Positions 1 to 32,000 of a stretch of 32,000 bases of DNA are shown here, piece after piece (the stretch's first letter is position 1; the number at the start of each line of letters is the position of its first letter). This DNA comes from Acaryochloris marina MBIC11017. Its GTDB lineage: Bacteria; Cyanobacteriota; Cyanobacteriia; Thermosynechococcales; Thermosynechococcaceae. Position numbers and translations under genes: made by a program. The stretch is from positions 3,030,001 through 3,062,000 of the forward strand of contig NC_009925.1 in assembly GCF_000018105.1 (NCBI RefSeq). The letters are read 5' to 3'. The notes below the pieces were generated by a model. The model saw only the letters and a list, made by a program, of their open reading frames with translations. It did no database searches and was not told where the DNA came from.

Positions 1-185
1 TCCTGGCTATGTACCTGCTGGCCAAATAACAAATCCCTAATCTTATTGAGGGTATTAAGATCAACCTCTTCATTGGGAGAAGCATTGACCAATACACCCT
101 CATTTGAATGCTGATCACCATCTACTGGCTGCTCAGAAGATGATGTTGCTAAAGCTGAAGTTATCTGATCATTAGAGATGGTCAT
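1..185 (-). CDS. partial CDS (N-terminal 61 codons) of a hypothetical protein that runs off the left edge
   Basis: My own minus-strand translation from the ATG at 183-185 gives MTISNDQITSALATSSSEQPVDGDQHSNEGVLVNASPNEEVDLNTLNKIRDLLFGQQVHSQ, open to position 1. It is absent from the ORF track because it is truncated. I recognise no family. Confidence 0.3.
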   Translation of the reverse strand, partial: MTISNDQITSALATSSSEQPVDGDQHSNEGVLVNASPNEEVDLNTLNKIRDLLFGQQVHSQ

Positions 186-388
186 GGCCACATTGCGGTA
201 GTTTACGACTTGATTGAGCCAGTCATGTTCACGGCTTGAGTGGCATTACTGCACTATGCACTAGCCATAGACTTCCCTACGTTAGCCTAGATCTTAGCAT
301 TGCTTTACAGAACATGGCTGGATCCATTTGCCATCGCTCGCGACTAGCGTTCATCCAGGGTCAATTTAACCCATGCCATACAGTTAAA

Positions 389-1198
389 TCACTTAGCGAC
401 TAGCACTAGATGATAGCGATAGAGGGCCACCGGTTGATTCAGGGCTTGAAAATAGTTGGGATCCTGGGGGGATAAGTAGATCGCCGTCACTTGATCCGCG
501 TCGATTTGGGCCGGACTTGTGTTGATGTAGCGGTACGACGTCGTATTTTCGACTTGGTTGAGATACAGTTGGGCGCTGCTGCGAAACTCTTGCTGAAACA
601 GTTCGCTGGCAATCCAGGTATCGGTCTTAGCATCAAATTCAGTGGTGCGATCGCTAATGGTCGATACGAGTTGTCGCCCCTGATTGAGCACCGTCGTTTG
701 GCGATTGGGAAAGCGAGGATCAACTTTCACCGTTTGCACAGCCGCTTCACCGAGGTAAGCAGCAGCTAAACTCCGACCATTGAATGCTAAGTCAGCAATC
801 ACCGAAGGTTTACGGGACAACAACTCCCAAGGGGATGCATTGGCCAGCACTTTTGCCTTTAAAGGCGTCCGTTCTTCGACAAAGCGCACCGCAAAGGTCA
901 CGGGCTGATCTAACAAGCGCTCATTATCGGCATAGCCGGGGGTAACTAAGTCAGGCGCTAAGGGAGCCGCCAGATCCACGAGGGTACTGGTAACCTGCCA
1001 ATCTCCTAAAAACCAGTCGGGATAGATCAAGTCGCCAGACGCCGGTTTCAGCACCGGCTTTCCTTGCCAATCGGGAAAGGCTGCTAGGCGTTCTGTTAAA
1101 GGACTAGCCAGCCCCGGTAAAGACCAGCAGCAGAGCAAAAGTGCCAGACAAATACCCCACCCTTTCACTCTATAAGACTGCCAATCTTTACCGTTCAC
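389..1198 (-). CDS. conserved hypothetical secreted protein
   Basis: 269-aa ORF with an N-terminal hydrophobic signal-like segment (WGICLALLLCCWSLPGLASP). It starts 12 nt after the thiC stop on the same strand, so it is probably co-transcribed. No family motif recognised. Confidence 0.6.
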   Translation of the reverse strand: MNGKDWQSYRVKGWGICLALLLCCWSLPGLASPLTERLAAFPDWQGKPVLKPASGDLIYPDWFLGDWQVTSTLVDLAAPLAPDLVTPGYADNERLLDQPVTFAVRFVEERTPLKAKVLANASPWELLSRKPSVIADLAFNGRSLAAAYLGEAAVQTVKVDPRFPNRQTTVLNQGRQLVSTISDRTTEFDAKTDTWIASELFQQEFRSSAQLYLNQVENTTSYRYINTSPAQIDADQVTAIYLSPQDPNYFQALNQPVALYRYHLVLVAK

Positions 1199-1209
1199 CT
1201 CTTTTTCTC

Positions 1210-2679
<1,470 letters not shown>

Positions 2680-2984
2680 CTGACACAGATCCTAGCATTG
2701 ACAGGCAAGGCCCATCTCTGCAATTTTGTTTAAGTTTTACAAGAATTTGTGGAGTTTTGTCCGCTTTCTAAAACAAGTCGGTCAGGGATCTCATATTGAC
2801 GCTGCCATCAGTCATTTTTTGAGATAAACACCCCCGGCCAAAAAAAGAGTGGCAACTCTTCAAAGAAACACAGTAGGCTGGCAAACGTAGGGCTATGCTG
2901 CCATTGCTGCGCTTCCCTTTGTAATGGGTGACCGTTGCCGACCGATCTAGTCTAGCCAATCTTCAAACCGTCCGGAAAACAGTG

Positions 2985-4646
2985 ATGAGACGACCGTATT
3001 TCAATTTTCGTCGATATAGCCGCTTGCTGAGTGTCGCTTTGGCTGTAGCTTTGCTGCAAGCCGGGCCAATGCTAGCGGCTGAGCGTATCTTTTTATCCTT
3101 TCTATTCCTAGAGCGTTCCATTCCGATTCGCGACTTAGAACTTTATGCCAAGGAAGGTCGCAAGAGCAAAGCTTTGGCACCTTATTTGGGTTACTTTACC
3201 CCGGAGCAACAAACTCAACTGCGGGCCAGCTTGCAAGAGCGCCTCCCTCTCAACTCCGTCGCCATTGCCCAATTTCTCTACACCCCCGTGGGGGAAGCCT
3301 TGCTCAATCGAGTCCAACAGGTAGTGCGGACCAAGTCCGGACAAGGCAGTTTCTTCGCCCTCCGTTCTGCCTTTATTTTGGCAGCGAAAGATCCGGAAGG
3401 CTTAACGGCCCTGAGCGTTTTGCGCAATTTCCCTAATGCTGGCGTCCAAGTCGATGTTGATACTGCTCTGGAATTACTGAATCAAGTGCAAACAGCTGTC
3501 AAAACGACGAACGCCACCGTCAACGCCGTCATTCAGCAATCAAAAGCAGATCCCCAAGCCGATAGCCTAGCGGGCTGGTCTTTATCCCAGTCGGGTCTAT
3601 ACGATTGGGAGCGCATCACCTTAGACAACCTAAAGGATGAGAGTGAAAAGCGCATGAAATACACAGGCAAAGCCCGGGACTTTGCCGCCGATTTATATTT
3701 CCCGACCACGGCTTCAGAGACGCCCTATCCGGTGCTCGTGATTTCCCACGGATTTAACTCGGATCGCACTACCTACGCCTACTTAGCCAAGCATTTAGCT
3801 TCTCATGGCTATGTCGTGATCATGCCTGAACATCCTGGCAGTAACGGTCAGCAAATTTTCGATCTATTGCAAGGGCGGGCTCAAGACGTCACGGATCCGA
3901 CCGAATTTATCGATCGCCCCTTAGATGTCAGTTATCTCCTCGATCAACTGGCTCAGACATCCATTCCCGATCCACGATTCAAAGGTAGTCTCAATTTAGA
4001 GCAGGTCGGTATCTTAGGCCATTCCTATGGGGGATATACCGCTTTTGCCTTAGCGGGGGCGAAACCTAATTACCCGCAATTGCAGCAGGCCTGCCAAACC
4101 GGCTTAGAGTCATCCCTCAACATTTCCCTCGCCTTGCAGTGTCAAGCCTTACAAACGGCTGATAAAACCGTGGATTTGAAGGATTCAAGAATTCAATCCG
4201 TCGTGGCCATTAGCCCCATTGGCAGTAATTTATTTGGAGAATCGGGTTATCAAGCGGTTCAGGTTCCGGTGATGATCGTGGGTGGCAGTGCCGATACGAT
4301 CGCACCCGTGCTACCTGAACAAATCCAGCCCTTTCAATGGTTAACCACCCCTGAAAAACGGCTCGTTCTCATTAACAATGGAAACCATAACTCTACAATC
4401 AATACCTCTGCCAGTTCTCCCGATGTTTTTTCTGCCTTAGGGACAGGCAACGGTCCGAGTCCATTAGGCCGTTACTATACCAAGGCCCTGAGTACAGCCT
4501 TCTTTGGTCGTTATGTTCAAGGTCAAGAACAGTTCACCCCGTTTCTCTCCTCTAGCTATGCCGCCAATCTCAGTCGAGAACCCTTAACCTTGCATCTCAC
4601 CCCCACTCTGACCTTCCCTGCAGCTCAAACCTCGCAGGACTCTTGA
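2985..4646 (+). CDS. secreted alpha/beta hydrolase with an N-terminal DUF1400-like domain
   Basis: The ORF opens at 2928, but the ATG at 2985 gives MRRPYFNFRRYSRLLSVALAVALLQAGPMLAA, which looks like a signal peptide. The region ERSIPIRDLELYAKEG...IAQFLYTPVGEALL resembles cyanobacterial DUF1400. The nucleophile elbow is GHSYGG. Confidence 0.8.
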   Translation: MRRPYFNFRRYSRLLSVALAVALLQAGPMLAAERIFLSFLFLERSIPIRDLELYAKEGRKSKALAPYLGYFTPEQQTQLRASLQERLPLNSVAIAQFLYTPVGEALLNRVQQVVRTKSGQGSFFALRSAFILAAKDPEGLTALSVLRNFPNAGVQVDVDTALELLNQVQTAVKTTNATVNAVIQQSKADPQADSLAGWSLSQSGLYDWERITLDNLKDESEKRMKYTGKARDFAADLYFPTTASETPYPVLVISHGFNSDRTTYAYLAKHLASHGYVVIMPEHPGSNGQQIFDLLQGRAQDVTDPTEFIDRPLDVSYLLDQLAQTSIPDPRFKGSLNLEQVGILGHSYGGYTAFALAGAKPNYPQLQQACQTGLESSLNISLALQCQALQTADKTVDLKDSRIQSVVAISPIGSNLFGESGYQAVQVPVMIVGGSADTIAPVLPEQIQPFQWLTTPEKRLVLINNGNHNSTINTSASSPDVFSALGTGNGPSPLGRYYTKALSTAFFGRYVQGQEQFTPFLSSSYAANLSREPLTLHLTPTLTFPAAQTSQDS

Positions 4647-5516
4647 ATGCTTGGTTTTTTGAATTTGCATAAGCCTACTGGCATGACCTCTCATGATTGT
4701 GTCGGCAAAGTTCGGCGAATCTGTGGCCTCAAGCGGGTGGGTCATGGGGGCACCCTGGATCCCTTGGCGACTGGCGTCTTGCCCATTGCCTTGGGACCGG
4801 CAACCCGCCTCCTACACTATTTACCAGACCAAAAAACCTACCAAGCGACCATTCAGTTTGGCTTGACGACTACCACGGATGATTTAGCTGGAGACATTCT
4901 GTCAGAACAGTCGGCTAACCATCTCGCTCAAGAGGTAGTTGAAAAAGCGCTACCGCAATTCCTCGGTTCCATTGAACAACGCCCACCGGCCTATAGTGCA
5001 ATCCAGGTTAAAGGTCAGCGCTTATACGATTTGGCTCGCCAAGGCAAAGACGTAACGGCTCCCCTACGCCAAGTGGAGGTGTTCGACATTCAGATCTTGG
5101 ACTGGCAGGGGGGAGAAAAATCGGAGTTGCAGGTTGAGATCGCATGTGGTCCTGGCACTTATATTCGCTCTATCGCCAGGGATTTAGGTGAGGTTTTGGG
5201 GACTGGGGCCACCTTAGCTCAACTCACGCGCACCCTAAGTTGTGGCTTTGCCCTCGCCGATAGTTTGACCTTTGAAACATTAGCGGAGCAGGTTCAAGCC
5301 GGAACATTTTCACCCCTGGAGCCATCTTTTTCCCTACAACAACCGATTCTTCATTTGCCTCCGGCAGAGGCCCAGCGTTTTTGCTGGGGGCAAAAGCTTC
5401 CTCAAGATTGTGCAGATGGCATGATGCAGGTGCATGACACTAGCGATCGCTTTTTAGGGATGGGGGAAATCATCGACGGGCTGCTCAAACCCAAGGTCGT
5501 ATTGCCCGCACAATAA
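4647..5516 (+). CDS. truB: tRNA pseudouridine(55) synthase TruB
   Basis: 289 aa with the catalytic GHGGTLDPLATGVL motif and PPAYSAIQVKGQRLYDLAR. Its start directly abuts the upstream stop (TGAATG). Confidence 0.93.
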   Translation: MLGFLNLHKPTGMTSHDCVGKVRRICGLKRVGHGGTLDPLATGVLPIALGPATRLLHYLPDQKTYQATIQFGLTTTTDDLAGDILSEQSANHLAQEVVEKALPQFLGSIEQRPPAYSAIQVKGQRLYDLARQGKDVTAPLRQVEVFDIQILDWQGGEKSELQVEIACGPGTYIRSIARDLGEVLGTGATLAQLTRTLSCGFALADSLTFETLAEQVQAGTFSPLEPSFSLQQPILHLPPAEAQRFCWGQKLPQDCADGMMQVHDTSDRFLGMGEIIDGLLKPKVVLPAQ

Positions 5517-5601
5517 AAATTGTGCCGATGACACCACTCCTAAAATCAGCAATGCTATACTCTGAGCCAAAATTATCGTTTCCTCCTCTCCAAACCTCAC
5601 T

Positions 5602-6372
5602 ATGCGCCGGTTCACGTCGAATTCCCCTCTTTTTAAAGGTCTAGTCTTATTCATCGGAGCATTGGTCTGCATCCTTGCCCTCCATACCAATGCCGTTAGC
5701 CAAACAGTTCACTCGGAGCTAACTAACTTTCGACCAATTACCGTCTGGCGACCTGCCCATGAGACTAATTTTGGTAAACGGTATCCCAAAGACATTTACG
5801 GTCGGCCTGTAAACAATGAGCCGATTGTGGTGCTTCATGAAACAGTCAGTTCTGGAGCCAGTACTATCCGCTTCTTTCAGACGCCTCATTACAATGAAGC
5901 CGAACAAGCCAGCTACCACGATCTAATTATCCGCAACGGCACGATTGTGCATATCGTATCTAGGGAGAATCGGGCTTTTGGTGCAGGGAATTCAGTGTTT
6001 AATGGCCCTAACGGCCCTGAGAGCGTCAAAACCCATAAGATCTATTCCGCTTCGGTCAATAATTTTGCTTATCATATTTCCCTAGAAACCCCCCCTGATG
6101 GCCGGCATAATGGCAATCGTCACAGCGGCTATACCCAAGCCCAATACAAATCCCTTGCCTATCTGGTGGCGAATAGTCAGATTCCCCTGTCCCGAGTCAC
6201 CACCCACAAAGGCGTCGATCGGTCTGGCAGCCGCAGGGATCCTCGGAGTTTTAACAATCGCTACTTTACCAGTCTGGTTCAACGGTTTAGTCAGGTGAAT
6301 AACGCTAAAGCAATCAGTCAAACTCCCCCAGCTTTTGTGGAAGCTGAGTCGCCGAGCCTCAACATCCCATAA
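5602..6372 (+). CDS. N-acetylmuramoyl-L-alanine amidase (Amidase_2/PGRP-like), secreted
   Basis: Signal-like N-terminus. The blocks VVLHETV, ASYHDLI, AFGAG, NNFAYHISLE and TTHKGVD follow the order of the Amidase_2 conserved blocks. Confidence 0.65.
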   Translation: MRRFTSNSPLFKGLVLFIGALVCILALHTNAVSQTVHSELTNFRPITVWRPAHETNFGKRYPKDIYGRPVNNEPIVVLHETVSSGASTIRFFQTPHYNEAEQASYHDLIIRNGTIVHIVSRENRAFGAGNSVFNGPNGPESVKTHKIYSASVNNFAYHISLETPPDGRHNGNRHSGYTQAQYKSLAYLVANSQIPLSRVTTHKGVDRSGSRRDPRSFNNRYFTSLVQRFSQVNNAKAISQTPPAFVEAESPSLNIP

Positions 6373-6587
6373 ACCCTACTTTGAACAGGGCCGCCTGCAT
6401 CAATATTGGTGCAAGCCTATTTGCTGTGGAGGATTACCTCTTAGCCCCTAGGGTTTTGCATCCTTCTCAGGATTCTCATAAATCCCTTATGGTCTCTTCA
6501 GCAAATTACTGGGAATCACCCAGATCGCCATCATTCCAACTTCAGATACCCCCCGTACATTAAAGACATTGAAGTTGGAGAACAAAC

Positions 6588-6917
6588 ATGACACGCATTC
6601 ATCAAGTCGCTTTTTCAGTCGTCACAAGCTTCACCGTCCTCAGCATTGGTATTGCGTCCTCAGCACTTGCTGAAACGATTACCGTCACCCGTGGTCCTAA
6701 TGGCGCTTCCCATCAAGTCAAAGTAGACCGTATTCCTCAAGATGCTCAGGTTCAGCCCGACACACCTGCAACCTCAGTACCAGCAGTCACCACAAAAGGA
6801 CCCAATGGTGCTTCTCAGATTGTTCAATCCGAGGCTCGCTCAGTCGCTGCGCAATCGTCAGGCAACCTACAAGTCGTTAAGCGCGGTCCGAATGGTGCAG
6901 CCCATATTGCGAATTAG
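6588..6917 (+). CDS. small secreted protein with three GPNGA repeats
   Basis: GGAG lies 8 nt upstream of the ATG. There is a signal peptide ending ...SSALA. It has three copies of [RK]GPNGA[SA][HQ]. A strong hairpin terminator lies downstream. Confidence 0.55.
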   Translation: MTRIHQVAFSVVTSFTVLSIGIASSALAETITVTRGPNGASHQVKVDRIPQDAQVQPDTPATSVPAVTTKGPNGASQIVQSEARSVAAQSSGNLQVVKRGPNGAAHIAN

Positions 6918-6959
6918 GCCCATTGATCCAAGCTGATACCCAAGTAGTCACCACATACC

Positions 6960-6998
6960 AGAGCTGATTTTACCCCCCTATAATCAGCTCTTTTCTCT
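6960..6998 (+). terminator. rho-independent terminator
   Basis: Perfect 10-bp stem AGAGCTGATT (6960-6969) / AATCAGCTCT (6982-6991), followed by TTTCTCT. Confidence 0.6.
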
Positions 6999-7189
6999 AT
7001 ATCAGCTTTGCATTTTTCTCCAACAGATCCCTTACGACTGAGGGGTATGTCCCTTGGTCGTAGGCTTTTCTTCTGGCATAGCTTTTGCCAGACCTCCTTC
7101 ACAATCTGGAGATGCATAAAAGTTAATGCTGTTACGCTCAGCAACCTTTCACATGATGTTTTGAGGTTCGTGAACATCATTCACTACCT

Positions 7190-8677
7190 TTAAGGCAACC
7201 AGAGGGGTTGAACACCTGGGAGCAATTTCTGGGGTTTTGTCTTCTTAAAGAAAACAGCGTTGGTCTCCTGTAATGGATATAGCCATACGTGACTTTCACT
7301 GACCGTTTGCCCTACTGAATTCAGAACAACGCTTTGGCTGGGCTTATCGATAACGGTCACCTCTTCGTAGAGTAGGGCTGAACCATCGGGAGCAAGGCTA
7401 AGGGTTCCGCTGGACTGTTTAGGAATCGTAATCAAACGCTGTTGTTTGCCAGTCTCTAATTCAATGGCACTGATGTGAAGATCAAAATTGGCTGTTTGAC
7501 TGCGATTAAACGTCGTATATAGACAGTAAACAGTTTGTGTATTGGGATTAATCTCTGCATCTAAGAGGTACCCGCCAATTTTAAGTAATTCTTTTTCTTG
7601 CCCTTGATTGGATAACAGGTACAGAGAACGAGTGGAGTCAGGATTATTTTGGGCCATCAAGGCTGCAGAACCATCCCTGGCAAAATTGAGAATTTGGTCA
7701 AACTTGGGCCAAAAATCGACGGGCTTACTTTTTGCATCCCCATTTAGCGACACCATCGCTACACCTTGATTTTGAGAAATAACCAAGGTTTGACCATCGG
7801 GCGTAATTAAAAATTGGCCATCCGCATTATGTTTCAATCGACGCGGGGGTGCTGCATCTGTTAACACCCAAAGACTGATGGGTTCATTTTCCCGGCGACT
7901 AAACTGCTGGACGATCAGAACTTCTCCATTGGGGGTGATATCAAAGTCTAGGAGTTGATAATCTTGATTTTCTAATAAGAGCCGGTATTGAGGTTGGGCC
8001 TCTTGAGAGGCTAGGGAAACAGCATAGAGTTTTTGCTCAAATAAATCTTGATTGGTATTCCCGCGATCGATAGCAGTAAATAGAATGCGATTTCGGGTGG
8101 GATCCGCCTTAAAATCCAGCACGGTCAACGTTGCTGGCGTTAGGATCTGATGGGTGTTTTGGGTGAGATTATGCAGGACTAAACGGCCATTTTCTTCCCC
8201 ATCGATACCAAGCAAGACTAAGGTGCGATCGCGACTTCGAAACTGTCCCGTAAACGGCTGCATTTTGACCGCTTCCTCGGCATCACCCCGAGTAGCTGCC
8301 GTGGCTTGGTCAAGGGTGACTTGAAACGACTGACCGTAAGGAATGGGTTGGTTAAGGGTATAGGCTAAGCGACGGCCAGACCAGCTAAACTTGCCCGGAA
8401 TGGGGGGCTGAATCTTCAAATTCTCCGTCACCGATTGCCAATCCATGGCTCGATTAAAGGTGAGAATAAACGCCGAGTCTTCCACCCCAATCTGCTGATC
8501 TTGCCAGCTAAACTCGCGCACCTTGGGAAAGGTATGATCTCCACTCCAAATAATTCCCCCAATCAACAGACTCAACACCACAATCATGGCAATGGCAATG
8601 CGATCTAAAGGATGCGAATTAGACCAACGATTTACCCCCATCCACGGGTGCTTCAAATTATCCTTACCCAATGTCAT
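7190..8677 (-). CDS. membrane-anchored protein with an Ig-like N-terminal region and a TolB-like beta-propeller region
   Basis: 495 aa with one N-terminal TM segment (IAIAMIVVLSLLIGGIIW). Recurring PDG/PNG-containing blades (ITPDGQTL, ITPNGEVL, LAPDGSAL) are typical of TolB/WD40-like propellers. The family call is tentative. Confidence 0.55.
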   Translation of the reverse strand: MTLGKDNLKHPWMGVNRWSNSHPLDRIAIAMIVVLSLLIGGIIWSGDHTFPKVREFSWQDQQIGVEDSAFILTFNRAMDWQSVTENLKIQPPIPGKFSWSGRRLAYTLNQPIPYGQSFQVTLDQATAATRGDAEEAVKMQPFTGQFRSRDRTLVLLGIDGEENGRLVLHNLTQNTHQILTPATLTVLDFKADPTRNRILFTAIDRGNTNQDLFEQKLYAVSLASQEAQPQYRLLLENQDYQLLDFDITPNGEVLIVQQFSRRENEPISLWVLTDAAPPRRLKHNADGQFLITPDGQTLVISQNQGVAMVSLNGDAKSKPVDFWPKFDQILNFARDGSAALMAQNNPDSTRSLYLLSNQGQEKELLKIGGYLLDAEINPNTQTVYCLYTTFNRSQTANFDLHISAIELETGKQQRLITIPKQSSGTLSLAPDGSALLYEEVTVIDKPSQSVVLNSVGQTVSESHVWLYPLQETNAVFFKKTKPQKLLPGVQPLWLP

Positions 8678-8910
8678 TCGTTTCTATGATTTTGATGTAC
8701 CCATCTGCACTCTTCGTTCCTGGCTGATCAATCAGAAGGTTGTATCGGATTGGGTCTGTCATAACATTGGCATCTTTGCTTCGGCAAGGGATTTAACATC
8801 ATTTCCCTCTTGTTTCTGATAAGCTGAATGCAACTTTTGGGATATTACCGTCGTCGTGCAGTTGTAAAGCCATTAGTACAAATATTATTGCCTGATCAAG
8901 GGGATGGATT

Positions 8911-9339
8911 ATGTGTGTTGGATGCTACGCCATGCCGATTATGACGTTGATATCGCCAGGGCCAGAAGCGCCACCTGCAACAGCGGTTCCCTTGATTGAC
9001 TCGCCCGAAGCCAAGGTTATGCAGGTTCAACCCCAAGTTAGCGCAACCCAGGTCAGAGCTGACATTGCTGCAATGATTGCACGGTTGCCCGATTCTGCGG
9101 ACTCGGCCATTCTGCGCGAAGAATTTACAGCGATTTATCAACGCTTAGAAGGCGTCACCAACGTAGATGAAGCCAATACGATTGTGGGCGAGGGAATGCT
9201 GAATATTGCTGATCGTTTGGGATCAAATCCCAATGCAGATCGGGTGATCAAGATCTTGCATGAGGTCCAAGAACCTGAACCTCAAAAACAAGCCACCCAT
9301 CCTTTACTCAAACAATCCGCTTGGGGCTGGATTTCCTAA
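8911..9339 (+). CDS. hypothetical protein
   Basis: 142-aa ORF in an otherwise empty 800-bp gap. No motif recognised and the start is uncertain. Confidence 0.4.
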   Translation: MCVGCYAMPIMTLISPGPEAPPATAVPLIDSPEAKVMQVQPQVSATQVRADIAAMIARLPDSADSAILREEFTAIYQRLEGVTNVDEANTIVGEGMLNIADRLGSNPNADRVIKILHEVQEPEPQKQATHPLLKQSAWGWIS

Positions 9340-9496
9340 AGAACGGTTTGAATATTCAAGGCTGAAAAACCATGCAGTCTTTAGGGCATACTAGTTTCAA
9401 TGCCTCTCAGCATGTTTTGGCATCGCAAACACGCCAGGGTTAAGCCATTGGCAAACTGGCTATACTGGATTAAACCTTCATCACAAGGCTTTAGGA

Positions 9497-9721
9497 ATGA
9501 TCGATCAAACAAATATTCTGACGACGTTAGGATGTTCAGGTTCTCTGCTGCTGGCTTTAGCGATGCCCCAGTCGGCCTCGGCAACGGCCAATATCCAGGA
9601 TCAGATCGAGGCTGAGCAGGGTTTCCCCACTGTGGAAATGTCTCAAAGCGATCGCATGGAAGATGCCATTGGTTGTGGCTGTGCCATCTGCCAAAGAGCC
9701 CCTATCGAAACGGGTCTGTAA
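9497..9721 (+). CDS. possible small secreted protein with a C-terminal CGCAIC motif
   Basis: 74-aa ORF with a signal-like segment (LGCSGSLLLALAMPQSASA) and GCGCAICQ near the C-terminus. The RBS is weak. Confidence 0.25.
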   Translation: MIDQTNILTTLGCSGSLLLALAMPQSASATANIQDQIEAEQGFPTVEMSQSDRMEDAIGCGCAICQRAPIETGL

Positions 9722-9753
9722 ATCCAGTCATACTCTAGACTTTAGCTTTCCAA

Positions 9754-10644
9754 CTAGACTGGTGCGGTGTTTCCTTGTAGAAAGGGGAGAATCATAGGTG
9801 CGATCGCATCACCAAACTCTTCTGCCATGCCCAGGCTGCCAGGTACGTAAGCAGCTTTGATATTTGGTAATTGAACCATTGCTTCCATTTCAGCTTTTGA
9901 CTTTGGTGGGGCTTGTTCCGCCACGATCACCATCACTGGCTCAGTTTGTTGTGCCAAGCCAGTTAAGAATTCCTCTCGCTCGTCTACTGGATCTAAGCCC
10001 CCTGTAACAAAGGCGGCTGGTGCATACCGGGCACCGGGTTGCTGCGTGTTTTGATATTTCTGAGCCATAAATTCAGCGGTCAATTGGGTTTCATCGACAA
10101 AGACATGGCGACGATACATCCATTTCAAAAACCCAGGACGAGTATTCAGCCCATACAGCGCTGAACCGATCATAGGTGCACTCACGAGCTGGCGAATCCC
10201 GTGGCGCATCGCCACTGGTGCCCCCATAACCGCCAGTGGACCTCGCCAAGTCGGGGCAATCAATACCATTCGCGACCAGGACTGGAGGGCGAGCGCATAC
10301 CCAGCAGCATGGCCCGCCGCTACAACCGCCACCTCTTGCGGAAAAGTATCTTGAACAAATGCCTTCAGAAATTGACGATAGAACTCCGGCTGATATGACA
10401 CCGCAGGACGGTCGGAATCGCCAAATCCCGGCCAGTCTAGAAGCGTAACCTGAAAGTGAGAGGCCAAAGCCTGGGCTAAGGTTGCCAGTTCCGCCCGAGT
10501 AGATACCGTACTAAAGGCGGGTAATAACAACACGGAAGGACCGGAACCAAGAGTTTCAGTAGCAATATTTAGGGTGTGATTTTGCCATTGCCAGGTGTAG
10601 GTGTCCAGTTGCAGTTGTGCCGATGCCATCCAATCCTCCATCAA
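9754..10644 (-). CDS. alpha/beta-fold protein whose nucleophile elbow reads GHAAG
   Basis: 296 aa with typical alpha/beta-hydrolase organisation (LLLPAFSTVS..., VAVVAAGHAAGYALAL). It is transcribed divergently from a perfect Zur-type palindrome. Confidence 0.8.
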   Translation of the reverse strand: MMEDWMASAQLQLDTYTWQWQNHTLNIATETLGSGPSVLLLPAFSTVSTRAELATLAQALASHFQVTLLDWPGFGDSDRPAVSYQPEFYRQFLKAFVQDTFPQEVAVVAAGHAAGYALALQSWSRMVLIAPTWRGPLAVMGAPVAMRHGIRQLVSAPMIGSALYGLNTRPGFLKWMYRRHVFVDETQLTAEFMAQKYQNTQQPGARYAPAAFVTGGLDPVDEREEFLTGLAQQTEPVMVIVAEQAPPKSKAEMEAMVQLPNIKAAYVPGSLGMAEEFGDAIAPMILPFLQGNTAPV

Positions 10645-10696
10645 ACCTGATCAAGATGTTATAGGCTGGTCAGGTTTAAAACTCATATTATAAAAT

Positions 10697-10711
10697 GATA
10701 ATCATTATCAC
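10697..10711. promoter_or_regulatory. Zur/Fur-type operator (perfect 7-1-7 palindrome)
   Basis: TGATAATCATTATCA is embedded in an AT-rich 96-bp divergent intergenic region. It lies 53 nt from the start of 9754..10644 and 30 nt from the start of 10741..11967. Confidence 0.75.
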
Positions 10712-10740
10712 AATGACAAACCTCACTCTTCTCATTATCT

Positions 10741-11967
10741 GTGAACCATCAGATTGACATTGCCATTATTGGGGCAGGTCCCCAGGCACTTACCCTTGTT
10801 ACCCATTTGCTGCAGAAAAAGCCTGCTCTTAAGAATCGCCTTCAGGTTTTTGACCCCAGCGGCACCTGGATGGTCCAGTGGCGGCAACAATTTGCAGCTC
10901 AGGAGATTCCCTATTTACGCTCACCCGGCGTTCATCACCCTGATGTGAAGGAAACTCTCTTCAACTTCGCGGACCATCGTCAGGAGGAGCTGTATTACCC
11001 TTACAATCGCCCTGGAACCCAACTGTTCCAAGATTTTTGTGAGACGGTCGTTGATCGGTGGAAATTACGCGATCAGGTGACTGCCGCTCAGGTGGTTCAA
11101 CTCACGCCCTTGGCAAAGAGATTTCAGCTGCAGCTGGATACGGGGGAACAGGTTGAGGCCCGGCGAGTGGTGTTGGCAACGGGTGGGGGAGCCGCCCAAG
11201 TCCCCGGTTGGACCGCCGAGGTGAATCCACATCCACCCGGACGGTTGTGTCATAGCCAGGACATTAAGCTGCCCAAGCTACCGGATCTGAACGATGAGAC
11301 GGTCCTAATTATTGGCAGTGGTCAATCCAGTGCTCATTTGGCCTTGGGGGCGATTAAGCGCGGAGCCAAGGTTTTGATGATGGCTCGACGGACCCTCAAC
11401 GAAAAACTGTTTGATGCAGAACCAGGATGGTTGGGGCCGAAGTATCTCAAGGGATTTCAGGCAGAACCCGATTGGCAGGTGCGTTGGCAAATGATCCAAG
11501 ACGCTCGCAATGGTGGATCTATTGCCCCTGAATTACTAACCCAGTTACGGCGGTTGTCCCAGTCCGGTCAAGTCACTTTTTATGAACAGTGCCAGGTGTC
11601 CCGTGCCCATTGGCAACAGGAAGCCTGGCAGGTGCAGTGTAATGTGGCCAAAACTCATGATTGTCTGGCCCATCAGCGGATTAAGCGGATCTGGTTAGCC
11701 ACGGGCACCACCACGGATATCACAGCTCATCCTTTGATGGGAGAGATATTGGAGCGATACCCTAATCAGATTGTCAATGGATTGCCAGTGCTCGATGAGC
11801 ATTTGCGCTGGCCTGGATGCGATCTGTTTTTGATGGGGCCATGGGCCGCATTGCACGTGGGTCCCGTCGCCCGGAATTTGCACGGTGGAAGAATGGCGTG
11901 CGATCGCATTGTTCCAGCCCTCACCAAAGCCAGTGTTGCCCGGACTGTGATTCATCCCCCCAGATAA
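10741..11967 (+). CDS. FAD/NAD(P)-binding oxidoreductase (two-dinucleotide-binding-domain flavoprotein)
   Basis: GTG start. First Rossmann motif is IAIIGAGPQA and the second is VLIIGSGQSSAH. 408 aa. Confidence 0.7.
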   Translation: MNHQIDIAIIGAGPQALTLVTHLLQKKPALKNRLQVFDPSGTWMVQWRQQFAAQEIPYLRSPGVHHPDVKETLFNFADHRQEELYYPYNRPGTQLFQDFCETVVDRWKLRDQVTAAQVVQLTPLAKRFQLQLDTGEQVEARRVVLATGGGAAQVPGWTAEVNPHPPGRLCHSQDIKLPKLPDLNDETVLIIGSGQSSAHLALGAIKRGAKVLMMARRTLNEKLFDAEPGWLGPKYLKGFQAEPDWQVRWQMIQDARNGGSIAPELLTQLRRLSQSGQVTFYEQCQVSRAHWQQEAWQVQCNVAKTHDCLAHQRIKRIWLATGTTTDITAHPLMGEILERYPNQIVNGLPVLDEHLRWPGCDLFLMGPWAALHVGPVARNLHGGRMACDRIVPALTKASVARTVIHPPR

Positions 11968-11985
11968 GCATCTTCGCTTATTCTT

Positions 11986-12492
11986 ATGGTTGATATCGCC
12001 CTTTCCCGGTCTCCCATTATGTCTGTTGATCCGTCTCTACCCCCTGCCCTTGCCAAAATCGTGAAGCGCTTTCAATCCATTACAGATACCAAGCGTCGGT
12101 ATGAATATTTACTGTGGTTTGCCAAGCAACTCCCGCCTTTTCCAGAGGCTGATAAGCAGCCTGACAATAAAGTCGTGGGTTGTGTATCTCAGGTTTATGT
12201 CACGGCAACGATAGAGAATGGCCTCGTTCATTTCCAAGGTGACTCGGACGCCCAAATGACCAAAGGGTTAGTGGGGTTACTGATTAAAGGGTTGGATGGG
12301 TTACCCCCAGAACAAATCGCTCGGGTCACACCTGACTTTATCCAACAAACCGGGCTCAATGTGAGCTTGACACCGTCTCGGGCCAATGGATTTTACAACA
12401 TCTTCACCACTCTGCAGCAGCTCGCCCTGACGCTCTCAGCTGCATCATCAGATTCTTTCCCCACTCAGCAATTGGAGGACACCGTTGACTAA
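11986..12492 (+). CDS. sufE: SufE-like sulfur acceptor protein
   Basis: KRRYEYLLWFAKQLP, the active-site VGCVSQVYV, GDSDAQMTKGL and LTPSRANGF match the SufE/CsdE family pattern. An alternative start is at 12019. Confidence 0.85.
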   Translation: MVDIALSRSPIMSVDPSLPPALAKIVKRFQSITDTKRRYEYLLWFAKQLPPFPEADKQPDNKVVGCVSQVYVTATIENGLVHFQGDSDAQMTKGLVGLLIKGLDGLPPEQIARVTPDFIQQTGLNVSLTPSRANGFYNIFTTLQQLALTLSAASSDSFPTQQLEDTVD

Positions 12493-13603
12493 TTCAACTG
12501 CAAACGTTCAGACATCCCAATCCCTGGATATCAATCTGCCCAAAAAAGGCATGCCCGTGACGATTATTACGGGGTTCTTGGGGAGTGGCAAAACCACGCT
12601 CCTCAACCATATTCTCAATACCAGCCAAGACCTCAAGGTGGCTGTACTGGTCAATGAGTTTGGTGATATTGATATTGACAGTCAGTTACTGACCACCATT
12701 GATCAAGATATGGTGCAGCTGACCAATGGCTGCATCTGCTGCACGATCAATGACGACCTGGTGGAGGCGGTCTATTCCGTCCTAGAACGTGAGGAAAAAA
12801 TTGATCATGTCGTTATCGAAACCACGGGGGTGGCTGATCCGCTACCGATTATTCTCACCTTTGTCAGCTCTCAACTGAAAGACGTAACGACGTTAGATTC
12901 CATTATTACCTTGGTAGATTCAGAAACCTTTACCCCTGAATGTTTTCAGAGTGAGGCGGCCCTAAATCAAATTACCTTTGGCGATATTGTCGTTCTCAAC
13001 AAAACCGACCTGACCACCGATCAAAAGGTAGAAGAACTAGAGGAGTGGATTCGTGAACGCAAATGGGGTGCACGGCTCTTGCGATCGCAACAAGGTCAGG
13101 TCCCTCTGCCACTAATTCTGGATACTGCTCTCTTTGATCCAAAGGCTTATGAAGCGGAAGCCAAAGCCTTTGCAGAGGAGGAGGCTCATCACGATCATGA
13201 CGATCACCATCACCACGATCATGACCACCATGATCATGGCCACCACCATCACGGAGATCATGATCATCATCACCATGACGATCATGATCATCACCACCAT
13301 CATTCGGATCATCTCACCGTCGACGGCTTCTCATCTATGGTCTTTGAAAGCGATCGGCCCTTTATCCTAGAAAAAATGCAGGCTTTCGTGACCGATCATC
13401 TACCAGAAGAAGTCTTTCGAGCCAAAGGTTTTATGTGGTTTGAGAAAAATACATCCCGCTATATTTTTCAGCTCAGTGGCAAGCGCTATACAATGGATGC
13501 TGATCAGTGGCCGGATGCCCCAAAAAATCAGTTAGTCTTTATTGGCCGCAACATTGACAAAGCACAGCTTAACCAACTGCTAACGGATTGTTTAGCTCCC
13601 TAA
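12485..13603 (+). CDS. COG0523 (CobW/ZigA/Zng1-type) metallochaperone GTPase with a His/Asp-rich insert
   Basis: P-loop GFLGSGKTTLLN, the metal-binding CICCT motif, NKTDL, and a 42-residue His/Asp tract. The TTG start overlaps the sufE-like stop by 8 nt. An alternative ATG start at 12548 gives MPVTIITG. Confidence 0.9.
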   Translation: MTNSTANVQTSQSLDINLPKKGMPVTIITGFLGSGKTTLLNHILNTSQDLKVAVLVNEFGDIDIDSQLLTTIDQDMVQLTNGCICCTINDDLVEAVYSVLEREEKIDHVVIETTGVADPLPIILTFVSSQLKDVTTLDSIITLVDSETFTPECFQSEAALNQITFGDIVVLNKTDLTTDQKVEELEEWIRERKWGARLLRSQQGQVPLPLILDTALFDPKAYEAEAKAFAEEEAHHDHDDHHHHDHDHHDHGHHHHGDHDHHHHDDHDHHHHHSDHLTVDGFSSMVFESDRPFILEKMQAFVTDHLPEEVFRAKGFMWFEKNTSRYIFQLSGKRYTMDADQWPDAPKNQLVFIGRNIDKAQLNQLLTDCLAP

Positions 13604-13613
13604 CACACCACAA

Positions 13614-14132
13614 TCACAAAATCCGCTCCATCAGAACGCTCGGTATGCTGTGACCCAAGACCAGCGGAACGTCGAGTCGCCGCACTGATCTAAAACCCAA
13701 AGCAGCATAGAACCCTTCTGCATTCAAACTTGAGTAACATTCAAGCCGTTTGATGCCTACCGCTCGCGCAGCCCGTTCGCAAACCGTATAAATTGATCGA
13801 CCAACGGACTGCCCCATCCATGCGGGGTGAGTGGCAAAATGGCGAATATGGCCCAGTTCAACTTCAATCTGCCGAGTACCCGGTCGCTCCCGCGTCCAGC
13901 CGCCACAGCCGATCACATCCTTGTGCTGGGTTTCCGCAAGATAGAATGTGCCTGACGCCAGTAAGGTTGGGTTGGCCTGGGTGATGAGTGGGAGTAATGC
14001 TGACAGCACAGTGGGGGAATACGCCGAACGCATCAAGACAGGATATGACACCTTTAGCAAAGTCGTAACGGATGGCTGATCCGCAGCGACAGTAGTCCGA
14101 ACAGTAAATTTTTCTAACGTATCAGGGCCCAT
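13614..14132 (-). CDS. GNAT family N-acetyltransferase
   Basis: The ORF track gives 13614..14327, but that N-terminus overlaps the upstream gene. The ATG at 14132 has GGAGGA about 10 nt upstream. The core (IRHFATHPAWMGQSVGRSIYTVCERAARAVG, LNAEGFYAALGF) is GNAT-like. Confidence 0.7.
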   Translation of the reverse strand: MGPDTLEKFTVRTTVAADQPSVTTLLKVSYPVLMRSAYSPTVLSALLPLITQANPTLLASGTFYLAETQHKDVIGCGGWTRERPGTRQIEVELGHIRHFATHPAWMGQSVGRSIYTVCERAARAVGIKRLECYSSLNAEGFYAALGFRSVRRLDVPLVLGHSIPSVLMERIL

Positions 14133-14184
14133 TTTTCTCCATCCTCCGAGATCATCATTCGGCATTCGAGAAAGTTTCAGAAAC

Positions 14185-14751
14185 TTATGAAAGACCCATC
14201 GCAGAGCGCGTGGCAAAGATGATAATACCAACCCCAAGCAGCATGATGGCAACTGCAGTGCTGAACTGCTTGGACAGAGTAAAGGAGTGGTTGCCAGCTT
14301 GAGGGCTAGCAGTCGATAGCCCGCCACCGCGCCGTAATCCTTGCAGGGAAACGAGCATTAAGGGCAATGAAATAAGAGTCCCAAGGACTTCAATCACGAA
14401 TAAAGCTAGAGGCATTGCATCAGGAGACACCGGGAACAGGCGACCTAAGTCCAGCACATACACCAGGAAGTAAGACAGACCAGCAAAAGCCGAAGCTGAA
14501 TAAGCCCAACGCTGACGTTGCCAGGTAAAGTTAATCAACAACAGACTCACAAGACTTAGAGAAGTTAGAAAGGTATTGAAGCCCCCTAAAACGACGGGAT
14601 TGATGTGGGAAAAGCTGCGGGTCTCAATGAGTCCTCCTGGCACCAAGCTAGTGAGTAAAACCGATGAAAGAGCGAGTAGAGCAGGAGCACCATACTGGAT
14701 TACTTTTGGGAAGTGAGCAGGCTGGTGGTTAGACGAAATGATAGTAGTCAT
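14185..14751 (-). CDS. integral membrane protein (about 5 TM), unknown function
   Basis: Hydrophobic ORF. I prefer the ATG at 14751 because GAGGA lies 7 nt upstream. The track ORF extends to 14796. Confidence 0.55.
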   Translation of the reverse strand: MTTIISSNHQPAHFPKVIQYGAPALLALSSVLLTSLVPGGLIETRSFSHINPVVLGGFNTFLTSLSLVSLLLINFTWQRQRWAYSASAFAGLSYFLVYVLDLGRLFPVSPDAMPLALFVIEVLGTLISLPLMLVSLQGLRRGGGLSTASPQAGNHSFTLSKQFSTAVAIMLLGVGIIIFATRSAMGLS

Positions 14752-14808
14752 GATGATATCCTCATACTTTAGGTAAAAAGAACTCGAAATCGACAAAAAG
14801 CAAGTGAC

Positions 14809-15441
14809 CTACAGCTTTTCACCAGGGCGATAGGGTGTTTCATGAAGTAGGTGGCTAACCAATAGTTTCAGAAAAAGCAGGGGCAAGAACCACTCCAAAC
14901 CAGAAGTAGCTGCGAAACAGTAGCGATCGCCTAGTAGCGCTACAGCATAAAGCCCCAGAGCAATAGGCCGCTGGAGATAAAGCGGGCAGCCCAAGATCAA
15001 CGCCGATGCCCCCAGCAGATAGCCAGAGACACCGACAAAGAAAGGCCAATCACCCCCCCGAAACAGCAGCGCAACAAGACCAATATGGACCAAGTGCAGA
15101 GCCACAAAACCCATATGCTGTTGCCATCCCTGGCTGGGTCGGTGATACCAACGCTTAGCAGCAGCAGTCGCGTTCGTCAGAACACCTCCAACAAAGTCGA
15201 CACCTAAGACCGAAATAAGTCCCAGTTGTAGTGGTGTCCATGCAATCGACAATGCCATTGCGTAAGCCGGAGCCGCGATCGCTGCTAACAAGGCAGGTAC
15301 AAACTGAAGAATCATCTCAACAACAGTCGCACTGGGACCAATGAAGCGATCCAATTGCCCCCTGAGACCAGGGCGGGGCATTGGACTAGACCAGCATTCT
15401 TGGGGCTCAAATTGTATTGAGGCTTGAATTGGATCTTTCAT
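14809..15441 (-). CDS. integral membrane protein, unknown function
   Basis: 210-aa multi-TM ORF. It is the first gene of a minus-strand string that runs divergently from the TetR gene. Confidence 0.55.
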   Translation of the reverse strand: MKDPIQASIQFEPQECWSSPMPRPGLRGQLDRFIGPSATVVEMILQFVPALLAAIAAPAYAMALSIAWTPLQLGLISVLGVDFVGGVLTNATAAAKRWYHRPSQGWQQHMGFVALHLVHIGLVALLFRGGDWPFFVGVSGYLLGASALILGCPLYLQRPIALGLYAVALLGDRYCFAATSGLEWFLPLLFLKLLVSHLLHETPYRPGEKL

Positions 15442-15450
15442 ATTCGTAGC

Positions 15451-15493
15451 ATCATAACAGTTGTTATGTAATCAACATAATGACTGTTATGAT
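15451..15493. promoter_or_regulatory. probable TetR operator (nested palindromes)
   Basis: ATCATAACAGT (15451-15461) and ACTGTTATGAT (15483-15493) form a perfect 11-bp inverted repeat. Inside it, CATAACAgtTGTTATG (15453-15468) and CATAATGacTGTTATG (15476-15491) look like two tandem operators. Confidence 0.55.
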
Positions 15494-15533
15494 ATTTGTC
15501 AATCGAGTTTGTACTTCGTTGTAGTTAACGTTT

Positions 15534-16121
15534 ATGTCTCAGCAAGACCGGCGTCTTGAAGTCTCTGAAGCTGCCTGGCGTGTCATCGTCAGGGAGGGGT
15601 TAGACCGTGCCAGTATGCGTGCGATCGCACAGGAAATGAATTGCACGACAGGGGTCGTCACCCATTATTTCCGAAATAAGCAGGAGCTAATTCTGTTTGC
15701 CTTGCATCAGGTCACAGAACGCTTGAAAGTGAGGATGCAGGTGGCAATTGAGAATGTCGCGGGAATTGATCGATTGGCAACAATGCTATTGTCCTTTCTG
15801 CCACTAGACCAAGAACGGCAAGAAATCCTCCGGGTATGGGTTGCTTTTTTAGGCTACGCCGTTGGCCGTGATGGTTTGATGGAAGAGCATCGACAGAGTG
15901 CCGCAGAACTGCGGGCAGTCATCATTCAGGAGTTGCAAGCTCTCCAATCCAAGGGGCTTATTCAGGCAGATCTCGTGCCTCAAGTGGAGGCCAATGCCCT
16001 ACTTGCCCTTGTCAATGGCATTGGTATAGATACCTTGATTCAGGCTGACCATCTAGGTCCTGGTCAGCAAGAGGCAATCATTCATCGGTACATCGCAGGT
16101 ATGGTGACAGGTCAGTGTTGA
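15534..16121 (+). CDS. TetR/AcrR family transcriptional regulator
   Basis: N-terminal HTH: ASMRAIAQEMNCTTGVVTHYFRNKQEL. 195 aa. Confidence 0.85.
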   Translation: MSQQDRRLEVSEAAWRVIVREGLDRASMRAIAQEMNCTTGVVTHYFRNKQELILFALHQVTERLKVRMQVAIENVAGIDRLATMLLSFLPLDQERQEILRVWVAFLGYAVGRDGLMEEHRQSAAELRAVIIQELQALQSKGLIQADLVPQVEANALLALVNGIGIDTLIQADHLGPGQQEAIIHRYIAGMVTGQC

Positions 16122-16230
16122 AGATGATTTAAATTGAACGGACAGAGATCCCTCAATTGATCTTCGATATCTCAGCAAGCCAAGCGAATGAAATCCTGAA
16201 AGCATAGATACACCGCCTATATGACGGCAA

Positions 16231-16848
16231 TTAGACTTGTTGCATCTGTCGCCAAGATTGCGACAACACTTTTGCTGCAGACTGGGTAAAAACGACTGTT
16301 AGCAGCAACCCCACCGCTAAATCCGGCAGGATAGACTGAGTCAGGGAGACCAATCCTGCTGCCGCTAACACAGAGGTATTGGCGATAATGTCGTTGCGAG
16401 AACATAACCACACTGAAGACATATTCAGGTTATCTTGCCGATGTCGGGTGAGGAGTTGGAGACAGAACAAATTTGCAAGCAAAGCGATAATGCCCACTAG
16501 GCCCATGGTTGAAGCTTCTGGACTCGCACCGGTAAACAGTTGATAGCTGGCTCTAGCAAAAACACCAATCGCCAACAAGAACATAATCAAACCCTTAAGA
16601 AAAGCGGCTCCTGCTTGGGCTTTAACGCTCTTATTGAGGACATACAAACTGCTGGCATAGACCAAGGCATCCCCCAGCATATCCAACGAATCCCCAGTGA
16701 GGGAGAGAGATTCTGCCCGAATCCCTGCCCCAAATTCAACGAAAAACATTAGAAGGTTGATCAGCAGAACGGCCCAAAGCACTTTTGCCTGCTGCTTTCT
16801 CAGCTTTGACAATTCCTTGGCTTTGGCTTGGCAGCAATGATCACCCAT
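16231..16848 (-). CDS. cation diffusion facilitator (CDF) family divalent-metal exporter, short form
   Basis: Six-TM pattern with SLSLTGDSLDMLGDAL (the TM2 D/H metal-site region) and a CC pair at the N-terminus (MGDHCCQ). I prefer the ATG at 16848 because GGAG lies 7 nt upstream. No long cytoplasmic C-terminal domain is present. Confidence 0.75.
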   Translation of the reverse strand: MGDHCCQAKAKELSKLRKQQAKVLWAVLLINLLMFFVEFGAGIRAESLSLTGDSLDMLGDALVYASSLYVLNKSVKAQAGAAFLKGLIMFLLAIGVFARASYQLFTGASPEASTMGLVGIIALLANLFCLQLLTRHRQDNLNMSSVWLCSRNDIIANTSVLAAAGLVSLTQSILPDLAVGLLLTVVFTQSAAKVLSQSWRQMQQV

Positions 16849-16933
16849 AGTGGCTCTCCACATTCAAACATTCAAAGCAGTATTAGAACGTTACCGCACC
16901 CAATTCAAACATTCAAGCCAACATTAGAATGAC

Positions 16934-17299
16934 TTATTCAACCAGTTGGTTCAGTGTATGGTGGAGAATCTCAGCGACGCGCTGATCCTTGAGAGAGTAG
17001 TACGCTAATTTGCCATCATTGCGATACTTCAGAATTTGGAGATCCCGTAGCTTTCGTAAGTGGTGGGATGCCGTTGCGATCTTCATCCCCAGCAAAGACG
17101 CAACATCACAAACACAGAGTTCAGTTCCTTCACTCAGGGCATACAAAATCTTTAATCGGGACCGATCCGCTAACGCACTGAACAGCACTTGAGCCTCCAC
17201 CAGCAGATCTTCTCCCGGCAGTGCTTCATTCGCTTGGGTGACCAAGTCTTGGTTAAAACAACGGACTTGGCAAATATCTGTGGGCTTAGTCTGGGTCAC
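16934..17299 (-). CDS. ArsR/SmtB family metal-sensing repressor
   Basis: ELCVCDVASLLGMKIATASHHLRKLRDLQILKYRNDGKLAYYSL is the classical ArsR wHTH with the CVC (alpha3) motif. N-terminal cysteines occur in DICQVRC. GTG start. Confidence 0.88.
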   Translation of the reverse strand: MTQTKPTDICQVRCFNQDLVTQANEALPGEDLLVEAQVLFSALADRSRLKILYALSEGTELCVCDVASLLGMKIATASHHLRKLRDLQILKYRNDGKLAYYSLKDQRVAEILHHTLNQLVE

Positions 17300-17568
17300 A
17301 AATTTGAAGGGTTACACCTTACCTGCTCTTAGATTTTAACGACCAACTGTTGAGGCGTTGTACCCAATGCTGCTATCTAAAAGGATGAAATCGCAGATAC
17401 CTCTATCCAGGGCACATTCAGGTTTAAGTTCAGGTACCCTCGCTGAGGAACGGGTTAGGAGATAAACCAGTCTAATCAAAGGTCTGGATTTTTGTGATCC
17501 AGAACTACTCGTCAATGAAATGGTTCGATGTGTCAGATTAGTGATGTAACCAAAGTTTTGGTGACGAT

Positions 17569-18060
17569 ATGGCCAGCACCCAACTCCCTAGCTCTGAAAA
17601 ATCTGGTGAGCGCAATCACCTATCTAACGAATATCTCTATGAAACTGATTTCGTTAAATGGATCGATAAAACGGCTGAGCTACTGAAGCAAGGTAAATTT
17701 AGTGAGCTAGATCTTGAGAATTTAATTGAAGAGGTTGAGAGCTTGGGACGCCACGAAAAGAATGCATTGAGAAGTAATCTCCGTGTTCTTTTAATGCATC
17801 TACTCAAGTGGCAGTACCAACCCAGTAAACGGAGTAATAGCTGGCGCGGGACTATCATTGAGCATCGGATTCGCATACAGGACACCCTAGAAGACAGTCC
17901 CAGCCTTAAGAACTTCTATCCACAGATTTTTGATAAAACCTACCAACAGGCTCGTAACAAAGCAGCAGAAGAAACAGGACTTCCTCTAGAAACCTTTCCT
18001 GTGGAGTCCCCCTACACGTCAGAGCAAATGCTTGATGCTGAGTTTCTACCCGAAGAGTAG
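17569..18060 (+). CDS. DUF29 domain protein
   Basis: YETDFVKWIDKTAELLKQGKFSELDLENLIEEVESLGRHEKNALRSNLRVLLMHLLKWQYQP is the characteristic cyanobacterial DUF29 signature. Confidence 0.8.
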   Translation: MASTQLPSSEKSGERNHLSNEYLYETDFVKWIDKTAELLKQGKFSELDLENLIEEVESLGRHEKNALRSNLRVLLMHLLKWQYQPSKRSNSWRGTIIEHRIRIQDTLEDSPSLKNFYPQIFDKTYQQARNKAAEETGLPLETFPVESPYTSEQMLDAEFLPEE

Positions 18061-18124
18061 CAACTGCATTCTATAGTCTCGTCAGTTAACGTTCAGGAAA
18101 CGCTGCATCTGTCATCTAACGGAT

Positions 18125-19607
18125 CAATGGCACTGACTTAAGAAGTCAGGAAAAGGCTACAAGTCTTGATAGATATAGGATCAAGACTTGCACGCCATAA
18201 ACTTCTGCCTTTCACTATGTCTGAGTCAGCCGAAATTCTCAAGCAGCAATTTTCCCAAAGCCTGGGTTTACCGTGGACAGATATCCTTCTAGCCTCAAGG
18301 TTAGAGGAACTCCTGAAAGAAGAAGCATTCTCCTATCGCAACCGGATATATAGCCCCATCGTTACGCTGTGGGCCATGCTTTACCAAGTGCTATCAGCCG
18401 ATAAAAGCCTTCGTAACACAGTCAAATGCATCACGACTTGGCTCACAGCGGCTGGCATCCAACCGCCCTCATCTGATACCGGAGCCTACAGCAAAGCCAG
18501 AAGTCGCTTTCCAGAGTCACTGTTGCAACGTTTAATTCCCGAAAGCGCTGAGTGCTTAGCGCAACCCCTCTCCCCAGAGCACCTCTGGTGTGGTCGGCCC
18601 GTCAAGGTCTACGACGGAACCACCGTGTTGATGGCTGATAGTGCGGCCAACCAAGCATCATATCCACAACATGGCAATCAAACAGCAGGCTGTGGTTTTC
18701 CCATCGCTCGCTTGGTAGTGTTCTTCTGCTTGGTTACCGGTGCAGTGGCGTCAGCTTGTATTGCCTCCTGGGACACCAGTGAAATTGTCATGAGTCGTTT
18801 GCTCTATCAAGACCTTGAGGTCGGTGATGTGGTCATGGCGGACCAAGCTTATGGCAGCTATGTTGATCTAGCCATCATTCAACAACACAGGGCTGATGGA
18901 GTGTTGCGTAAACATCATGCTCGCAAGACTGATTTCCGCAAAGGCAACAAGCATGGCATTGGTGATCATCAGGTGACATGGCATAAGCCAGCCCAACGGC
19001 CTGAGCACATGAGTGAGCAAGATTTTGCCCTGATTCCTCAAACATTGGTCGTTAGAGAGGTGTGTTTGCGCTTATCCCTTAAGGGCTTTCGCGACCAGCA
19101 CATTATTGTGGTGACGACGCTGCTGGATGCTCAACGCTACAGCGCTGGGCAACTGACTCGCTTGTATGGCTGGCGTTGGCCAATGGCGGAAGTCAATCTG
19201 CGCCATCTCAAAACCACCTTAAAAATGGAGATGCTCAGTGCCAAAACTCCGGATATGGTGCGCAAGGACATTTGGGTACATTTGTTGGGCTATAACCTAC
19301 TCAGAAGTCTCATGGAACTTGCGGCACCGCTAGCAGATAATGCTAGAACTCAACTGTCTGTGCAAGGAGCACGACAACACTTCAATCAGATGCTTGCTTT
19401 GTTGGCGACAGCCAACCGTGCGACCAGAAAGCGGTTGTTTACTCATCTACTTGAGACCATGGCAGCCGATCTATTACCCTCTCGACCGAATCGGCACGAA
19501 CCGAGAGTCGTCAAACGCAGACCCAAATCTTTCCCGCGAATGCGACAACCTCGCTCTGCTCTCAAAGCTAAGCTAGCTGTTTGATTGAGCTTAAGTCAGT
19601 GCCATTG
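18125..19607 (+). mobile_element. IS4-family insertion sequence (1483 bp), apparently intact
   Basis: Perfect 18-nt terminal inverted repeats: CAATGGCACTGACTTAAG at 18125-18142 and its reverse complement at 19590-19607. The element is flanked by the identical direct repeat ATCTAACGGAT at 18114-18124 and 19608-19618. Confidence 0.85.
18217..19584 (+). CDS. IS4-family DDE transposase
   Basis: Candidate DDE blocks are VYDGTTVLMADS, VVMADQAYGSY and YGWRWPMAEVNLRHLKTTLKM (Y-R-E-K region). The ATG at 18217 is the first ATG inside the track ORF, which starts at 18166. Confidence 0.88.
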   Translation: MSESAEILKQQFSQSLGLPWTDILLASRLEELLKEEAFSYRNRIYSPIVTLWAMLYQVLSADKSLRNTVKCITTWLTAAGIQPPSSDTGAYSKARSRFPESLLQRLIPESAECLAQPLSPEHLWCGRPVKVYDGTTVLMADSAANQASYPQHGNQTAGCGFPIARLVVFFCLVTGAVASACIASWDTSEIVMSRLLYQDLEVGDVVMADQAYGSYVDLAIIQQHRADGVLRKHHARKTDFRKGNKHGIGDHQVTWHKPAQRPEHMSEQDFALIPQTLVVREVCLRLSLKGFRDQHIIVVTTLLDAQRYSAGQLTRLYGWRWPMAEVNLRHLKTTLKMEMLSAKTPDMVRKDIWVHLLGYNLLRSLMELAAPLADNARTQLSVQGARQHFNQMLALLATANRATRKRLFTHLLETMAADLLPSRPNRHEPRVVKRRPKSFPRMRQPRSALKAKLAV

Positions 19608-19758
19608 ATCTAACGGATAGGTCTCAGGGGTGCGAGAATTATTTCAAAGCATTGGCAAATAGCTTGTGCCGAGCGTCCCTTGCAGACCCTTGTCATACCA
19701 ATTCCATATATGTGTGACTTGTATTATGGGAGTAGCGCGTTGCTGATACTTATCCCTC

Positions 19759-20238
19759 ATGCCCAGACCCTTACGAATTGATATCTGTGAAAGTGAAGAC
19801 ACACTCAAACGTTTATTACGTCAACAATCCTCCGGTCGTCGCAAAGAACGCTTGCAAGCCCTCTACTGGCTCAAAAGTGGTCAAGTCACCACTCGCATGG
19901 AGTTGGCAACCCTGACCGGACGAGGGGAATCCACGGTGTATCGCTGGATCAAACTCTATAAATCAGGGGGATTACAGGCAATGCTGGAGATTCCTACCTC
20001 TCCTGGGAAGCCCCCCATGATTGGTGGAGAGGTCCTCGAAAAGCTGAAAGCTCGTCTAGCTGACCCCAGGGGCTTTGAGAGCTACGGGGCGATTCAACAA
20101 TGGCTTTTAGATGAGTGTGGATTAGACGTACCCTACAAAACGGTTCATCAAACCGTGCATTATCGGCTCAAAGCCAAGCTCAAAGTTCCTCGACCTCGCT
20201 CACGCAAGACAGAGGAAGCTCAACAACAAGCCTATTAA
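19759..20238 (+). CDS. IS630-family transposase, N-terminal HTH part (OrfA)
   Basis: Winged-helix/HTH region (RMELATLTGRGESTVYRWIKLYKSGGLQAM), typical of IS630/Tc1 transposase N-termini. Confidence 0.8.
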   Translation: MPRPLRIDICESEDTLKRLLRQQSSGRRKERLQALYWLKSGQVTTRMELATLTGRGESTVYRWIKLYKSGGLQAMLEIPTSPGKPPMIGGEVLEKLKARLADPRGFESYGAIQQWLLDECGLDVPYKTVHQTVHYRLKAKLKVPRPRSRKTEEAQQQAY

Positions 20239-20251
20239 AAAACTTCCTCGT

Positions 20252-20818
20252 GTGATTGAGGTAATGACCCGCTATTTTGCCCAAGGACACCCAGTGCGCT
20301 ACTGGTGCATGGATGAAAGCCGCTGGGGACTCAAGACACTCACGGGTCGGGTTCTAACGTTGCGGGGTGTCAAACCTGTGGTGACGGTACAGTGGCCCCG
20401 AGAGGCTTTCTGGCTCTATGGCGCTGTCGAACCTCTCACAGGAGACAGTTTCTTCTATCGGTTTTCTCATCTCGATAGTGTTTGTTTTGAGCGCTTCCTG
20501 GAGCAATTCAGCTTGGCGTTTCCCCAGAGTCTCAATCTGATGCAAATAGATCAAGCCGCAGCCCATATGGCGACTTGGGTTCGATGGCCTGAGAATGTGT
20601 TGCCGATTGTACAGCCGTCTCATAGTCCAGAACTCAATCCGGCAGAGCGATTATGGCAGGACCTAAGAAAGCCTTTCAAAGGCAAAAACTTTGATTCTAT
20701 TGGGGCACTGGAGACCGCTTTATTTGAGCATATCAATACCCTCTCCCAGAAGGTGGTGGCTTCTCTAACGGGATATTCTTATATCTTGGATGCTTTGACT
20801 ATAAAGGTCACTCAATAA
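20252..20818 (+). CDS. IS630-family transposase, DDE catalytic part (OrfB)
   Basis: YWCMDESRWGL, LMQIDQAAAHM and PSHSPELNPAERLWQDLR are the DDE blocks of IS630/Tc1-mariner-type transposases. This ORF is in the +1 frame relative to OrfA. Confidence 0.8.
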   Translation: MIEVMTRYFAQGHPVRYWCMDESRWGLKTLTGRVLTLRGVKPVVTVQWPREAFWLYGAVEPLTGDSFFYRFSHLDSVCFERFLEQFSLAFPQSLNLMQIDQAAAHMATWVRWPENVLPIVQPSHSPELNPAERLWQDLRKPFKGKNFDSIGALETALFEHINTLSQKVVASLTGYSYILDALTIKVTQ

Positions 20819-20829
20819 GTGAATTGGTA

Positions 20830-21279
20830 TCAGGTTACAACACGACACACAATCTGTGGCTTTGTGGTTGAAATAACATCAACGCAATGATTTAGGCAAC
20901 AAAAACCATAGTGGCTGAATGGACCTGGGTAGTCAGAAGTGGCGAACGTGCTAACCTCCATAAACTCTAGATAAGCCGAACTTTTGTAAAGACGAGCTAA
21001 CTTGCCGACGTAGTTGTCTTGAGGTGCATTATCGGCATAAGACTCGTTCGCGACGTTGTAACAAATGTACTCAGCAAAAAATATTTCATAAATAGCACAG
21101 CCTTCGGTAGTTTCAATGTTACGCAGCCCAGATATTGTTGTACCAGCTATTTCCATGTCATGCTCTGGGCCATTCGCTGTAGCTTCGGCTAAGACTAGAC
21201 GTAGAGTATTATCTTCTGGTTCGGTAATTGATTCGAGGTACAGATACTTACTTCTGTTGATTTGATCGAAAGCTTCCAT
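20830..21279 (-). CDS. hypothetical acidic Cys-containing protein, compositionally atypical
   Basis: 149-aa ORF starting 6 nt after the DUF2063 gene stop. It looks lower in GC than its neighbours and has no HIP1 site. There is no TM segment and no recognised family. Its stop codon coincides with the IS630 terminus. Confidence 0.5.
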   Translation of the reverse strand: MEAFDQINRSKYLYLESITEPEDNTLRLVLAEATANGPEHDMEIAGTTISGLRNIETTEGCAIYEIFFAEYICYNVANESYADNAPQDNYVGKLARLYKSSAYLEFMEVSTFATSDYPGPFSHYGFCCLNHCVDVISTTKPQIVCRVVT

Positions 21280-21285
21280 GAGAGC

Positions 21286-22095
21286 CTAACTATTCTCATC
21301 TAAGCCAAGCATAAATCCGGATATCCATCCTCGCTGAACCCAGATTGGAAGCAAGGCTGCCACGTCAATCTCATCGTTGTGCTCAAACTGGGCGCAAATC
21401 TCTCCAAACGGAGCACCGGAAGCAAACGCCTGTAGGAGCTGCCACTCAGCAACATTGGGCAAGTCAATGCGGGTTTCATACTGGTCTCGCCAGAGAAACA
21501 GATTCACGTCGCCTTCATTTAGATCGATGGTCTCGGTACTGGCGGCATTGGCCTGATTCACTTGCCAAATTCGGTGAACCGGATAGGGGGAGGTCATTAA
21601 GACACTATGGTCGGGGAGTTGGAGCACCAGTTCGGGCCAACGGTCAGGCGGCACTTGACCCAAGGCCGCCAAATCTAAACCCGGTTGGTCTGAACTGTTA
21701 AAGATGCAGTGCCAATGCCACTCTAAGCGGGCTACATCCGGCAGATAGGGTAACGAAGCCGCTGGTTCAAACGCTGCGATAAATGCCGGGAGCTGTTCCC
21801 CATAATCTCCGAGATCGTGGGATTGAGAGGGATTGCGGCGGATATATTGCCGAGCCATGGCGGTAAAAAACTGGACCCCCACCAACCGACAACAGACGGG
21901 ATAAATATCTTCGAGGGCACGGCTCAATTTACCGACGACGCTGCCTTGGTAAGCCGATAAACCTCGTTCGAAGGAGAGGTGTTCAGTGCTGCGCATTTGA
22001 GGTTGGAGCTGCTGGATGCTGTCGGCATCTTTGGTTGAGATCGCACCATAAAACAACCGCTGTAACTCTCTTAATTCTGGGGGCGGTGTTGACAT
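21286..22095 (-). CDS. DUF2063-family partner protein of the MNIO enzyme (BufC-like)
   Basis: 269 aa. It overlaps the upstream DUF692 gene by 25 nt. The N-terminus (LQRLFYGAI...) and its position directly after DUF692 match the conserved DUF692-DUF2063 pair. Confidence 0.75.
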   Translation of the reverse strand: MSTPPPELRELQRLFYGAISTKDADSIQQLQPQMRSTEHLSFERGLSAYQGSVVGKLSRALEDIYPVCCRLVGVQFFTAMARQYIRRNPSQSHDLGDYGEQLPAFIAAFEPAASLPYLPDVARLEWHWHCIFNSSDQPGLDLAALGQVPPDRWPELVLQLPDHSVLMTSPYPVHRIWQVNQANAASTETIDLNEGDVNLFLWRDQYETRIDLPNVAEWQLLQAFASGAPFGEICAQFEHNDEIDVAALLPIWVQRGWISGFMLGLDENS

Positions 22096-22901
22096 AGATA
22101 GGTGTCGGCCTGCTGGGCTTCGGCCATCAAAACATCAAAGCTGGGAATATCCGTATCCCATTCAATCAACGTCGGCACCGGACCAAACCGCTGGAGCGCT
22201 TGCTGATAGAGCGTCCAGACTCCAGGCTGGACTGGATAGCCGTGGGTATCAAATAAAAAGTGGTCCTGCTCTTCATAACCCGCTAGATGGATCTCTTTAA
22301 TCCGATCGACGGGCAACGCATCCAGATAATCCAAGGGGTCAAAGCCATGATTGGTGGCATTGACATAGACATTGTTAATATCCAAAAGCAGATGACAATC
22401 GGCCTCAACTAAAAGGGCGGCTAAGAACTGCCATTCGGTCAGGCTGTTGTGGCGAAACTGAAGATAGGGCGATAGGTTCTCAATCAAAATCCGGCGACCG
22501 AGAAATTCCTGTACCTGCGAAATCCGATCGGCAACGTAATGGAGCACTGATTCCGTATAGGGCAGCGGTGCTAAGTCATTGAAGTAATGGCCGTTGACGG
22601 ACACCCAGGCCAGATGATCAGAGACATGAACCGGTTCGATCCGATCCGCCAGTTGCTTGAGCTGAGTTAGGTAGTCCATATTCAGCGGATCTGCTGACCC
22701 CAGGGACAGACTAACGCCATGGAGGGTGATCGGATACTGGGCTCGAATTTGTTCTAGGTGATACAGGGGCAATCCACCCCCCAAATAATTGTCGGAGAGG
22801 GCTTCTAGCCAGGGTATGGCTGGTTGATGGGTGAGGATATGGGCGTAATGTTGCGATCGCAACCCAATCCCAGCACCCTGAATTGCAGTCATGGCAACCA
22901 T
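22071..22901 (-). CDS. DUF692/UPF0276 multinuclear non-heme iron oxidase (MNIO; BufB/MbnB-like)
   Basis: GAGIGLRSQHY, LEALSDNY, HGVSLSLGS, SDHLAW, LIENLS, LLLDINNVYVN, IHLAGY and LIEWD follow the TIM-barrel DUF692 block order. I prefer the ATG at 22901 because GGAG lies 6 nt upstream. The longer track ORF (to 22946) would read through a strong hairpin. Confidence 0.85.
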   Translation of the reverse strand: MVAMTAIQGAGIGLRSQHYAHILTHQPAIPWLEALSDNYLGGGLPLYHLEQIRAQYPITLHGVSLSLGSADPLNMDYLTQLKQLADRIEPVHVSDHLAWVSVNGHYFNDLAPLPYTESVLHYVADRISQVQEFLGRRILIENLSPYLQFRHNSLTEWQFLAALLVEADCHLLLDINNVYVNATNHGFDPLDYLDALPVDRIKEIHLAGYEEQDHFLFDTHGYPVQPGVWTLYQQALQRFGPVPTLIEWDTDIPSFDVLMAEAQQADTYLCQHRPQN

Positions 22902-22921
22902 AAAATACTCCAAAACGTAAG

Positions 22922-22946
22922 GTGCCTGCTTTTCACAAGCAGGCAC
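22922..22946 (-). terminator. hairpin between the precursor and enzyme genes (possible partial terminator or attenuator)
   Basis: On the minus strand: GTGCCTGCTT-gtgaa-AAGCAGGCAC, a perfect 10-bp stem, then CTTACGTTTTGG. It lies 25 nt after the precursor stop and 20 nt before the MNIO start. Confidence 0.5.
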
Positions 22947-22971
22947 TCAAACTTTGCATGATTGAAACGAC

Positions 22972-23286
22972 CTAACCTTCTTTCTTGCCTTCTTCAACCG
23001 CTTCAGCAGGGGGGGCAGCTTCTTTCAAGGTAGATCCAACAATCTTTTCACAGGTGCCAGCAGGCACATAAATCCACTCTTCTGGATCATTATCAACGGT
23101 GGCTTTACCAGAGCAGTCATGCTTGCTAGTACCACAGTCATTGAGACCAGCCTTGACGATACCGGCGCACTTTTCATAACCGGGCTTACCAGCAACCGCA
23201 TCATCCGATTGAGTTGCCACTAGGCCGAGAGCCAGCACACCGGATAAAGCAGTGGTAACAGCAACGGCTTTAGTCGTCGTTTTCAT
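22972..23286 (-). CDS. DUF2282-family RiPP precursor with a Sec signal peptide (bufferin BufA1-like)
   Basis: Signal peptide [24 protein letters not shown], then [47 protein letters not shown]. This shows the four conserved Cys and the EWIYVP.GTCEKI block of DUF2282. The tail is acidic and Ala/Pro-rich. Confidence 0.85.
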
Positions 23287-23710
23287 AATGGAGAATTCCT
23301 TTTAGGATTGTGCATTCTTTGAGCAGCGTAAGCCGACGCTTGGCTGTTGCTCACATATAGAATACGAGCAACTCCTCCCTTTGGATGTAGATTGTTCGAG
23401 TTTATCGGCGTTTGCACCCAGATTCGTTGCCTAAAGAGCGCTTGGAGCATGGCGATGGTCTCTGACTGGCCTGCCTCCAGAGAAGGAGCTAAGTCCTGCG
23501 AACGCCCAAAGGTACGCTAACGGCCATCACAAACCCACTGCCAAAAACAACAGTAGTTTTGAGAATATCACTGTGCTTTCCTCTCGATTGCACCATGGAT
23601 CAAATATAAAATTCTCCTTAAATCTTATAAAATTGGGATCGTTCATATCCTTATAGCCTGGCTGAAAAATCAGCACAGGCTTAAGTTTTTTTATTTATTT
23701 GGAGATAAAA

Positions 23711-24223
23711 GTGAAGAAACAAGCATTAACTCTTGCTTTAGCGAGTATCCTCATCCCTGCAAGCGCTTACGCTTCCGATATCACCACTGAAGAAGTCGAA
23801 GCAGCACAAGCCGCGTGGGGTAATGGCATTGTAGAAATCGGTAAAGCTGAAGACCCTAAACAAGCCGCTATCGCCCATATTGATAAGTTCTATGGGTTTG
23901 ATATGGGTTCCGTTTTGTTCAAGCCCACCTTAGCGTCTGAGGATCAATTCCGAGGGACTAAGCAAGAAGCTTTGTCTTATTTCATCGGTCAAGATTTGAA
24001 GGAAGACAAGGGGTTTGCCCTTGCACCTTACACTAAAGTTCGCTGGGAAAACGAAGGCATCATCGTTGACGATGACTCAGCTGTAGCAATGGGAAATTAC
24101 TTCTTCACCAAAACCGATGGTGAAGAAGTCAAAGTGGAGTTTACCCTTGGTTACGTTAAAGATGAAAATGGCAACTTAAAGATTAATCTGCATCATTCAT
24201 CCCTACCCTATAGCGCCAACTAA
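23711..24223 (+). CDS. secreted NTF2-like (COG4337/SgcJ-EcaC-like) protein; candidate iota-class carbonic anhydrase
   Basis: GTG at 23711 with GGAG 6 nt upstream. Signal peptide KKQALTLALASILIPASAYA. The AAQAAWGNGIV start is typical of NTF2-like folds. The C-terminal INLHHSSLPY matches the HHSS motif reported for iota-CAs. I am confident it is a CDS; the functional call is tentative. Confidence 0.5.
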   Translation: MKKQALTLALASILIPASAYASDITTEEVEAAQAAWGNGIVEIGKAEDPKQAAIAHIDKFYGFDMGSVLFKPTLASEDQFRGTKQEALSYFIGQDLKEDKGFALAPYTKVRWENEGIIVDDDSAVAMGNYFFTKTDGEEVKVEFTLGYVKDENGNLKINLHHSSLPYSAN

Positions 24224-24245
24224 TACAGCTCAGCCTTCATGAAGC

Positions 24246-24280
24246 ATAACGCCCCGCTGGCTCAGGTCACGGGGCGTTAT
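24246..24280. terminator. hairpin between convergent genes (possible bidirectional terminator)
   Basis: Perfect 11-bp stem ATAACGCCCCG (24246-24256) / CGGGGCGTTAT (24270-24280) with a 13-nt loop. There is no clear U-tract. Confidence 0.45.
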
Positions 24281-24310
24281 ATCACTGAACAAAAGAACAC
24301 TCACCAGACC

Positions 24311-24571
24311 TTAACCCAAAGATTTACAGAGAGCATCAACATCTGGCTTAGCAATCTCATGAACGGCCTGATGGAGCTTATATTGCTGAGGGGGCTGGGT
24401 CATGATCGCAATCACCGTTTCTATCGGTGGGCAACCCGGCTCATGACAGGCCAACTGACTAATGGATACCGGGATATCCGCAGGAATGGCGAAGGCTTCA
24501 TACACCCAGGCTTTCAGCCGTGCAATCTGTTCTGGATCCGCTTTAGGCGTGGATGCTTTAAACAAATCCAT
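24311..24571 (-). CDS. small conserved hypothetical protein with a CHEPGCPP motif
   Basis: The ATG at 24571 gives 86 aa (MDLFKASTPKADPEQIARLKAWV...). It begins 24 nt after the WD40 gene stop. The longer track ORF (to 24688) would overlap the WD40 gene. Confidence 0.5.
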   Translation of the reverse strand: MDLFKASTPKADPEQIARLKAWVYEAFAIPADIPVSISQLACHEPGCPPIETVIAIMTQPPQQYKLHQAVHEIAKPDVDALCKSLG

Positions 24572-24594
24572 TAGAACTACTCCCCATTCAACAA

Positions 24595-25644
24595 CTAGAA
24601 AAATCCTTGACCTCGTGCACTTTGGGTCCAAAGCTGCCATTCTCCTTGCTGGCCCCCTAAAGCTAGGGTCTGACCATCTGGACTCCAAGCCAGGGCTGAA
24701 CCACTGATACTTTTTTGCGCTTGGACTAGCTTACCCCCACCTTGCCACAGACAGAGAAAGTCATCCGCTGCAGCAGATACTAAAAGAGTGGTATTAGGCT
24801 GAAAGGCAATGGCATTGACTGCTTGCGTGTGCTCTTCTAACAGCTCTGCTTCCCAGCCACTGCCTAGGCGGTGCCAAGTCGTAATGCAGTTACCACTGGC
24901 TGCGGACAGCAGGGGGTCAGCATCAACGGATTCAGCATCCGCTGACCAGGCTATTTGCCGAACTTTGCCAGGGAAACCCGTCATCCGCCAGGGTACGTCT
25001 TCTTCTGAAGGCCACACCACCATAGTGCGATCTAAATTTCCTGACGCTAAATATTGCCCGTCCGGCGACCAAGAGACACAGATACTCGATCCTGGAAGCT
25101 CTCGAATGGCGGGATCTTGATCCCAATCCTGCCAAATTTTGACCCCTTGATGGCCACCGACCGCCAGCCAATCCTGTTGCGGATGCCAGGCTAAATCTAA
25201 AACGGAAGAGTTTTCAAAGGCGAGAGTCGTCAGGACTTGCTGGGTCTCAACCTCCCAAACCTGGGCATAGCGCCCCAGGCTAAACACCAATTCTGGACGC
25301 CGAGGATGCCAGGCCAGTTGATCCACCCAGGTGCGAGGGTTCTCTAAACAGGTAAACAGCGTCGGTGCGTCGCCGCTCATCTCCCAAATCGAAACACGGC
25401 CATCTTGCCCTCCTGCTGCGAGAAAACGGCCATCAGCGGAGTAAGCCAATGCATCCACTGACTGTCCGGTGCCCGTTTGCAGACTATGGGTTTGTTGGGT
25501 GATTCGATTGAGACATTGAACATTACCCGCTCCATCGCAGGCGGCCACCTGCTGGCTATTGGGTGACCAGGCAATGGCCGTCACATAATCATCTAAACGC
25601 CCACGCCATTTGCGTCCAAGTCGTGGCTGAGTTACACGAGGCAA
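24595..25644 (-). CDS. WD40-repeat beta-propeller protein
   Basis: Repeated units such as AWSPNSQQVAACDGAGNV, AYSADGRFLAAGGQDGRVSIWE, SWSPDGQYLASGNLDRTMVVW and AWSPDGQTLALGGQQGEWQLW. The TTG start overlaps the COG0523 stop by 13 nt. Confidence 0.85.
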   Translation of the reverse strand: MPRVTQPRLGRKWRGRLDDYVTAIAWSPNSQQVAACDGAGNVQCLNRITQQTHSLQTGTGQSVDALAYSADGRFLAAGGQDGRVSIWEMSGDAPTLFTCLENPRTWVDQLAWHPRRPELVFSLGRYAQVWEVETQQVLTTLAFENSSVLDLAWHPQQDWLAVGGHQGVKIWQDWDQDPAIRELPGSSICVSWSPDGQYLASGNLDRTMVVWPSEEDVPWRMTGFPGKVRQIAWSADAESVDADPLLSAASGNCITTWHRLGSGWEAELLEEHTQAVNAIAFQPNTTLLVSAAADDFLCLWQGGGKLVQAQKSISGSALAWSPDGQTLALGGQQGEWQLWTQSARGQGFF

Positions 25645-26600
25645 GCTTGGAACCCCTTTCTTAACTGATCTTCATCTAAATTGCGGCCAATAAACACCAA
25701 CTCATTCTTGCGGGTTTCGCTAGCCTTCCAAGGGCGATCTGCACGGCCATCAAACAACATATGGACCCCCTGAAACACAAATCGCTGATCTTCTCCGGCA
25801 ATATTCAAAATTCCCTTCATCCGAAAGATATCAGGCCCCTTGGTTTGCAACAGATTGCCTAGCCAACCGTTGAGCCGTTCGCCATCAATCTCCCCCGATT
25901 CTGTTAAGGCCACCGACCCTACGGTTTCGTCATGCTCATGGGCATCTTCTCCCAAAAACTCAGGGTCGATCTCTAAAGCTCGGTCTAGATCAAAGGCACT
26001 CACACCTAAGATGGACTCCATCTCCACTGCCGCATCCTGAGTGCGATAAATTTTGGTCATGGCATTCATGGACCGGATTCGATTTTCCAGATCCGCCAAA
26101 TCCGCTTCGCTGACTAAATCGGTTTTATTGAGTAACACCACATCCGCAAAAGCGATTTGCTCCTGGGCTTCATCCGCATCCCAATGCTGGTGGATATGCT
26201 TGGCATCCACGACCGTCACTATCGCATCCAGATTGAGCTGGGTCTGCATATCTTCATCCACAAAGAAGGTCTGGATCACCGGAGCTGGATCCGCTAGCCC
26301 TGTGGTCTCAATCACCATATGGTCGAACTTATCTCGTCGTCGCATCAAGTTGCCAATAATCCGAATCAGATCGCCTCGCACGGTGCAACAGATGCAGCCA
26401 TTGTTCATTTCAAAGATTTCTTCATCGGCATCGATCACCAGCTGATTATCAATGCCCACCTCACCAAATTCATTGACAATCACGGCTACTTTTTTGCCAT
26501 GTTCGTGGGTGAGAATGCGGTTGAGTAAGGTTGTTTTTCCGGCTCCCAGATAGCCCGTTAGAACGGTGACAGGGACGGTATCTATTGCAGCGGTAACCAT
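25632..26600 (-). CDS. COG0523 (CobW/ZigA/Zng1-type) metallochaperone GTPase, no His-rich tract
   Basis: P-loop GYLGAGKTTLLN, CICCT and NKTDL, plus the C-terminal CobW_C-like block FRMKGILNIAGEDQRFVFQGVH. A Zur-like box lies upstream. Confidence 0.9.
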   Translation of the reverse strand: MVTAAIDTVPVTVLTGYLGAGKTTLLNRILTHEHGKKVAVIVNEFGEVGIDNQLVIDADEEIFEMNNGCICCTVRGDLIRIIGNLMRRRDKFDHMVIETTGLADPAPVIQTFFVDEDMQTQLNLDAIVTVVDAKHIHQHWDADEAQEQIAFADVVLLNKTDLVSEADLADLENRIRSMNAMTKIYRTQDAAVEMESILGVSAFDLDRALEIDPEFLGEDAHEHDETVGSVALTESGEIDGERLNGWLGNLLQTKGPDIFRMKGILNIAGEDQRFVFQGVHMLFDGRADRPWKASETRKNELVFIGRNLDEDQLRKGFQACLV

Positions 26601-26628
26601 GACGATGACCTCATCGGAGAATGGTTGA

Positions 26629-26643
26629 GATAACGATTATCAT
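26629..26643. promoter_or_regulatory. Zur/Fur-type operator upstream of the COG0523-WD40 operon
   Basis: The minus strand reads ATGATAATCGTTATC. The window offset by one base reads TGATAATCGTTATCT and matches TGATAATnATTATCA at all but two positions. It lies about 30 nt upstream of the start at 26600. Confidence 0.6.
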
Positions 26644-26714
26644 TCTACAAATATTTCGACGTCAGTTTGGCGACTTTACCTTAGCTTTAGCTTTTCAAGG
26701 CGATGGGATAGGTT

Positions 26715-26732
26715 CTGGATTTCTCACCAGCC
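26715..26732. repeat. 18-nt sequence whose exact reverse complement occurs at 30754-30771
   Basis: CTGGATTTCTCACCAGCC here and GGCTGGTGAGAAATCCAG at 30754-30771. Confidence 0.7.
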
Positions 26733-26777
26733 GATGCCAACAAACTGCATGAGTGAGTAACATCAGTTGATTTAATC

Positions 26778-27027
26778 GCAGATCAGTAGCCGTTTTTGAC
26801 TCACCCAGTCCATCTGTTCTGTGTTGATGATTCTCTACCTTGATTCAGTGAATGATCGCAATTGGGGTGGAAGTGAGGGTGTTATGCGACACAATATCGG
26901 AATAACCCTTTATTTTGGAGAATTCTCCAACATCTGGCCTATAATCCACTGAGAGAAGGTGTTATACGATAGGTGGTACCTAGCATTACTTATAGATGTG
27001 TTATGCGATAGCCTGACGTATCCATAG
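26778..27027 (+). repeat. direct repeat copy L (about 250 bp) upstream of the AbiH-like gene
   Basis: It aligns by eye with 28354-28551, for example GTAGCCGTTtTTGACTCACC, TGTGTTGATGAT.CTCTACCTTG.TTCAGTGA, CAATTGGGG, CTGGC.TATAATCC and ATAGAT.TGTTAT.CGA. L carries extra segments of about 40 and 13 nt. Confidence 0.7.
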
Positions 27028-27133
27028 TTATGTACAAGAACCTTCATCGAAAATGATTGAGAAAGATCATTGTGTAAACTCTTCGAGACCCTCAATTGCT
27101 CAGTCAATTGAACTACAGCATAGATAAAAATAT

Positions 27134-28114
27134 ATGAATGTTGTTTTTATTTTGGGAAATGGATTTGATCTTAACCTGGGATTAAACACCAGCTACTCCG
27201 ATTTTTACAACTACTATAAAAAACAAGTTTCATCAAACGAAGTAATCAAAGAGTTAAAGGAAAATATAGATTCAAATACAGAAAACTGGTCTGATCTAGA
27301 GCTTCAATTGGGGCGCTATACCTCAAGACTAAAAGATCAAAATGACTTCGATATTTTCTATTTCGATATAGTAGACAATCTAAGAGACTATCTTGATCTT
27401 GAAGAAGATAGTTTTGACTACTCTGCATTTGACAAGTCCGTATTGTTGAGAGATCTTGTTGAGCCTGAAAGAGTTTTATCTCAGAGAGAAAGAAATAAAC
27501 TAACAGATTGGTATCGAAAATTCGGAGGTAATATAAACACTAACATTTTGACATTTAATTATACTCAAACAATTGAAAAAATACTTGGCAAAAATGCCAC
27601 TAGTCAGCCGATTGGCACAAATAATAAAGGCGTACAAGTTTTACTAAATAGTATTGACCACATACATGGATATCTTGAAGATGGTCTCGTACTAGGAGTA
27701 AATGATGAGGAACAAATTGAAAATGAAAAATTACGTCTGTCTCAGGAGGTTGTCGAGGCCATTGTTAAGCCCATGCACAATCAAGAGTTAGGGCATACGA
27801 GAGATGATCGCTGCATGCAAGTTATATCTGCAGCGAACCTAATATTTGTGTTTGGCTGTTCGATTGGTAAATCTGATCAGATGTGGTGGGAAAAAGTTGG
27901 CAGCACACTAGGGGAATCTTGTCGGCTAGTTATATTTCATCGAGGTAGTAATGTGAATAGCCAGAATGATATCCTGTATGCTCGTGAGAATCGTAAGATA
28001 ATAAATCGATTTTTATCACTAACGAACTTGGATGAAGAAAAAAGGGACATTGCAAAGCAGTATATTACCGCTGCTGTGACTAAAGACCTGTTCAAGCTTG
28101 TCAAAAGTACATAA
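27134..28114 (+). CDS. AbiH-like abortive-infection (phage defence) protein
   Basis: The N-terminus MNVVFILGNGFDLNLGLNTSYSDFYNYY matches the hallmark GNGFDL..GL.TSY.DF start of the AbiH family. The 326-aa length fits. The gene is strongly AT-rich with no HIP1 sites, unlike the flanking DNA. Confidence 0.72.
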   Translation: MNVVFILGNGFDLNLGLNTSYSDFYNYYKKQVSSNEVIKELKENIDSNTENWSDLELQLGRYTSRLKDQNDFDIFYFDIVDNLRDYLDLEEDSFDYSAFDKSVLLRDLVEPERVLSQRERNKLTDWYRKFGGNINTNILTFNYTQTIEKILGKNATSQPIGTNNKGVQVLLNSIDHIHGYLEDGLVLGVNDEEQIENEKLRLSQEVVEAIVKPMHNQELGHTRDDRCMQVISAANLIFVFGCSIGKSDQMWWEKVGSTLGESCRLVIFHRGSNVNSQNDILYARENRKIINRFLSLTNLDEEKRDIAKQYITAAVTKDLFKLVKST

Positions 28115-28288
28115 TCTTGCCACGCAAGGGATACTCAAAATTCCCTTCAAGTTGTGTATTTTATAATTCTGCTCGTACCCCTGATGAATGACAGTTAAAT
28201 TTTAGTTCGTAAGAAATTTTGCCTTTCTTTGTGCTGAAGAATTGGGAAGCATGCTTGTGCTTGTTATCTTAAAAGTACAATTAAATGC

Positions 28289-28348
28289 GTGAAGATTGTC
28301 TCAGACACTAATATTTTCGTGGCCGTTGCGCGTGAAGAAGAAGGTTAA
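28289..28348 (+). pseudogene. possible remnant of a PIN-domain toxin N-terminus
   Basis: The GTG-initiated 19-codon ORF VKIVSDTNIFVAVAREEEG* resembles the (I/V)xDTN(V/I)(L/F)V N-terminal acidic motif of PIN toxins. It stops 5 nt before repeat copy R. Confidence 0.25.
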
Positions 28349-28353
28349 CTTAA

Positions 28354-28551
28354 GCGTAGATCGGTAGCCGTTGTTGACTCACCTACTCAATCTATTTTGT
28401 GTTGATGATCCTCTACCTTGCTTCAGTGAGTTGTCTCAATTGGGGCAGAAGTGAAGTTATTATCCGATACCTGGCATATAATCCGCTGAAATAGGGTTTT
28501 ATACGTAAATATTATTCATAGATATGTTATACGACTGATGTATACTCACAG
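28354..28551 (+). repeat. direct repeat copy R (about 200 bp) downstream of the AbiH-like gene
   Basis: See copy L. The orientation is the same. Confidence 0.7.
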
Positions 28552-28595
28552 TCCGGCTGCTACTGCTAATTGCTTGATAAAAGCTAAGCGAAAGG

Positions 28596-29321
28596 TTACA
28601 GGTGAGCGTTGGATTGAGGTTCTTCCTCACGCACACTACAAGTTTGTGTCGCAAAAAGTTGTGCAACCATTTTTGTCCGCGACGAAACTTTGAGCTTACG
28701 AAACATTCGCTTTAGAGCCTGTTTGACAGAATTTTCGGTGATCCAAAGTTCCTTGCCAATTTCTGCATTGGTTCGTCCTAAAGCAACTAAATTGGCGATC
28801 TCCAACTCACGCGGCGTTAACCGTTTGGTGCTCAACAATGGGTTCTGAGAGTTCATGGTGCTTTGTTGCGATCGCACTGTAGTCGTCCAGGTAGACAGGT
28901 GCAAACAAACCGCACTTAAATCAGCTAAATCCTGATGATCAAAGGCTGGCATCGATTTTTCGCGAGTACAACCCACTGCACCGACTAACTGACCGCAGTT
29001 AACGATCGGTCCTGCCATCACATGCCAATGATCCGGTCGAGGACAGATCAATGTCCAAGCTTTGGGTGTTGTCACTAATCCTTCATGGACAGGGGTATGG
29101 CATTCCGCAAGGTAGCGCGCCAGCGGATTGTGTTCCAGGGAGAGAACGATGTTTAGAATGCCCTGAAACTTAGGCTCCGAGAGAAGCTGGTCAAAGAAAA
29201 AGATCCCTGATCGCTTCGCTGTAAAGTACTCACCCACCTTCGGCGCTAGGTGCGATCGCAAGTCATCCTCATGCTTACACTGGTGAGTTTCTTCAAATAA
29301 AAGCTTCAAAGAAAGAGTCAT
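28596..29321 (-). CDS. LuxR-family transcriptional regulator with an N-terminal GAF-like sensor domain
   Basis: C-terminal LuxR HTH: LTPRELEIANLVALGRTNAEIGKELWITENSVKQALKRMFRKLKVSSR. The N-terminal ~160 aa is globular and GAF-like. Confidence 0.85.
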   Translation of the reverse strand: MTLSLKLLFEETHQCKHEDDLRSHLAPKVGEYFTAKRSGIFFFDQLLSEPKFQGILNIVLSLEHNPLARYLAECHTPVHEGLVTTPKAWTLICPRPDHWHVMAGPIVNCGQLVGAVGCTREKSMPAFDHQDLADLSAVCLHLSTWTTTVRSQQSTMNSQNPLLSTKRLTPRELEIANLVALGRTNAEIGKELWITENSVKQALKRMFRKLKVSSRTKMVAQLFATQTCSVREEEPQSNAHL

Positions 29322-29420
29322 GGTCGTGAAAAGAGTACCCGATCGAGGACTAGGCGCACTGGGCCGTTATTCATAGCATAGGGATAGATTCAACAACGAT
29401 CAAAATAAGGAAATTAATTC

Positions 29421-30098
29421 ATGCCTGCCCCACAAAAGCACGTCATTGGCTTGGTCTTTTATCCTGGCATGACCTCACTAGACATGGTGGGCCCCCATCA
29501 AGTTTTCGGTGCACTACCCGGTGTCGAACTGCATCGGATTTGGAAAACGCTAGCTCCAATTACCTGCGATGACGGCTTAGTGATCGTGCCAGATACCACA
29601 TTTTCAACTTGTCCACCTTTGGATGTTATTTGTGTCGGCGGCGGTTTAGAACAGCGGGCAGTCGTAGATGATCCAGAAGTGCTGGACTTTTTCCATAAAC
29701 AAGGCAAAACGGCGCGGTTTATTACCTCTGTCTGTAGTGGGGCAGAGTTTCTAGCAAAAGCAGGGTTGCTAGAGGGCTATCGAGCAGCGACCCATTGGGG
29801 CATGCGCGAACAACTAATGACAAATCAGGGCGTTGAGATTGTAAACGAGCGTGTTGTTGTCGATCGCAATCGCATCACAGGGGGAGGCGTGACGGCCGGG
29901 ATAGATTTTGGTCTAACGGTTGCAAGTATCCTGTGCGGCGAAGAAACCGCCAAGATGATTCAACTCTTACTGGAGTACGATCCTGCGCCTCCATTTGATG
30001 CAGGTTCACCTGAGAAAGCGGGGCCTGAGCTGGTCGAGAAAGCCATCGCACTGATGCAGCAGATGTCAAGCTTAGAATTTGCAAACCCCGTTCGCTGA
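29421..30098 (+). CDS. DJ-1/PfpI family protein (isocyanide-hydratase-like class)
   Basis: IGLVFYPGMTSLDMVGP, the nucleophile elbow ITSVCSGAEFLAKAGLL, and RITGGGVTAGIDFGL. Confidence 0.85.
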   Translation: MPAPQKHVIGLVFYPGMTSLDMVGPHQVFGALPGVELHRIWKTLAPITCDDGLVIVPDTTFSTCPPLDVICVGGGLEQRAVVDDPEVLDFFHKQGKTARFITSVCSGAEFLAKAGLLEGYRAATHWGMREQLMTNQGVEIVNERVVVDRNRITGGGVTAGIDFGLTVASILCGEETAKMIQLLLEYDPAPPFDAGSPEKAGPELVEKAIALMQQMSSLEFANPVR

Positions 30099-30144
30099 TC
30101 TGACGACAATCCCCTCTTCATCCACGTTATAGCTTCGTTAGTTT

Positions 30145-30555
30145 ATGAGCTTCTTTAAAGACTTAGTTCAGTTTTGGAACGCCATGGGTTCGCTGCCCTG
30201 GACAATCCGGGTATGGGCAATACTCTATCCACTGCCACAAGTGCTAGGTGGTCTGTATTTCATTGGCGAAACGCCAGGTTTGGTGATTTTGCTGGGTCGG
30301 GTGTTGTCCTTTGTGATTGGGAGTCAAGTTCATCGTCGCCGACCGTTCTCAAAACTCATCGGCCCCATCGGGCACGCCCATTGGCTGTTGATACTCCCTT
30401 ACCTACTGTATCTCCTGGCTACACAAACATTGGATGATGGCTTGTACTGGTTCATCGTGTATGTGTGTGTCATTGGTATGGTGAGTGCAGTCATCGATAT
30501 CCGCGATACTATTGGGTATTGTCAACGCGGCGAGTCGTTCTATAAACGAGACTAG
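30145..30555 (+). CDS. small integral membrane protein, unknown function
   Basis: 136 aa with about 4 hydrophobic segments. It follows the DJ-1 gene on the same strand. Confidence 0.5.
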   Translation: MSFFKDLVQFWNAMGSLPWTIRVWAILYPLPQVLGGLYFIGETPGLVILLGRVLSFVIGSQVHRRRPFSKLIGPIGHAHWLLILPYLLYLLATQTLDDGLYWFIVYVCVIGMVSAVIDIRDTIGYCQRGESFYKRD

Positions 30556-30753
30556 ACAATGGTTATCCCAGACTGCATCAAACAATTCTGTTGAAGCGGG
30601 TTATTGCCGGATGGCAATGCATACGAAGTCTACTGATAACCGCTCAACAGGAACGTTAGATTCCAAAGACACCGAAGCTCAACCAAAATACAGAGTGTGT
30701 TGTTTGCAAGATTCTCTGCAAACCTGCAGACGGCTATAGGCAAACTAATCTAG

Positions 30754-30771
30754 GGCTGGTGAGAAATCCAG
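30754..30771. repeat. inverted partner of the 18-mer at 26715-26732
   Basis: GGCTGGTGAGAAATCCAG is the exact reverse complement of 26715-26732. Confidence 0.7.
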
Positions 30772-30873
30772 GTGGTGGGTTACCTTGCTCTGGGGGCGTA
30801 GTCGCGATCGCCAACACTTTCCAATTAGAATCAGAGCATAGGCAACATTTGAGTCACACTGAGTAAGCTGTCT

Positions 30874-31443
30874 ATGGAAACGCTGACCATCAATGCTTCA
30901 AAAGCAGCATTAACTGAAGCGCAGTTTTACGACATTTGTCGTCAAAATGAAGGATTACGCTTTGAAATGACCGCACAGGGAGATTTAATCGTTATGCCTC
31001 CAGTGGGCGGTCTAAGTGGAAGTCGTGAATCTGATTTGAATGCAGATGTGCAGATTTGGAATCGGCGTACTGGCTTAGGTCGGGTATTTAGTTCTTCAAC
31101 GGTGTTTCAATTGCCCAATGGTGCGAAGCGATCACCGGATGTTGCCTGGGTCGAACAAAGTCGCTGGGATACCCTCTCAAGAGAAGCGCAAGAACGATTC
31201 CCACCCCTAGCTCCCGATTTTGTGATTGAGTTACGGTCTCGGACCGATGACCTAGCTGCACTACAAGCGAAAATGCAGGAATATGCAGAAAACGGCGTGC
31301 GGCTCGGTTGGCTAATCAATCCACAGGATCAGCAAGTAGAAATTTATCAACCAGGGAAAGATACAGAAGTGCGATCGCTGCCAACTCAACTGTCAGGAGA
31401 AGAGATATTACCAGGTTTTACCCTGGATTTATCGCCGTTTTAG
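30874..31443 (+). CDS. Uma2 family (DUF820) endonuclease
   Basis: FEMTAQGDLIVMPPVGG, RSPDVAWV, PDFVIELRS and GVRLGWLINPQDQQVEIY are the standard Uma2/DUF820 blocks found in cyanobacteria. Confidence 0.85.
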   Translation: METLTINASKAALTEAQFYDICRQNEGLRFEMTAQGDLIVMPPVGGLSGSRESDLNADVQIWNRRTGLGRVFSSSTVFQLPNGAKRSPDVAWVEQSRWDTLSREAQERFPPLAPDFVIELRSRTDDLAALQAKMQEYAENGVRLGWLINPQDQQVEIYQPGKDTEVRSLPTQLSGEEILPGFTLDLSPF

Positions 31444-31499
31444 GGGTTAAGAACCTTTAGCGTCTATGTTCTACTTGAGGCTTACCTAAATTCCTTTAT

Positions 31500-31895
31500 T
31501 TAGGCTAAAGCCCCCACTTCAGCGCAGTTCTGGCATAGGCCAAAGAATTCTAGGGTGTGGTAAAAGACTTGAAATTTCTGGGTTTGGGCAAGCTCTTGTT
31601 CTAACTCGTGGACTGGGCAGTTCAGCAATGGCATGGAAGTGCCACAGTTGACACAAGTCAGATGATGCCGATGAGCAGAAGCAATACTATAGACTGCTTC
31701 ACCATTCGTCAAAGTACGCGTTTGCACCTTGCCATGCTGTTGGAGAACCTTGAGGGCACGGTAAATGGTTGCCAACCCCACTCGTTGTTGCTGTTTTTTT
31801 AACTCTTGGTGCAGATCCTGAGCAGAGAACTCTTGGGGCGTGGAAAAGAGGACTTCCAACACGCGCCGCTGATGAGGGGTTAGTTTCTCTGGCAT
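31500..31895 (-). CDS. zur: Fur-family metalloregulator, most likely Zur
   Basis: LTPHQRRVLEVL...GLATIYRALKVL is the DNA-binding helix. The HRHHLTCVNCG and CQNC motifs give two CxxC pairs plus a His cluster. I prefer the ATG at 31895 because AGGAG lies upstream. The Zur assignment, rather than Fur or PerR, rests on the neighbouring COG0523 genes and Zur-type boxes. Confidence 0.75.
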   Translation of the reverse strand: MPEKLTPHQRRVLEVLFSTPQEFSAQDLHQELKKQQQRVGLATIYRALKVLQQHGKVQTRTLTNGEAVYSIASAHRHHLTCVNCGTSMPLLNCPVHELEQELAQTQKFQVFYHTLEFFGLCQNCAEVGALA

Positions 31896-31959
31896 GCTCA
31901 ACTCCTTACTGCACCTGGAATGAGAACAGTTTTTTGGCAAATCACAAGATTATCAAACA

Positions 31960-31974
31960 TGATTATCATTCTCA
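31960..31974. promoter_or_regulatory. Zur/Fur-type box upstream of the Fur-family gene
   Basis: TGATTATCATTCTCA matches TGATAATnATTATCA at 12 of 14 specified positions. A second GATTATCA half-site lies at 31948-31955. Confidence 0.5.
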
Positions 31975-32000
31975 TTTTATGATAGCAGCCGTTCTTAAAG

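Follow-up and report, generated by a model that had tools for sequence, protein, structure and literature searches.

A predicted Zur operator upstream of a flavoprotein-sufE-COG0523 gene cluster in Acaryochloris marina MBIC11017

A perfect palindrome between two divergent genes of Acaryochloris marina MBIC11017 raises two questions: which regulator recognizes it, and how many of the neighbouring genes does that regulator control? The window analysed here is the whole 32,000-nucleotide stretch that contains this locus. A first, sequence-only reading had assigned the palindrome to Zur, placed both flanking genes under its control, and proposed a link between zinc limitation and sulfur or redox chemistry. 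The features of the locus are the following:

9754-10629, minus strand: alpha/beta-fold protein (Abhydrolase_6)
10630-10740, no strand: divergent promoter region (from the sequence and a promoter scan)
10696-10710, no strand: predicted Zur operator, perfect 7-1-7 palindrome TGATAATCATTATCA (exact match, matrix score, conservation)
10741-11967, plus strand: FAD/NAD(P)-binding flavoprotein, 408 aa, orthologue of SYNPCC7002_G0132 (Pfam PF13434, PF13738, PF13454)
12019-12492, plus strand: SufE sulfur acceptor of canonical cyanobacterial type (PF02657, 143.5 bits; longest ORF from 11986)
12485-13603, plus strand: histidine-rich COG0523 GTPase, putative zinc metallochaperone (cobW 190 bits, CobW_C 86 bits)

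The 15-mer TGATAATCATTATCA occurs as one exact copy in the window, at 10696-10710, one nucleotide before the 10697-10711 first given for it. As first described, it is a perfect 7-1-7 inverted repeat, matching the Zur box TGATAATNATTATCA with no mismatch. A search of the window for TGATAATCATTATCA with up to three mismatches returns 11 matches, where 0.98 would be expected; three real sites, read on both strands, account for most of them, together with a CAT/GAT-rich histidine tract (13255-13293). With a matrix derived solely from 70 promoters of orthologues in other genomes, and independent of the window, the palindrome scores 31.4 bits, while the best of 200 shuffles reaches 17.5 bits (95th percentile, 10.7). 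With the same matrix, only three sites in the window stand above noise (31.4, 24.4, and 18.1 bits), and they are located 30 nt 5' of the flavoprotein gene, 65 nt 5' of a putative zur gene, and 28 nt 5' of a COG0523-WD40 pair, respectively. As the 7-1-7 consensus of Bacillus Fur is likewise TGATAATNATTATCA, sequence alone cannot separate Zur from Fur, and the assignment to Zur rests on context. Part of this context lies at the far end of the window:

24595-26600, minus strand: COG0523 of the WD40-associated type (25632-26600) with a WD40 protein (24595-25644; Pfam)
26628-26642, no strand: second putative Zur box AGATAACGATTATCA (18.1 bits, third-best site in the window)
31500-31895 (or 31500-31940), minus strand: Fur-family regulator, most probably Zur (PF01475)
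31960-31974, no strand: third putative Zur box TGATTATCATTCTCA (24.4 bits, second-best site in the window)

The Fur-family gene already located at 31500-31895 is confirmed on the minus strand, with 31500-31940 as an alternative extent. The best solved relatives of its product are 7NE9 (E 1.7e-29), which we take to be Zur of Synechococcus WH8102, followed by FurB/Zur of M. tuberculosis (2O03) and 3MWM, presumably the Zur of S. coelicolor. In other genomes, homologues of this regulator have znuABC and the flavoprotein gene as neighbours. By its sequence and neighbours, it is most probably Zur, and the position of TGATTATCATTCTCA before its ATG (31895) suggests autoregulation. The AGATAACGATTATCA box precedes the second COG0523 gene of the window, whose product shares 76-94% identity with the COG0523 found behind the sufE-alpha/beta-fold gene pair in other cyanobacteria. 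The occurrence of a COG0523-WD40 pair near zur in A. marina has been documented (Barnett 2012).

The wider context comes from comparison with other genomes. A box with at most two mismatches is present within 260 nt upstream of 70 of the 75 flavoprotein orthologues (93%), against a background of 4.1% when windows are drawn at random from these loci and 0.17% when windows are shuffled. In an alignment of eight relatives, the box forms an invariant island, ~30 nt before a conserved GTG start; these two elements alone are conserved, the rest of the spacer having diverged. Across 80 loci, the motif also precedes znuA (13/26), hemB paralogues (5/8), COG0523 and zur genes, and folE paralogues. Its position before znuA, COG0523, hemB paralogues, and zur therefore marks a zinc regulon; no iron uptake genes were found behind it among these 80 loci. 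The flavoprotein gene is probably the target that the box had ancestrally and has kept. Kept upstream of the orthologues, recurring before zur and COG0523-WD40, and surrounded by zinc-related genes, the palindrome at 10696-10710 is almost certainly a Zur operator, in line with the sequence-only reading, and would be bound by Zur.

That Zur controls members of this flavoprotein family is already known from Synechococcus (Picosynechococcus) sp. PCC 7002. There, a Zur-regulated cluster on pAQ7 comprises hemB-II, folE-II, G0131, and G0132 (PMC4628125), and both loss of zur and treatment with TPEN induce G0132 (Ludwig et al. 2015, PMC4628125). The flavoprotein gene is orthologous to G0132 (53% identity over 98% of the length), which carries, likewise in a divergent spacer, a perfect TGATAATAATTATCA ~36 nt upstream. 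In contrast to the A. marina locus, its divergent partner is G0131, a short P-loop plus CobW_C protein (family f0), instead of an alpha/beta-fold protein, and neither sufE nor a histidine-rich COG0523 gene follows it. The response of G0132 to zur deletion and TPEN, together with the frequency of the box before the orthologues, does away with the idea that the flavoprotein is a new regulon member. The predicted regulation of the operon is ordinary, and the regulon is of a known type.

A second well-described system is Zur (FurB/All2473) of Anabaena sp. PCC 7120 (Napolitano et al. 2012, via PMC3323870 and PMC10957091). Its operator is a palindrome of the same 7-1-7 type that overlaps -10 boxes, and it acts on COG0523 proteins, znuABC, and zinc-free paralogues, among others; the flavoprotein family and SufE, however, are not reported as Zur targets in these articles. 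By locus-tag numbering, the SufE gene of this strain (alr3513) is two away from zepA (all3515), a Zur target, which fits the Nostoc PCC 7524 locus L084. In the latter, boxes are found before a CobW_C gene and between a gene for a 303-aa protein and cobW-WD40, but not before sufE.

The first gene to the right of the box was called an FAD oxidoreductase, and its Pfam matches (PF13434 at 45.4 bits, cut-off 21.3) and two dinucleotide-binding motifs (GAGPQA, residues 11-16; GSGQSS, residues 192-197) bear this out. In its predicted structure (pLDDT 85), the fold is that of the NADPH-dependent class B N-hydroxylating monooxygenases, within a cyanobacteria-wide family. The best matching folds are SidA, PvdA, DesB, and DfoA (TM ~0.70, range 0.68-0.74; E ~1e-17). 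The protein shares with these enzymes and with IucD the fold, the FAD, NADPH, and LATG motifs, and a PF13434 score above cut-off, but it differs from them by an identity of 15-17% and by the absence of adjoining siderophore genes. Among 80 loci, no NRPS, NIS synthetase, acyltransferase, or other siderophore gene was found beside it, and its neighbours are instead COG0523-like genes, znuABC, ArsR/SmtB, and CDF genes. An identity as siderophore hydroxylase was dropped, as no hydroxamate siderophore pathway adjoins it in these loci. Three cysteines are conserved in the family (positions 100, 284, and 300); to our knowledge, they are not typical of N-hydroxylating monooxygenases.

The second gene encodes, as first called, a SufE-like protein (11986-12492 as longest ORF on the plus strand), its PF02657 score being far above the cut-off of 27 bits. 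It shares 60-82% identity with SufE of Nostocales, Oscillatoriales, and others. All 13 cyanobacterial SufE sequences compared keep the persulfide-accepting Cys66, within GCVSQV, and the motif TPSRANGFYNIF unchanged. The protein thus has the SufE domain, persulfide-accepting cysteine, and C-terminal motif of the E. coli SufS-SufE and CsdA-CsdE systems and of cyanobacterial SufE (Slr1419), although it scores under the enterobacterial SufE and CsdE equivalog cut-offs. It also differs in that its gene sits in a predicted zinc-regulated operon, and the window holds no cysteine desulfurase gene. Location of sufE outside the sufBCDS operon has been described in cyanobacteria (PMC7058544). The 18-nt gap to the flavoprotein gene given at first is that of the longest ORF. 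In relatives, however, the sole start conserved is the second ATG (12019), which makes 51 nt the probable distance.

As first described, the third gene overlaps sufE by 8 nt, with a TTG start at 12485 preceded by GGAGG 7 nt upstream. Its product is the histidine-rich COG0523 protein anticipated from the sequence: cobW and CobW_C domains, both well over their cut-offs, are joined by a histidine-rich linker, and the translation displays a Walker A motif (GFLGSGKTT), the CxCC motif as GCICC, and a ~45-residue His/Asp tract. YjiA is its closest solved relative. The cobW GTPase domain, the CxCC motif, the histidine-rich stretch, and the upstream Zur box are common to Zur-controlled COG0523 proteins (B. 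subtilis YciC/ZagA and A. baumannii ZigA; subfamilies 1 and 5, Haas et al. 2009, PMC2770081). Unlike these, the protein scores below the equivalog cut-offs of ZigA (198 versus 600 bits) and CobW (186 versus 332), as well as of PRK11537 (170 versus 361), and is a COG0523 member at family level only, as far as profile scores indicate. The coupling of its gene to sufE is undescribed for the YciC/ZagA/ZigA systems.

The three genes right of the box are tightly packed on one strand. At the flavoprotein-sufE junction, neither a conserved terminator nor a recognisable promoter was found in the 18-51 nt spacer, and a crude promoter scan revealed no internal promoter, its counts being not above those of shuffles. 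This layout points to co-transcription of flavoprotein, sufE, and COG0523. As for its conservation in related genomes, the box is retained across orthologues, but the flavoprotein-sufE-COG0523 order is found only in close Acaryochloris relatives (L001-L003 and L088), to which the flavoprotein-sufE adjacency is also restricted. A. thomasi possesses the flavoprotein gene and its box with no sufE-COG0523 behind. Since it is confined to one clade, the adjacency is weak evidence for a redox or sulfur step shared by the flavoprotein and SufE, and the earlier suggestion is not supported in that form.

On the left side of the box, the longest ORF of the alpha/beta-fold gene spans 9754-10644. A start at 10629 is more probable: GGAGG precedes this ATG, and database homologues of 291 aa agree with it. 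The 96 bp originally given for the intergenic region are correct for the longest ORFs, but the start at 10629 makes the spacer 111 bp. The spacer is AT-rich, with further small palindromes, and an 11-nt inverted repeat (10643-10653/10667-10677) falls in what would be the leader of the leftward gene. Candidate rightward -10 elements are TAAAAT (10691-10696) and GATAAT (10697-10702), both abutting or overlapping the box; on the minus strand, TATAAT (10692-10687) is a leftward candidate, 3 nt from the box. Such -10-like hexamers touch or overlap the box on both strands, and promoter-scan counts are not above those of shuffles, so these positions are putative. Control of the divergent pair is conserved on the flavoprotein side, but not on the alpha/beta-fold side: in L002 and L003, an insertion parts the alpha/beta-fold gene from the box, which remains with the flavoprotein gene. 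The alpha/beta-fold protein itself was considered as a hydrolase with a Ser-Asp-His triad, which it probably is not. The nucleophile position is occupied by Ala (GHAAG elbow), Ser and Ala varying there among 52 homologues (GHS versus GHA), and no catalytic His is found at the expected position (PGSLGMAEE, placed by eye against the usual motif). The protein shows the fold, yet is probably non-catalytic.

The best explanation of these data, and in our opinion a probable one, is that Zur, encoded 21 kb away at 31500-31895, governs a flavoprotein-sufE-COG0523 operon through this operator. When zinc is sufficient, zinc-loaded Zur dimers would occupy 10696-10710 and block RNA polymerase where the box abuts or overlaps the rightward -10 element. 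When zinc is short, Zur would leave the DNA, allowing transcription of the genes for the flavoprotein (10741-11967), SufE (12019-12492), and COG0523 (12485-13603), the last two being translationally coupled via their overlap. In the A. marina clade, sufE and the COG0523 gene would have moved behind the flavoprotein gene from a widespread sufE/alpha/beta-fold/COG0523/WD40 neighbourhood. With the box adjoining its likely -10 element, the leftward gene may be repressed along with the operon here, as a local feature only. SufE is essential in Synechocystis (PMC7058544), and its expression therefore cannot be limited to zinc shortage; if sufE were present in one copy and strictly repressed by Zur, the outcome would be lethal, which calls for another promoter, a further copy of the gene, or repression that is leaky. 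Being essential for Fe-S assembly, sufE is probably also expressed independently of zinc. The biochemical roles of all the operon products are predicted ones.

The housekeeping nature of SufE also feeds a different explanation, in which the box governs the flavoprotein gene only, while sufE and COG0523 rely mainly on a separate promoter, independent of zinc and located within the flavoprotein gene or directly behind it; the place of the two genes would then be a relic of rearrangement, with no regulatory or functional link to zinc. The single-clade adjacency and its absence in A. thomasi agree with it, as does the common arrangement elsewhere, which has its box before COG0523 and none before the sufE-alpha/beta-fold genes. 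However, five other loci have a box 17-73 nt before sufE and then COG0523, the short spacer lacks a recognisable promoter or conserved terminator, and the gene overlapping sufE by 8 nt belongs to a histidine-rich COG0523 type that is a classical Zur target. On balance, we regard separate expression as possible though unlikely. It is far less probable that the palindrome is an iron-responsive Fur box, with the operon belonging to an iron/Fe-S regulon of which SufE is an expected member and COG0523 an iron-related one. The 15-mer does form the core of the classical Fur box, and SufE acts in Fe-S assembly. Moreover, alr3513 shows a 7.9-fold change, up or down, in an Anabaena strain whose furA expression is altered, and is scored negative in the table column taken as direct FurA binding. 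Against iron control stand the genes that follow the motif in the 80 loci (znuA, zur, hemB and folE paralogues, and COG0523, with no iron uptake genes), the response to zur deletion of the perfect-box orthologue in PCC 7002, and the likeness of the regulator beside the third box to Zur structures. Finally, an AT-rich spacer containing other small palindromes could harbor a chance inverted repeat that no regulator binds; conservation effectively refutes this, the motif having kept its position and sequence in 70/75 orthologous promoters from many families, while its flanks diverged, and none of the 200 shuffles attaining its score.

Besides the Zur-governed operon favoured here, a broader association of sufE with zinc-chaperone genes emerges from 85 cyanobacterial sufE loci. 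In 42 of the 74 loci on which this was counted, the next gene after sufE encodes an alpha/beta-fold homologue, and a Zur box with COG0523 and WD40 usually comes behind it. In this common arrangement, no box belongs to sufE or the alpha/beta-fold gene themselves; it stands further on, before COG0523. In L083, L085, L086, L103, and L122, a box with 0-1 mismatches precedes sufE by 17-73 nt, with COG0523 directly after. As sufE adjoins the WD40-type COG0523 in some loci and a different subfamily elsewhere, it is associated with two paralogous chaperone types. This neighbourhood seems to be an undescribed pattern. SufE and zinc chaperones may be linked, synteny with two COG0523 subfamilies providing independent comparative support. 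That SufE, COG0523 zinc chaperones, the non-catalytic alpha/beta-fold protein, and WD40 form a conserved cyanobacterial module is a doubtful, tentative proposal, gene order being its whole basis. If true, persulfide/thiol chemistry might mobilise zinc or hand it over at cysteine-rich sites; alternatively, Fe-S assembly might be guarded from mis-metalation as the zinc supply changes.

The window contains a single copy of the 15-mer TGATAATCATTATCA, at 10696-10710 between two divergent ORFs. It is the palindrome described by the sequence-only reading, whose coordinates lay one base too far to the right. The gene calls of that reading are borne out by Pfam, with three closely spaced same-strand ORFs to the right of the palindrome.

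Genes flanking the palindrome
9754-10644, minus strand: alpha/beta-fold protein (Pfam Abhydrolase_6)
10741-11967, plus strand: flavoprotein with two dinucleotide-binding sites (PF13434, PF13738, PF13454)
11986-12492, plus strand: SufE (Pfam, 143 bits)
12485-13603, plus strand: COG0523 GTPase (Pfam cobW and CobW_C)

The COG0523 GTPase carries GFLGSGKTT and GCICC motifs and a long His/Asp tract. A GGAGG precedes its TTG start (12485) by 7 nt, and this start gives an 8-nt overlap with the sufE stop codon. For the alpha/beta-fold gene, the ATG at 10629 is the probable start; it stands behind a GGAGG and agrees with the 291-aa database homologues. SufE probably starts at its second ATG (12019), the sole sufE start kept in the relatives and one that fits the lengths of other SufE proteins. 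An 11-nt inverted repeat with a 13-nt loop (10643-10677, AAACCTGATCA / TGGTCAGGTTT) lies shortly before the ribosome-binding site of the alpha/beta-fold gene, in what is presumably its 5' leader. An Rfam search of the region gave no match, and the base composition shows no break around the operon.

At least 580 places encoding a relative of the flavoprotein were found by scanning a genome collection, and 80 loci encoding orthologues were fetched from many cyanobacterial families, the closest being Acaryochloris MAGs (93% identity). Among the 75 with enough upstream sequence, the three closest relatives being left out, 70 possess a box with at most two mismatches no more than 260 nt from the flavoprotein start, at a median distance of 43 nt. 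The control rate was 4.1% in random windows of the same loci and 0.17% in shuffled windows. In a spacer alignment of eight relatives, AATGATAATC[A/G]TTATCA is unchanged between diverged flanks, about 30 nt ahead of a GTG start that is also conserved. A weight matrix made only from foreign sites, in promoters of other genomes, was then run over the window, where exactly three sites stand out; the best score in 200 shuffles was 17.5 bits.

Sites found by the foreign-site matrix
10696-10710, 31.4 bits: the palindrome between the divergent genes
31960-31974, 24.4 bits: 65 nt before the Fur-family gene (31500-31895, minus strand)
26628-26642, 18.1 bits: 28 nt before the second COG0523 gene (25632-26600, minus strand), which is followed by a WD40 gene

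Because the classical Fur box has the same 15-mer as its core, the regulator cannot be named from the sequence alone, but its context can name it. Among solved structures, the Fur-family protein is closest to 7NE9, the Zur of Synechococcus WH8102, followed by M. tuberculosis FurB/Zur (2O03) and by 3MWM, the S. coelicolor Zur. Over the 80 loci, boxes with at most one mismatch precede the flavoprotein gene (55), short COG0523-like genes (28), COG0523 genes (11), znuA (13 of 26), hemB paralogues (5 of 8) and zur, and 89 of the 94 boxes lie within 250 nt of a gene start. To judge from the genes that it precedes, the box marks a zinc regulon. Together with the published orthologue described below, this comparative evidence makes the palindrome a well-supported candidate Zur operator, as had been proposed. 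In many loci, the boxes are paired as two overlapping sites with a 6-nt offset, e.g., at 5323/5329 and 4028/4034 in two loci from relatives (L009 and L014) and at 26628/26634 and 31954/31960 in the window. These pairs resemble the two overlapping sites described for Anabaena all3515.

The flavoprotein had been regarded as a newcomer to Zur regulons, which is incorrect: its orthologue in PCC 7002 (G0132) has already been published, and Zur control of the family is experimentally known in this one strain, where the gene is induced both in a zur mutant and by TPEN (Ludwig et al. 2015, PMC4628125). This orthologue, borne by plasmid pAQ7, shares 53% identity with the flavoprotein across 98% of its length; no other gene of the hemB-folE cluster is of the FAD type, and a perfect TGATAATAATTATCA lies about 36 nt upstream of it. 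The present survey shows that a predicted Zur box before the flavoprotein gene is the rule across cyanobacteria. PCC 7002 G0131 belongs to a family of short P-loop and CobW_C proteins. In 35 of the 80 loci, genes of this family, frequently two or three in tandem, occupy the position immediately upstream of the flavoprotein gene, on the opposite strand (loci L007-L080; L081, 7363-7860). The tandem proteins are about 250 aa long, and the Zur box lies between their genes and the divergent flavoprotein gene; a CxCC motif was not seen in the one representative inspected.

Sequence searches returned no close solved relative of the flavoprotein. Its confident structure model (pLDDT 85) superposes best on the N-hydroxylating monooxygenases of siderophore pathways, SidA, PvdA, DesB, and DfoA (TM ~0.70, 15-17% identity), and next best on the bacillithiol disulfide reductase Bdr/YpdA. 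The protein has FAD, NADPH, and LATG motifs and several invariant cysteines. A role as siderophore or zincophore hydroxylase fits this fold but not the gene context: none of the 80 loci has a siderophore synthetase nearby, and the protein is therefore not named a siderophore hydroxylase. Some homologues bear the JGI name CzcO, which would make the flavoprotein a partner of a CDF exporter. In 15 of the 80 loci, the flavoprotein gene is directly followed by an ArsR/SmtB gene, often with a CDF gene nearby, and this neighbourhood may be behind the label. Such a partnership is unlikely, however, since the box implies induction at zinc shortage and not at zinc excess. The window itself holds a module for zinc excess at 16231-17299 on the minus strand, composed of a regulator of the same ArsR/SmtB family (16934-17299) and a cation-diffusion-facilitator exporter (16231-16863). 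In another locus (L083, 1625-4493), a perfect Zur box precedes a different, 373-aa flavoprotein of the pyridine-nucleotide-disulfide-oxidoreductase type and a FeoB-like transporter. The contig also carries a Zur-boxed sufE-COG0523 pair, and the 373-aa protein would be a second kind of flavoprotein in a Zur regulon.

The gene order flavoprotein-SufE-COG0523, from which a link between zinc limitation and sulfur or Fe-S trafficking had been suggested, is lineage-specific: outside the window it is seen only in three loci (L001-L003) and a metagenome contig (L088), all from close Acaryochloris relatives. In the genome of A. thomasi, the flavoprotein gene diverges from the alpha/beta-fold gene, a one-mismatch box lies between the two, and the gene next after the flavoprotein gene is a different one. 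An insertion of about 1 kb in L002 and L003 sets the alpha/beta-fold gene apart from the box, which remains with the flavoprotein gene; the insertion in L003 carries a 200-aa ORF that by eye resembles the Uma2 family. Since the box stays with the flavoprotein gene in these relatives, this gene is the ancestral target. A hairpin over the flavoprotein stop codon (-10.3 kcal/mol, z -2.9) was considered as a terminator or attenuator at the junction with sufE; L088 lacks the stem altogether, and in L002 and L003 it is interrupted; being unconserved, the hairpin is not taken as a terminator.

The SufE of the window shares 60-82% identity with its counterparts in Nostocales, Oscillatoriales, and others, and both the invariant Cys and the C-terminal motif are present; by these sequence features, it is of the canonical cyanobacterial type. 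These same features, as well as the alpha/beta-fold partner in the same cluster, argue against an extra, zinc-specific paralogue. A neighbour-joining tree does separate the SufE proteins associated with a Zur box or with COG0523 from the ones whose gene precedes an alpha/beta-fold gene, a split that could be explained equally well by taxonomy. The sufE neighbourhood was surveyed in 85 loci, 74 of which have room downstream. An alpha/beta-fold homologue, 49-56% identical to that of the window, lies directly downstream of sufE in 42 of these 74; the counts behind the SufE association are possibly inflated by shared ancestry, and the 80 metagenome loci are closest matches, not a phylogenetically balanced sample. 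Most long sufE loci continue with the alpha/beta-fold gene, then a Zur box, a COG0523 gene (76-83% identical to the second COG0523 of the window), and a WD40 gene. In L087 and L089, the second-type COG0523 and WD40 genes directly follow sufE. In five other loci (L083, L085, L086, L103, and L122), sufE has a box with zero or one mismatch 17-73 nt upstream and a COG0523 gene of the histidine-rich type as its next gene downstream. The window therefore holds every part of a widespread neighbourhood in a rearranged order, and, by gene order, sufE has come to be linked with either of two COG0523 subfamilies, depending on the lineage. Furthermore, the Anabaena SufE, alr3513, is two locus-tag numbers from the Zur target zepA (all3515), in agreement with the Nostoc PCC 7524 locus. 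The alpha/beta-fold protein is probably not a hydrolase: the nucleophile position of its family is an unconserved Ala or Ser, and the catalytic His is missing as far as it can be placed by eye.

The COG0523-WD40 pair near zur in A. marina was noted by Barnett et al. 2012, and clustering with WD40 genes was described by Haas et al. 2009 for the prokaryotic members of COG0523 subfamily 5. The literature searched gives no earlier description of SufE tied to Zur or to the COG0523-WD40 pair, and neither SufE nor CobW nor FAD appears in the supplements of PMC10957091. The SufE-alpha/beta-fold-COG0523-WD40 association is real as a gene order, with a functional meaning that is hypothetical.

In the proposed mechanism, zinc-loaded Zur would bind 10696-10710 and occlude the rightward promoter, whose -10 candidates, TAAAAT (10691-10696) and GATAAT (10697-10702), abut or overlap the box. 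Upon zinc shortage, Zur would be released and the flavoprotein, SufE, and COG0523 genes would be transcribed as one unit, with the latter two presumably translationally coupled. A perfect TATAAT lies on the opposite strand (10692-10687), 3 nt from the box, so the alpha/beta-fold gene may be co-repressed in the window, an arrangement that is not conserved in the relatives. SufE is essential in Synechocystis (PMC7058544), and sufE would therefore be expected to have either a further source of expression that does not depend on zinc or a second copy.

Other zinc-related or metal-related genes accompany these in the window. The minus-strand operon at 20830-23286 looks like a bufferin-type RiPP metallophore cluster. 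It encodes a DUF2282/BufA1-type small protein (22972-23286), an MbnB/TglH/ChrH (DUF692) enzyme (22071-22946), a DUF2063/HvfC_N protein (21286-22095), and a 149-aa ORF, and a similar operon is near the flavoprotein gene in A. thomasi (L168, 2788-4801). Two small plus-strand proteins that recur in zinc islands have no Pfam match: a 74-aa protein (9497-9721, 7 loci) with a lipobox-like LTTLGC and a C-terminal GCxCxxC, and a 142-aa protein starting MCVGCYAM (8911-9339, 6 loci). An AbiH abortive-infection homologue, a Uma2-family gene, and two transposase genes (27134-28114, 30874-31443, and 18166-20818) are interspersed among the zinc-related genes. An ordinary TPP riboswitch (64.5 bits, 2594-2687, minus strand) immediately precedes thiC (1210-2586).

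Zur repression of a COG0523 operon is textbook regulation. The flavoprotein family, sighted earlier in a single transcriptome and never the subject of a study, is among the most consistently Zur-boxed cyanobacterial genes (70 of 75 examined), and its substrate would expose a new part of the zinc-shortage response. The essential sulfur carrier SufE adjoins zinc-chaperone genes across cyanobacterial orders. If this adjacency is functional, it would link Fe-S and sulfur trafficking with zinc allocation and would offer a handle on the clients of the WD40-associated (ZNG1-like) COG0523 subfamily.

Follow-up and report, generated by a model that had tools for sequence, protein, structure and literature searches.

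Gene content of the locus

The window analysed here, a stretch of 32,000 nt from Acaryochloris marina MBIC11017, contains three intact minus-strand open reading frames, each of which matched its expected family in profile searches: a DUF2282 precursor (bufA, PF10048), a DUF692-type MNIO enzyme (bufB, PF05114) and a DUF2063 partner (bufC, PF09836). This triad had been proposed in the initial annotation, which described positions 20830-23286 as three tightly packed genes. The three buf genes are indeed there, but the interval holds four co-oriented genes, since it also includes ORF149. The features of the region are as follows.

20830-21279, minus strand: ORF149, 6 nt past the end of bufC, from an unnamed family with proteins of about 150 aa
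21286-22095, minus strand: bufC, 269 aa, DUF2063/PME-type-1 partner (PF09836)
22071-22901, minus strand: bufB, 276 aa, MNIO (DUF692) bufferin maturase without signal peptide
22922-22946, minus strand: bufA-bufB intercistronic hairpin, a 10-bp stem and then CTTACGTTTT, a terminator-like site
22972-23286, minus strand: bufA, 104 aa, BufA1/DUF2282 precursor (PF10048)
BufA residues 88-104: acidic Ala/Pro tail of 17 residues beyond the core
23191-23286, minus strand: predicted Sec signal peptide of BufA (residues 1-32), cleavage after AVA
23363-23387, minus strand: CATCCA-N15-CGTA, a two-part promoter-like motif that lies 77-101 nt 5' of the bufA ATG

The identification of these genes is already known. 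Exactly these proteins carry the RefSeq names BufA1 family periplasmic bufferin-type metallophore, MNIO bufferin maturase and HvfC/BufC N-terminal domain-containing protein, and a recent survey of MNIO proteins entered this BufA together with the BufC accession as a Buf1 cluster (Leprevost et al., 2025). An older annotation of BufA reads 'predicted integral membrane protein'. A literature search with the locus tags AM1_3025-3028 returned no papers, no text discussing a cyanobacterial bufferin was found in the literature searched, and to our knowledge no cyanobacterial bufferin has been studied so far. As found, the locus was rightly recognised as belonging to the largest MNIO RiPP family known and is of low significance.

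The precursor and its predicted maturation proteins

BufA matches the DUF2282/BufA1 model with an E-value of 1e-23 and 83.5 bits against a cut-off of 22.4, and keeps 16 of the 16 invariant columns of a 44-sequence alignment, including the four cysteines, which align with those of proteobacterial BufA1 proteins. The EKC, NDC, HDC and GTCEKI motifs listed in the initial annotation are all found and place CysI-IV at residues 40, 51, 58 and 79. BufA is 60-70% identical to many named proteobacterial BufA1 proteins. The Sec-type signal peptide that had been ascribed to it is borne out by inspection: the n-region carries K2 and K6, the h-region is a 19-residue hydrophobic core with a mean Kyte-Doolittle hydropathy of 1.96, and an A-V-A motif precedes G33. 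In the AlphaFold2 model a helix is formed by residues 15-24, the core (residues 31-90) has a pLDDT of 66-90 as 10-residue block means, and pLDDT falls below 50 at residues 98-104. The acidic tail is present as annotated; a special role for it finds no support, as the tail contains no Cys, His or Met, is predicted to be disordered and varies widely across the family. A PDB sequence search with BufA returned noise only.

BufB fits PF05114 with an E-value of 4e-109 and scores 376.8 bits on the NCBIfam MNIO_BufB equivalog model (cut-off 310), while the HvfB, MbnB, ApyH and ChrH models all remain below their own cut-offs. In a comparison with 81 homologues it retains every column with a conservation of at least 93%. 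The conserved positions H61, H96, E141, D174, N177, H205, D218, H220 and E247 are, as we assume from published MbnB structures, the MNIO iron ligands. The best PDB match of BufB is 3bww, a DUF692 protein (E 1e-45). The most likely start codon of bufB is the ATG at 22901, the one used in the public gene calls (276 aa), and not the GTG at 22946, which would give 291 aa; an exact-sequence look-up of the 291-aa form returned no match.

For BufC, PF09836 was matched with an E-value of 8e-20, and no solved structure was matched in the PDB sequence search. The 25-nt overlap of bufB and bufC noted earlier (22071-22095) was confirmed and recurs in four further loci (L011-L014); this overlap of the bufC start with the bufB end suggests that translation of the two genes is coupled. 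Purifying selection is strong on all three buf genes, with dN/dS values of 0-0.1 for bufA (including a case of 100% amino-acid identity at a dS of 0.30), 0.035-0.07 for bufB and 0.12 for bufC.

Comparison with known MNIO systems

The A. marina cluster resembles buf1ABCD of Caulobacter vibrioides (CCNA_03363-03366) and gig of Cupriavidus metallidurans in that a DUF2282 precursor with a Sec signal and four cysteines is followed by an MNIO gene and a DUF2063 gene, and closely similar core motifs surround CysII and CysIII. Unlike these systems, it lacks bufD/doxX and has neither an ECF sigma nor an NrsF anti-sigma gene nearby (no sigma or anti-sigma gene was found in the window), its host is a cyanobacterium with thylakoids, and its precursor bears the acidic tail. 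Buf1-type clusters are often induced by metal or copper stress through an ECF sigma/anti-sigma (NrsF) pair.

The three-gene A-B-C layout without DoxX is shared with Caulobacter Bufferin 2 (buf2ABC, CCNA_02999-03001; PMC11626156), whose precursor is, in contrast, of the 6-Cys Buf_6/12Cys type; A. marina BufA is marginal on the BufA2 model (19.8 bits, cut-off 60). HvfABC of nontypeable Haemophilus influenzae and the EGKCG oxazolin or 'captophorin' clusters (fontiphorin, gonophorin) likewise combine an MNIO and a DUF2063 protein in cysteine chemistry and bind copper (PMC11252979, PMC13097082). As in A. marina, the precursor there has a signal peptide, but it carries EGKCG or Lys-Cys repeats instead of a DUF2282 domain, and no EGKCG repeats occur in A. 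marina BufA. Assignment to the HvfABC/EGKCG oxazolin type was rejected, as the HvfB model gave 259 bits (cut-off 360) and the NCBIfam HvfC model matched BufC weakly (28.6 bits, cut-off 142). In methanobactin biosynthesis (MbnABC), too, an MNIO enzyme turns cysteines of a ribosomal peptide into a copper-chelating heterocycle with a sulfur ligand, whereas the A. marina cluster has no MbnC, does not follow a leader-peptide logic and uses another export route. This type was also rejected, with 70.4 bits on the MbnB model against a cut-off of 325 and a DUF2063 protein in place of MbnC as partner. CopM, a periplasmic copper-binding protein of Synechocystis PCC 6803 under CopRS two-component control, is similar to the A. 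marina bufferin in its likely role, the buffering of copper outside the cytoplasm; it belongs to an unrelated family and carries no post-translational heterocycles.

Distribution in cyanobacteria and the absence of DoxX

In a genome scan for buf loci the best 80 of 362 loci were compared, and a neighbour-joining tree of BufB was built with bootstrapping. The cyanobacterial BufB sequences form a monophyletic clade in 200 of 200 bootstraps, with members from Acaryochloris, Pseudanabaenaceae, Symploca, Caldora, Oscillatoria and Hormoscilla, and proteins named BufA1 are also found in Moorena, Dapis, Hydrocoleum and Cyanothece. The gene order bufA-bufB-bufC occurs in 10 of the 11 cyanobacterial loci, and bufC follows bufB in all of them. 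That the host is a cyanobacterium, as deduced in the initial annotation, is correct, BufA being 100% identical to Acaryochloris marina proteins and encoded on chromosome AP026075.1; that such a host is unusual does not hold, given the monophyletic BufB clade and the presence of the BufA accession in a published Buf1 column.

The lack of a DoxX gene can be viewed in the same way. No DoxX-like reading frame exists in the window according to a local DoxX HMM whose seed was verified as PF07681, so the gene is absent as stated, yet its absence is not an oddity. Among the best 80 of 362 loci, none of the 11 cyanobacterial loci has a DoxX gene, and of the 69 nearest non-cyanobacterial loci 32 have one within 8 kb and 37 do not. 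In addition, DoxX is dispensable for the function and modification of Buf1 (PMC11626156). DoxX is thus a frequent, non-essential core gene of Buf1-type clusters and not a defining part, and throughout the cyanobacterial clade it is normal for the cluster to lack it. Seven DoxX genes are found elsewhere in the A. marina genome. The clade comprises Acaryochloris, Pseudanabaenaceae and filamentous genera of the marine benthos; it is DoxX-less throughout and contains a subclade with a common promoter motif and a hairpin after the precursor gene.

Promoter motif and intercistronic hairpin

The motif CATCCA-N15-CGTA has a single match in the window, with 0.07 expected, and it occurs once, at the same position 5' of bufA, in all loci of Acaryochloris, the uncultured cyanobacterium and Pseudanabaenaceae, with two occurrences only in the other approximately 80 loci. 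The form CATCCR-N15-CGTA is restricted to the Acaryochloris/Pseudanabaenaceae subclade, and no 9-mer motif was common to at least seven of nine cyanobacterial bufA upstream regions. The motif is a candidate promoter of the ECF-sigma type. Short inverted repeats that could serve as operators were not found in the promoter regions of bufA, COG0523, arsR and the abhydrolase gene.

The stem of the hairpin between bufA and bufB is retained in L011-L013, with one compensatory change from G-C to A-T in L012, and hairpins of different sequence occupy the same position in L014-L016. It might act as a partial terminator or as an mRNA stabiliser that sets the ratio of precursor to enzyme. The conserved hairpin 3' of bufA and the ECF-like promoter motif 5' of it are small new details of the locus.

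Proposed function

Profile searches, conserved residues and synteny identify the cluster as a bufferin-type MNIO RiPP operon consisting of a precursor, an MNIO enzyme and a DUF2063 partner, and it is probable that bufA-bufB-bufC of Acaryochloris marina is a functional Buf1-type operon. Judging from characterised relatives, it probably makes an exported, enzyme-modified small protein that binds copper. By analogy with Caulobacter Buf1, a complex of BufB and BufC would oxidise Cys51 and Cys58 of BufA to 5-thiooxazoles in the cytoplasm (-4 Da each), BufA would be exported by Sec and cut by signal peptidase after Ala32, a disulfide would form between Cys40 and Cys79, and the mature protein of 72 residues (about 7.4 kDa when unmodified) would sequester excess Cu(I)/Cu(II) outside the cytoplasm (PMC11626156). 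Transcription probably starts at the conserved CATCCA-N15-CGTA promoter, which does not resemble a sigma-70 promoter, and not at a Zur-controlled one; the hairpin after bufA would probably leave precursor transcript in excess of enzyme transcript, and the 25-nt overlap probably couples the translation of bufB and bufC.

Sec signals in cyanobacteria can direct a protein to the periplasm or the thylakoid lumen, hence either compartment could be the destination of BufA. Copper poses a particular problem for cyanobacteria because the metal is needed in the thylakoid lumen and yet is toxic. The cyanobacterial clade offers a clean candidate set for asking where a Sec-exported RiPP goes when two compartments are served by Sec, and to which metal it answers.

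Zinc neighbourhood and alternative explanations

The window also holds two COG0523 genes, a FUR-family gene, an ArsR-CDF pair and a homologue of metal-independent carbonic anhydrases. The presumed Zur gene occupies 31500-31940 and the ArsR gene 16934-17299. Zur boxes were searched with a 7-1-7 pattern (TGATAATNATTATCA-like), which gave 8 matches in all compared with 1.66 expected, a number reached in 0 of 100 shuffles. The following matches are of interest here.

10696-10710: Zur-box match, perfect
26628-26642: Zur-box match
31960-31974: Zur-box match

Zur boxes are located directly 5' of both COG0523 operons and of the FUR-family gene, and the zinc-regulon neighbourhood described in the initial annotation is real. 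Its suggested bearing on the buf operon is another matter, as the context is found in Acaryochloris only and, even with 3 mismatches allowed, the bufA promoter of the window (23287-23698) contains no Zur box.

One explanation of this context would be that the Acaryochloris bufferin is wired into Zn/Cd homeostasis, regulated by Zur or ArsR and binding Zn/Cd instead of or besides Cu. In Acaryochloris the operon always lies between a Zur-box COG0523-WD40 operon and the ArsR-CDF pair on the same strand, and in L011 they are all co-linear, without a divergent gene among them, an arrangement that makes read-through or a shared metal response conceivable. ArsR has N-terminal Cys residues, a CVC motif and an incomplete alpha-5 site, a residue pattern that presumably fits a sensor of the Cd/Zn/Pb type, and the literature allows other metals for some bufferins, for instance those with MerC fusions. 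The copper assignment itself is drawn only from distant, proteobacterial relatives, and no copper-related neighbour genes were found in the window or in the other cyanobacterial buf loci examined. Nevertheless, we regard the wiring into Zn/Cd homeostasis as unlikely. Of the 11 other cyanobacterial loci only L021 has a Zur-like match 5' of bufA, at a distance of about 300 nt and with 3 mismatches, and outside Acaryochloris the zinc context vanishes, being missing in Pseudanabaenaceae, Symploca, Oscillatoria, Hormoscilla and an uncultured cyanobacterium, where the neighbours of the buf genes are unrelated. Even within Acaryochloris, the segment between bufC and arsR is variable and invaded by IS elements. 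Furthermore, the BufA core near the two cysteines expected to be modified is nearly identical to that of proteobacterial BufA1, and the tail offers no His, Cys or Met. The zinc genes are neighbours of the operon and not parts of it, and the oddities claimed for the locus are mostly ordinary or without support. A further reading would see the bufferin either as recruited into a lineage-specific, co-oriented metal island (Zur-controlled COG0523 operon, bufABC and ArsR-CDF), answering to or buffering Zn/Cd as well as Cu, or as a lumenal copper buffer for the supply of plastocyanin or cytochrome oxidase, in either case under the ECF-like CATCCA-N15-CGTA promoter; this, too, is given little probability.

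It is highly improbable that horizontal transfer left the cluster behind as an inactive remnant, or that BufA is an unmodified secreted or membrane protein. IS elements come within 12 bp of the cluster end, and an ancient transfer is plausible, since BufB shares no more than about 55% identity with its nearest non-cyanobacterial counterpart. However, the three reading frames are intact and strongly constrained, the BufB positions equated with iron ligands are preserved, the G+C content of the cluster is about 0.50, the same as that of its flanks, and the clade is old enough to cover several cyanobacterial orders; a membrane protein is contradicted by the lack of any hydrophobic segment in BufA outside the signal peptide. 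ORF149 could be a functional fourth operon gene replacing DoxX in this lineage. It lies on the same strand 6 nt past bufC with no obvious terminator between, it is conserved under purifying selection (dN/dS 0.18), and it follows bufC in the same arrangement in L013. On the other hand, it is absent from the Acaryochloris loci L011 and L012, is separated from bufC by an oppositely oriented ankyrin gene in L003, is absent from all non-Acaryochloris buf loci among the best 80 of 362, and has no signal peptide or membrane segments, in which it differs from DoxX. Such a role is thus highly improbable, and as a DoxX substitute ORF149 was ruled out on synteny. Searches of Pfam and NCBIfam with ORF149 gave no match; its AlphaFold2 model has a pLDDT of 88.5, and the best fold match in the PDB, the toxin-immunity complex 8owu, is not significant (E 0.1). 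ORF149 may be an immunity-like protein and may be co-transcribed with the buf genes, but it is a strain-variable passenger and no part of the bufferin system. Its homologues fall into 29 clusters, and the three homologues whose contexts were examined, in 9 places, have no buf genes nearby and are situated among transposases and integrases, one of them after an HNH-like gene.

Identity of the operon

Four closely packed ORFs occupy the minus strand at 20830-23286, three of which are matched in profile searches to the families of a bufferin operon, as the initial annotation had read them; ORF149, the fourth, had gone unmentioned there.

22972-23286, minus strand: bufA, precursor, 104 aa; PF10048 (DUF2282, now BufA1), E 1e-23
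probable start ATG 22901, minus strand: bufB, MNIO maturase, 276 aa; PF05114 (MbnB_TglH_ChrH, MNIO family), E 4e-109
21286-22095, minus strand: bufC, partner protein, 269 aa; PF09836 (DUF2063), E 8e-20
20830-21279, minus strand: ORF149, without Pfam or NCBIfam match

The bufB product passes the NCBI curated equivalog MNIO_BufB (376.8 bits against a cut-off of 310) and falls under the cut-off of each of the NCBIfam models HvfB, ApyH, MbnB and ChrH. The start of bufB is most likely the ATG at 22901, which has GGAG ahead of it and is used by the public gene calls; an exact-sequence look-up of the longer GTG-start product gave no match. As described earlier, bufB and bufC overlap by 25 nt, and this recurs in related strains; the overlap suggests that the two genes are translationally coupled. 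The buf genes have the same G+C as their flanks, and dN/dS, computed against relatives at saturated or near-saturated synonymous divergence, is 0-0.1 (bufA), 0.035-0.07 (bufB) and about 0.12 (bufC). The copy in another Acaryochloris locus (L013) encodes a BufA without any amino-acid difference (100% identity) at a dS of 0.30, and the parts of the operon look functional.

The genes were correctly identified as a bufferin operon, and the operon belongs to a known family that is already annotated and catalogued. RefSeq and UniRef name BufA "BufA1 family periplasmic bufferin-type metallophore", BufB "MNIO family bufferin maturase" and BufC "HvfC/BufC N-terminal domain-containing protein". In Leprevost et al. 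2025 (PMC12452194), a supplementary table of genomes has an entry for GCF_000018105.1 with Buf1 = 1 (WP_012163454.1, BufA), DUF692 = 1, DUF2063 = 1 (WP_012163452.1, BufC) and DoxX = 7. Cyanobacteria are not a topic in the main text of the papers on bufferins.

Distribution in cyanobacteria

BufA, BufB and BufC are identical to Acaryochloris marina proteins, so the host is cyanobacterial, as proposed; the window sequence also maps to the A. marina chromosome AP026075.1 (6.4 Mb), and strain MBIC11017 has identical sequences. A BufB scan with one genome per species, from which the best 80 of 362 loci were kept, returned 11 cyanobacterial loci among these 80.

BufB identity in cyanobacterial loci
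Acaryochloris MAGs: 94-96%
Uncultured cyanobacterium: 90%
Pseudanabaenaceae: 80%
Caldora, Symploca, Oscillatoria, Hormoscilla: 65-69%

Below these, among the same best 80 of 362 loci, follows a gap in identity and then a level of about 55% in Proteobacteria and others. Cyanobacterial BufB is monophyletic in 200/200 neighbour-joining bootstraps, and the BufA protein search found named BufA1 proteins in Moorena, Dapis, Hydrocoleum, Cyanothece and A. thomasi. Together, the scanned loci, the monophyly and the named proteins indicate that the bufferin system is established, though patchy, in mainly marine benthic or host-associated cyanobacteria. The notion of an unusual host therefore falls, given these loci and further genera, the database names and the published table. 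What the locus still offers is an entry to cyanobacterial bufferins, which may be destined for the periplasm or the thylakoid lumen and whose destination and response to metals are easily testable.

The Caldora locus (L017, 4873-7473) carries bufB and bufC with no bufA detected upstream, where an OmpA-family ORF is found instead. In two Pseudanabaenaceae loci (L015, 9867-10616; L016, 9853-10578) a gene for an Rce1-like CAAX protease lies 3' of bufC on the same strand and may be a lineage-specific accessory of the cluster.

Absence of DoxX and the region 3' of bufC

An HMM for DoxX was built on the genes that come next after bufC at 20 loci of Proteobacteria, and its seed was confirmed to be PF07681. 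Among the best 80 of 362 loci it detected DoxX within 8 kb of 32 of the 69 non-cyanobacterial loci and of none of the 11 cyanobacterial ones, and no DoxX in the window. The absence of the gene is accordingly shared by the entire cyanobacterial clade and is common beyond it as well; Buf1 function and modification need no DoxX, and the buf2 cluster of Caulobacter lacks it (PMC11626156). The absence noted at the outset is real, but not unusual.

In Acaryochloris, bufC is followed by ORF149, an ankyrin gene, other small genes or nothing. Two insertion elements occupy a site in the window that is a 61-bp spacer in L013.

18166-19584, plus strand: IS4-like element, between a DUF29 gene and ORF149
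19759-20818, plus strand: IS630-like element (HTH 19759-20238, DDE_3 20252-20818)

ORF149 encodes a conserved protein of 149 aa whose presence varies between Acaryochloris strains. It belongs to a small unnamed family, the 29 clusters of which span 34-95% identity and have an invariant DYPGPF-H-C segment in common. Three homologues outside Acaryochloris, examined in nine places, lie among IS110/IS91 transposases, integrases and small-ORF arrays, one of them directly 3' of an HNH-like gene. The best PDB match of its AlphaFold2 model (pLDDT 88.5) is to polymorphic-toxin/immunity chains (8owu), which at E 0.1 and TM 0.4-0.5 is not significant; ORF149 is possibly an orphan immunity-type gene and is treated here as a passenger. 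A role as replacement for DoxX was rejected, as the gene is strain-variable and none of the nine homologue places has buf genes beside it.

Features of BufA and BufB

The BufA N-terminus has the make-up of a Sec-type signal peptide, in agreement with the earlier reading: two Lys, a hydrophobic core of 19 residues whose Kyte-Doolittle hydropathy averages 1.96, and an A-x-A site. The predicted cut lies after the first 32 residues, before GKPG, and would leave an acidic protein of 72 residues and 7.4 kDa. The four conserved cysteines also hold, since Cys40, 51, 58 and 79 stand at positions that are invariant across 44 aligned sequences and correspond to the four cysteines of proteobacterial BufA1 proteins. 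The AlphaFold2 model has a small beta/alpha core of moderate confidence and a low-confidence tail (pLDDT <50 at residues 98-104).

This acidic tail, noted at the outset, is present and is shared by the subclade of Acaryochloris, the uncultured cyanobacterium and Pseudanabaenaceae, but it is short or missing in Symploca, Oscillatoria and Hormoscilla, and the tails in Nitrospira are quite different. It lacks Cys, His and Met, and disorder is predicted for it; nothing suggests that it alters metal specificity, and it is uninformative.

BufB keeps all alignment columns whose conservation over 81 homologues reaches 93%, including H61, H96, E141, D174, N177, H205, D218, H220 and E247; after the MbnB structures, we take the conserved His, Glu, Asp and Asn positions to be the iron ligands. 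Its closest solved structure is the DUF692 protein 3bww (E 1e-45).

Candidate expression signals and proposed working

22922-22946, minus strand: bufA-bufB intercistronic hairpin, stable, 10-bp stem followed by a weak U-tract
23363-23387, minus strand: bipartite motif CATCC(A/G)-N15-CGTA upstream of bufA, A variant

Other Acaryochloris strains keep the hairpin, L012 with a compensatory change of one base pair, and hairpins of other sequence stand at this position in more distant cyanobacteria; it is probably an attenuator or a stabiliser favouring the precursor mRNA. Together with the overlap of bufB and bufC, it is compatible with a RiPP operon. The bipartite motif has a single match in the window (0.07 expected). 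Among the best 80 of 362 loci, each one from Acaryochloris, the uncultured cyanobacterium or Pseudanabaenaceae has a single copy of it at the corresponding position, and the other loci have just two matches in total. Its sequence resembles ECF-sigma promoters, which makes it a candidate promoter; the buf operons of Caulobacter are under ECF sigma factors (PMC11626156), and there is no sigma gene near the buf operon here.

Going by homology with the Buf1 system of Caulobacter (PMC11626156), BufB and BufC would turn the two central cysteines of BufA into 5-thiooxazoles in the cytoplasm, after which BufA would be exported by Sec, lose its signal peptide, form a disulfide from its outer cysteine pair and complex excess copper.

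The zinc neighbourhood

The cyanobacterial 7-1-7 Zur box has 8 matches in the window (1.66 expected), three of them ahead of genes and the others within a His/Asp-rich coding run.

10696-10710: perfect Zur box, 31 nt ahead of the following operon
10741-13603, plus strand: FAD-dependent monooxygenase-SufE-COG0523 GTPase operon
26628-26642: Zur box, 2 mismatches, 28 nt ahead of the COG0523-WD40 operon
31960-31974: Zur box, 2 mismatches, ahead of a FUR-family gene
23699-24223, plus strand: metal-independent carbonic anhydrase homologue (NCBIfam NF047901, E 3e-38, below cut-off)

The COG0523 gene of the COG0523-WD40 operon (AM1_3031) was earlier described by Barnett et al. 2012 as lying beside a WD40 gene and near zur. 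A zinc-regulon neighbourhood, as initially annotated, does exist; its link to the buf operon is another matter. The order COG0523-WD40, bufABC, arsR-CDF is conserved within Acaryochloris, and in the MAG locus L011 the three are co-linear on one strand, so that a lineage-specific link between the bufferin operon and zinc genes may exist in this genus. Against this, the region 3' of bufC is variable, and no Zur box with 3 or fewer mismatches is present in the 412 bp that separate bufA from the carbonic anhydrase homologue. The 11 other cyanobacterial loci give a single match upstream of bufA, in L021, which has 3 mismatches and is about 300 nt away. Outside Acaryochloris, the buf neighbours (histidine kinase, amine oxidase, Rce1-like protease, aminopeptidase P, UvrC, ribosomal protein L19, NusG and RTX proteins) are not metal-related. 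No regulatory evidence ties the zinc genes to the buf operon, and their proximity is confined to Acaryochloris.

The carbonic anhydrase homologue, which the public gene call places in Pfam MICAH, is divergent from bufA, has no Zur box ahead and is missing from L011. For a Zur regulon, the combination of FAD-dependent monooxygenase, SufE and COG0523 GTPase is unusual, and the GTPase carries a His/Asp-rich run at 13255-13293. Two 14-nt direct repeats TTGAATGTTTGAAT, 41 nt apart (16862-16916, minus strand), stand between the gene of arsR type and that for the short CDF transporter and may be an operator.

Elsewhere in the window, an AbiH abortive-infection gene (27134-28114, plus strand) lies in a patch of low G+C (0.36 against about 0.49 elsewhere) and was probably acquired as a small defence islet, and a TPP riboswitch (2594-2687, minus strand; Rfam RF00059, 64.5 bits) stands upstream of thiC (1210-2586).

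Follow-up and report, generated by a model that had tools for sequence, protein, structure and literature searches.

Gene content of the locus

The window, that is, the whole stretch of 32,000 nucleotides from Acaryochloris marina that was analyzed, contained on its plus strand a gene (23711..24223, stop codon included) for a 170-aa homolog of the COG4337/MICAH-type iota-carbonic anhydrases, referred to below as the carbonic anhydrase (CA) gene. The open reading frame ran from 23699 or 23711 to 24223, and the true start was the GTG at 23711: a Shine-Dalgarno sequence, GGAG, was found at 23701-23704, 6 nt ahead of this codon, and GGAGATAAAAGTGAAGAAACAAGC was identical in five related loci. Homologs of the gene were likewise called at 170 aa. 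The G+C content of the gene was 44.4%, compared with 48.4% for the window.

A Sec signal peptide was predicted from the sequence for residues 1-21 (MKKQALTLALASILIPASAYA, 23711..23773), with the cut after AYA. By inspection, this N-terminus had a basic n-region (MKK), a hydrophobic core, and an AxA cleavage site (AYA followed by S), leaving SD as the first residues after the cut. In the AlphaFold model, residues 1-4 and 7-15 had a pLDDT below 50, and the folded domain began at about residue 25. Most bacterial COG4337 proteins have signal peptides (PMC8132391). The first-pass annotation had described a secreted protein of 170 aa ending in INLHHSSLPY; the secretion signal and the HHSS motif were found, but the end point was not, as the protein ended in KINLHHSSLPYSAN, with three further residues (SAN) after the HHSS-bearing end given earlier.

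The CA gene was flanked on one side by a divergent gene on the minus strand, 424 bp away, encoding a bufferin-type RiPP precursor (DUF2282/BufA1, 22972..23286, E 1e-23), which is the divergent layout that had been proposed. This precursor gene headed a minus-strand operon that also included an MNIO gene (22071-22946) and a DUF2063 gene (21286-22095). On the other side was a convergent minus-strand operon (24311..26600) of genes for a COG0523 GTPase (25632-26600), a WD40 protein (24595-25644), and an 86-aa protein (24311-24571); the same gene order was found in a related locus, L042. A GC-rich hairpin lay between the CA gene and the convergent 86-aa gene (24246..24280; fold of 24221-24312, -28.1 kcal/mol, z -4.0), and its predicted fold makes it a likely two-way transcription stop.

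Family assignment, fold, and catalytic residues

When the CA protein was compared with the PDB using phmmer, it matched All2909 of Anabaena sp. PCC 7120 over residues 23-168 (7c5v, E 3.1e-31) and all three domains of Bn86287 of Bigelowiella natans (7c5x, E 2.1e-75). The AlphaFold model of the protein had a pLDDT of 87.2 and a pTM of 0.80, and its top Foldseek matches were the same two structures (TM 0.81-0.84, rmsd 1.7-2.1 A, 37-44% identity). The match to 7c5v_A (E 1.9e-16, TM 0.81/0.84, rmsd 1.7 A) covered the NTF2-like, cone-shaped alpha+beta fold. On sequence and predicted structure alike, the gene product is a clear homolog of the crystallized metal-free iota-carbonic anhydrases of the COG4337/MICAH branch, as had been suggested in the first-pass annotation; in sequence searches and structure comparisons iota-CAs came out best, and the export signal, the HHSS motif, and all four catalytic residues were kept.

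Four residues of All2909 (T106, Y124, H197, and S199) were each essential when substituted with alanine (PMC8132391). In the alignment to 7c5v, with All2909 residue numbers obtained from an offset derived from the 7c5v chain, these corresponded to T73, Y90, H161, and S163 of the CA protein. The codon of Thr73, within VLFKPT, is at 23927..23929, that of Tyr90, within ALSYF, is at 23978..23980, and the HHSS motif (His161-His162-Ser163-Ser164), which includes the counterparts of His197 and Ser199, is encoded at 24191..24202. All four residues, together with W36 and F70-K71-P72, were the same in each of 34 sequences, which came from five phyla. An (H)HHSS motif has been described as the signature of iota-CAs (PMC8425729).

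A sequence 98% identical to the CA protein (P0001) carried PF27546 'MICAH' in its precomputed annotation. The CA protein itself had no match at E ≤ 0.01 in the local copy of Pfam, because PF27546 is newer than that copy. The only NCBIfam match was to NF047901, 'metal-independent carbonic anhydrase' (131.1 bits, E 3.2e-38), and since this score was under the equivalog cut-off of 350 bits the protein was filed in the broader family rather than in the equivalog. In other words, the CA gene is an ordinary member of a family that has already been described and for which Pfam (MICAH) and NCBIfam models exist. Assignment to the COG4875 type of iota-CA was rejected, as there was no match to PF08332 (CaMKII_AD) at E ≤ 0.01 and the match to 3h51, a Xanthomonas structure used as a proxy for this type, was marginal (E 0.0012, TM 0.56).

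The closest characterized protein, All2909 (7c5v/7c5w; PMC8132391), resembles the CA protein in having a single domain of ~150 residues behind a signal peptide, the NTF2-like cone, the catalytic Thr, Tyr, His, and Ser, the HHSS motif, and the Trp and Phe cavity residues. The All2909 signal peptide was recognized by SignalP, and the protein has been detected in the Anabaena exoproteome. However, the two proteins are only 44% identical, and the 131-bit score of the CA protein is far from the cut-off of an equivalog that was built around All2909. The CA protein is probably not a vertical ortholog of All2909, because the clade in which it falls is marine and has gammaproteobacterial proteins as its closest relatives. 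The two also differ in context, in that the CA gene lies in a zinc island while All2909 showed no dependence on Zur in the exoproteome. Each of the three domains of Bn86287 (7c5x/7c5y) aligned over the full mature CA protein (domain E 1e-20 to 1e-25), the catalytic residues being identical, but Bn86287 is a eukaryotic plastid COG4337 iota-CA with three tandem domains and a bipartite signal (PMC8132391). The COG4875/CaMKII-AD iota-CAs, such as diatom LCIP63 and BteCA-iota of Burkholderia territorii, share the NTF2-like fold and the C-terminal (H)HHSS with the CA protein, but unlike the metal-free COG4337 type they have been reported with Mn or Zn (PMC8425729).

Intergenic region and leader

Comparison of the 424-bp region between the bufferin precursor and the CA gene (23287-23710) with related loci showed that only its proximal ~115 bp travel with the CA gene (23596..23710, plus strand). 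This block, made up of an AT-rich promoter-like segment, a leader, and the ribosome-binding site, was kept in the window, L003, L004, L002, and L005, and the gene upstream of it was bufA in some of these loci and a monooxygenase gene in others. The spacer is of the size that had been given for a shared control region (~420 bp), but since only the proximal part is kept when the upstream neighbor differs, sequence conservation indicates that it is probably not functionally shared. An exact 32-nt pattern from the block recurred only ahead of the CA homologs in L002 and L005, and no further copy of the conserved motif was present elsewhere in the window.

A simple scan found no sigma-70 consensus promoter on the plus strand ahead of the CA gene; the one match was on the minus strand and within chance expectation. 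The duplicated motifs reported near 23605-23633 were two copies of TATAAAATT, 21 bp apart (23605-23613 and 23626-23634, plus strand), both inside the block kept across relatives. The second copy lies within TTAAATCTTATAA, in a TTA-N7-TAA arrangement, and the pair may represent either a -10-like element or a binding site for a regulator. The Shine-Dalgarno sequence was directly preceded by a U-rich tract (23686-23699), and this in turn by a leader stem-loop (23650-23685), together spanning 23650..23699 on the plus strand. The stem-loop had a predicted folding energy of -23.2 kcal/mol (z -3.6), L005 had an equivalent hairpin (z -2.2) and L002 a weak one, and from its predicted fold the element looks like a terminator or attenuator. 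Farther upstream, in the precursor leader, a hairpin with a 7-bp stem had been reported at 23346-23372; a hairpin was indeed found there when the minus strand was folded as RNA (-13.2 kcal/mol, z -2.6), but with an 11-pair stem that includes G-U pairs. Rfam searches gave nothing in the intergenic region, either at the gathering threshold or at E ≤ 10. The only Rfam family in the window was a TPP riboswitch at 2594-2687.

Zur boxes and zinc genes in the window

The window was searched for Zur boxes with the pattern TGATAATNATTATCA, a consensus that agrees with the Anabaena Zur sites in the supplement of PMC10957091. There were 8 matches with three or fewer mismatches, compared with 1.66 expected, and none of 100 shuffled sequences reached 8. 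Three of the Zur-box matches preceded zinc-related genes. A perfect box, TGATAATCATTATCA (10696..10710), which is identical to the site of Anabaena alr3242 (PMC10957091 supplement), was ahead of a monooxygenase-SufE-COG0523 operon (10741-13603). A match with two mismatches, AGATAACGATTATCA (26628..26642), was 28 bp ahead of the start of the COG0523 gene in the operon convergent with the CA gene. The third, also with two mismatches (31960-31974), preceded a minus-strand gene for a Fur-family regulator, a candidate Zur (31500-31940; 31500..31974 with the box), and the counterpart of this gene in L042 had a box with a single mismatch. The CA gene was thus placed, as had been proposed, among zinc-sparing genes, with two COG0523 genes, one Fur-family gene, and three Zur-box matches in the window.

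The CA gene itself had no such box. The best match to the pattern in 23287-23710 had 6 mismatches in 14, in agreement with the first-pass annotation, and no Zur box was found ahead of the CA gene in five related loci (5-7 mismatches). Direct control by Zur is not supported, because the conserved block upstream belongs to the gene itself and is without a Zur box.

Homologous loci and history of the gene

CA genes were found in or beside Zur-box operons (COG0523, ZnuABC, zur) in all of the cyanobacterial relatives found and in two gammaproteobacteria; in other words, the gene clusters with Zur-controlled zinc genes in the window, L042, L002, L005, L043, L006, and L023. The window, L001/L003/L004, and L042 had one common arrangement. 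The window was collinear with L042, a compact version from which it was set apart by transposases and three insertions. In L002 and L005 a Zur box, a monooxygenase gene, and the CA gene followed one another on the same strand; downstream of these were zur, exbBD, and znuABC in L002, each with a perfect or 1-mismatch Zur box, and a Fur-family gene in L005. L043 had znuA and Zur boxes within 3.5 kb of the CA homolog and a transposase directly upstream of it. In gammaproteobacterial locus L006 a palindrome was followed by COG0523, DUF1826, ZrgA, Fur, MerC, a HisI paralog, and the CA gene, with COG0523, DUF3299, and an ABC transporter farther on; this is a real HisI paralog, and it adjoins the CA homolog. 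L023, also gammaproteobacterial, had a perfect box, TGTTATACTATAACA, followed by MerC, COG0523, and the CA gene.

L042 contained a second iota-CA-like gene (13183-13716 of that locus), which was of the COG4875 type (ending in DHHSS; 3h51, E 2.8e-33) and was located inside an operon of a ThrRS paralog, a HisI paralog, and Fur behind a perfect Zur box. A COG4875-type gene was absent from the window, and by synteny with L042 its counterpart would be expected just past the right end.

In a neighbor-joining tree the cyanobacterial CA genes were nested among gammaproteobacterial ones and L006 was the sister of the cyanobacterial clade. The nearest relatives of the marine clade were gammaproteobacterial and 70-80% identical. 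Megablast of 21000-27000 against the PLSDB plasmids, which addressed an Acaryochloris plasmid origin, gave no match. No zinc markers were found within 10 kb in about 45 of roughly 52 homologous loci, and a metagenome scan yielded 15 loci, all of them from outside the cyanobacteria and all lacking zinc markers. When the Pfam families of 127 neighbors in 34 genome loci were counted, the census was heterogeneous, with no universal partner; cobW appeared only twice, and the most common family was LysR (6 of 127). LysR-family regulators were divergently adjacent to the CA homolog in L025, L026, L027, L028, and L012.

Proposed function

The CA gene probably encodes an exported COG4337 enzyme which is expressed from its own transcription unit within the zinc island and which would carry out zinc-independent CO2 hydration outside the cytoplasm. 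By analogy with the Anabaena and Bigelowiella enzymes, removal of the signal peptide would leave an NTF2-like cone of ~149 residues that converts CO2 to bicarbonate and needs no metal to do so. Water would be activated by the Thr73 and Tyr90 hydroxyls, backed by Ser163 and His161, in a cavity with Trp36 and Phe70 in its walls, and Tyr90 would serve as the proton relay. The AT-rich upstream block of its own, the structured leader, and the closing hairpin before the convergent gene suggest a monocistronic unit, which would occupy the center of a zinc-homeostasis island of ~18 kb that insertions appear to have stretched in the window. The most likely role would be zinc-independent CO2 hydration in the periplasm, or possibly the thylakoid lumen, and this would be most valuable when zinc is scarce. 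Position within a zinc-starvation island suggests that the gene supplies CA activity under such conditions, and its position in zinc islands is not random. The earlier proposal that the protein is a zinc-independent stand-in for Zn-dependent CAs is strengthened and plausible, with a precedent in diatoms, though unproven; the link to zinc is one of position. Any response of the gene to zinc would need to be indirect, or to arise through read-through from the neighboring Zur-controlled operons.

Possible regulation by zinc or by inorganic carbon

Membership in the Zur regulon, as a zinc-starvation-induced, metal-independent replacement for Zn-dependent periplasmic CAs, is a doubtful but not a negligible prospect. 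It is favored by the zinc islands around every cyanobacterial relative found (in the window, L001/L003/L004, L042, L002, L005, and L043), by the repetition of the zinc link in L006, the sister of the cyanobacterial clade, and L023, and by the COG4875-type gene of L042, whose operon is preceded by a perfect Zur box. Furthermore, the COG4875-type iota-CA of the diatom P. tricornutum drops in abundance as Zn rises and increases as Zn falls, which the authors of that study termed zinc sparing (PMC9010474). Against it, no Zur box preceded the CA gene in any cyanobacterial locus (best 5-6 mismatches in 14), the gene has a conserved upstream block of its own, and most homologous loci have no zinc genes nearby. 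Nor was All2909 derepressed in the exoproteome of an Anabaena zur mutant (log2FC -1.5, FDR 0.36, no significant change). The gene might come under the regulon by read-through from adjacent Zur operons, through a Zur site of non-canonical sequence, or by way of a secondary regulator; read-through is opposed by the terminator-like hairpin and U tract just ahead of the gene, and in the window there is no Zur-box operon upstream of the gene on its strand.

Alternatively, the CA gene could encode an enzyme for carbon supply or pH homeostasis that is under the control of inorganic carbon status, for instance by way of a LysR-type regulator, and it could have come to lie in a zinc island as a side effect of horizontal transfer into a region that is plastic. 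This is unlikely. The divergently adjacent LysR regulators of five loci, the most common neighbor family in the census, point in this direction, and so does TTAAATCTTATAA in the upstream block, the TTA-N7-TAA (T-N11-A) arrangement of which we take to be of the kind used by LysR proteins (cf. CmpR/CbbR sites). The transposases and three insertions relative to L042, the transposase in L043, the nesting of the cyanobacterial genes among gammaproteobacterial ones, and the low G+C content of the gene are consistent with transfer into a plastic region. However, neither in the window nor in the cyanobacterial relatives does a LysR gene adjoin the CA gene, and AT-rich motifs of this type easily arise by chance. 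Zinc islands also recur in independent arrangements (L002/L005, L006, L023, and the Acaryochloris type), which is hard to attribute to chance alone.

It is very improbable that the CA protein is an NTF2-like protein with another function, such as binding of small molecules or catalysis as another hydratase or isomerase. The NTF2-like superfamily is functionally diverse, the score under the NF047901 cut-off leaves room for such a function, and lower Foldseek matches included ketosteroid isomerases, SnoaL cyclases, and limonene epoxide hydrolases. But these non-CA folds matched far more poorly (TM 0.4-0.57 and 10-20% identity, compared with 0.81-0.84 and 37-44% for the iota-CAs), and neither the four catalytic residues nor those of the cavity vary. 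Some close homologs are named 'phosphoribosyl-AMP cyclohydrolase' in databases; this name was rejected as probably an annotation error, because the Pfam scan of the CA protein gave no match and hence no PRA-CH domain. Synteny largely refutes, and led us to reject, a partnership in which the CA protein serves the bufferin (BufA/MNIO/DUF2063) metallophore system as an accessory under a bidirectional control region, an idea with scarcely any likelihood left: the divergent layout across 424 bp is kept in the window, L001/L003/L004, and L042, but it is confined to this one Acaryochloris-type lineage, outside of which only the CA-proximal part of the spacer is kept, DUF2282, MNIO, and DUF2063 are absent within 10 kb in L002, L005, L043, and more than 45 other loci, and they co-occur with the CA gene in none of the non-cyanobacterial loci examined.

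Implications for zinc sparing

Among zinc enzymes carbonic anhydrase is the archetype, and large parts of the surface ocean contain little zinc. Zur-regulated paralogs of zinc enzymes, including a gamma-class CA of Pseudomonas (PMC2770081; PMC11672702), follow the same logic as that proposed for an exported COG4337 enzyme in a zinc island, in that an alternative enzyme for a reaction that requires zinc is encoded beside COG0523 chaperones and Zur boxes. However, the CAs listed as Zur targets in these reviews of bacterial zinc sparing are of the beta and gamma classes only and are metal-promiscuous rather than metal-free, and the CA gene differs further in having no preceding Zur box. The same reviews urged work on CO2 hydration under zinc scarcity, and no literature linking COG4337 or All2909 to Zur was found. 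We tentatively suggest, with the balance of probability still against it, that iota-type CAs are a bacterial zinc-sparing answer for CO2 hydration, and that one Acaryochloris-type zinc-starvation island carries two of them, the exported COG4337 enzyme and a COG4875 enzyme in a Zur-box operon.

If zinc starvation induced both iota-type enzymes, a bacterial Zur response would for the first time be seen to replace the textbook zinc enzyme in a truly metal-independent way, and prokaryotes would have a counterpart of the diatom iota-CA response. Should the zinc link fail, the CA gene is one more member of a structurally and biochemically described family. An exported metal-free CA in a Zur island, with a second iota-type enzyme in the Zur-box operon of a relative, offers a hypothesis that is concrete and cheap to test, in a cyanobacterial genus that can be cultivated. 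A sister CA gene was found in a Zur/COG0523/ZrgA cluster of a Cellvibrionaceae bacterium.

Identification of the carbonic anhydrase homolog

When the CA protein was compared with all PDB sequences by phmmer, only two strong matches were found, both deposited as 'iota-carbonic anhydrase': All2909 from Anabaena sp. PCC 7120 (7c5v/7c5w; E 3.1e-31, CA protein residues 23-168) and the three-domain Bn86287 from Bigelowiella natans (7c5x/7c5y; E 2.1e-75, with full-length alignment of every domain). These COG4337 proteins contained no metal by ICP-OES and retained CO2 hydration after EDTA/urea or PDA treatment, and All2909 activity needed each of Thr106, Tyr124, His197, and Ser199 (Hirakawa et al., PMC8132391). 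Given the offset of 27 between PDB chain and published numbering, these four align with T73 (VLFKPT), Y90 (ALSYF), H161, and S163 (HHSS) of the CA protein. All were invariant, as were W36 and F70-K71-P72, in an alignment of 34 homologs taking in Cyanobacteria, Gamma- and Alphaproteobacteria, Planctomycetota, and Bacteroidota.

The first PDB match of an AlphaFold model of the protein (pLDDT 87.2, pTM 0.80) was 7c5v_A (E 1.9e-16, TM 0.81/0.84, rmsd 1.7 A, 44% identity), followed by 7c5x and 7c5y; the TM score was 0.56 for 3h51, of the COG4875 type, and 0.4-0.57 for generic NTF2-like enzymes. The C-terminus, ...KINLHHSSLPYSAN, carries the HHSS form of the published iota-CA signature, (H)HHSS (PMC8425729). 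The first-pass annotation, which had read an NTF2-like pattern and this motif as marks of a COG4337-type iota-class enzyme, is thus borne out by the matches, the fold, and the catalytic residues. These comparisons support a predicted exported COG4337/MICAH-type iota-carbonic anhydrase homolog with an intact catalytic tetrad, and by analogy with the characterized proteins we infer CO2 hydration activity and metal independence.

No match to the CA protein was found in the local Pfam copy; a homolog 98% identical to it bears PF27546 (MICAH), a newer family. The sole NCBIfam match, NF047901 'metal-independent carbonic anhydrase', scored 131 bits where its equivalog cut-off is 350 bits; by sequence the protein thus belongs to the broad family as a divergent representative and falls outside the narrow All2909 equivalog. 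Several homologs are named 'phosphoribosyl-AMP cyclohydrolase' in public databases; the CA protein has no Pfam match, whether to PRA-CH or to any other family, and that name is probably an annotation error.

The + strand ORF ending at 24223 starts at TTG 23699 in the mechanical ORF list. Judged from sequence conservation, GTG 23711 is the real start, because GGAG stands 6 nt upstream, GGAGATAAAAGTGAAGAAACAAGC is identical in five related loci, and database homologs are called at 170 aa. The N-terminus, MKKQALTLALASILIPASAYA|SD, resembles a Sec signal peptide in its two lysines, its hydrophobic core, and its AxA site; this putative leader and the GTG start agree with the secreted 170-aa protein proposed earlier.

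Probable transcription unit and the bufferin-like neighbor

The divergent neighbor (22972-23286, -) encodes a DUF2282/BufA1 bufferin precursor, followed by MNIO (MbnB/TglH/ChrH) and DUF2063 genes. The spacer to the CA gene is 424 bp, as expected for the shared control region of ~420 bp that had been suggested, but in an alignment of five cyanobacterial loci, with bufA as the upstream gene in three and a flavin monooxygenase in two, only the last ~115 bp before the CA gene was conserved in all five. By this comparison the 424 bp do not form a conserved control region common to both genes. The CA gene is paired with bufferin genes in this one lineage only, and the pairing is probably incidental.

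The conserved block contains an AT-rich segment with two copies of TATAAAATT (23605-23613, and 23626-23634 inside TTAAATCTTATAA), which account for the duplicated motifs noticed before, then a TTCATA block, a stem-loop (23650-23685) with a U-rich tract, and the ribosome-binding site. The folding energy of the leader was much lower than that of shuffled controls for the window (z -3.6) and the cyanobacterial locus L005 (z -2.2), and the effect was weak in a second, L002; the leader matched no Rfam family. It resembles an intrinsic terminator immediately 5' of the start codon and may act by attenuation. Between the CA gene and the convergent 86-aa gene lies a strong hairpin (24246-24280, z -4.0); with this hairpin and an upstream block of its own, the CA gene looks like a self-contained transcription unit. 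The Vibrio homologs (L016, L019, L020, L022) share a conserved palindrome, AAACATTATCAGGGGTAATGTTT, with T's after it, ~110-130 bp upstream; it fits no Zur pattern that was tested.

The hairpin reported at 23346-23372 in the spacer is present. On the minus strand the spacer also has a promoter-like hexamer pair (23631-23603), within the chance expectation for such sites, and a terminator-like hairpin (23556-23535); together they could indicate either that the bufA leader is long and structured or that a small transcript is made here. The bufferin-type operon (20830-23286, -) comprises the BufA1 precursor, MNIO, DUF2063, and a 149-aa protein without a family match; it has no DoxX gene and sits in a zinc island, not a copper context. 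A hairpin and T-run (22946-22922, -) between precursor and MNIO genes looks like an attenuator setting the precursor-to-enzyme ratio.

Zur boxes and zinc islands

The window was searched for the 7-1-7 pattern TGATAATNATTATCA, the Anabaena Zur site (alr3242 has TGATAATCATTATCA; supplement, PMC10957091). Eight matches with ≤3 mismatches were found against 1.66 expected, a number reached in none of 100 shuffles. A perfect match (10696-10710) lies 5' of a monooxygenase-SufE-COG0523 operon, and matches with 2 mismatches lie 28 bp before the second COG0523 gene (26628-26642), whose COG0523-WD40-86 aa operon converges on the CA gene, and before a Fur-family gene (31960-31974). The CA gene therefore does sit among zinc-sparing genes, as had been stated. 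Upstream of the CA gene itself, the earlier failure to find a Zur box was repeated in the window and five relatives; the best matches carry 5-7 mismatches, so the data do not support direct control by Zur at a canonical site.

Several other genes of the region were noted. The first operon (10696-13603) encodes a Lys/Orn N-monooxygenase-like flavin monooxygenase, and in L002 and L005 the monooxygenase, with its Zur box, again stands immediately 5' of the CA gene. The 86-aa protein (24311-24571, -), last in its operon, has a CHEPGCPP motif and no Pfam or NCBIfam match, and is conserved in the four loci of Acaryochloris-type arrangement (L001, L003, L004, L042). An ArsR/SmtB-family regulator and a cation-diffusion-facilitator gene (16231-17299, -), likely a zinc-excess/efflux module, share the island with zinc-starvation genes and are conserved in L001, L003, and L042. 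A TPP riboswitch (RF00059, 2594-2687, -, 64.5 bits) lies immediately 5' of thiC (1210-2586).

Zinc genes recurred around homologs. L002 (89% identical) has an abhydrolase, a perfect Zur box, the monooxygenase, the CA gene, then zur, exbBD, and znuABC, with perfect or 1-mismatch boxes before zur, znuA, and znuC. L005 repeats the order Zur box, monooxygenase, CA gene, with a Fur-family gene adjoining, and in a third cyanobacterial locus, L043, the CA gene is 3.2 kb away from znuA, which has a perfect box. By its gene order L042 is the ancestral compact island: Zur box-monooxygenase-SufE-COG0523, CDF-ArsR, the bufferin operon, the CA gene, and 86 aa-WD40-COG0523, then an operon, divergent from FolE-COG0523, in which a perfect Zur box (15620-15634) precedes a ThrRS paralog, a 177-aa CaMKII_AD/SnoaL-like protein (13183-13716, -), a HisI paralog, and, at the end, the Fur-family gene. 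The 177-aa protein has a hydrophobic N-terminal leader, a C-terminal DHHSS, and a match to 3h51 (E 2.8e-33); by sequence it is a second iota-CA-like product, of COG4875 type, within a Zur-box operon. From synteny we infer a counterpart just past the right end of the window (32000).

Two gammaproteobacterial loci had similar contexts. In Cellvibrionaceae (L006, 80% identical) the genes COG0523-DUF1826-ZrgA-Fur-MerC-HisI paralog stand behind a palindrome, TTGATATGTTGTAACATATCAA, with the CA gene next on the same strand and COG0523, DUF3299, and an ABC transporter further on; the HisI (PRA-CH) paralog (L006:9124-9600) adjoins the CA homolog on its upstream side. In Alteromonas oceanisediminis (L023) a perfect box, TGTTATACTATAACA, MerC, COG0523, and the CA gene follow in order. 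No zinc marker was found within 10 kb in the ~45 other loci (Vibrio, Pseudoalteromonas, Alphaproteobacteria, Planctomycetota, Bacteroidota, and metagenome contigs), five of which have a divergent LysR regulator instead.

The proposal that the enzyme substitutes for zinc-dependent CAs under zinc limitation stands in part. It has a eukaryotic precedent, because iota-CA abundance in the diatom P. tricornutum is inverse to Zn, interpreted as zinc sparing (PMC9010474); no bacterial description was found in the literature, nor any work linking COG4337, All2909, or iota-CA with Zur. The CAs listed among Zur-linked paralogs in two publications (Haas et al. 2009, PMC2770081; the Chem Rev review of 2024, PMC11672702) are beta- and gamma-class only. 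All2909 has a SignalP-positive leader and was detected in the Anabaena exoproteome, where it was not raised in a zur mutant (log2FC -1.52, P 0.116, FDR 0.36). This result, the missing Zur box, and the gene's own promoter block weigh against a zinc-sparing role, whereas the recurrent islands in the cyanobacterial clade and two gammaproteobacteria and the second iota-type gene, in a Zur-box operon of L042, favor it; we put induction of the CA gene by zinc starvation, direct or indirect, at about one chance in three. The zinc-sparing reading is the interesting part of the finding and is cheaply testable.

Relatives and origin of the gene

The nearest proteins came from Acaryochloris MAGs (98-99% identical). 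The compact contig L042 (94% protein identity) is collinear with the window except for insertions in the window at 13603-16224 (GNAT/TetR genes), 18124-20837 (two transposase units), and 26710-30825 (an AbiH, LuxR, DJ-1 block); the island is a rearrangement hot spot. The closest non-cyanobacterial homologs, in marine Gammaproteobacteria and Planctomycetota, were 65-80% identical, whereas Anabaena All2909 was much further away at only 44%. In a neighbor-joining tree the cyanobacterial genes were nested in a gammaproteobacterial radiation with the Cellvibrionaceae gene as sister, a nesting that is only indicative because the tree is without support values. The CA gene has a lower GC content (44.4%) than the window (48.4%), and it was likely acquired horizontally.

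What the first reader, a model, noticed from the sequence alone, without database searches (positions are those of the whole stretch)
26778..28551. AT-rich AbiH-like defence gene carried as a cassette between two ~200-250 bp direct repeats
The 326-aa ORF starts with the AbiH hallmark (ILGNGFDLNLGLNTSYSDF). It is conspicuously AT-rich and free of HIP1, which suggests recent horizontal acquisition. It is bracketed by two same-orientation copies of a non-coding sequence (26778-27027 and 28354-28551) that align well by eye. Each copy contains a CTGGC(C/A)TATAATCC promoter-like element pointing rightwards. Each also has three dispersed GTTAT(G/A)CGA-like motifs (26881, 26961 and 27000; degenerate equivalents near 28456, 28496 and 28526). 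No integrase or transposase lies between the repeats. A 19-codon PIN-toxin-like remnant (28289-28348) stops 5 nt before the right copy, which suggests the right repeat marks a recombination junction. The repeats could be recombination or att-like sites of a small defence cassette, duplicated promoter-leader regions, or a structured ncRNA partner of the Abi protein. The AbiH mechanism is unknown.
Basis: partly seen in the sequence, partly recalled or inferred. Interest (0 to 1): 0.75.

Follow-up and report, generated by a model that had tools for sequence, protein, structure and literature searches.

The report
Repeat-framed anti-phage gene slot in Acaryochloris
A sirtuin-like AbiH anti-phage gene sits in a chromosomal slot of the cyanobacterium Acaryochloris where different strains carry different defence genes, and the slot is framed by two copies of a roughly 340-bp non-coding, promoter-bearing module, which makes it an unusually tidy but not radically new defence hotspot.

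Summary
ORF 27134-28114 is an AbiH-family protein (Pfam E=9e-53) with a SIR2-like predicted fold. It is AT-rich (36% vs 48% GC) and lies between two direct copies of a non-coding module, R.

Comparison with four related assemblies changes the interpretation.
- The cobW-luxR gap is a strain-variable defence slot. It holds AbiH here, a Type II restriction-modification system in L026, a nuclease-like 376-aa protein in L007, and unidentified cargo in L027.
- R frames the slot in every allele. Full-length R is 26688-27029. The right copy (28344-28552) is truncated at its 5' end.
- A relative about 13% diverged in abiH has the same layout, so the insertion is old, not recent.
- R flanks unrelated cargos and shows no significant covariation, so it is not an AbiH-specific RNA partner.

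The left copy carries a hairpin plus T-run, then a TGGAGA-18-TATAAT promoter-like site, then a leader with GTTATRCGA motifs. The first cargo gene is always co-oriented with it. Three different sequences join R at the same terminal nucleotide (+/-2).

Best reading: a resident expression and recombination scaffold for exchangeable defence modules. Whether exchange is homologous or site-specific is unresolved. No recombinase gene lies in the window. Chromosome-wide copy number of R could not be checked.

The parts
25632..26600 (-). Left core flank: a COG0523/CobW-type GTPase gene. The window and L007 are 99-100% identical from here up to 26694.
   Evidence: Pfam cobW 3e-63 and CobW_C 9.5e-29. Sliding identity and alignment.
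26629..26643 (.). Fur/Zur-box-like palindrome (GATAACGATTATCAT) in the cobW upstream region. It lies outside the repeat module.
   Evidence: Read directly. The consensus it resembles is from my own knowledge. It is identical in L007 and L026. Binding was not tested.
26688..27029 (+). R_L, the full-length copy of the non-coding module R (about 342 nt). Its left end coincides with the point where identity between strains drops from 100% to about 78%. Its right end is the cargo junction (...CGTAT-CCATAGT|T).
   Evidence: BLAST and nhmmer against L026, whose right copy reaches back to the equivalent of 26688. Seven-copy alignment A10. Identity drop at 26695. Junction alignment.
26877..26916 (+). 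Hairpin (26877-26908) plus T-run (26909-26916), resembling an intrinsic terminator. It is specific to left copies and includes most of the 41-nt segment that right copies lack.
   Evidence: Folding of three alleles gives -15.5, -18.3 and -21.8 kcal/mol (z -2.8, -3.1, -5.2). L026 has a different stem sequence but the same hairpin followed by UUUUGG. The simple terminator scan did not flag it.
26916..26945 (+). Sigma-70-type promoter-like site, TGGAGA-18-TATAAT, pointing at abiH. The inferred transcription start is near 26952.
   Evidence: The best-scoring promoter-like site of the scan (10 of 12); no other + strand site lies upstream of abiH. TATAAT is kept in all three left copies and in the right copies of two alleles. 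The start site itself is inferred.
26881..27008 (+). Array of GTTATRCGA motifs about 39-41 nt apart: 26881, a degenerate copy at 26922, 26961 and 27000. An inverted copy (CGTAT(A)AC) lies at 27017-27023. The units are degenerate tandem copies of about 39 nt.
   Evidence: 4 exact hits against 0.31 expected. The internal 39-nt unit was detected as a repeat family in L026 (D2). Alignment. TRF finds nothing in the window copy.
27030..27133 (+). Linker and leader between R_L and abiH. It is shared with L005 (82%). Only the last ~20 nt are shared with the AbiH locus in the unrelated context L003.
27134..28114 (+). abiH: a 326-aa AbiH-family protein with a SIR2-like fold. Invariant residues are G8-N9-G10-F11-D12, N142-Y143 and H176/H178.
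   Evidence: Pfam. PADLOC AbiH match is weak, E=1.3e-6, N-terminal only. 463 homologues. Alignment invariants. AlphaFold2 pLDDT 89.2, pTM 0.88. Foldseek top hits are ThsA, CobB, DSR2 and Sir2.
28115..28215 (+). The 3' tail of the abiH module. It includes the hairpin CTTGCCACGCAAG and travels with the gene into unrelated genomic contexts.
   Evidence: About 79% identity with L003/L004 over the first ~82-100 nt after the stop codon, and no homology beyond that.
28251..28348 (+). Two overlapping mini-ORFs of 13 and 19 codons with a GTGA overlap. The second has a PIN-like N-terminus. I read them as the remnant of an earlier cargo, possibly a vapBC-type pair.
   Evidence: Direct reading. In L005 the region is 90% identical at nt level, but all four differing codons change the amino acid, including the D of DTN. 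The PIN assignment cannot be tested at this length.
28344..28552 (+). R_R, the right copy of R. It is 5'-truncated (lacks the equivalent of 26688-26765), lacks the hairpin/T-run segment, and keeps TATAAT (28477-28482) and three degenerate motifs (28456, 28497, 28526). Its last ~70-80 nt are the only part of the right copy kept in all alleles.
   Evidence: Among alleles, homology on the right begins at 28343 (L026), 28477 (L027) or 28486 (L007). R_R 5' part is 89% conserved against L005, compared with 76% for the neighbouring spacer (Fisher p=0.005).
28596..29321 (-). Right core flank: a LuxR/GerE-family regulator conserved across cyanobacteria (75-87% aa identity).
   Evidence: Pfam GerE 7e-13. 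Homologues. Its last ~25 codons vary among alleles.

Best explanation
**What it is.** The region is one allele of a strain-variable anti-phage defence slot in the cobW-luxR gap of Acaryochloris. The source strain is A. marina MBIC10699. The variable unit has the form R_L - cargo - R_R.

**The R module.** R is a ~340-bp non-coding module that stays at the locus. It does not travel with the cargo genes. When abiH or the 376-aa gene turns up in other genomes, it brings only 20-40 nt of upstream and ~100 nt of downstream sequence, and no R.

**The left copy.** R_L is always complete. In order it contains a hairpin plus T-run that could stop incoming transcription, a sigma-70-type promoter-like site, and an ~80-nt leader carrying GTTATRCGA motifs. 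The first cargo gene is always co-oriented with it, 105 to about 185 nt downstream. I infer that R_L is the expression platform for whichever effector occupies the slot, and that the motifs bind an unidentified protein, either a repressor or a recombination protein.

**The right copy.** R_R is an old paralogue that evolves together with the luxR flank and is eroded from its 5' side by deletions.

**Cargo turnover.** This is partly shown and partly inferred. Whole alleles are exchanged by homologous recombination in the nearly identical core flanks. New cargo is joined at the 3' terminus of R.

**The cargo here.** AbiH most likely acts as a SIR2-type NAD+-consuming abortive-infection effector. 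That rests on fold and conserved residues only.
For: **Variable slot between the same flanks**
- AbiH in the window, L001/L002 and L005.
- A 376-aa protein with weak restriction-endonuclease-like fold hits in L007/L008.
- A Type II REase (PADLOC 2e-101), a specificity subunit and an MTase (6e-147) in L026.
- A fourth, unidentified cargo in L027.
- All cargos have 36-38% GC against 49% in the flanks.

**R frames every allele**.

**Sharp allele boundaries**
- The window and L007 are 100% identical up to 26694. From there they are about 78% identical through R_L, unrelated in the cargo, and back to 97% after about 28670.
- 26694 is 6 nt from the start of R, which was defined independently from the right copy of L026.
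- Right copies cluster at 85-90% identity. Left copies are as far from one another (77%) as from right copies.

**Common 3' terminus.** After ...CGTATA(A/C)-YCAYAGT, four sequences diverge within 2 nt: TATGTAC (abiH allele), TAGCTAGC (L007), TCAGTTGG (L026) and CCGGCTGC (luxR flank).

**Promoter and hairpin:**

**Age and selection.** L005 has the same layout. abiH is 87% identical at nt level, with 67/36/21 substitutions at codon positions 3/1/2.

**Cargo modules move without R**.

**AbiH fold.** pLDDT 89.2. The top Foldseek hit is ThsA (8bto_A, E=6e-5, probability 1.0), followed by CobB, DSR2 and Sir2. The review PMC13064643 reaches the same conclusion.
Against: - No transcription data exist, so the promoter, the terminator and the transcription start are consensus-level inferences. 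The promoter scan as a whole finds no more sites than shuffled sequence does (5 found against 6.4 expected).
- No protein that binds GTTATRCGA is known, and the motifs are no better conserved than the rest of R.
- Homologous recombination in the flanks does not by itself explain why unrelated cargos start at the same nucleotide after R, or why R is duplicated.
- L007 and L026 share 7 nt (TTCAGTT) after the junction, so there are fewer independent junctions than a first count suggests.
- Only five assemblies could be compared, and no single-R 'empty' allele was found.
- I could not scan the Acaryochloris chromosome for further R copies. The genome-contig scan did not return even the source species.
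- AbiH NADase activity and any phage phenotype are untested. TM-scores to SIR2 structures are modest (0.3-0.47).
Confidence: 0.55

Rival explanations
1. R is a site-specific recombination platform, comparable to an integron attI site with its Pc promoter or to a dif-like site. A tyrosine recombinase encoded elsewhere would bind the three or four direct GTTATRCGA copies and the terminal inverted pair (CGTATAA-CCATAG-TTATG) and exchange strands at ...CAYAG|T. Circular defence modules would thereby be inserted or swapped downstream of the resident promoter, and R_R would be the second product site.
For: - Four different right-hand partners join R within 2 nt of each other.
- The left end of R coincides with the allele boundary.
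- The layout of direct motif copies, then an inverted pair, then the junction inside the last motif copy (AG|TTATGT) parallels attI1 with its DR1, DR2, L and R boxes. This parallel is from my own knowledge.
- The terminal ATAA-N6-TTAT arrangement resembles the core of dif. Cyanobacterial dif sites are unknown, although Xer genes are present (PMC3025954).
- The last ~80 nt of R are the only part of the right copy kept in all alleles.
Against: - No recombinase gene was found among the window ORFs scanned, nor between the repeats of any allele.
- No attC-like palindrome was recognised at the cargo 3' ends.
- The right cargo boundaries are ragged and sit next to gene fragments (a PIN-like remnant, a Uma2 5' fragment joined at TGAA microhomology, a Uma2 internal fragment). 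These look like deletion scars.
- The abiH and 376-aa gene modules seen in other genomes do not end at this junction. Linkers of about 80-137 nt lie in between.
- The junction motifs each miss the integron GTTRRRY core by one base, which chance easily allows.
- The most recent allele swap that can be seen has its breakpoints outside R or at its outer edge.
Confidence: 0.2
2. R_L and R_R are the neutral leftovers of one ancient tandem duplication (or Campbell-type integration) of the original cobW-luxR intergenic region. They would have no present function beyond ordinary promoter and terminator signals, and cargo turnover would be ordinary hotspot dynamics.
For: - No significant covariation and no Rfam match.
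- The right copy is truncated to a different extent in each allele and loses its TATAAT box in L007.
- The motifs are no better conserved than the sequence around them.
- Hotspots between core genes without mobility genes are common (PMC10121019 and PMC10250203; titles and abstracts only).
Against: - Cargo junctions coincide at the terminus of R.
- The allele boundary coincides with the start of R.
- The hairpin plus T-run is maintained with a different stem sequence in L026.
- The 5' part of R_R is more conserved than the adjacent spacer (89% against 76%, p=0.005).
- The left copy is complete in all three alleles where it can be seen.
Confidence: 0.17
3. R is one member of a dispersed repeat family of Acaryochloris, such as a MITE-like or promoter-bearing mobile module. 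Two members happen to flank this slot, and recombination between dispersed copies shuffles the cargo.
For: - R behaves as a discrete unit with defined ends that abut several different sequences.
- Acaryochloris genomes are rich in IS elements. ISAcma16 and ISAcma28 lie 6-8 kb away.
Against: - There are no other copies in the 32-kb window or in any locus fetched (nhmmer).
- No match in PLSDB at about 65-70% identity or better. PLSDB does hold plasmids of the source strain MBIC10699, of strain S15 and of 'Moss Beach'.
- No match in phage records, viral contigs or JGI metagenomes.
- I see no terminal inverted repeats or target-site duplication (direct reading).
- The left junction with the cobW promoter is identical in all alleles.
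Confidence: 0.06
4. R encodes an RNA partner of AbiH, for example a type III antitoxin-like array of repeats or another structured ncRNA.
For: - Degenerate tandem units of about 39-41 nt lie upstream of a toxic effector gene.
- A possible hairpin GGTAGCC...CTACC in the 5' part of R is 95% paired across six copies.
Against: - The same module precedes a restriction endonuclease and an unrelated 376-aa gene.
- AbiH homologues in other genomes lack R.
- AbiH has a SIR2-like fold, not a ToxN/AbiQ-type RNase fold.
- Covariation does not exceed the controls (59-94 of 500 shuffles reach the observed values).
- The consensus fold of the 3' part of R is only -4.5 kcal/mol.
- There is no terminator between the units and the gene.
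Confidence: 0.02

Closest known systems
Core defence hotspots between conserved genes (P. aeruginosa cDHS, PMC10250203; E. coli defence-island hotspots, PMC10121019)
   Same: There are fixed core flanks (cobW, luxR), AT-rich defence cargo that differs from strain to strain, no mobility genes inside, and allele exchange with breakpoints in the flanks.
   Different: The slot is tiny, holding one to a few genes. It is framed by two paralogous copies of a ~340-bp non-coding module with a promoter-like site, a hairpin and an iterated 9-nt motif, and the cargo joins that module at a fixed nucleotide. I did not find such a scaffold described, but I read only the titles and abstracts of those papers.
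Lactococcus lactis AbiH (Prevots 1996) / Pfam PF14253
   Same: It is a single-gene system of similar size, with the N-terminal GNGFD motif and a full-length Pfam match.
   Different: It is only distantly related to the lactococcal protein: the PADLOC AbiH model matches the first ~75 residues at E=1e-6. The host is a cyanobacterium, and no phenotype is known.
SIR2-domain defence NADases (Thoeris ThsA, DSR2)
   Same: The predicted fold matches. The Rossmann-type GxG motif, an Asn (N142 in TFNYT) and a His (H176/H178 in HIHG) are invariant.
   Different: AbiH is a stand-alone ~326-aa protein with no SLOG or sensor domain. Its trigger and its enzymatic activity are unknown. TM-scores are only 0.3-0.47.
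Integron platform (attI with DR1/DR2/L/R integrase-binding boxes, plus the Pc promoter)
   Same: A resident promoter is followed by iterated direct motifs and an inverted pair. Promoter-less cargo joins at a fixed point inside the last motif, and the first cargo gene is co-oriented.
   Different: There is no intI gene and no recognisable attC sites. The motif is GTTATRC rather than GTTRRRY. The second copy of the platform lies downstream of the cargo.
Xer-dependent modules (IMEX elements, Acinetobacter pdif modules; PMC6449649)
   Same: Small cargo modules that include defence or TA genes are bounded by short recombination sites and lack their own recombinase. The end of R has an ATAA-N6-TTAT core.
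   Different: pdif modules are bounded by 28-bp sites in alternating orientation. Here the boundaries are 200-340-bp direct repeats. The cyanobacterial Xer target is unknown, so the resemblance cannot be scored.
Type III toxin-antitoxin systems (ToxIN, AbiQ/antiQ)
   Same: Tandem units of about 36-45 nt lie upstream of an abortive-infection effector.
   Different: The units here are degenerate and flank the promoter. The effector is not a ToxN-fold RNase, and the module is shared with unrelated cargos.

Membership tests
AbiH (Pfam PF14253) | Full-length profile match above the curated cut-off | tested here: met
   180.4 bits against a cut-off of 30.9; residues 4-269 cover profile positions 1-260 of 260.
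AbiH (Pfam PF14253) | Conserved N-terminal GNGFD motif | tested here: met
   G8 N9 G10 F11 D12 are invariant in 40 homologues.
AbiH (Pfam PF14253) | Acts alone, with no obligatory partner gene | tested here: met
   The neighbours differ completely between the window and L003/L004. Only the gene plus ~20 nt upstream and ~100 nt downstream are shared.
AbiH (Pfam PF14253) | Abortive-infection phenotype against phage | not testable with these tools
   This needs a phage challenge experiment.
SIR2-like defence NADase | SIR2/Rossmann fold | tested here: met
   The model has pLDDT 89.2. Foldseek ranks 1-27 are all ThsA, CobB, DSR2, Sirt5 or Sir2. The best is 8bto_A at E=6.3e-5, probability 1.0, TM 0.47. 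No PDB hit is found at sequence-profile level.
SIR2-like defence NADase | Catalytic Asn and His in register with ThsA N112/H152 | tested here: inconclusive
   N142 and H176/H178 are invariant. I did not check a residue-level superposition onto ThsA.
SIR2-like defence NADase | NAD+ hydrolysis on infection | not testable with these tools
   This needs biochemistry.
Core-gene-flanked defence hotspot | Same conserved flanks with different cargo among strains | tested here: met
   At least four alleles lie between cobW and luxR. Flank identity is 93-100%.
Core-gene-flanked defence hotspot | Cargo enriched in defence genes | tested here: met
   AbiH. Type II restriction-modification system. The 376-aa protein has only weak endonuclease-like fold hits. 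One cargo is unknown.
Integron | intI tyrosine recombinase next to attI | tested here: not met
   No recombinase family was found in the window ORFs scanned, nor between the repeats of any allele.
Integron | attC sites (R''-L''...L'-R') closing each cassette | not tested
   No attC model was available. By eye there is no such palindrome at the cargo 3' ends, which carry gene fragments instead.
Integron | GTTRRRY core at cassette boundaries | tested here: inconclusive
   The junctions read G|TTATGT, G|TTAGCT, G|TTCAGT and G|TCCGGC. Each misses the consensus by at least one base, and chance can explain that level of match.
Type III toxin-antitoxin | ToxN/AbiQ-fold endoribonuclease toxin | tested here: not met
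   AbiH has a SIR2-like fold.
Type III toxin-antitoxin | Near-identical tandem RNA repeats followed by a terminator, upstream of the toxin gene | tested here: not met
   TRF finds no array. The units are degenerate. The only terminator-like hairpin lies upstream of the promoter-like site.
MITE / dispersed repeat | Terminal inverted repeats and a target-site duplication | tested here: not met
   The ends TAGCTTTTCAAGG... and ...CGTATCCATAGT are not inverted copies of each other, and no duplication flanks them (direct reading).
MITE / dispersed repeat | Many copies per genome | tested here: inconclusive
   None in the window, the fetched loci, Acaryochloris plasmids, phage records or metagenomes. 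The chromosome itself could not be scanned, and the genome-contig scan missed even the source species.
Xer/dif-type module | A 28-bp site matching the host's dif consensus | not testable with these tools
   No cyanobacterial dif consensus exists (PMC3025954).

The most novel reading that the evidence does not exclude
R is the docking and expression platform of an integron-like defence-cassette system that has no integrase of its own. Its 3' terminus (...CGTATAA-CCATAG|TT) is preceded by direct GTTATRCGA copies and one inverted copy. Under this reading it is the target of a tyrosine recombinase encoded elsewhere, possibly the divergent cyanobacterial Xer, whose site has never been identified. 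That recombinase would swap small defence modules downstream of a resident, insulated promoter.
Probability: 0.15. Interest if true: 0.8.

Novelty: new variant of a known kind. Interest (0 to 1): 0.45.

Why it matters
If the scaffold reading holds, this is a compact and experimentally tractable model for how a chromosome keeps a 'socket' for exchangeable anti-phage genes. One resident promoter and leader module would express whichever toxic effector is plugged in, and the paired copies would mark where exchange happens.

It also gives a concrete cyanobacterial AbiH on which to test the predicted SIR2/NAD+ mechanism. It flags the widespread and unannotated 376-aa family as a candidate defence gene.

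If the terminus of R turns out to be a recombinase target, it could reveal the unknown Xer or tyrosine-recombinase site of cyanobacteria. If R is simply an old duplication, the locus is an ordinary small defence hotspot.

Tried and rejected
- **Known RNA families.** Rfam at gathering thresholds found only a TPP riboswitch elsewhere in the window. At E up to 5, the region gave only two chance-level hits.
- **Structured RNA.** RNAalifold on the 3' and 5' parts of R gave weak energies and 0-2 compensatory pairs. The pair count for the best hairpin did not exceed the shuffles. The three-allele fold of R_L (-44 kcal/mol) draws its compensatory changes almost entirely from the hairpin/T-run.
- **Tandem repeats.** TRF found none in the window. 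The ~39-nt unit is visible only in L026.
- **Pattern scans.**
  - Genome contigs gave 4 chance hits in unrelated phyla and did not recover the source species, so it says nothing about copy number.
  - Metagenome contigs gave 7 AT-rich chance hits, none confirmed by nhmmer.
  - Viral contigs gave none with either pattern.
  - BLASTN against plasmids and phages gave none.
- **Coding potential of R.** The small ORFs are not conserved in length or sequence among copies.
- **Empty site.** None was found. More distant LuxR loci (L016-L018) lack both cobW synteny and R.
- **Precise cassette ends for abiH.** The L003 comparison shows that the gene module does not end at the R junction.
- **Identity of the 376-aa protein.** No hit in Pfam, NCBIfam, PADLOC, PHROGs or PDB sequences. 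Foldseek against PDB gave nothing below E=0.5. Against BFVD there were only weak partial matches to DUF559, DUF2726 and restriction-endonuclease-like proteins.
- **HIP1 absence as evidence of foreign origin.** Not significant.


Full report
**Source and observation.** The window is from the chromosome of Acaryochloris marina. It is virtually identical to AP026075.1, whose companion plasmid records name strain MBIC10699. The same AbiH protein is also on a 6,503,724-bp contig.

- Two direct copies of a non-coding sequence bracket a 326-aa ORF. 26766-26892 matches 28344-28470 at 81%, and 26922-26968 matches 28459-28505 at 79%.
- A 20-nt core occurs only at these two places in the window, against zero expected.
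- GTTATRCGA occurs four times, always inside the copies, against 0.31 expected.
- The ORF is a full-length Pfam AbiH match, E=9e-53.
- It has 36% GC in a 48% GC window.
- The lack of HIP1 is not informative, because P(0)=0.39.

**What the gene is.** 463 homologues were found at E<=1e-10, mostly in uncultured material. A 40-sequence alignment has invariant G8-N9-G10-F11-D12, N142-Y143 and H176/H178.

The AlphaFold2 model is confident, with pLDDT 89.2 and pTM 0.88. All of its best PDB matches are SIR2-family proteins. These are Thoeris ThsA (E=6e-5, probability 1.0), CobB, DSR2 and archaeal and bacterial Sir2. A 2026 review reached the same conclusion for lactococcal AbiH by HHpred and AlphaFold, and proposed NAD+ depletion without experimental test (PMC13064643).

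I therefore commit to a SIR2-type NAD+-consuming abortive-infection effector. This is an inference from fold and conserved residues. The TM-scores are modest (0.3-0.47), and no activity is shown.

**Comparative anatomy of the locus.** This is the main result. Exact-protein look-ups of AbiH, LuxR and members of the LuxR 90% cluster retrieved four further versions of the same cobW-luxR gap.
- **L005.** AbiH is 83% identical at aa level. The contig has the end of the left copy, abiH, the mini-ORF remnant, the right copy and the luxR 3' end, all collinear with the window. abiH is 87% identical at nt level, with substitutions concentrated at third codon positions (67/36/21). The arrangement is therefore old and the gene is under purifying selection.
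- **L007/L008.** The flanks are 91-100% identical to the window, but an unrelated AT-rich 376-aa gene replaces abiH.
- **L026.** The gap holds a Type II restriction endonuclease (PADLOC 2e-101), a specificity subunit and a methyltransferase (6e-147), plus two small ORFs.
- **L027.** There is yet another sequence to the left of the right copy, but the contig ends there.

All cargos have 36-38% GC. This is a strain-variable defence slot.

**The repeat module R.**
- Every allele has R on both sides.
- The right copy of L026 extends ~75 nt further 5' than the window's right copy and aligns with window 26688-26765. Full-length R is therefore 26688-27029, and the window's right copy is truncated.
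- Left copies are complete in all three alleles where they can be seen.
- Right copies begin at R position 1 (L026), about position 76 (window, L005), the -10 box (L027) or just after it (L007).
- Each truncated right copy abuts a gene fragment: a PIN-like 19-codon remnant here, a 316-nt copy of a Uma2 5' region joined at TGAA microhomology in L007, and a 41-nt Uma2 internal piece in L026. These look like deletion scars.

**The 3' terminus of R is sharp.** After ...CGTATA(A/C)-YCAYAGT the sequences diverge within 2 nt. They continue as TATGTAC (abiH allele), TAGCTAGC (L007), TCAGTTGG (L026) and CCGGCTGC (luxR flank, right copies). L007 and L026 share TTCAGTT a few bases later, so they may share one junction event.

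**The 5' terminus coincides with an allele boundary.** The window and L007 are 100% identical up to 26694. Identity then falls to about 78%.

**The two copies evolve differently.** Right copies cluster at 85-90% identity and evolve with the luxR flank. Left copies are as divergent from one another (77%) as from right copies. R_L therefore co-segregates with its cargo as a deep allele.

**Content of R_L.**
- A hairpin plus T-run (26877-26916) is specific to left copies. It is maintained in three alleles even though L026 has an entirely different stem. The folding energies are -15.5, -18.3 and -21.8 kcal/mol, with z from -2.8 to -5.2.
- It is followed directly by the best-scoring promoter-like site of the scan, and the only + strand one upstream of abiH: TGGAGA-18-TATAAT at 26916-26945.
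- An ~80-nt leader follows, built from degenerate ~39-nt units that each start with GTTATRCGA. It ends in an inverted copy of the motif.
- The first cargo gene is co-oriented in all three alleles, starting 105 to about 185 nt after R.

I infer that R_L is an insulated expression platform. All of these signals are at consensus level only.

**R is not cargo.** In other organisms abiH (L003/L004) and the 376-aa gene (L028-L033) carry only ~20-40 nt of upstream and ~100-110 nt of downstream sequence, and no R.

**R is not an AbiH-specific RNA.** It serves unrelated cargos. Rfam finds nothing. Consensus folds are weak. The one plausible hairpin in the 5' part of R shows no covariation beyond the controls.

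**R is not detectably dispersed.** No further copy is found in the window or in any fetched locus. There is none in PLSDB, which does include plasmids of MBIC10699, S15 and 'Moss Beach'. There is none in phage records, viral contigs or JGI metagenomes. The chromosome could not be searched. The genome-contig scan failed to recover even the source species, so it is uninformative.

**Mechanism of exchange.** The window-L007 comparison shows that whole alleles (R_L, cargo and part of R_R) are swapped with breakpoints at or outside the ends of R. That pattern fits homologous recombination in nearly identical flanks.

This does not explain two things. It does not explain the duplication of R. It also does not explain why unrelated cargos join R at one nucleotide.

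A site-specific reading would explain both. Under it, the terminal inverted motif pair is a core site, the upstream direct motifs are accessory sites, and a recombinase acts in trans. That reading resembles attI plus Pc, or a dif-like site.

Several points count against it.
- No recombinase family was found in the window ORFs scanned.
- No attC-like ends were recognised.
- The right boundaries are ragged.
- The cyanobacterial Xer target is unknown, so the resemblance cannot be scored (PMC3025954).

I give the scaffold explanation (hotspot with a resident expression module and unspecified recombination) 0.55, and the site-specific platform 0.2. A functionless old duplication gets 0.17, a dispersed repeat 0.06 and an RNA partner 0.02.

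**Verdict.**
The cassette idea holds. Recent acquisition and an RNA partner do not.
- The gene is a new member of a known family.
- The repeat-framed slot is a new variant of the known defence-hotspot theme.
- Interest is moderate. It would rise substantially if the terminus of R proved to be a recombinase target.

Noticed in passing
L007:4443-5573 (minus strand); relatives P0247-P0366; L028:164-1294: A widespread 376-aa protein family occupies this defence slot in a sister strain. It has 337 hits, many labelled 'topoisomerase II' by NCBI, and no Pfam, NCBIfam, PADLOC or PHROG match. Foldseek gives only weak partial matches to DUF559, DUF2726 and restriction-endonuclease-like viral proteins. 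In L028 the gene lies about 1.7 kb upstream of a gene with a weak Phage_integrase hit. It is a candidate uncharacterised defence gene.
   Followed up: partly
window 26629-26643, 25632-26600, 12485-13603, 16231-17299, 31500-31940: A Fur/Zur-box-like palindrome (GATAACGATTATCAT) lies just upstream of the COG0523/cobW gene. A FUR-family regulator gene, a second cobW paralogue, an ArsR/SmtB-type repressor and a cation-efflux gene are nearby. Together they look like a zinc-homeostasis neighbourhood.
   Followed up: no
window 18069-21301: Two IS elements sit here: an IS4-like ISAcma16 (18166-19584) and an IS630-like ISAcma28 (two ORFs, 19759-20818). The block is absent from the otherwise collinear L007. 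Near-identical copies are on the plasmids of strain MBIC10699.
   Followed up: partly
window ~21286-23286 (L001 4153-6153): A bufferin-like RiPP cluster is present. It has a BufA1 precursor, an MbnB/TglH/ChrH-family enzyme and an HvfC_N protein, according to the precomputed Pfam hits.
   Followed up: no
window 2594-2687 (minus strand): A TPP riboswitch (Rfam RF00059, 64.5 bits) lies upstream of thiC (1210-2586). This is ordinary.
   Followed up: yes
L007 ~4054-4350 (about 300 nt); L026:4254-4294; window 30642-30951 and 31070-31110: Fragments of a Uma2-family gene abut the right repeat copy in two other alleles. One is its 5' region in L007, and the other is a 41-nt internal piece in L026. An intact Uma2 gene lies 2.3 kb away in every strain. 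It is unexplained why Uma2 pieces recur at this boundary.
   Followed up: partly
window 28596-28670: The last ~25 codons of the otherwise highly conserved luxR-family gene differ among alleles. L005 and L007 share variants against the window. The recombination tract evidently reaches into the gene.
   Followed up: no
window 28115-28215; L003:9559-9660: About 100 nt after the abiH stop codon, including the hairpin CTTGCCACGCAAG, are conserved with an AbiH locus in a completely different genomic context. The gene therefore travels with a defined 3' tail of unknown role.
   Followed up: partly
L026:4439-5118 (minus strand): Two overlapping small ORFs of 88 and 138 aa lie between the methyltransferase gene and the right repeat copy. 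They have no hit in any library. They could be an accessory or toxin-antitoxin-like pair of that allele.
   Followed up: no
Genome-contig scan: A pattern that matches both window copies exactly, and also copies in L007 and L026, returned no Acaryochloris record from the species-representative genome collection. Either no Acaryochloris genome carrying this locus is in that collection, or the stretch is masked. Negative results from that scan should not be over-read.
   Followed up: no
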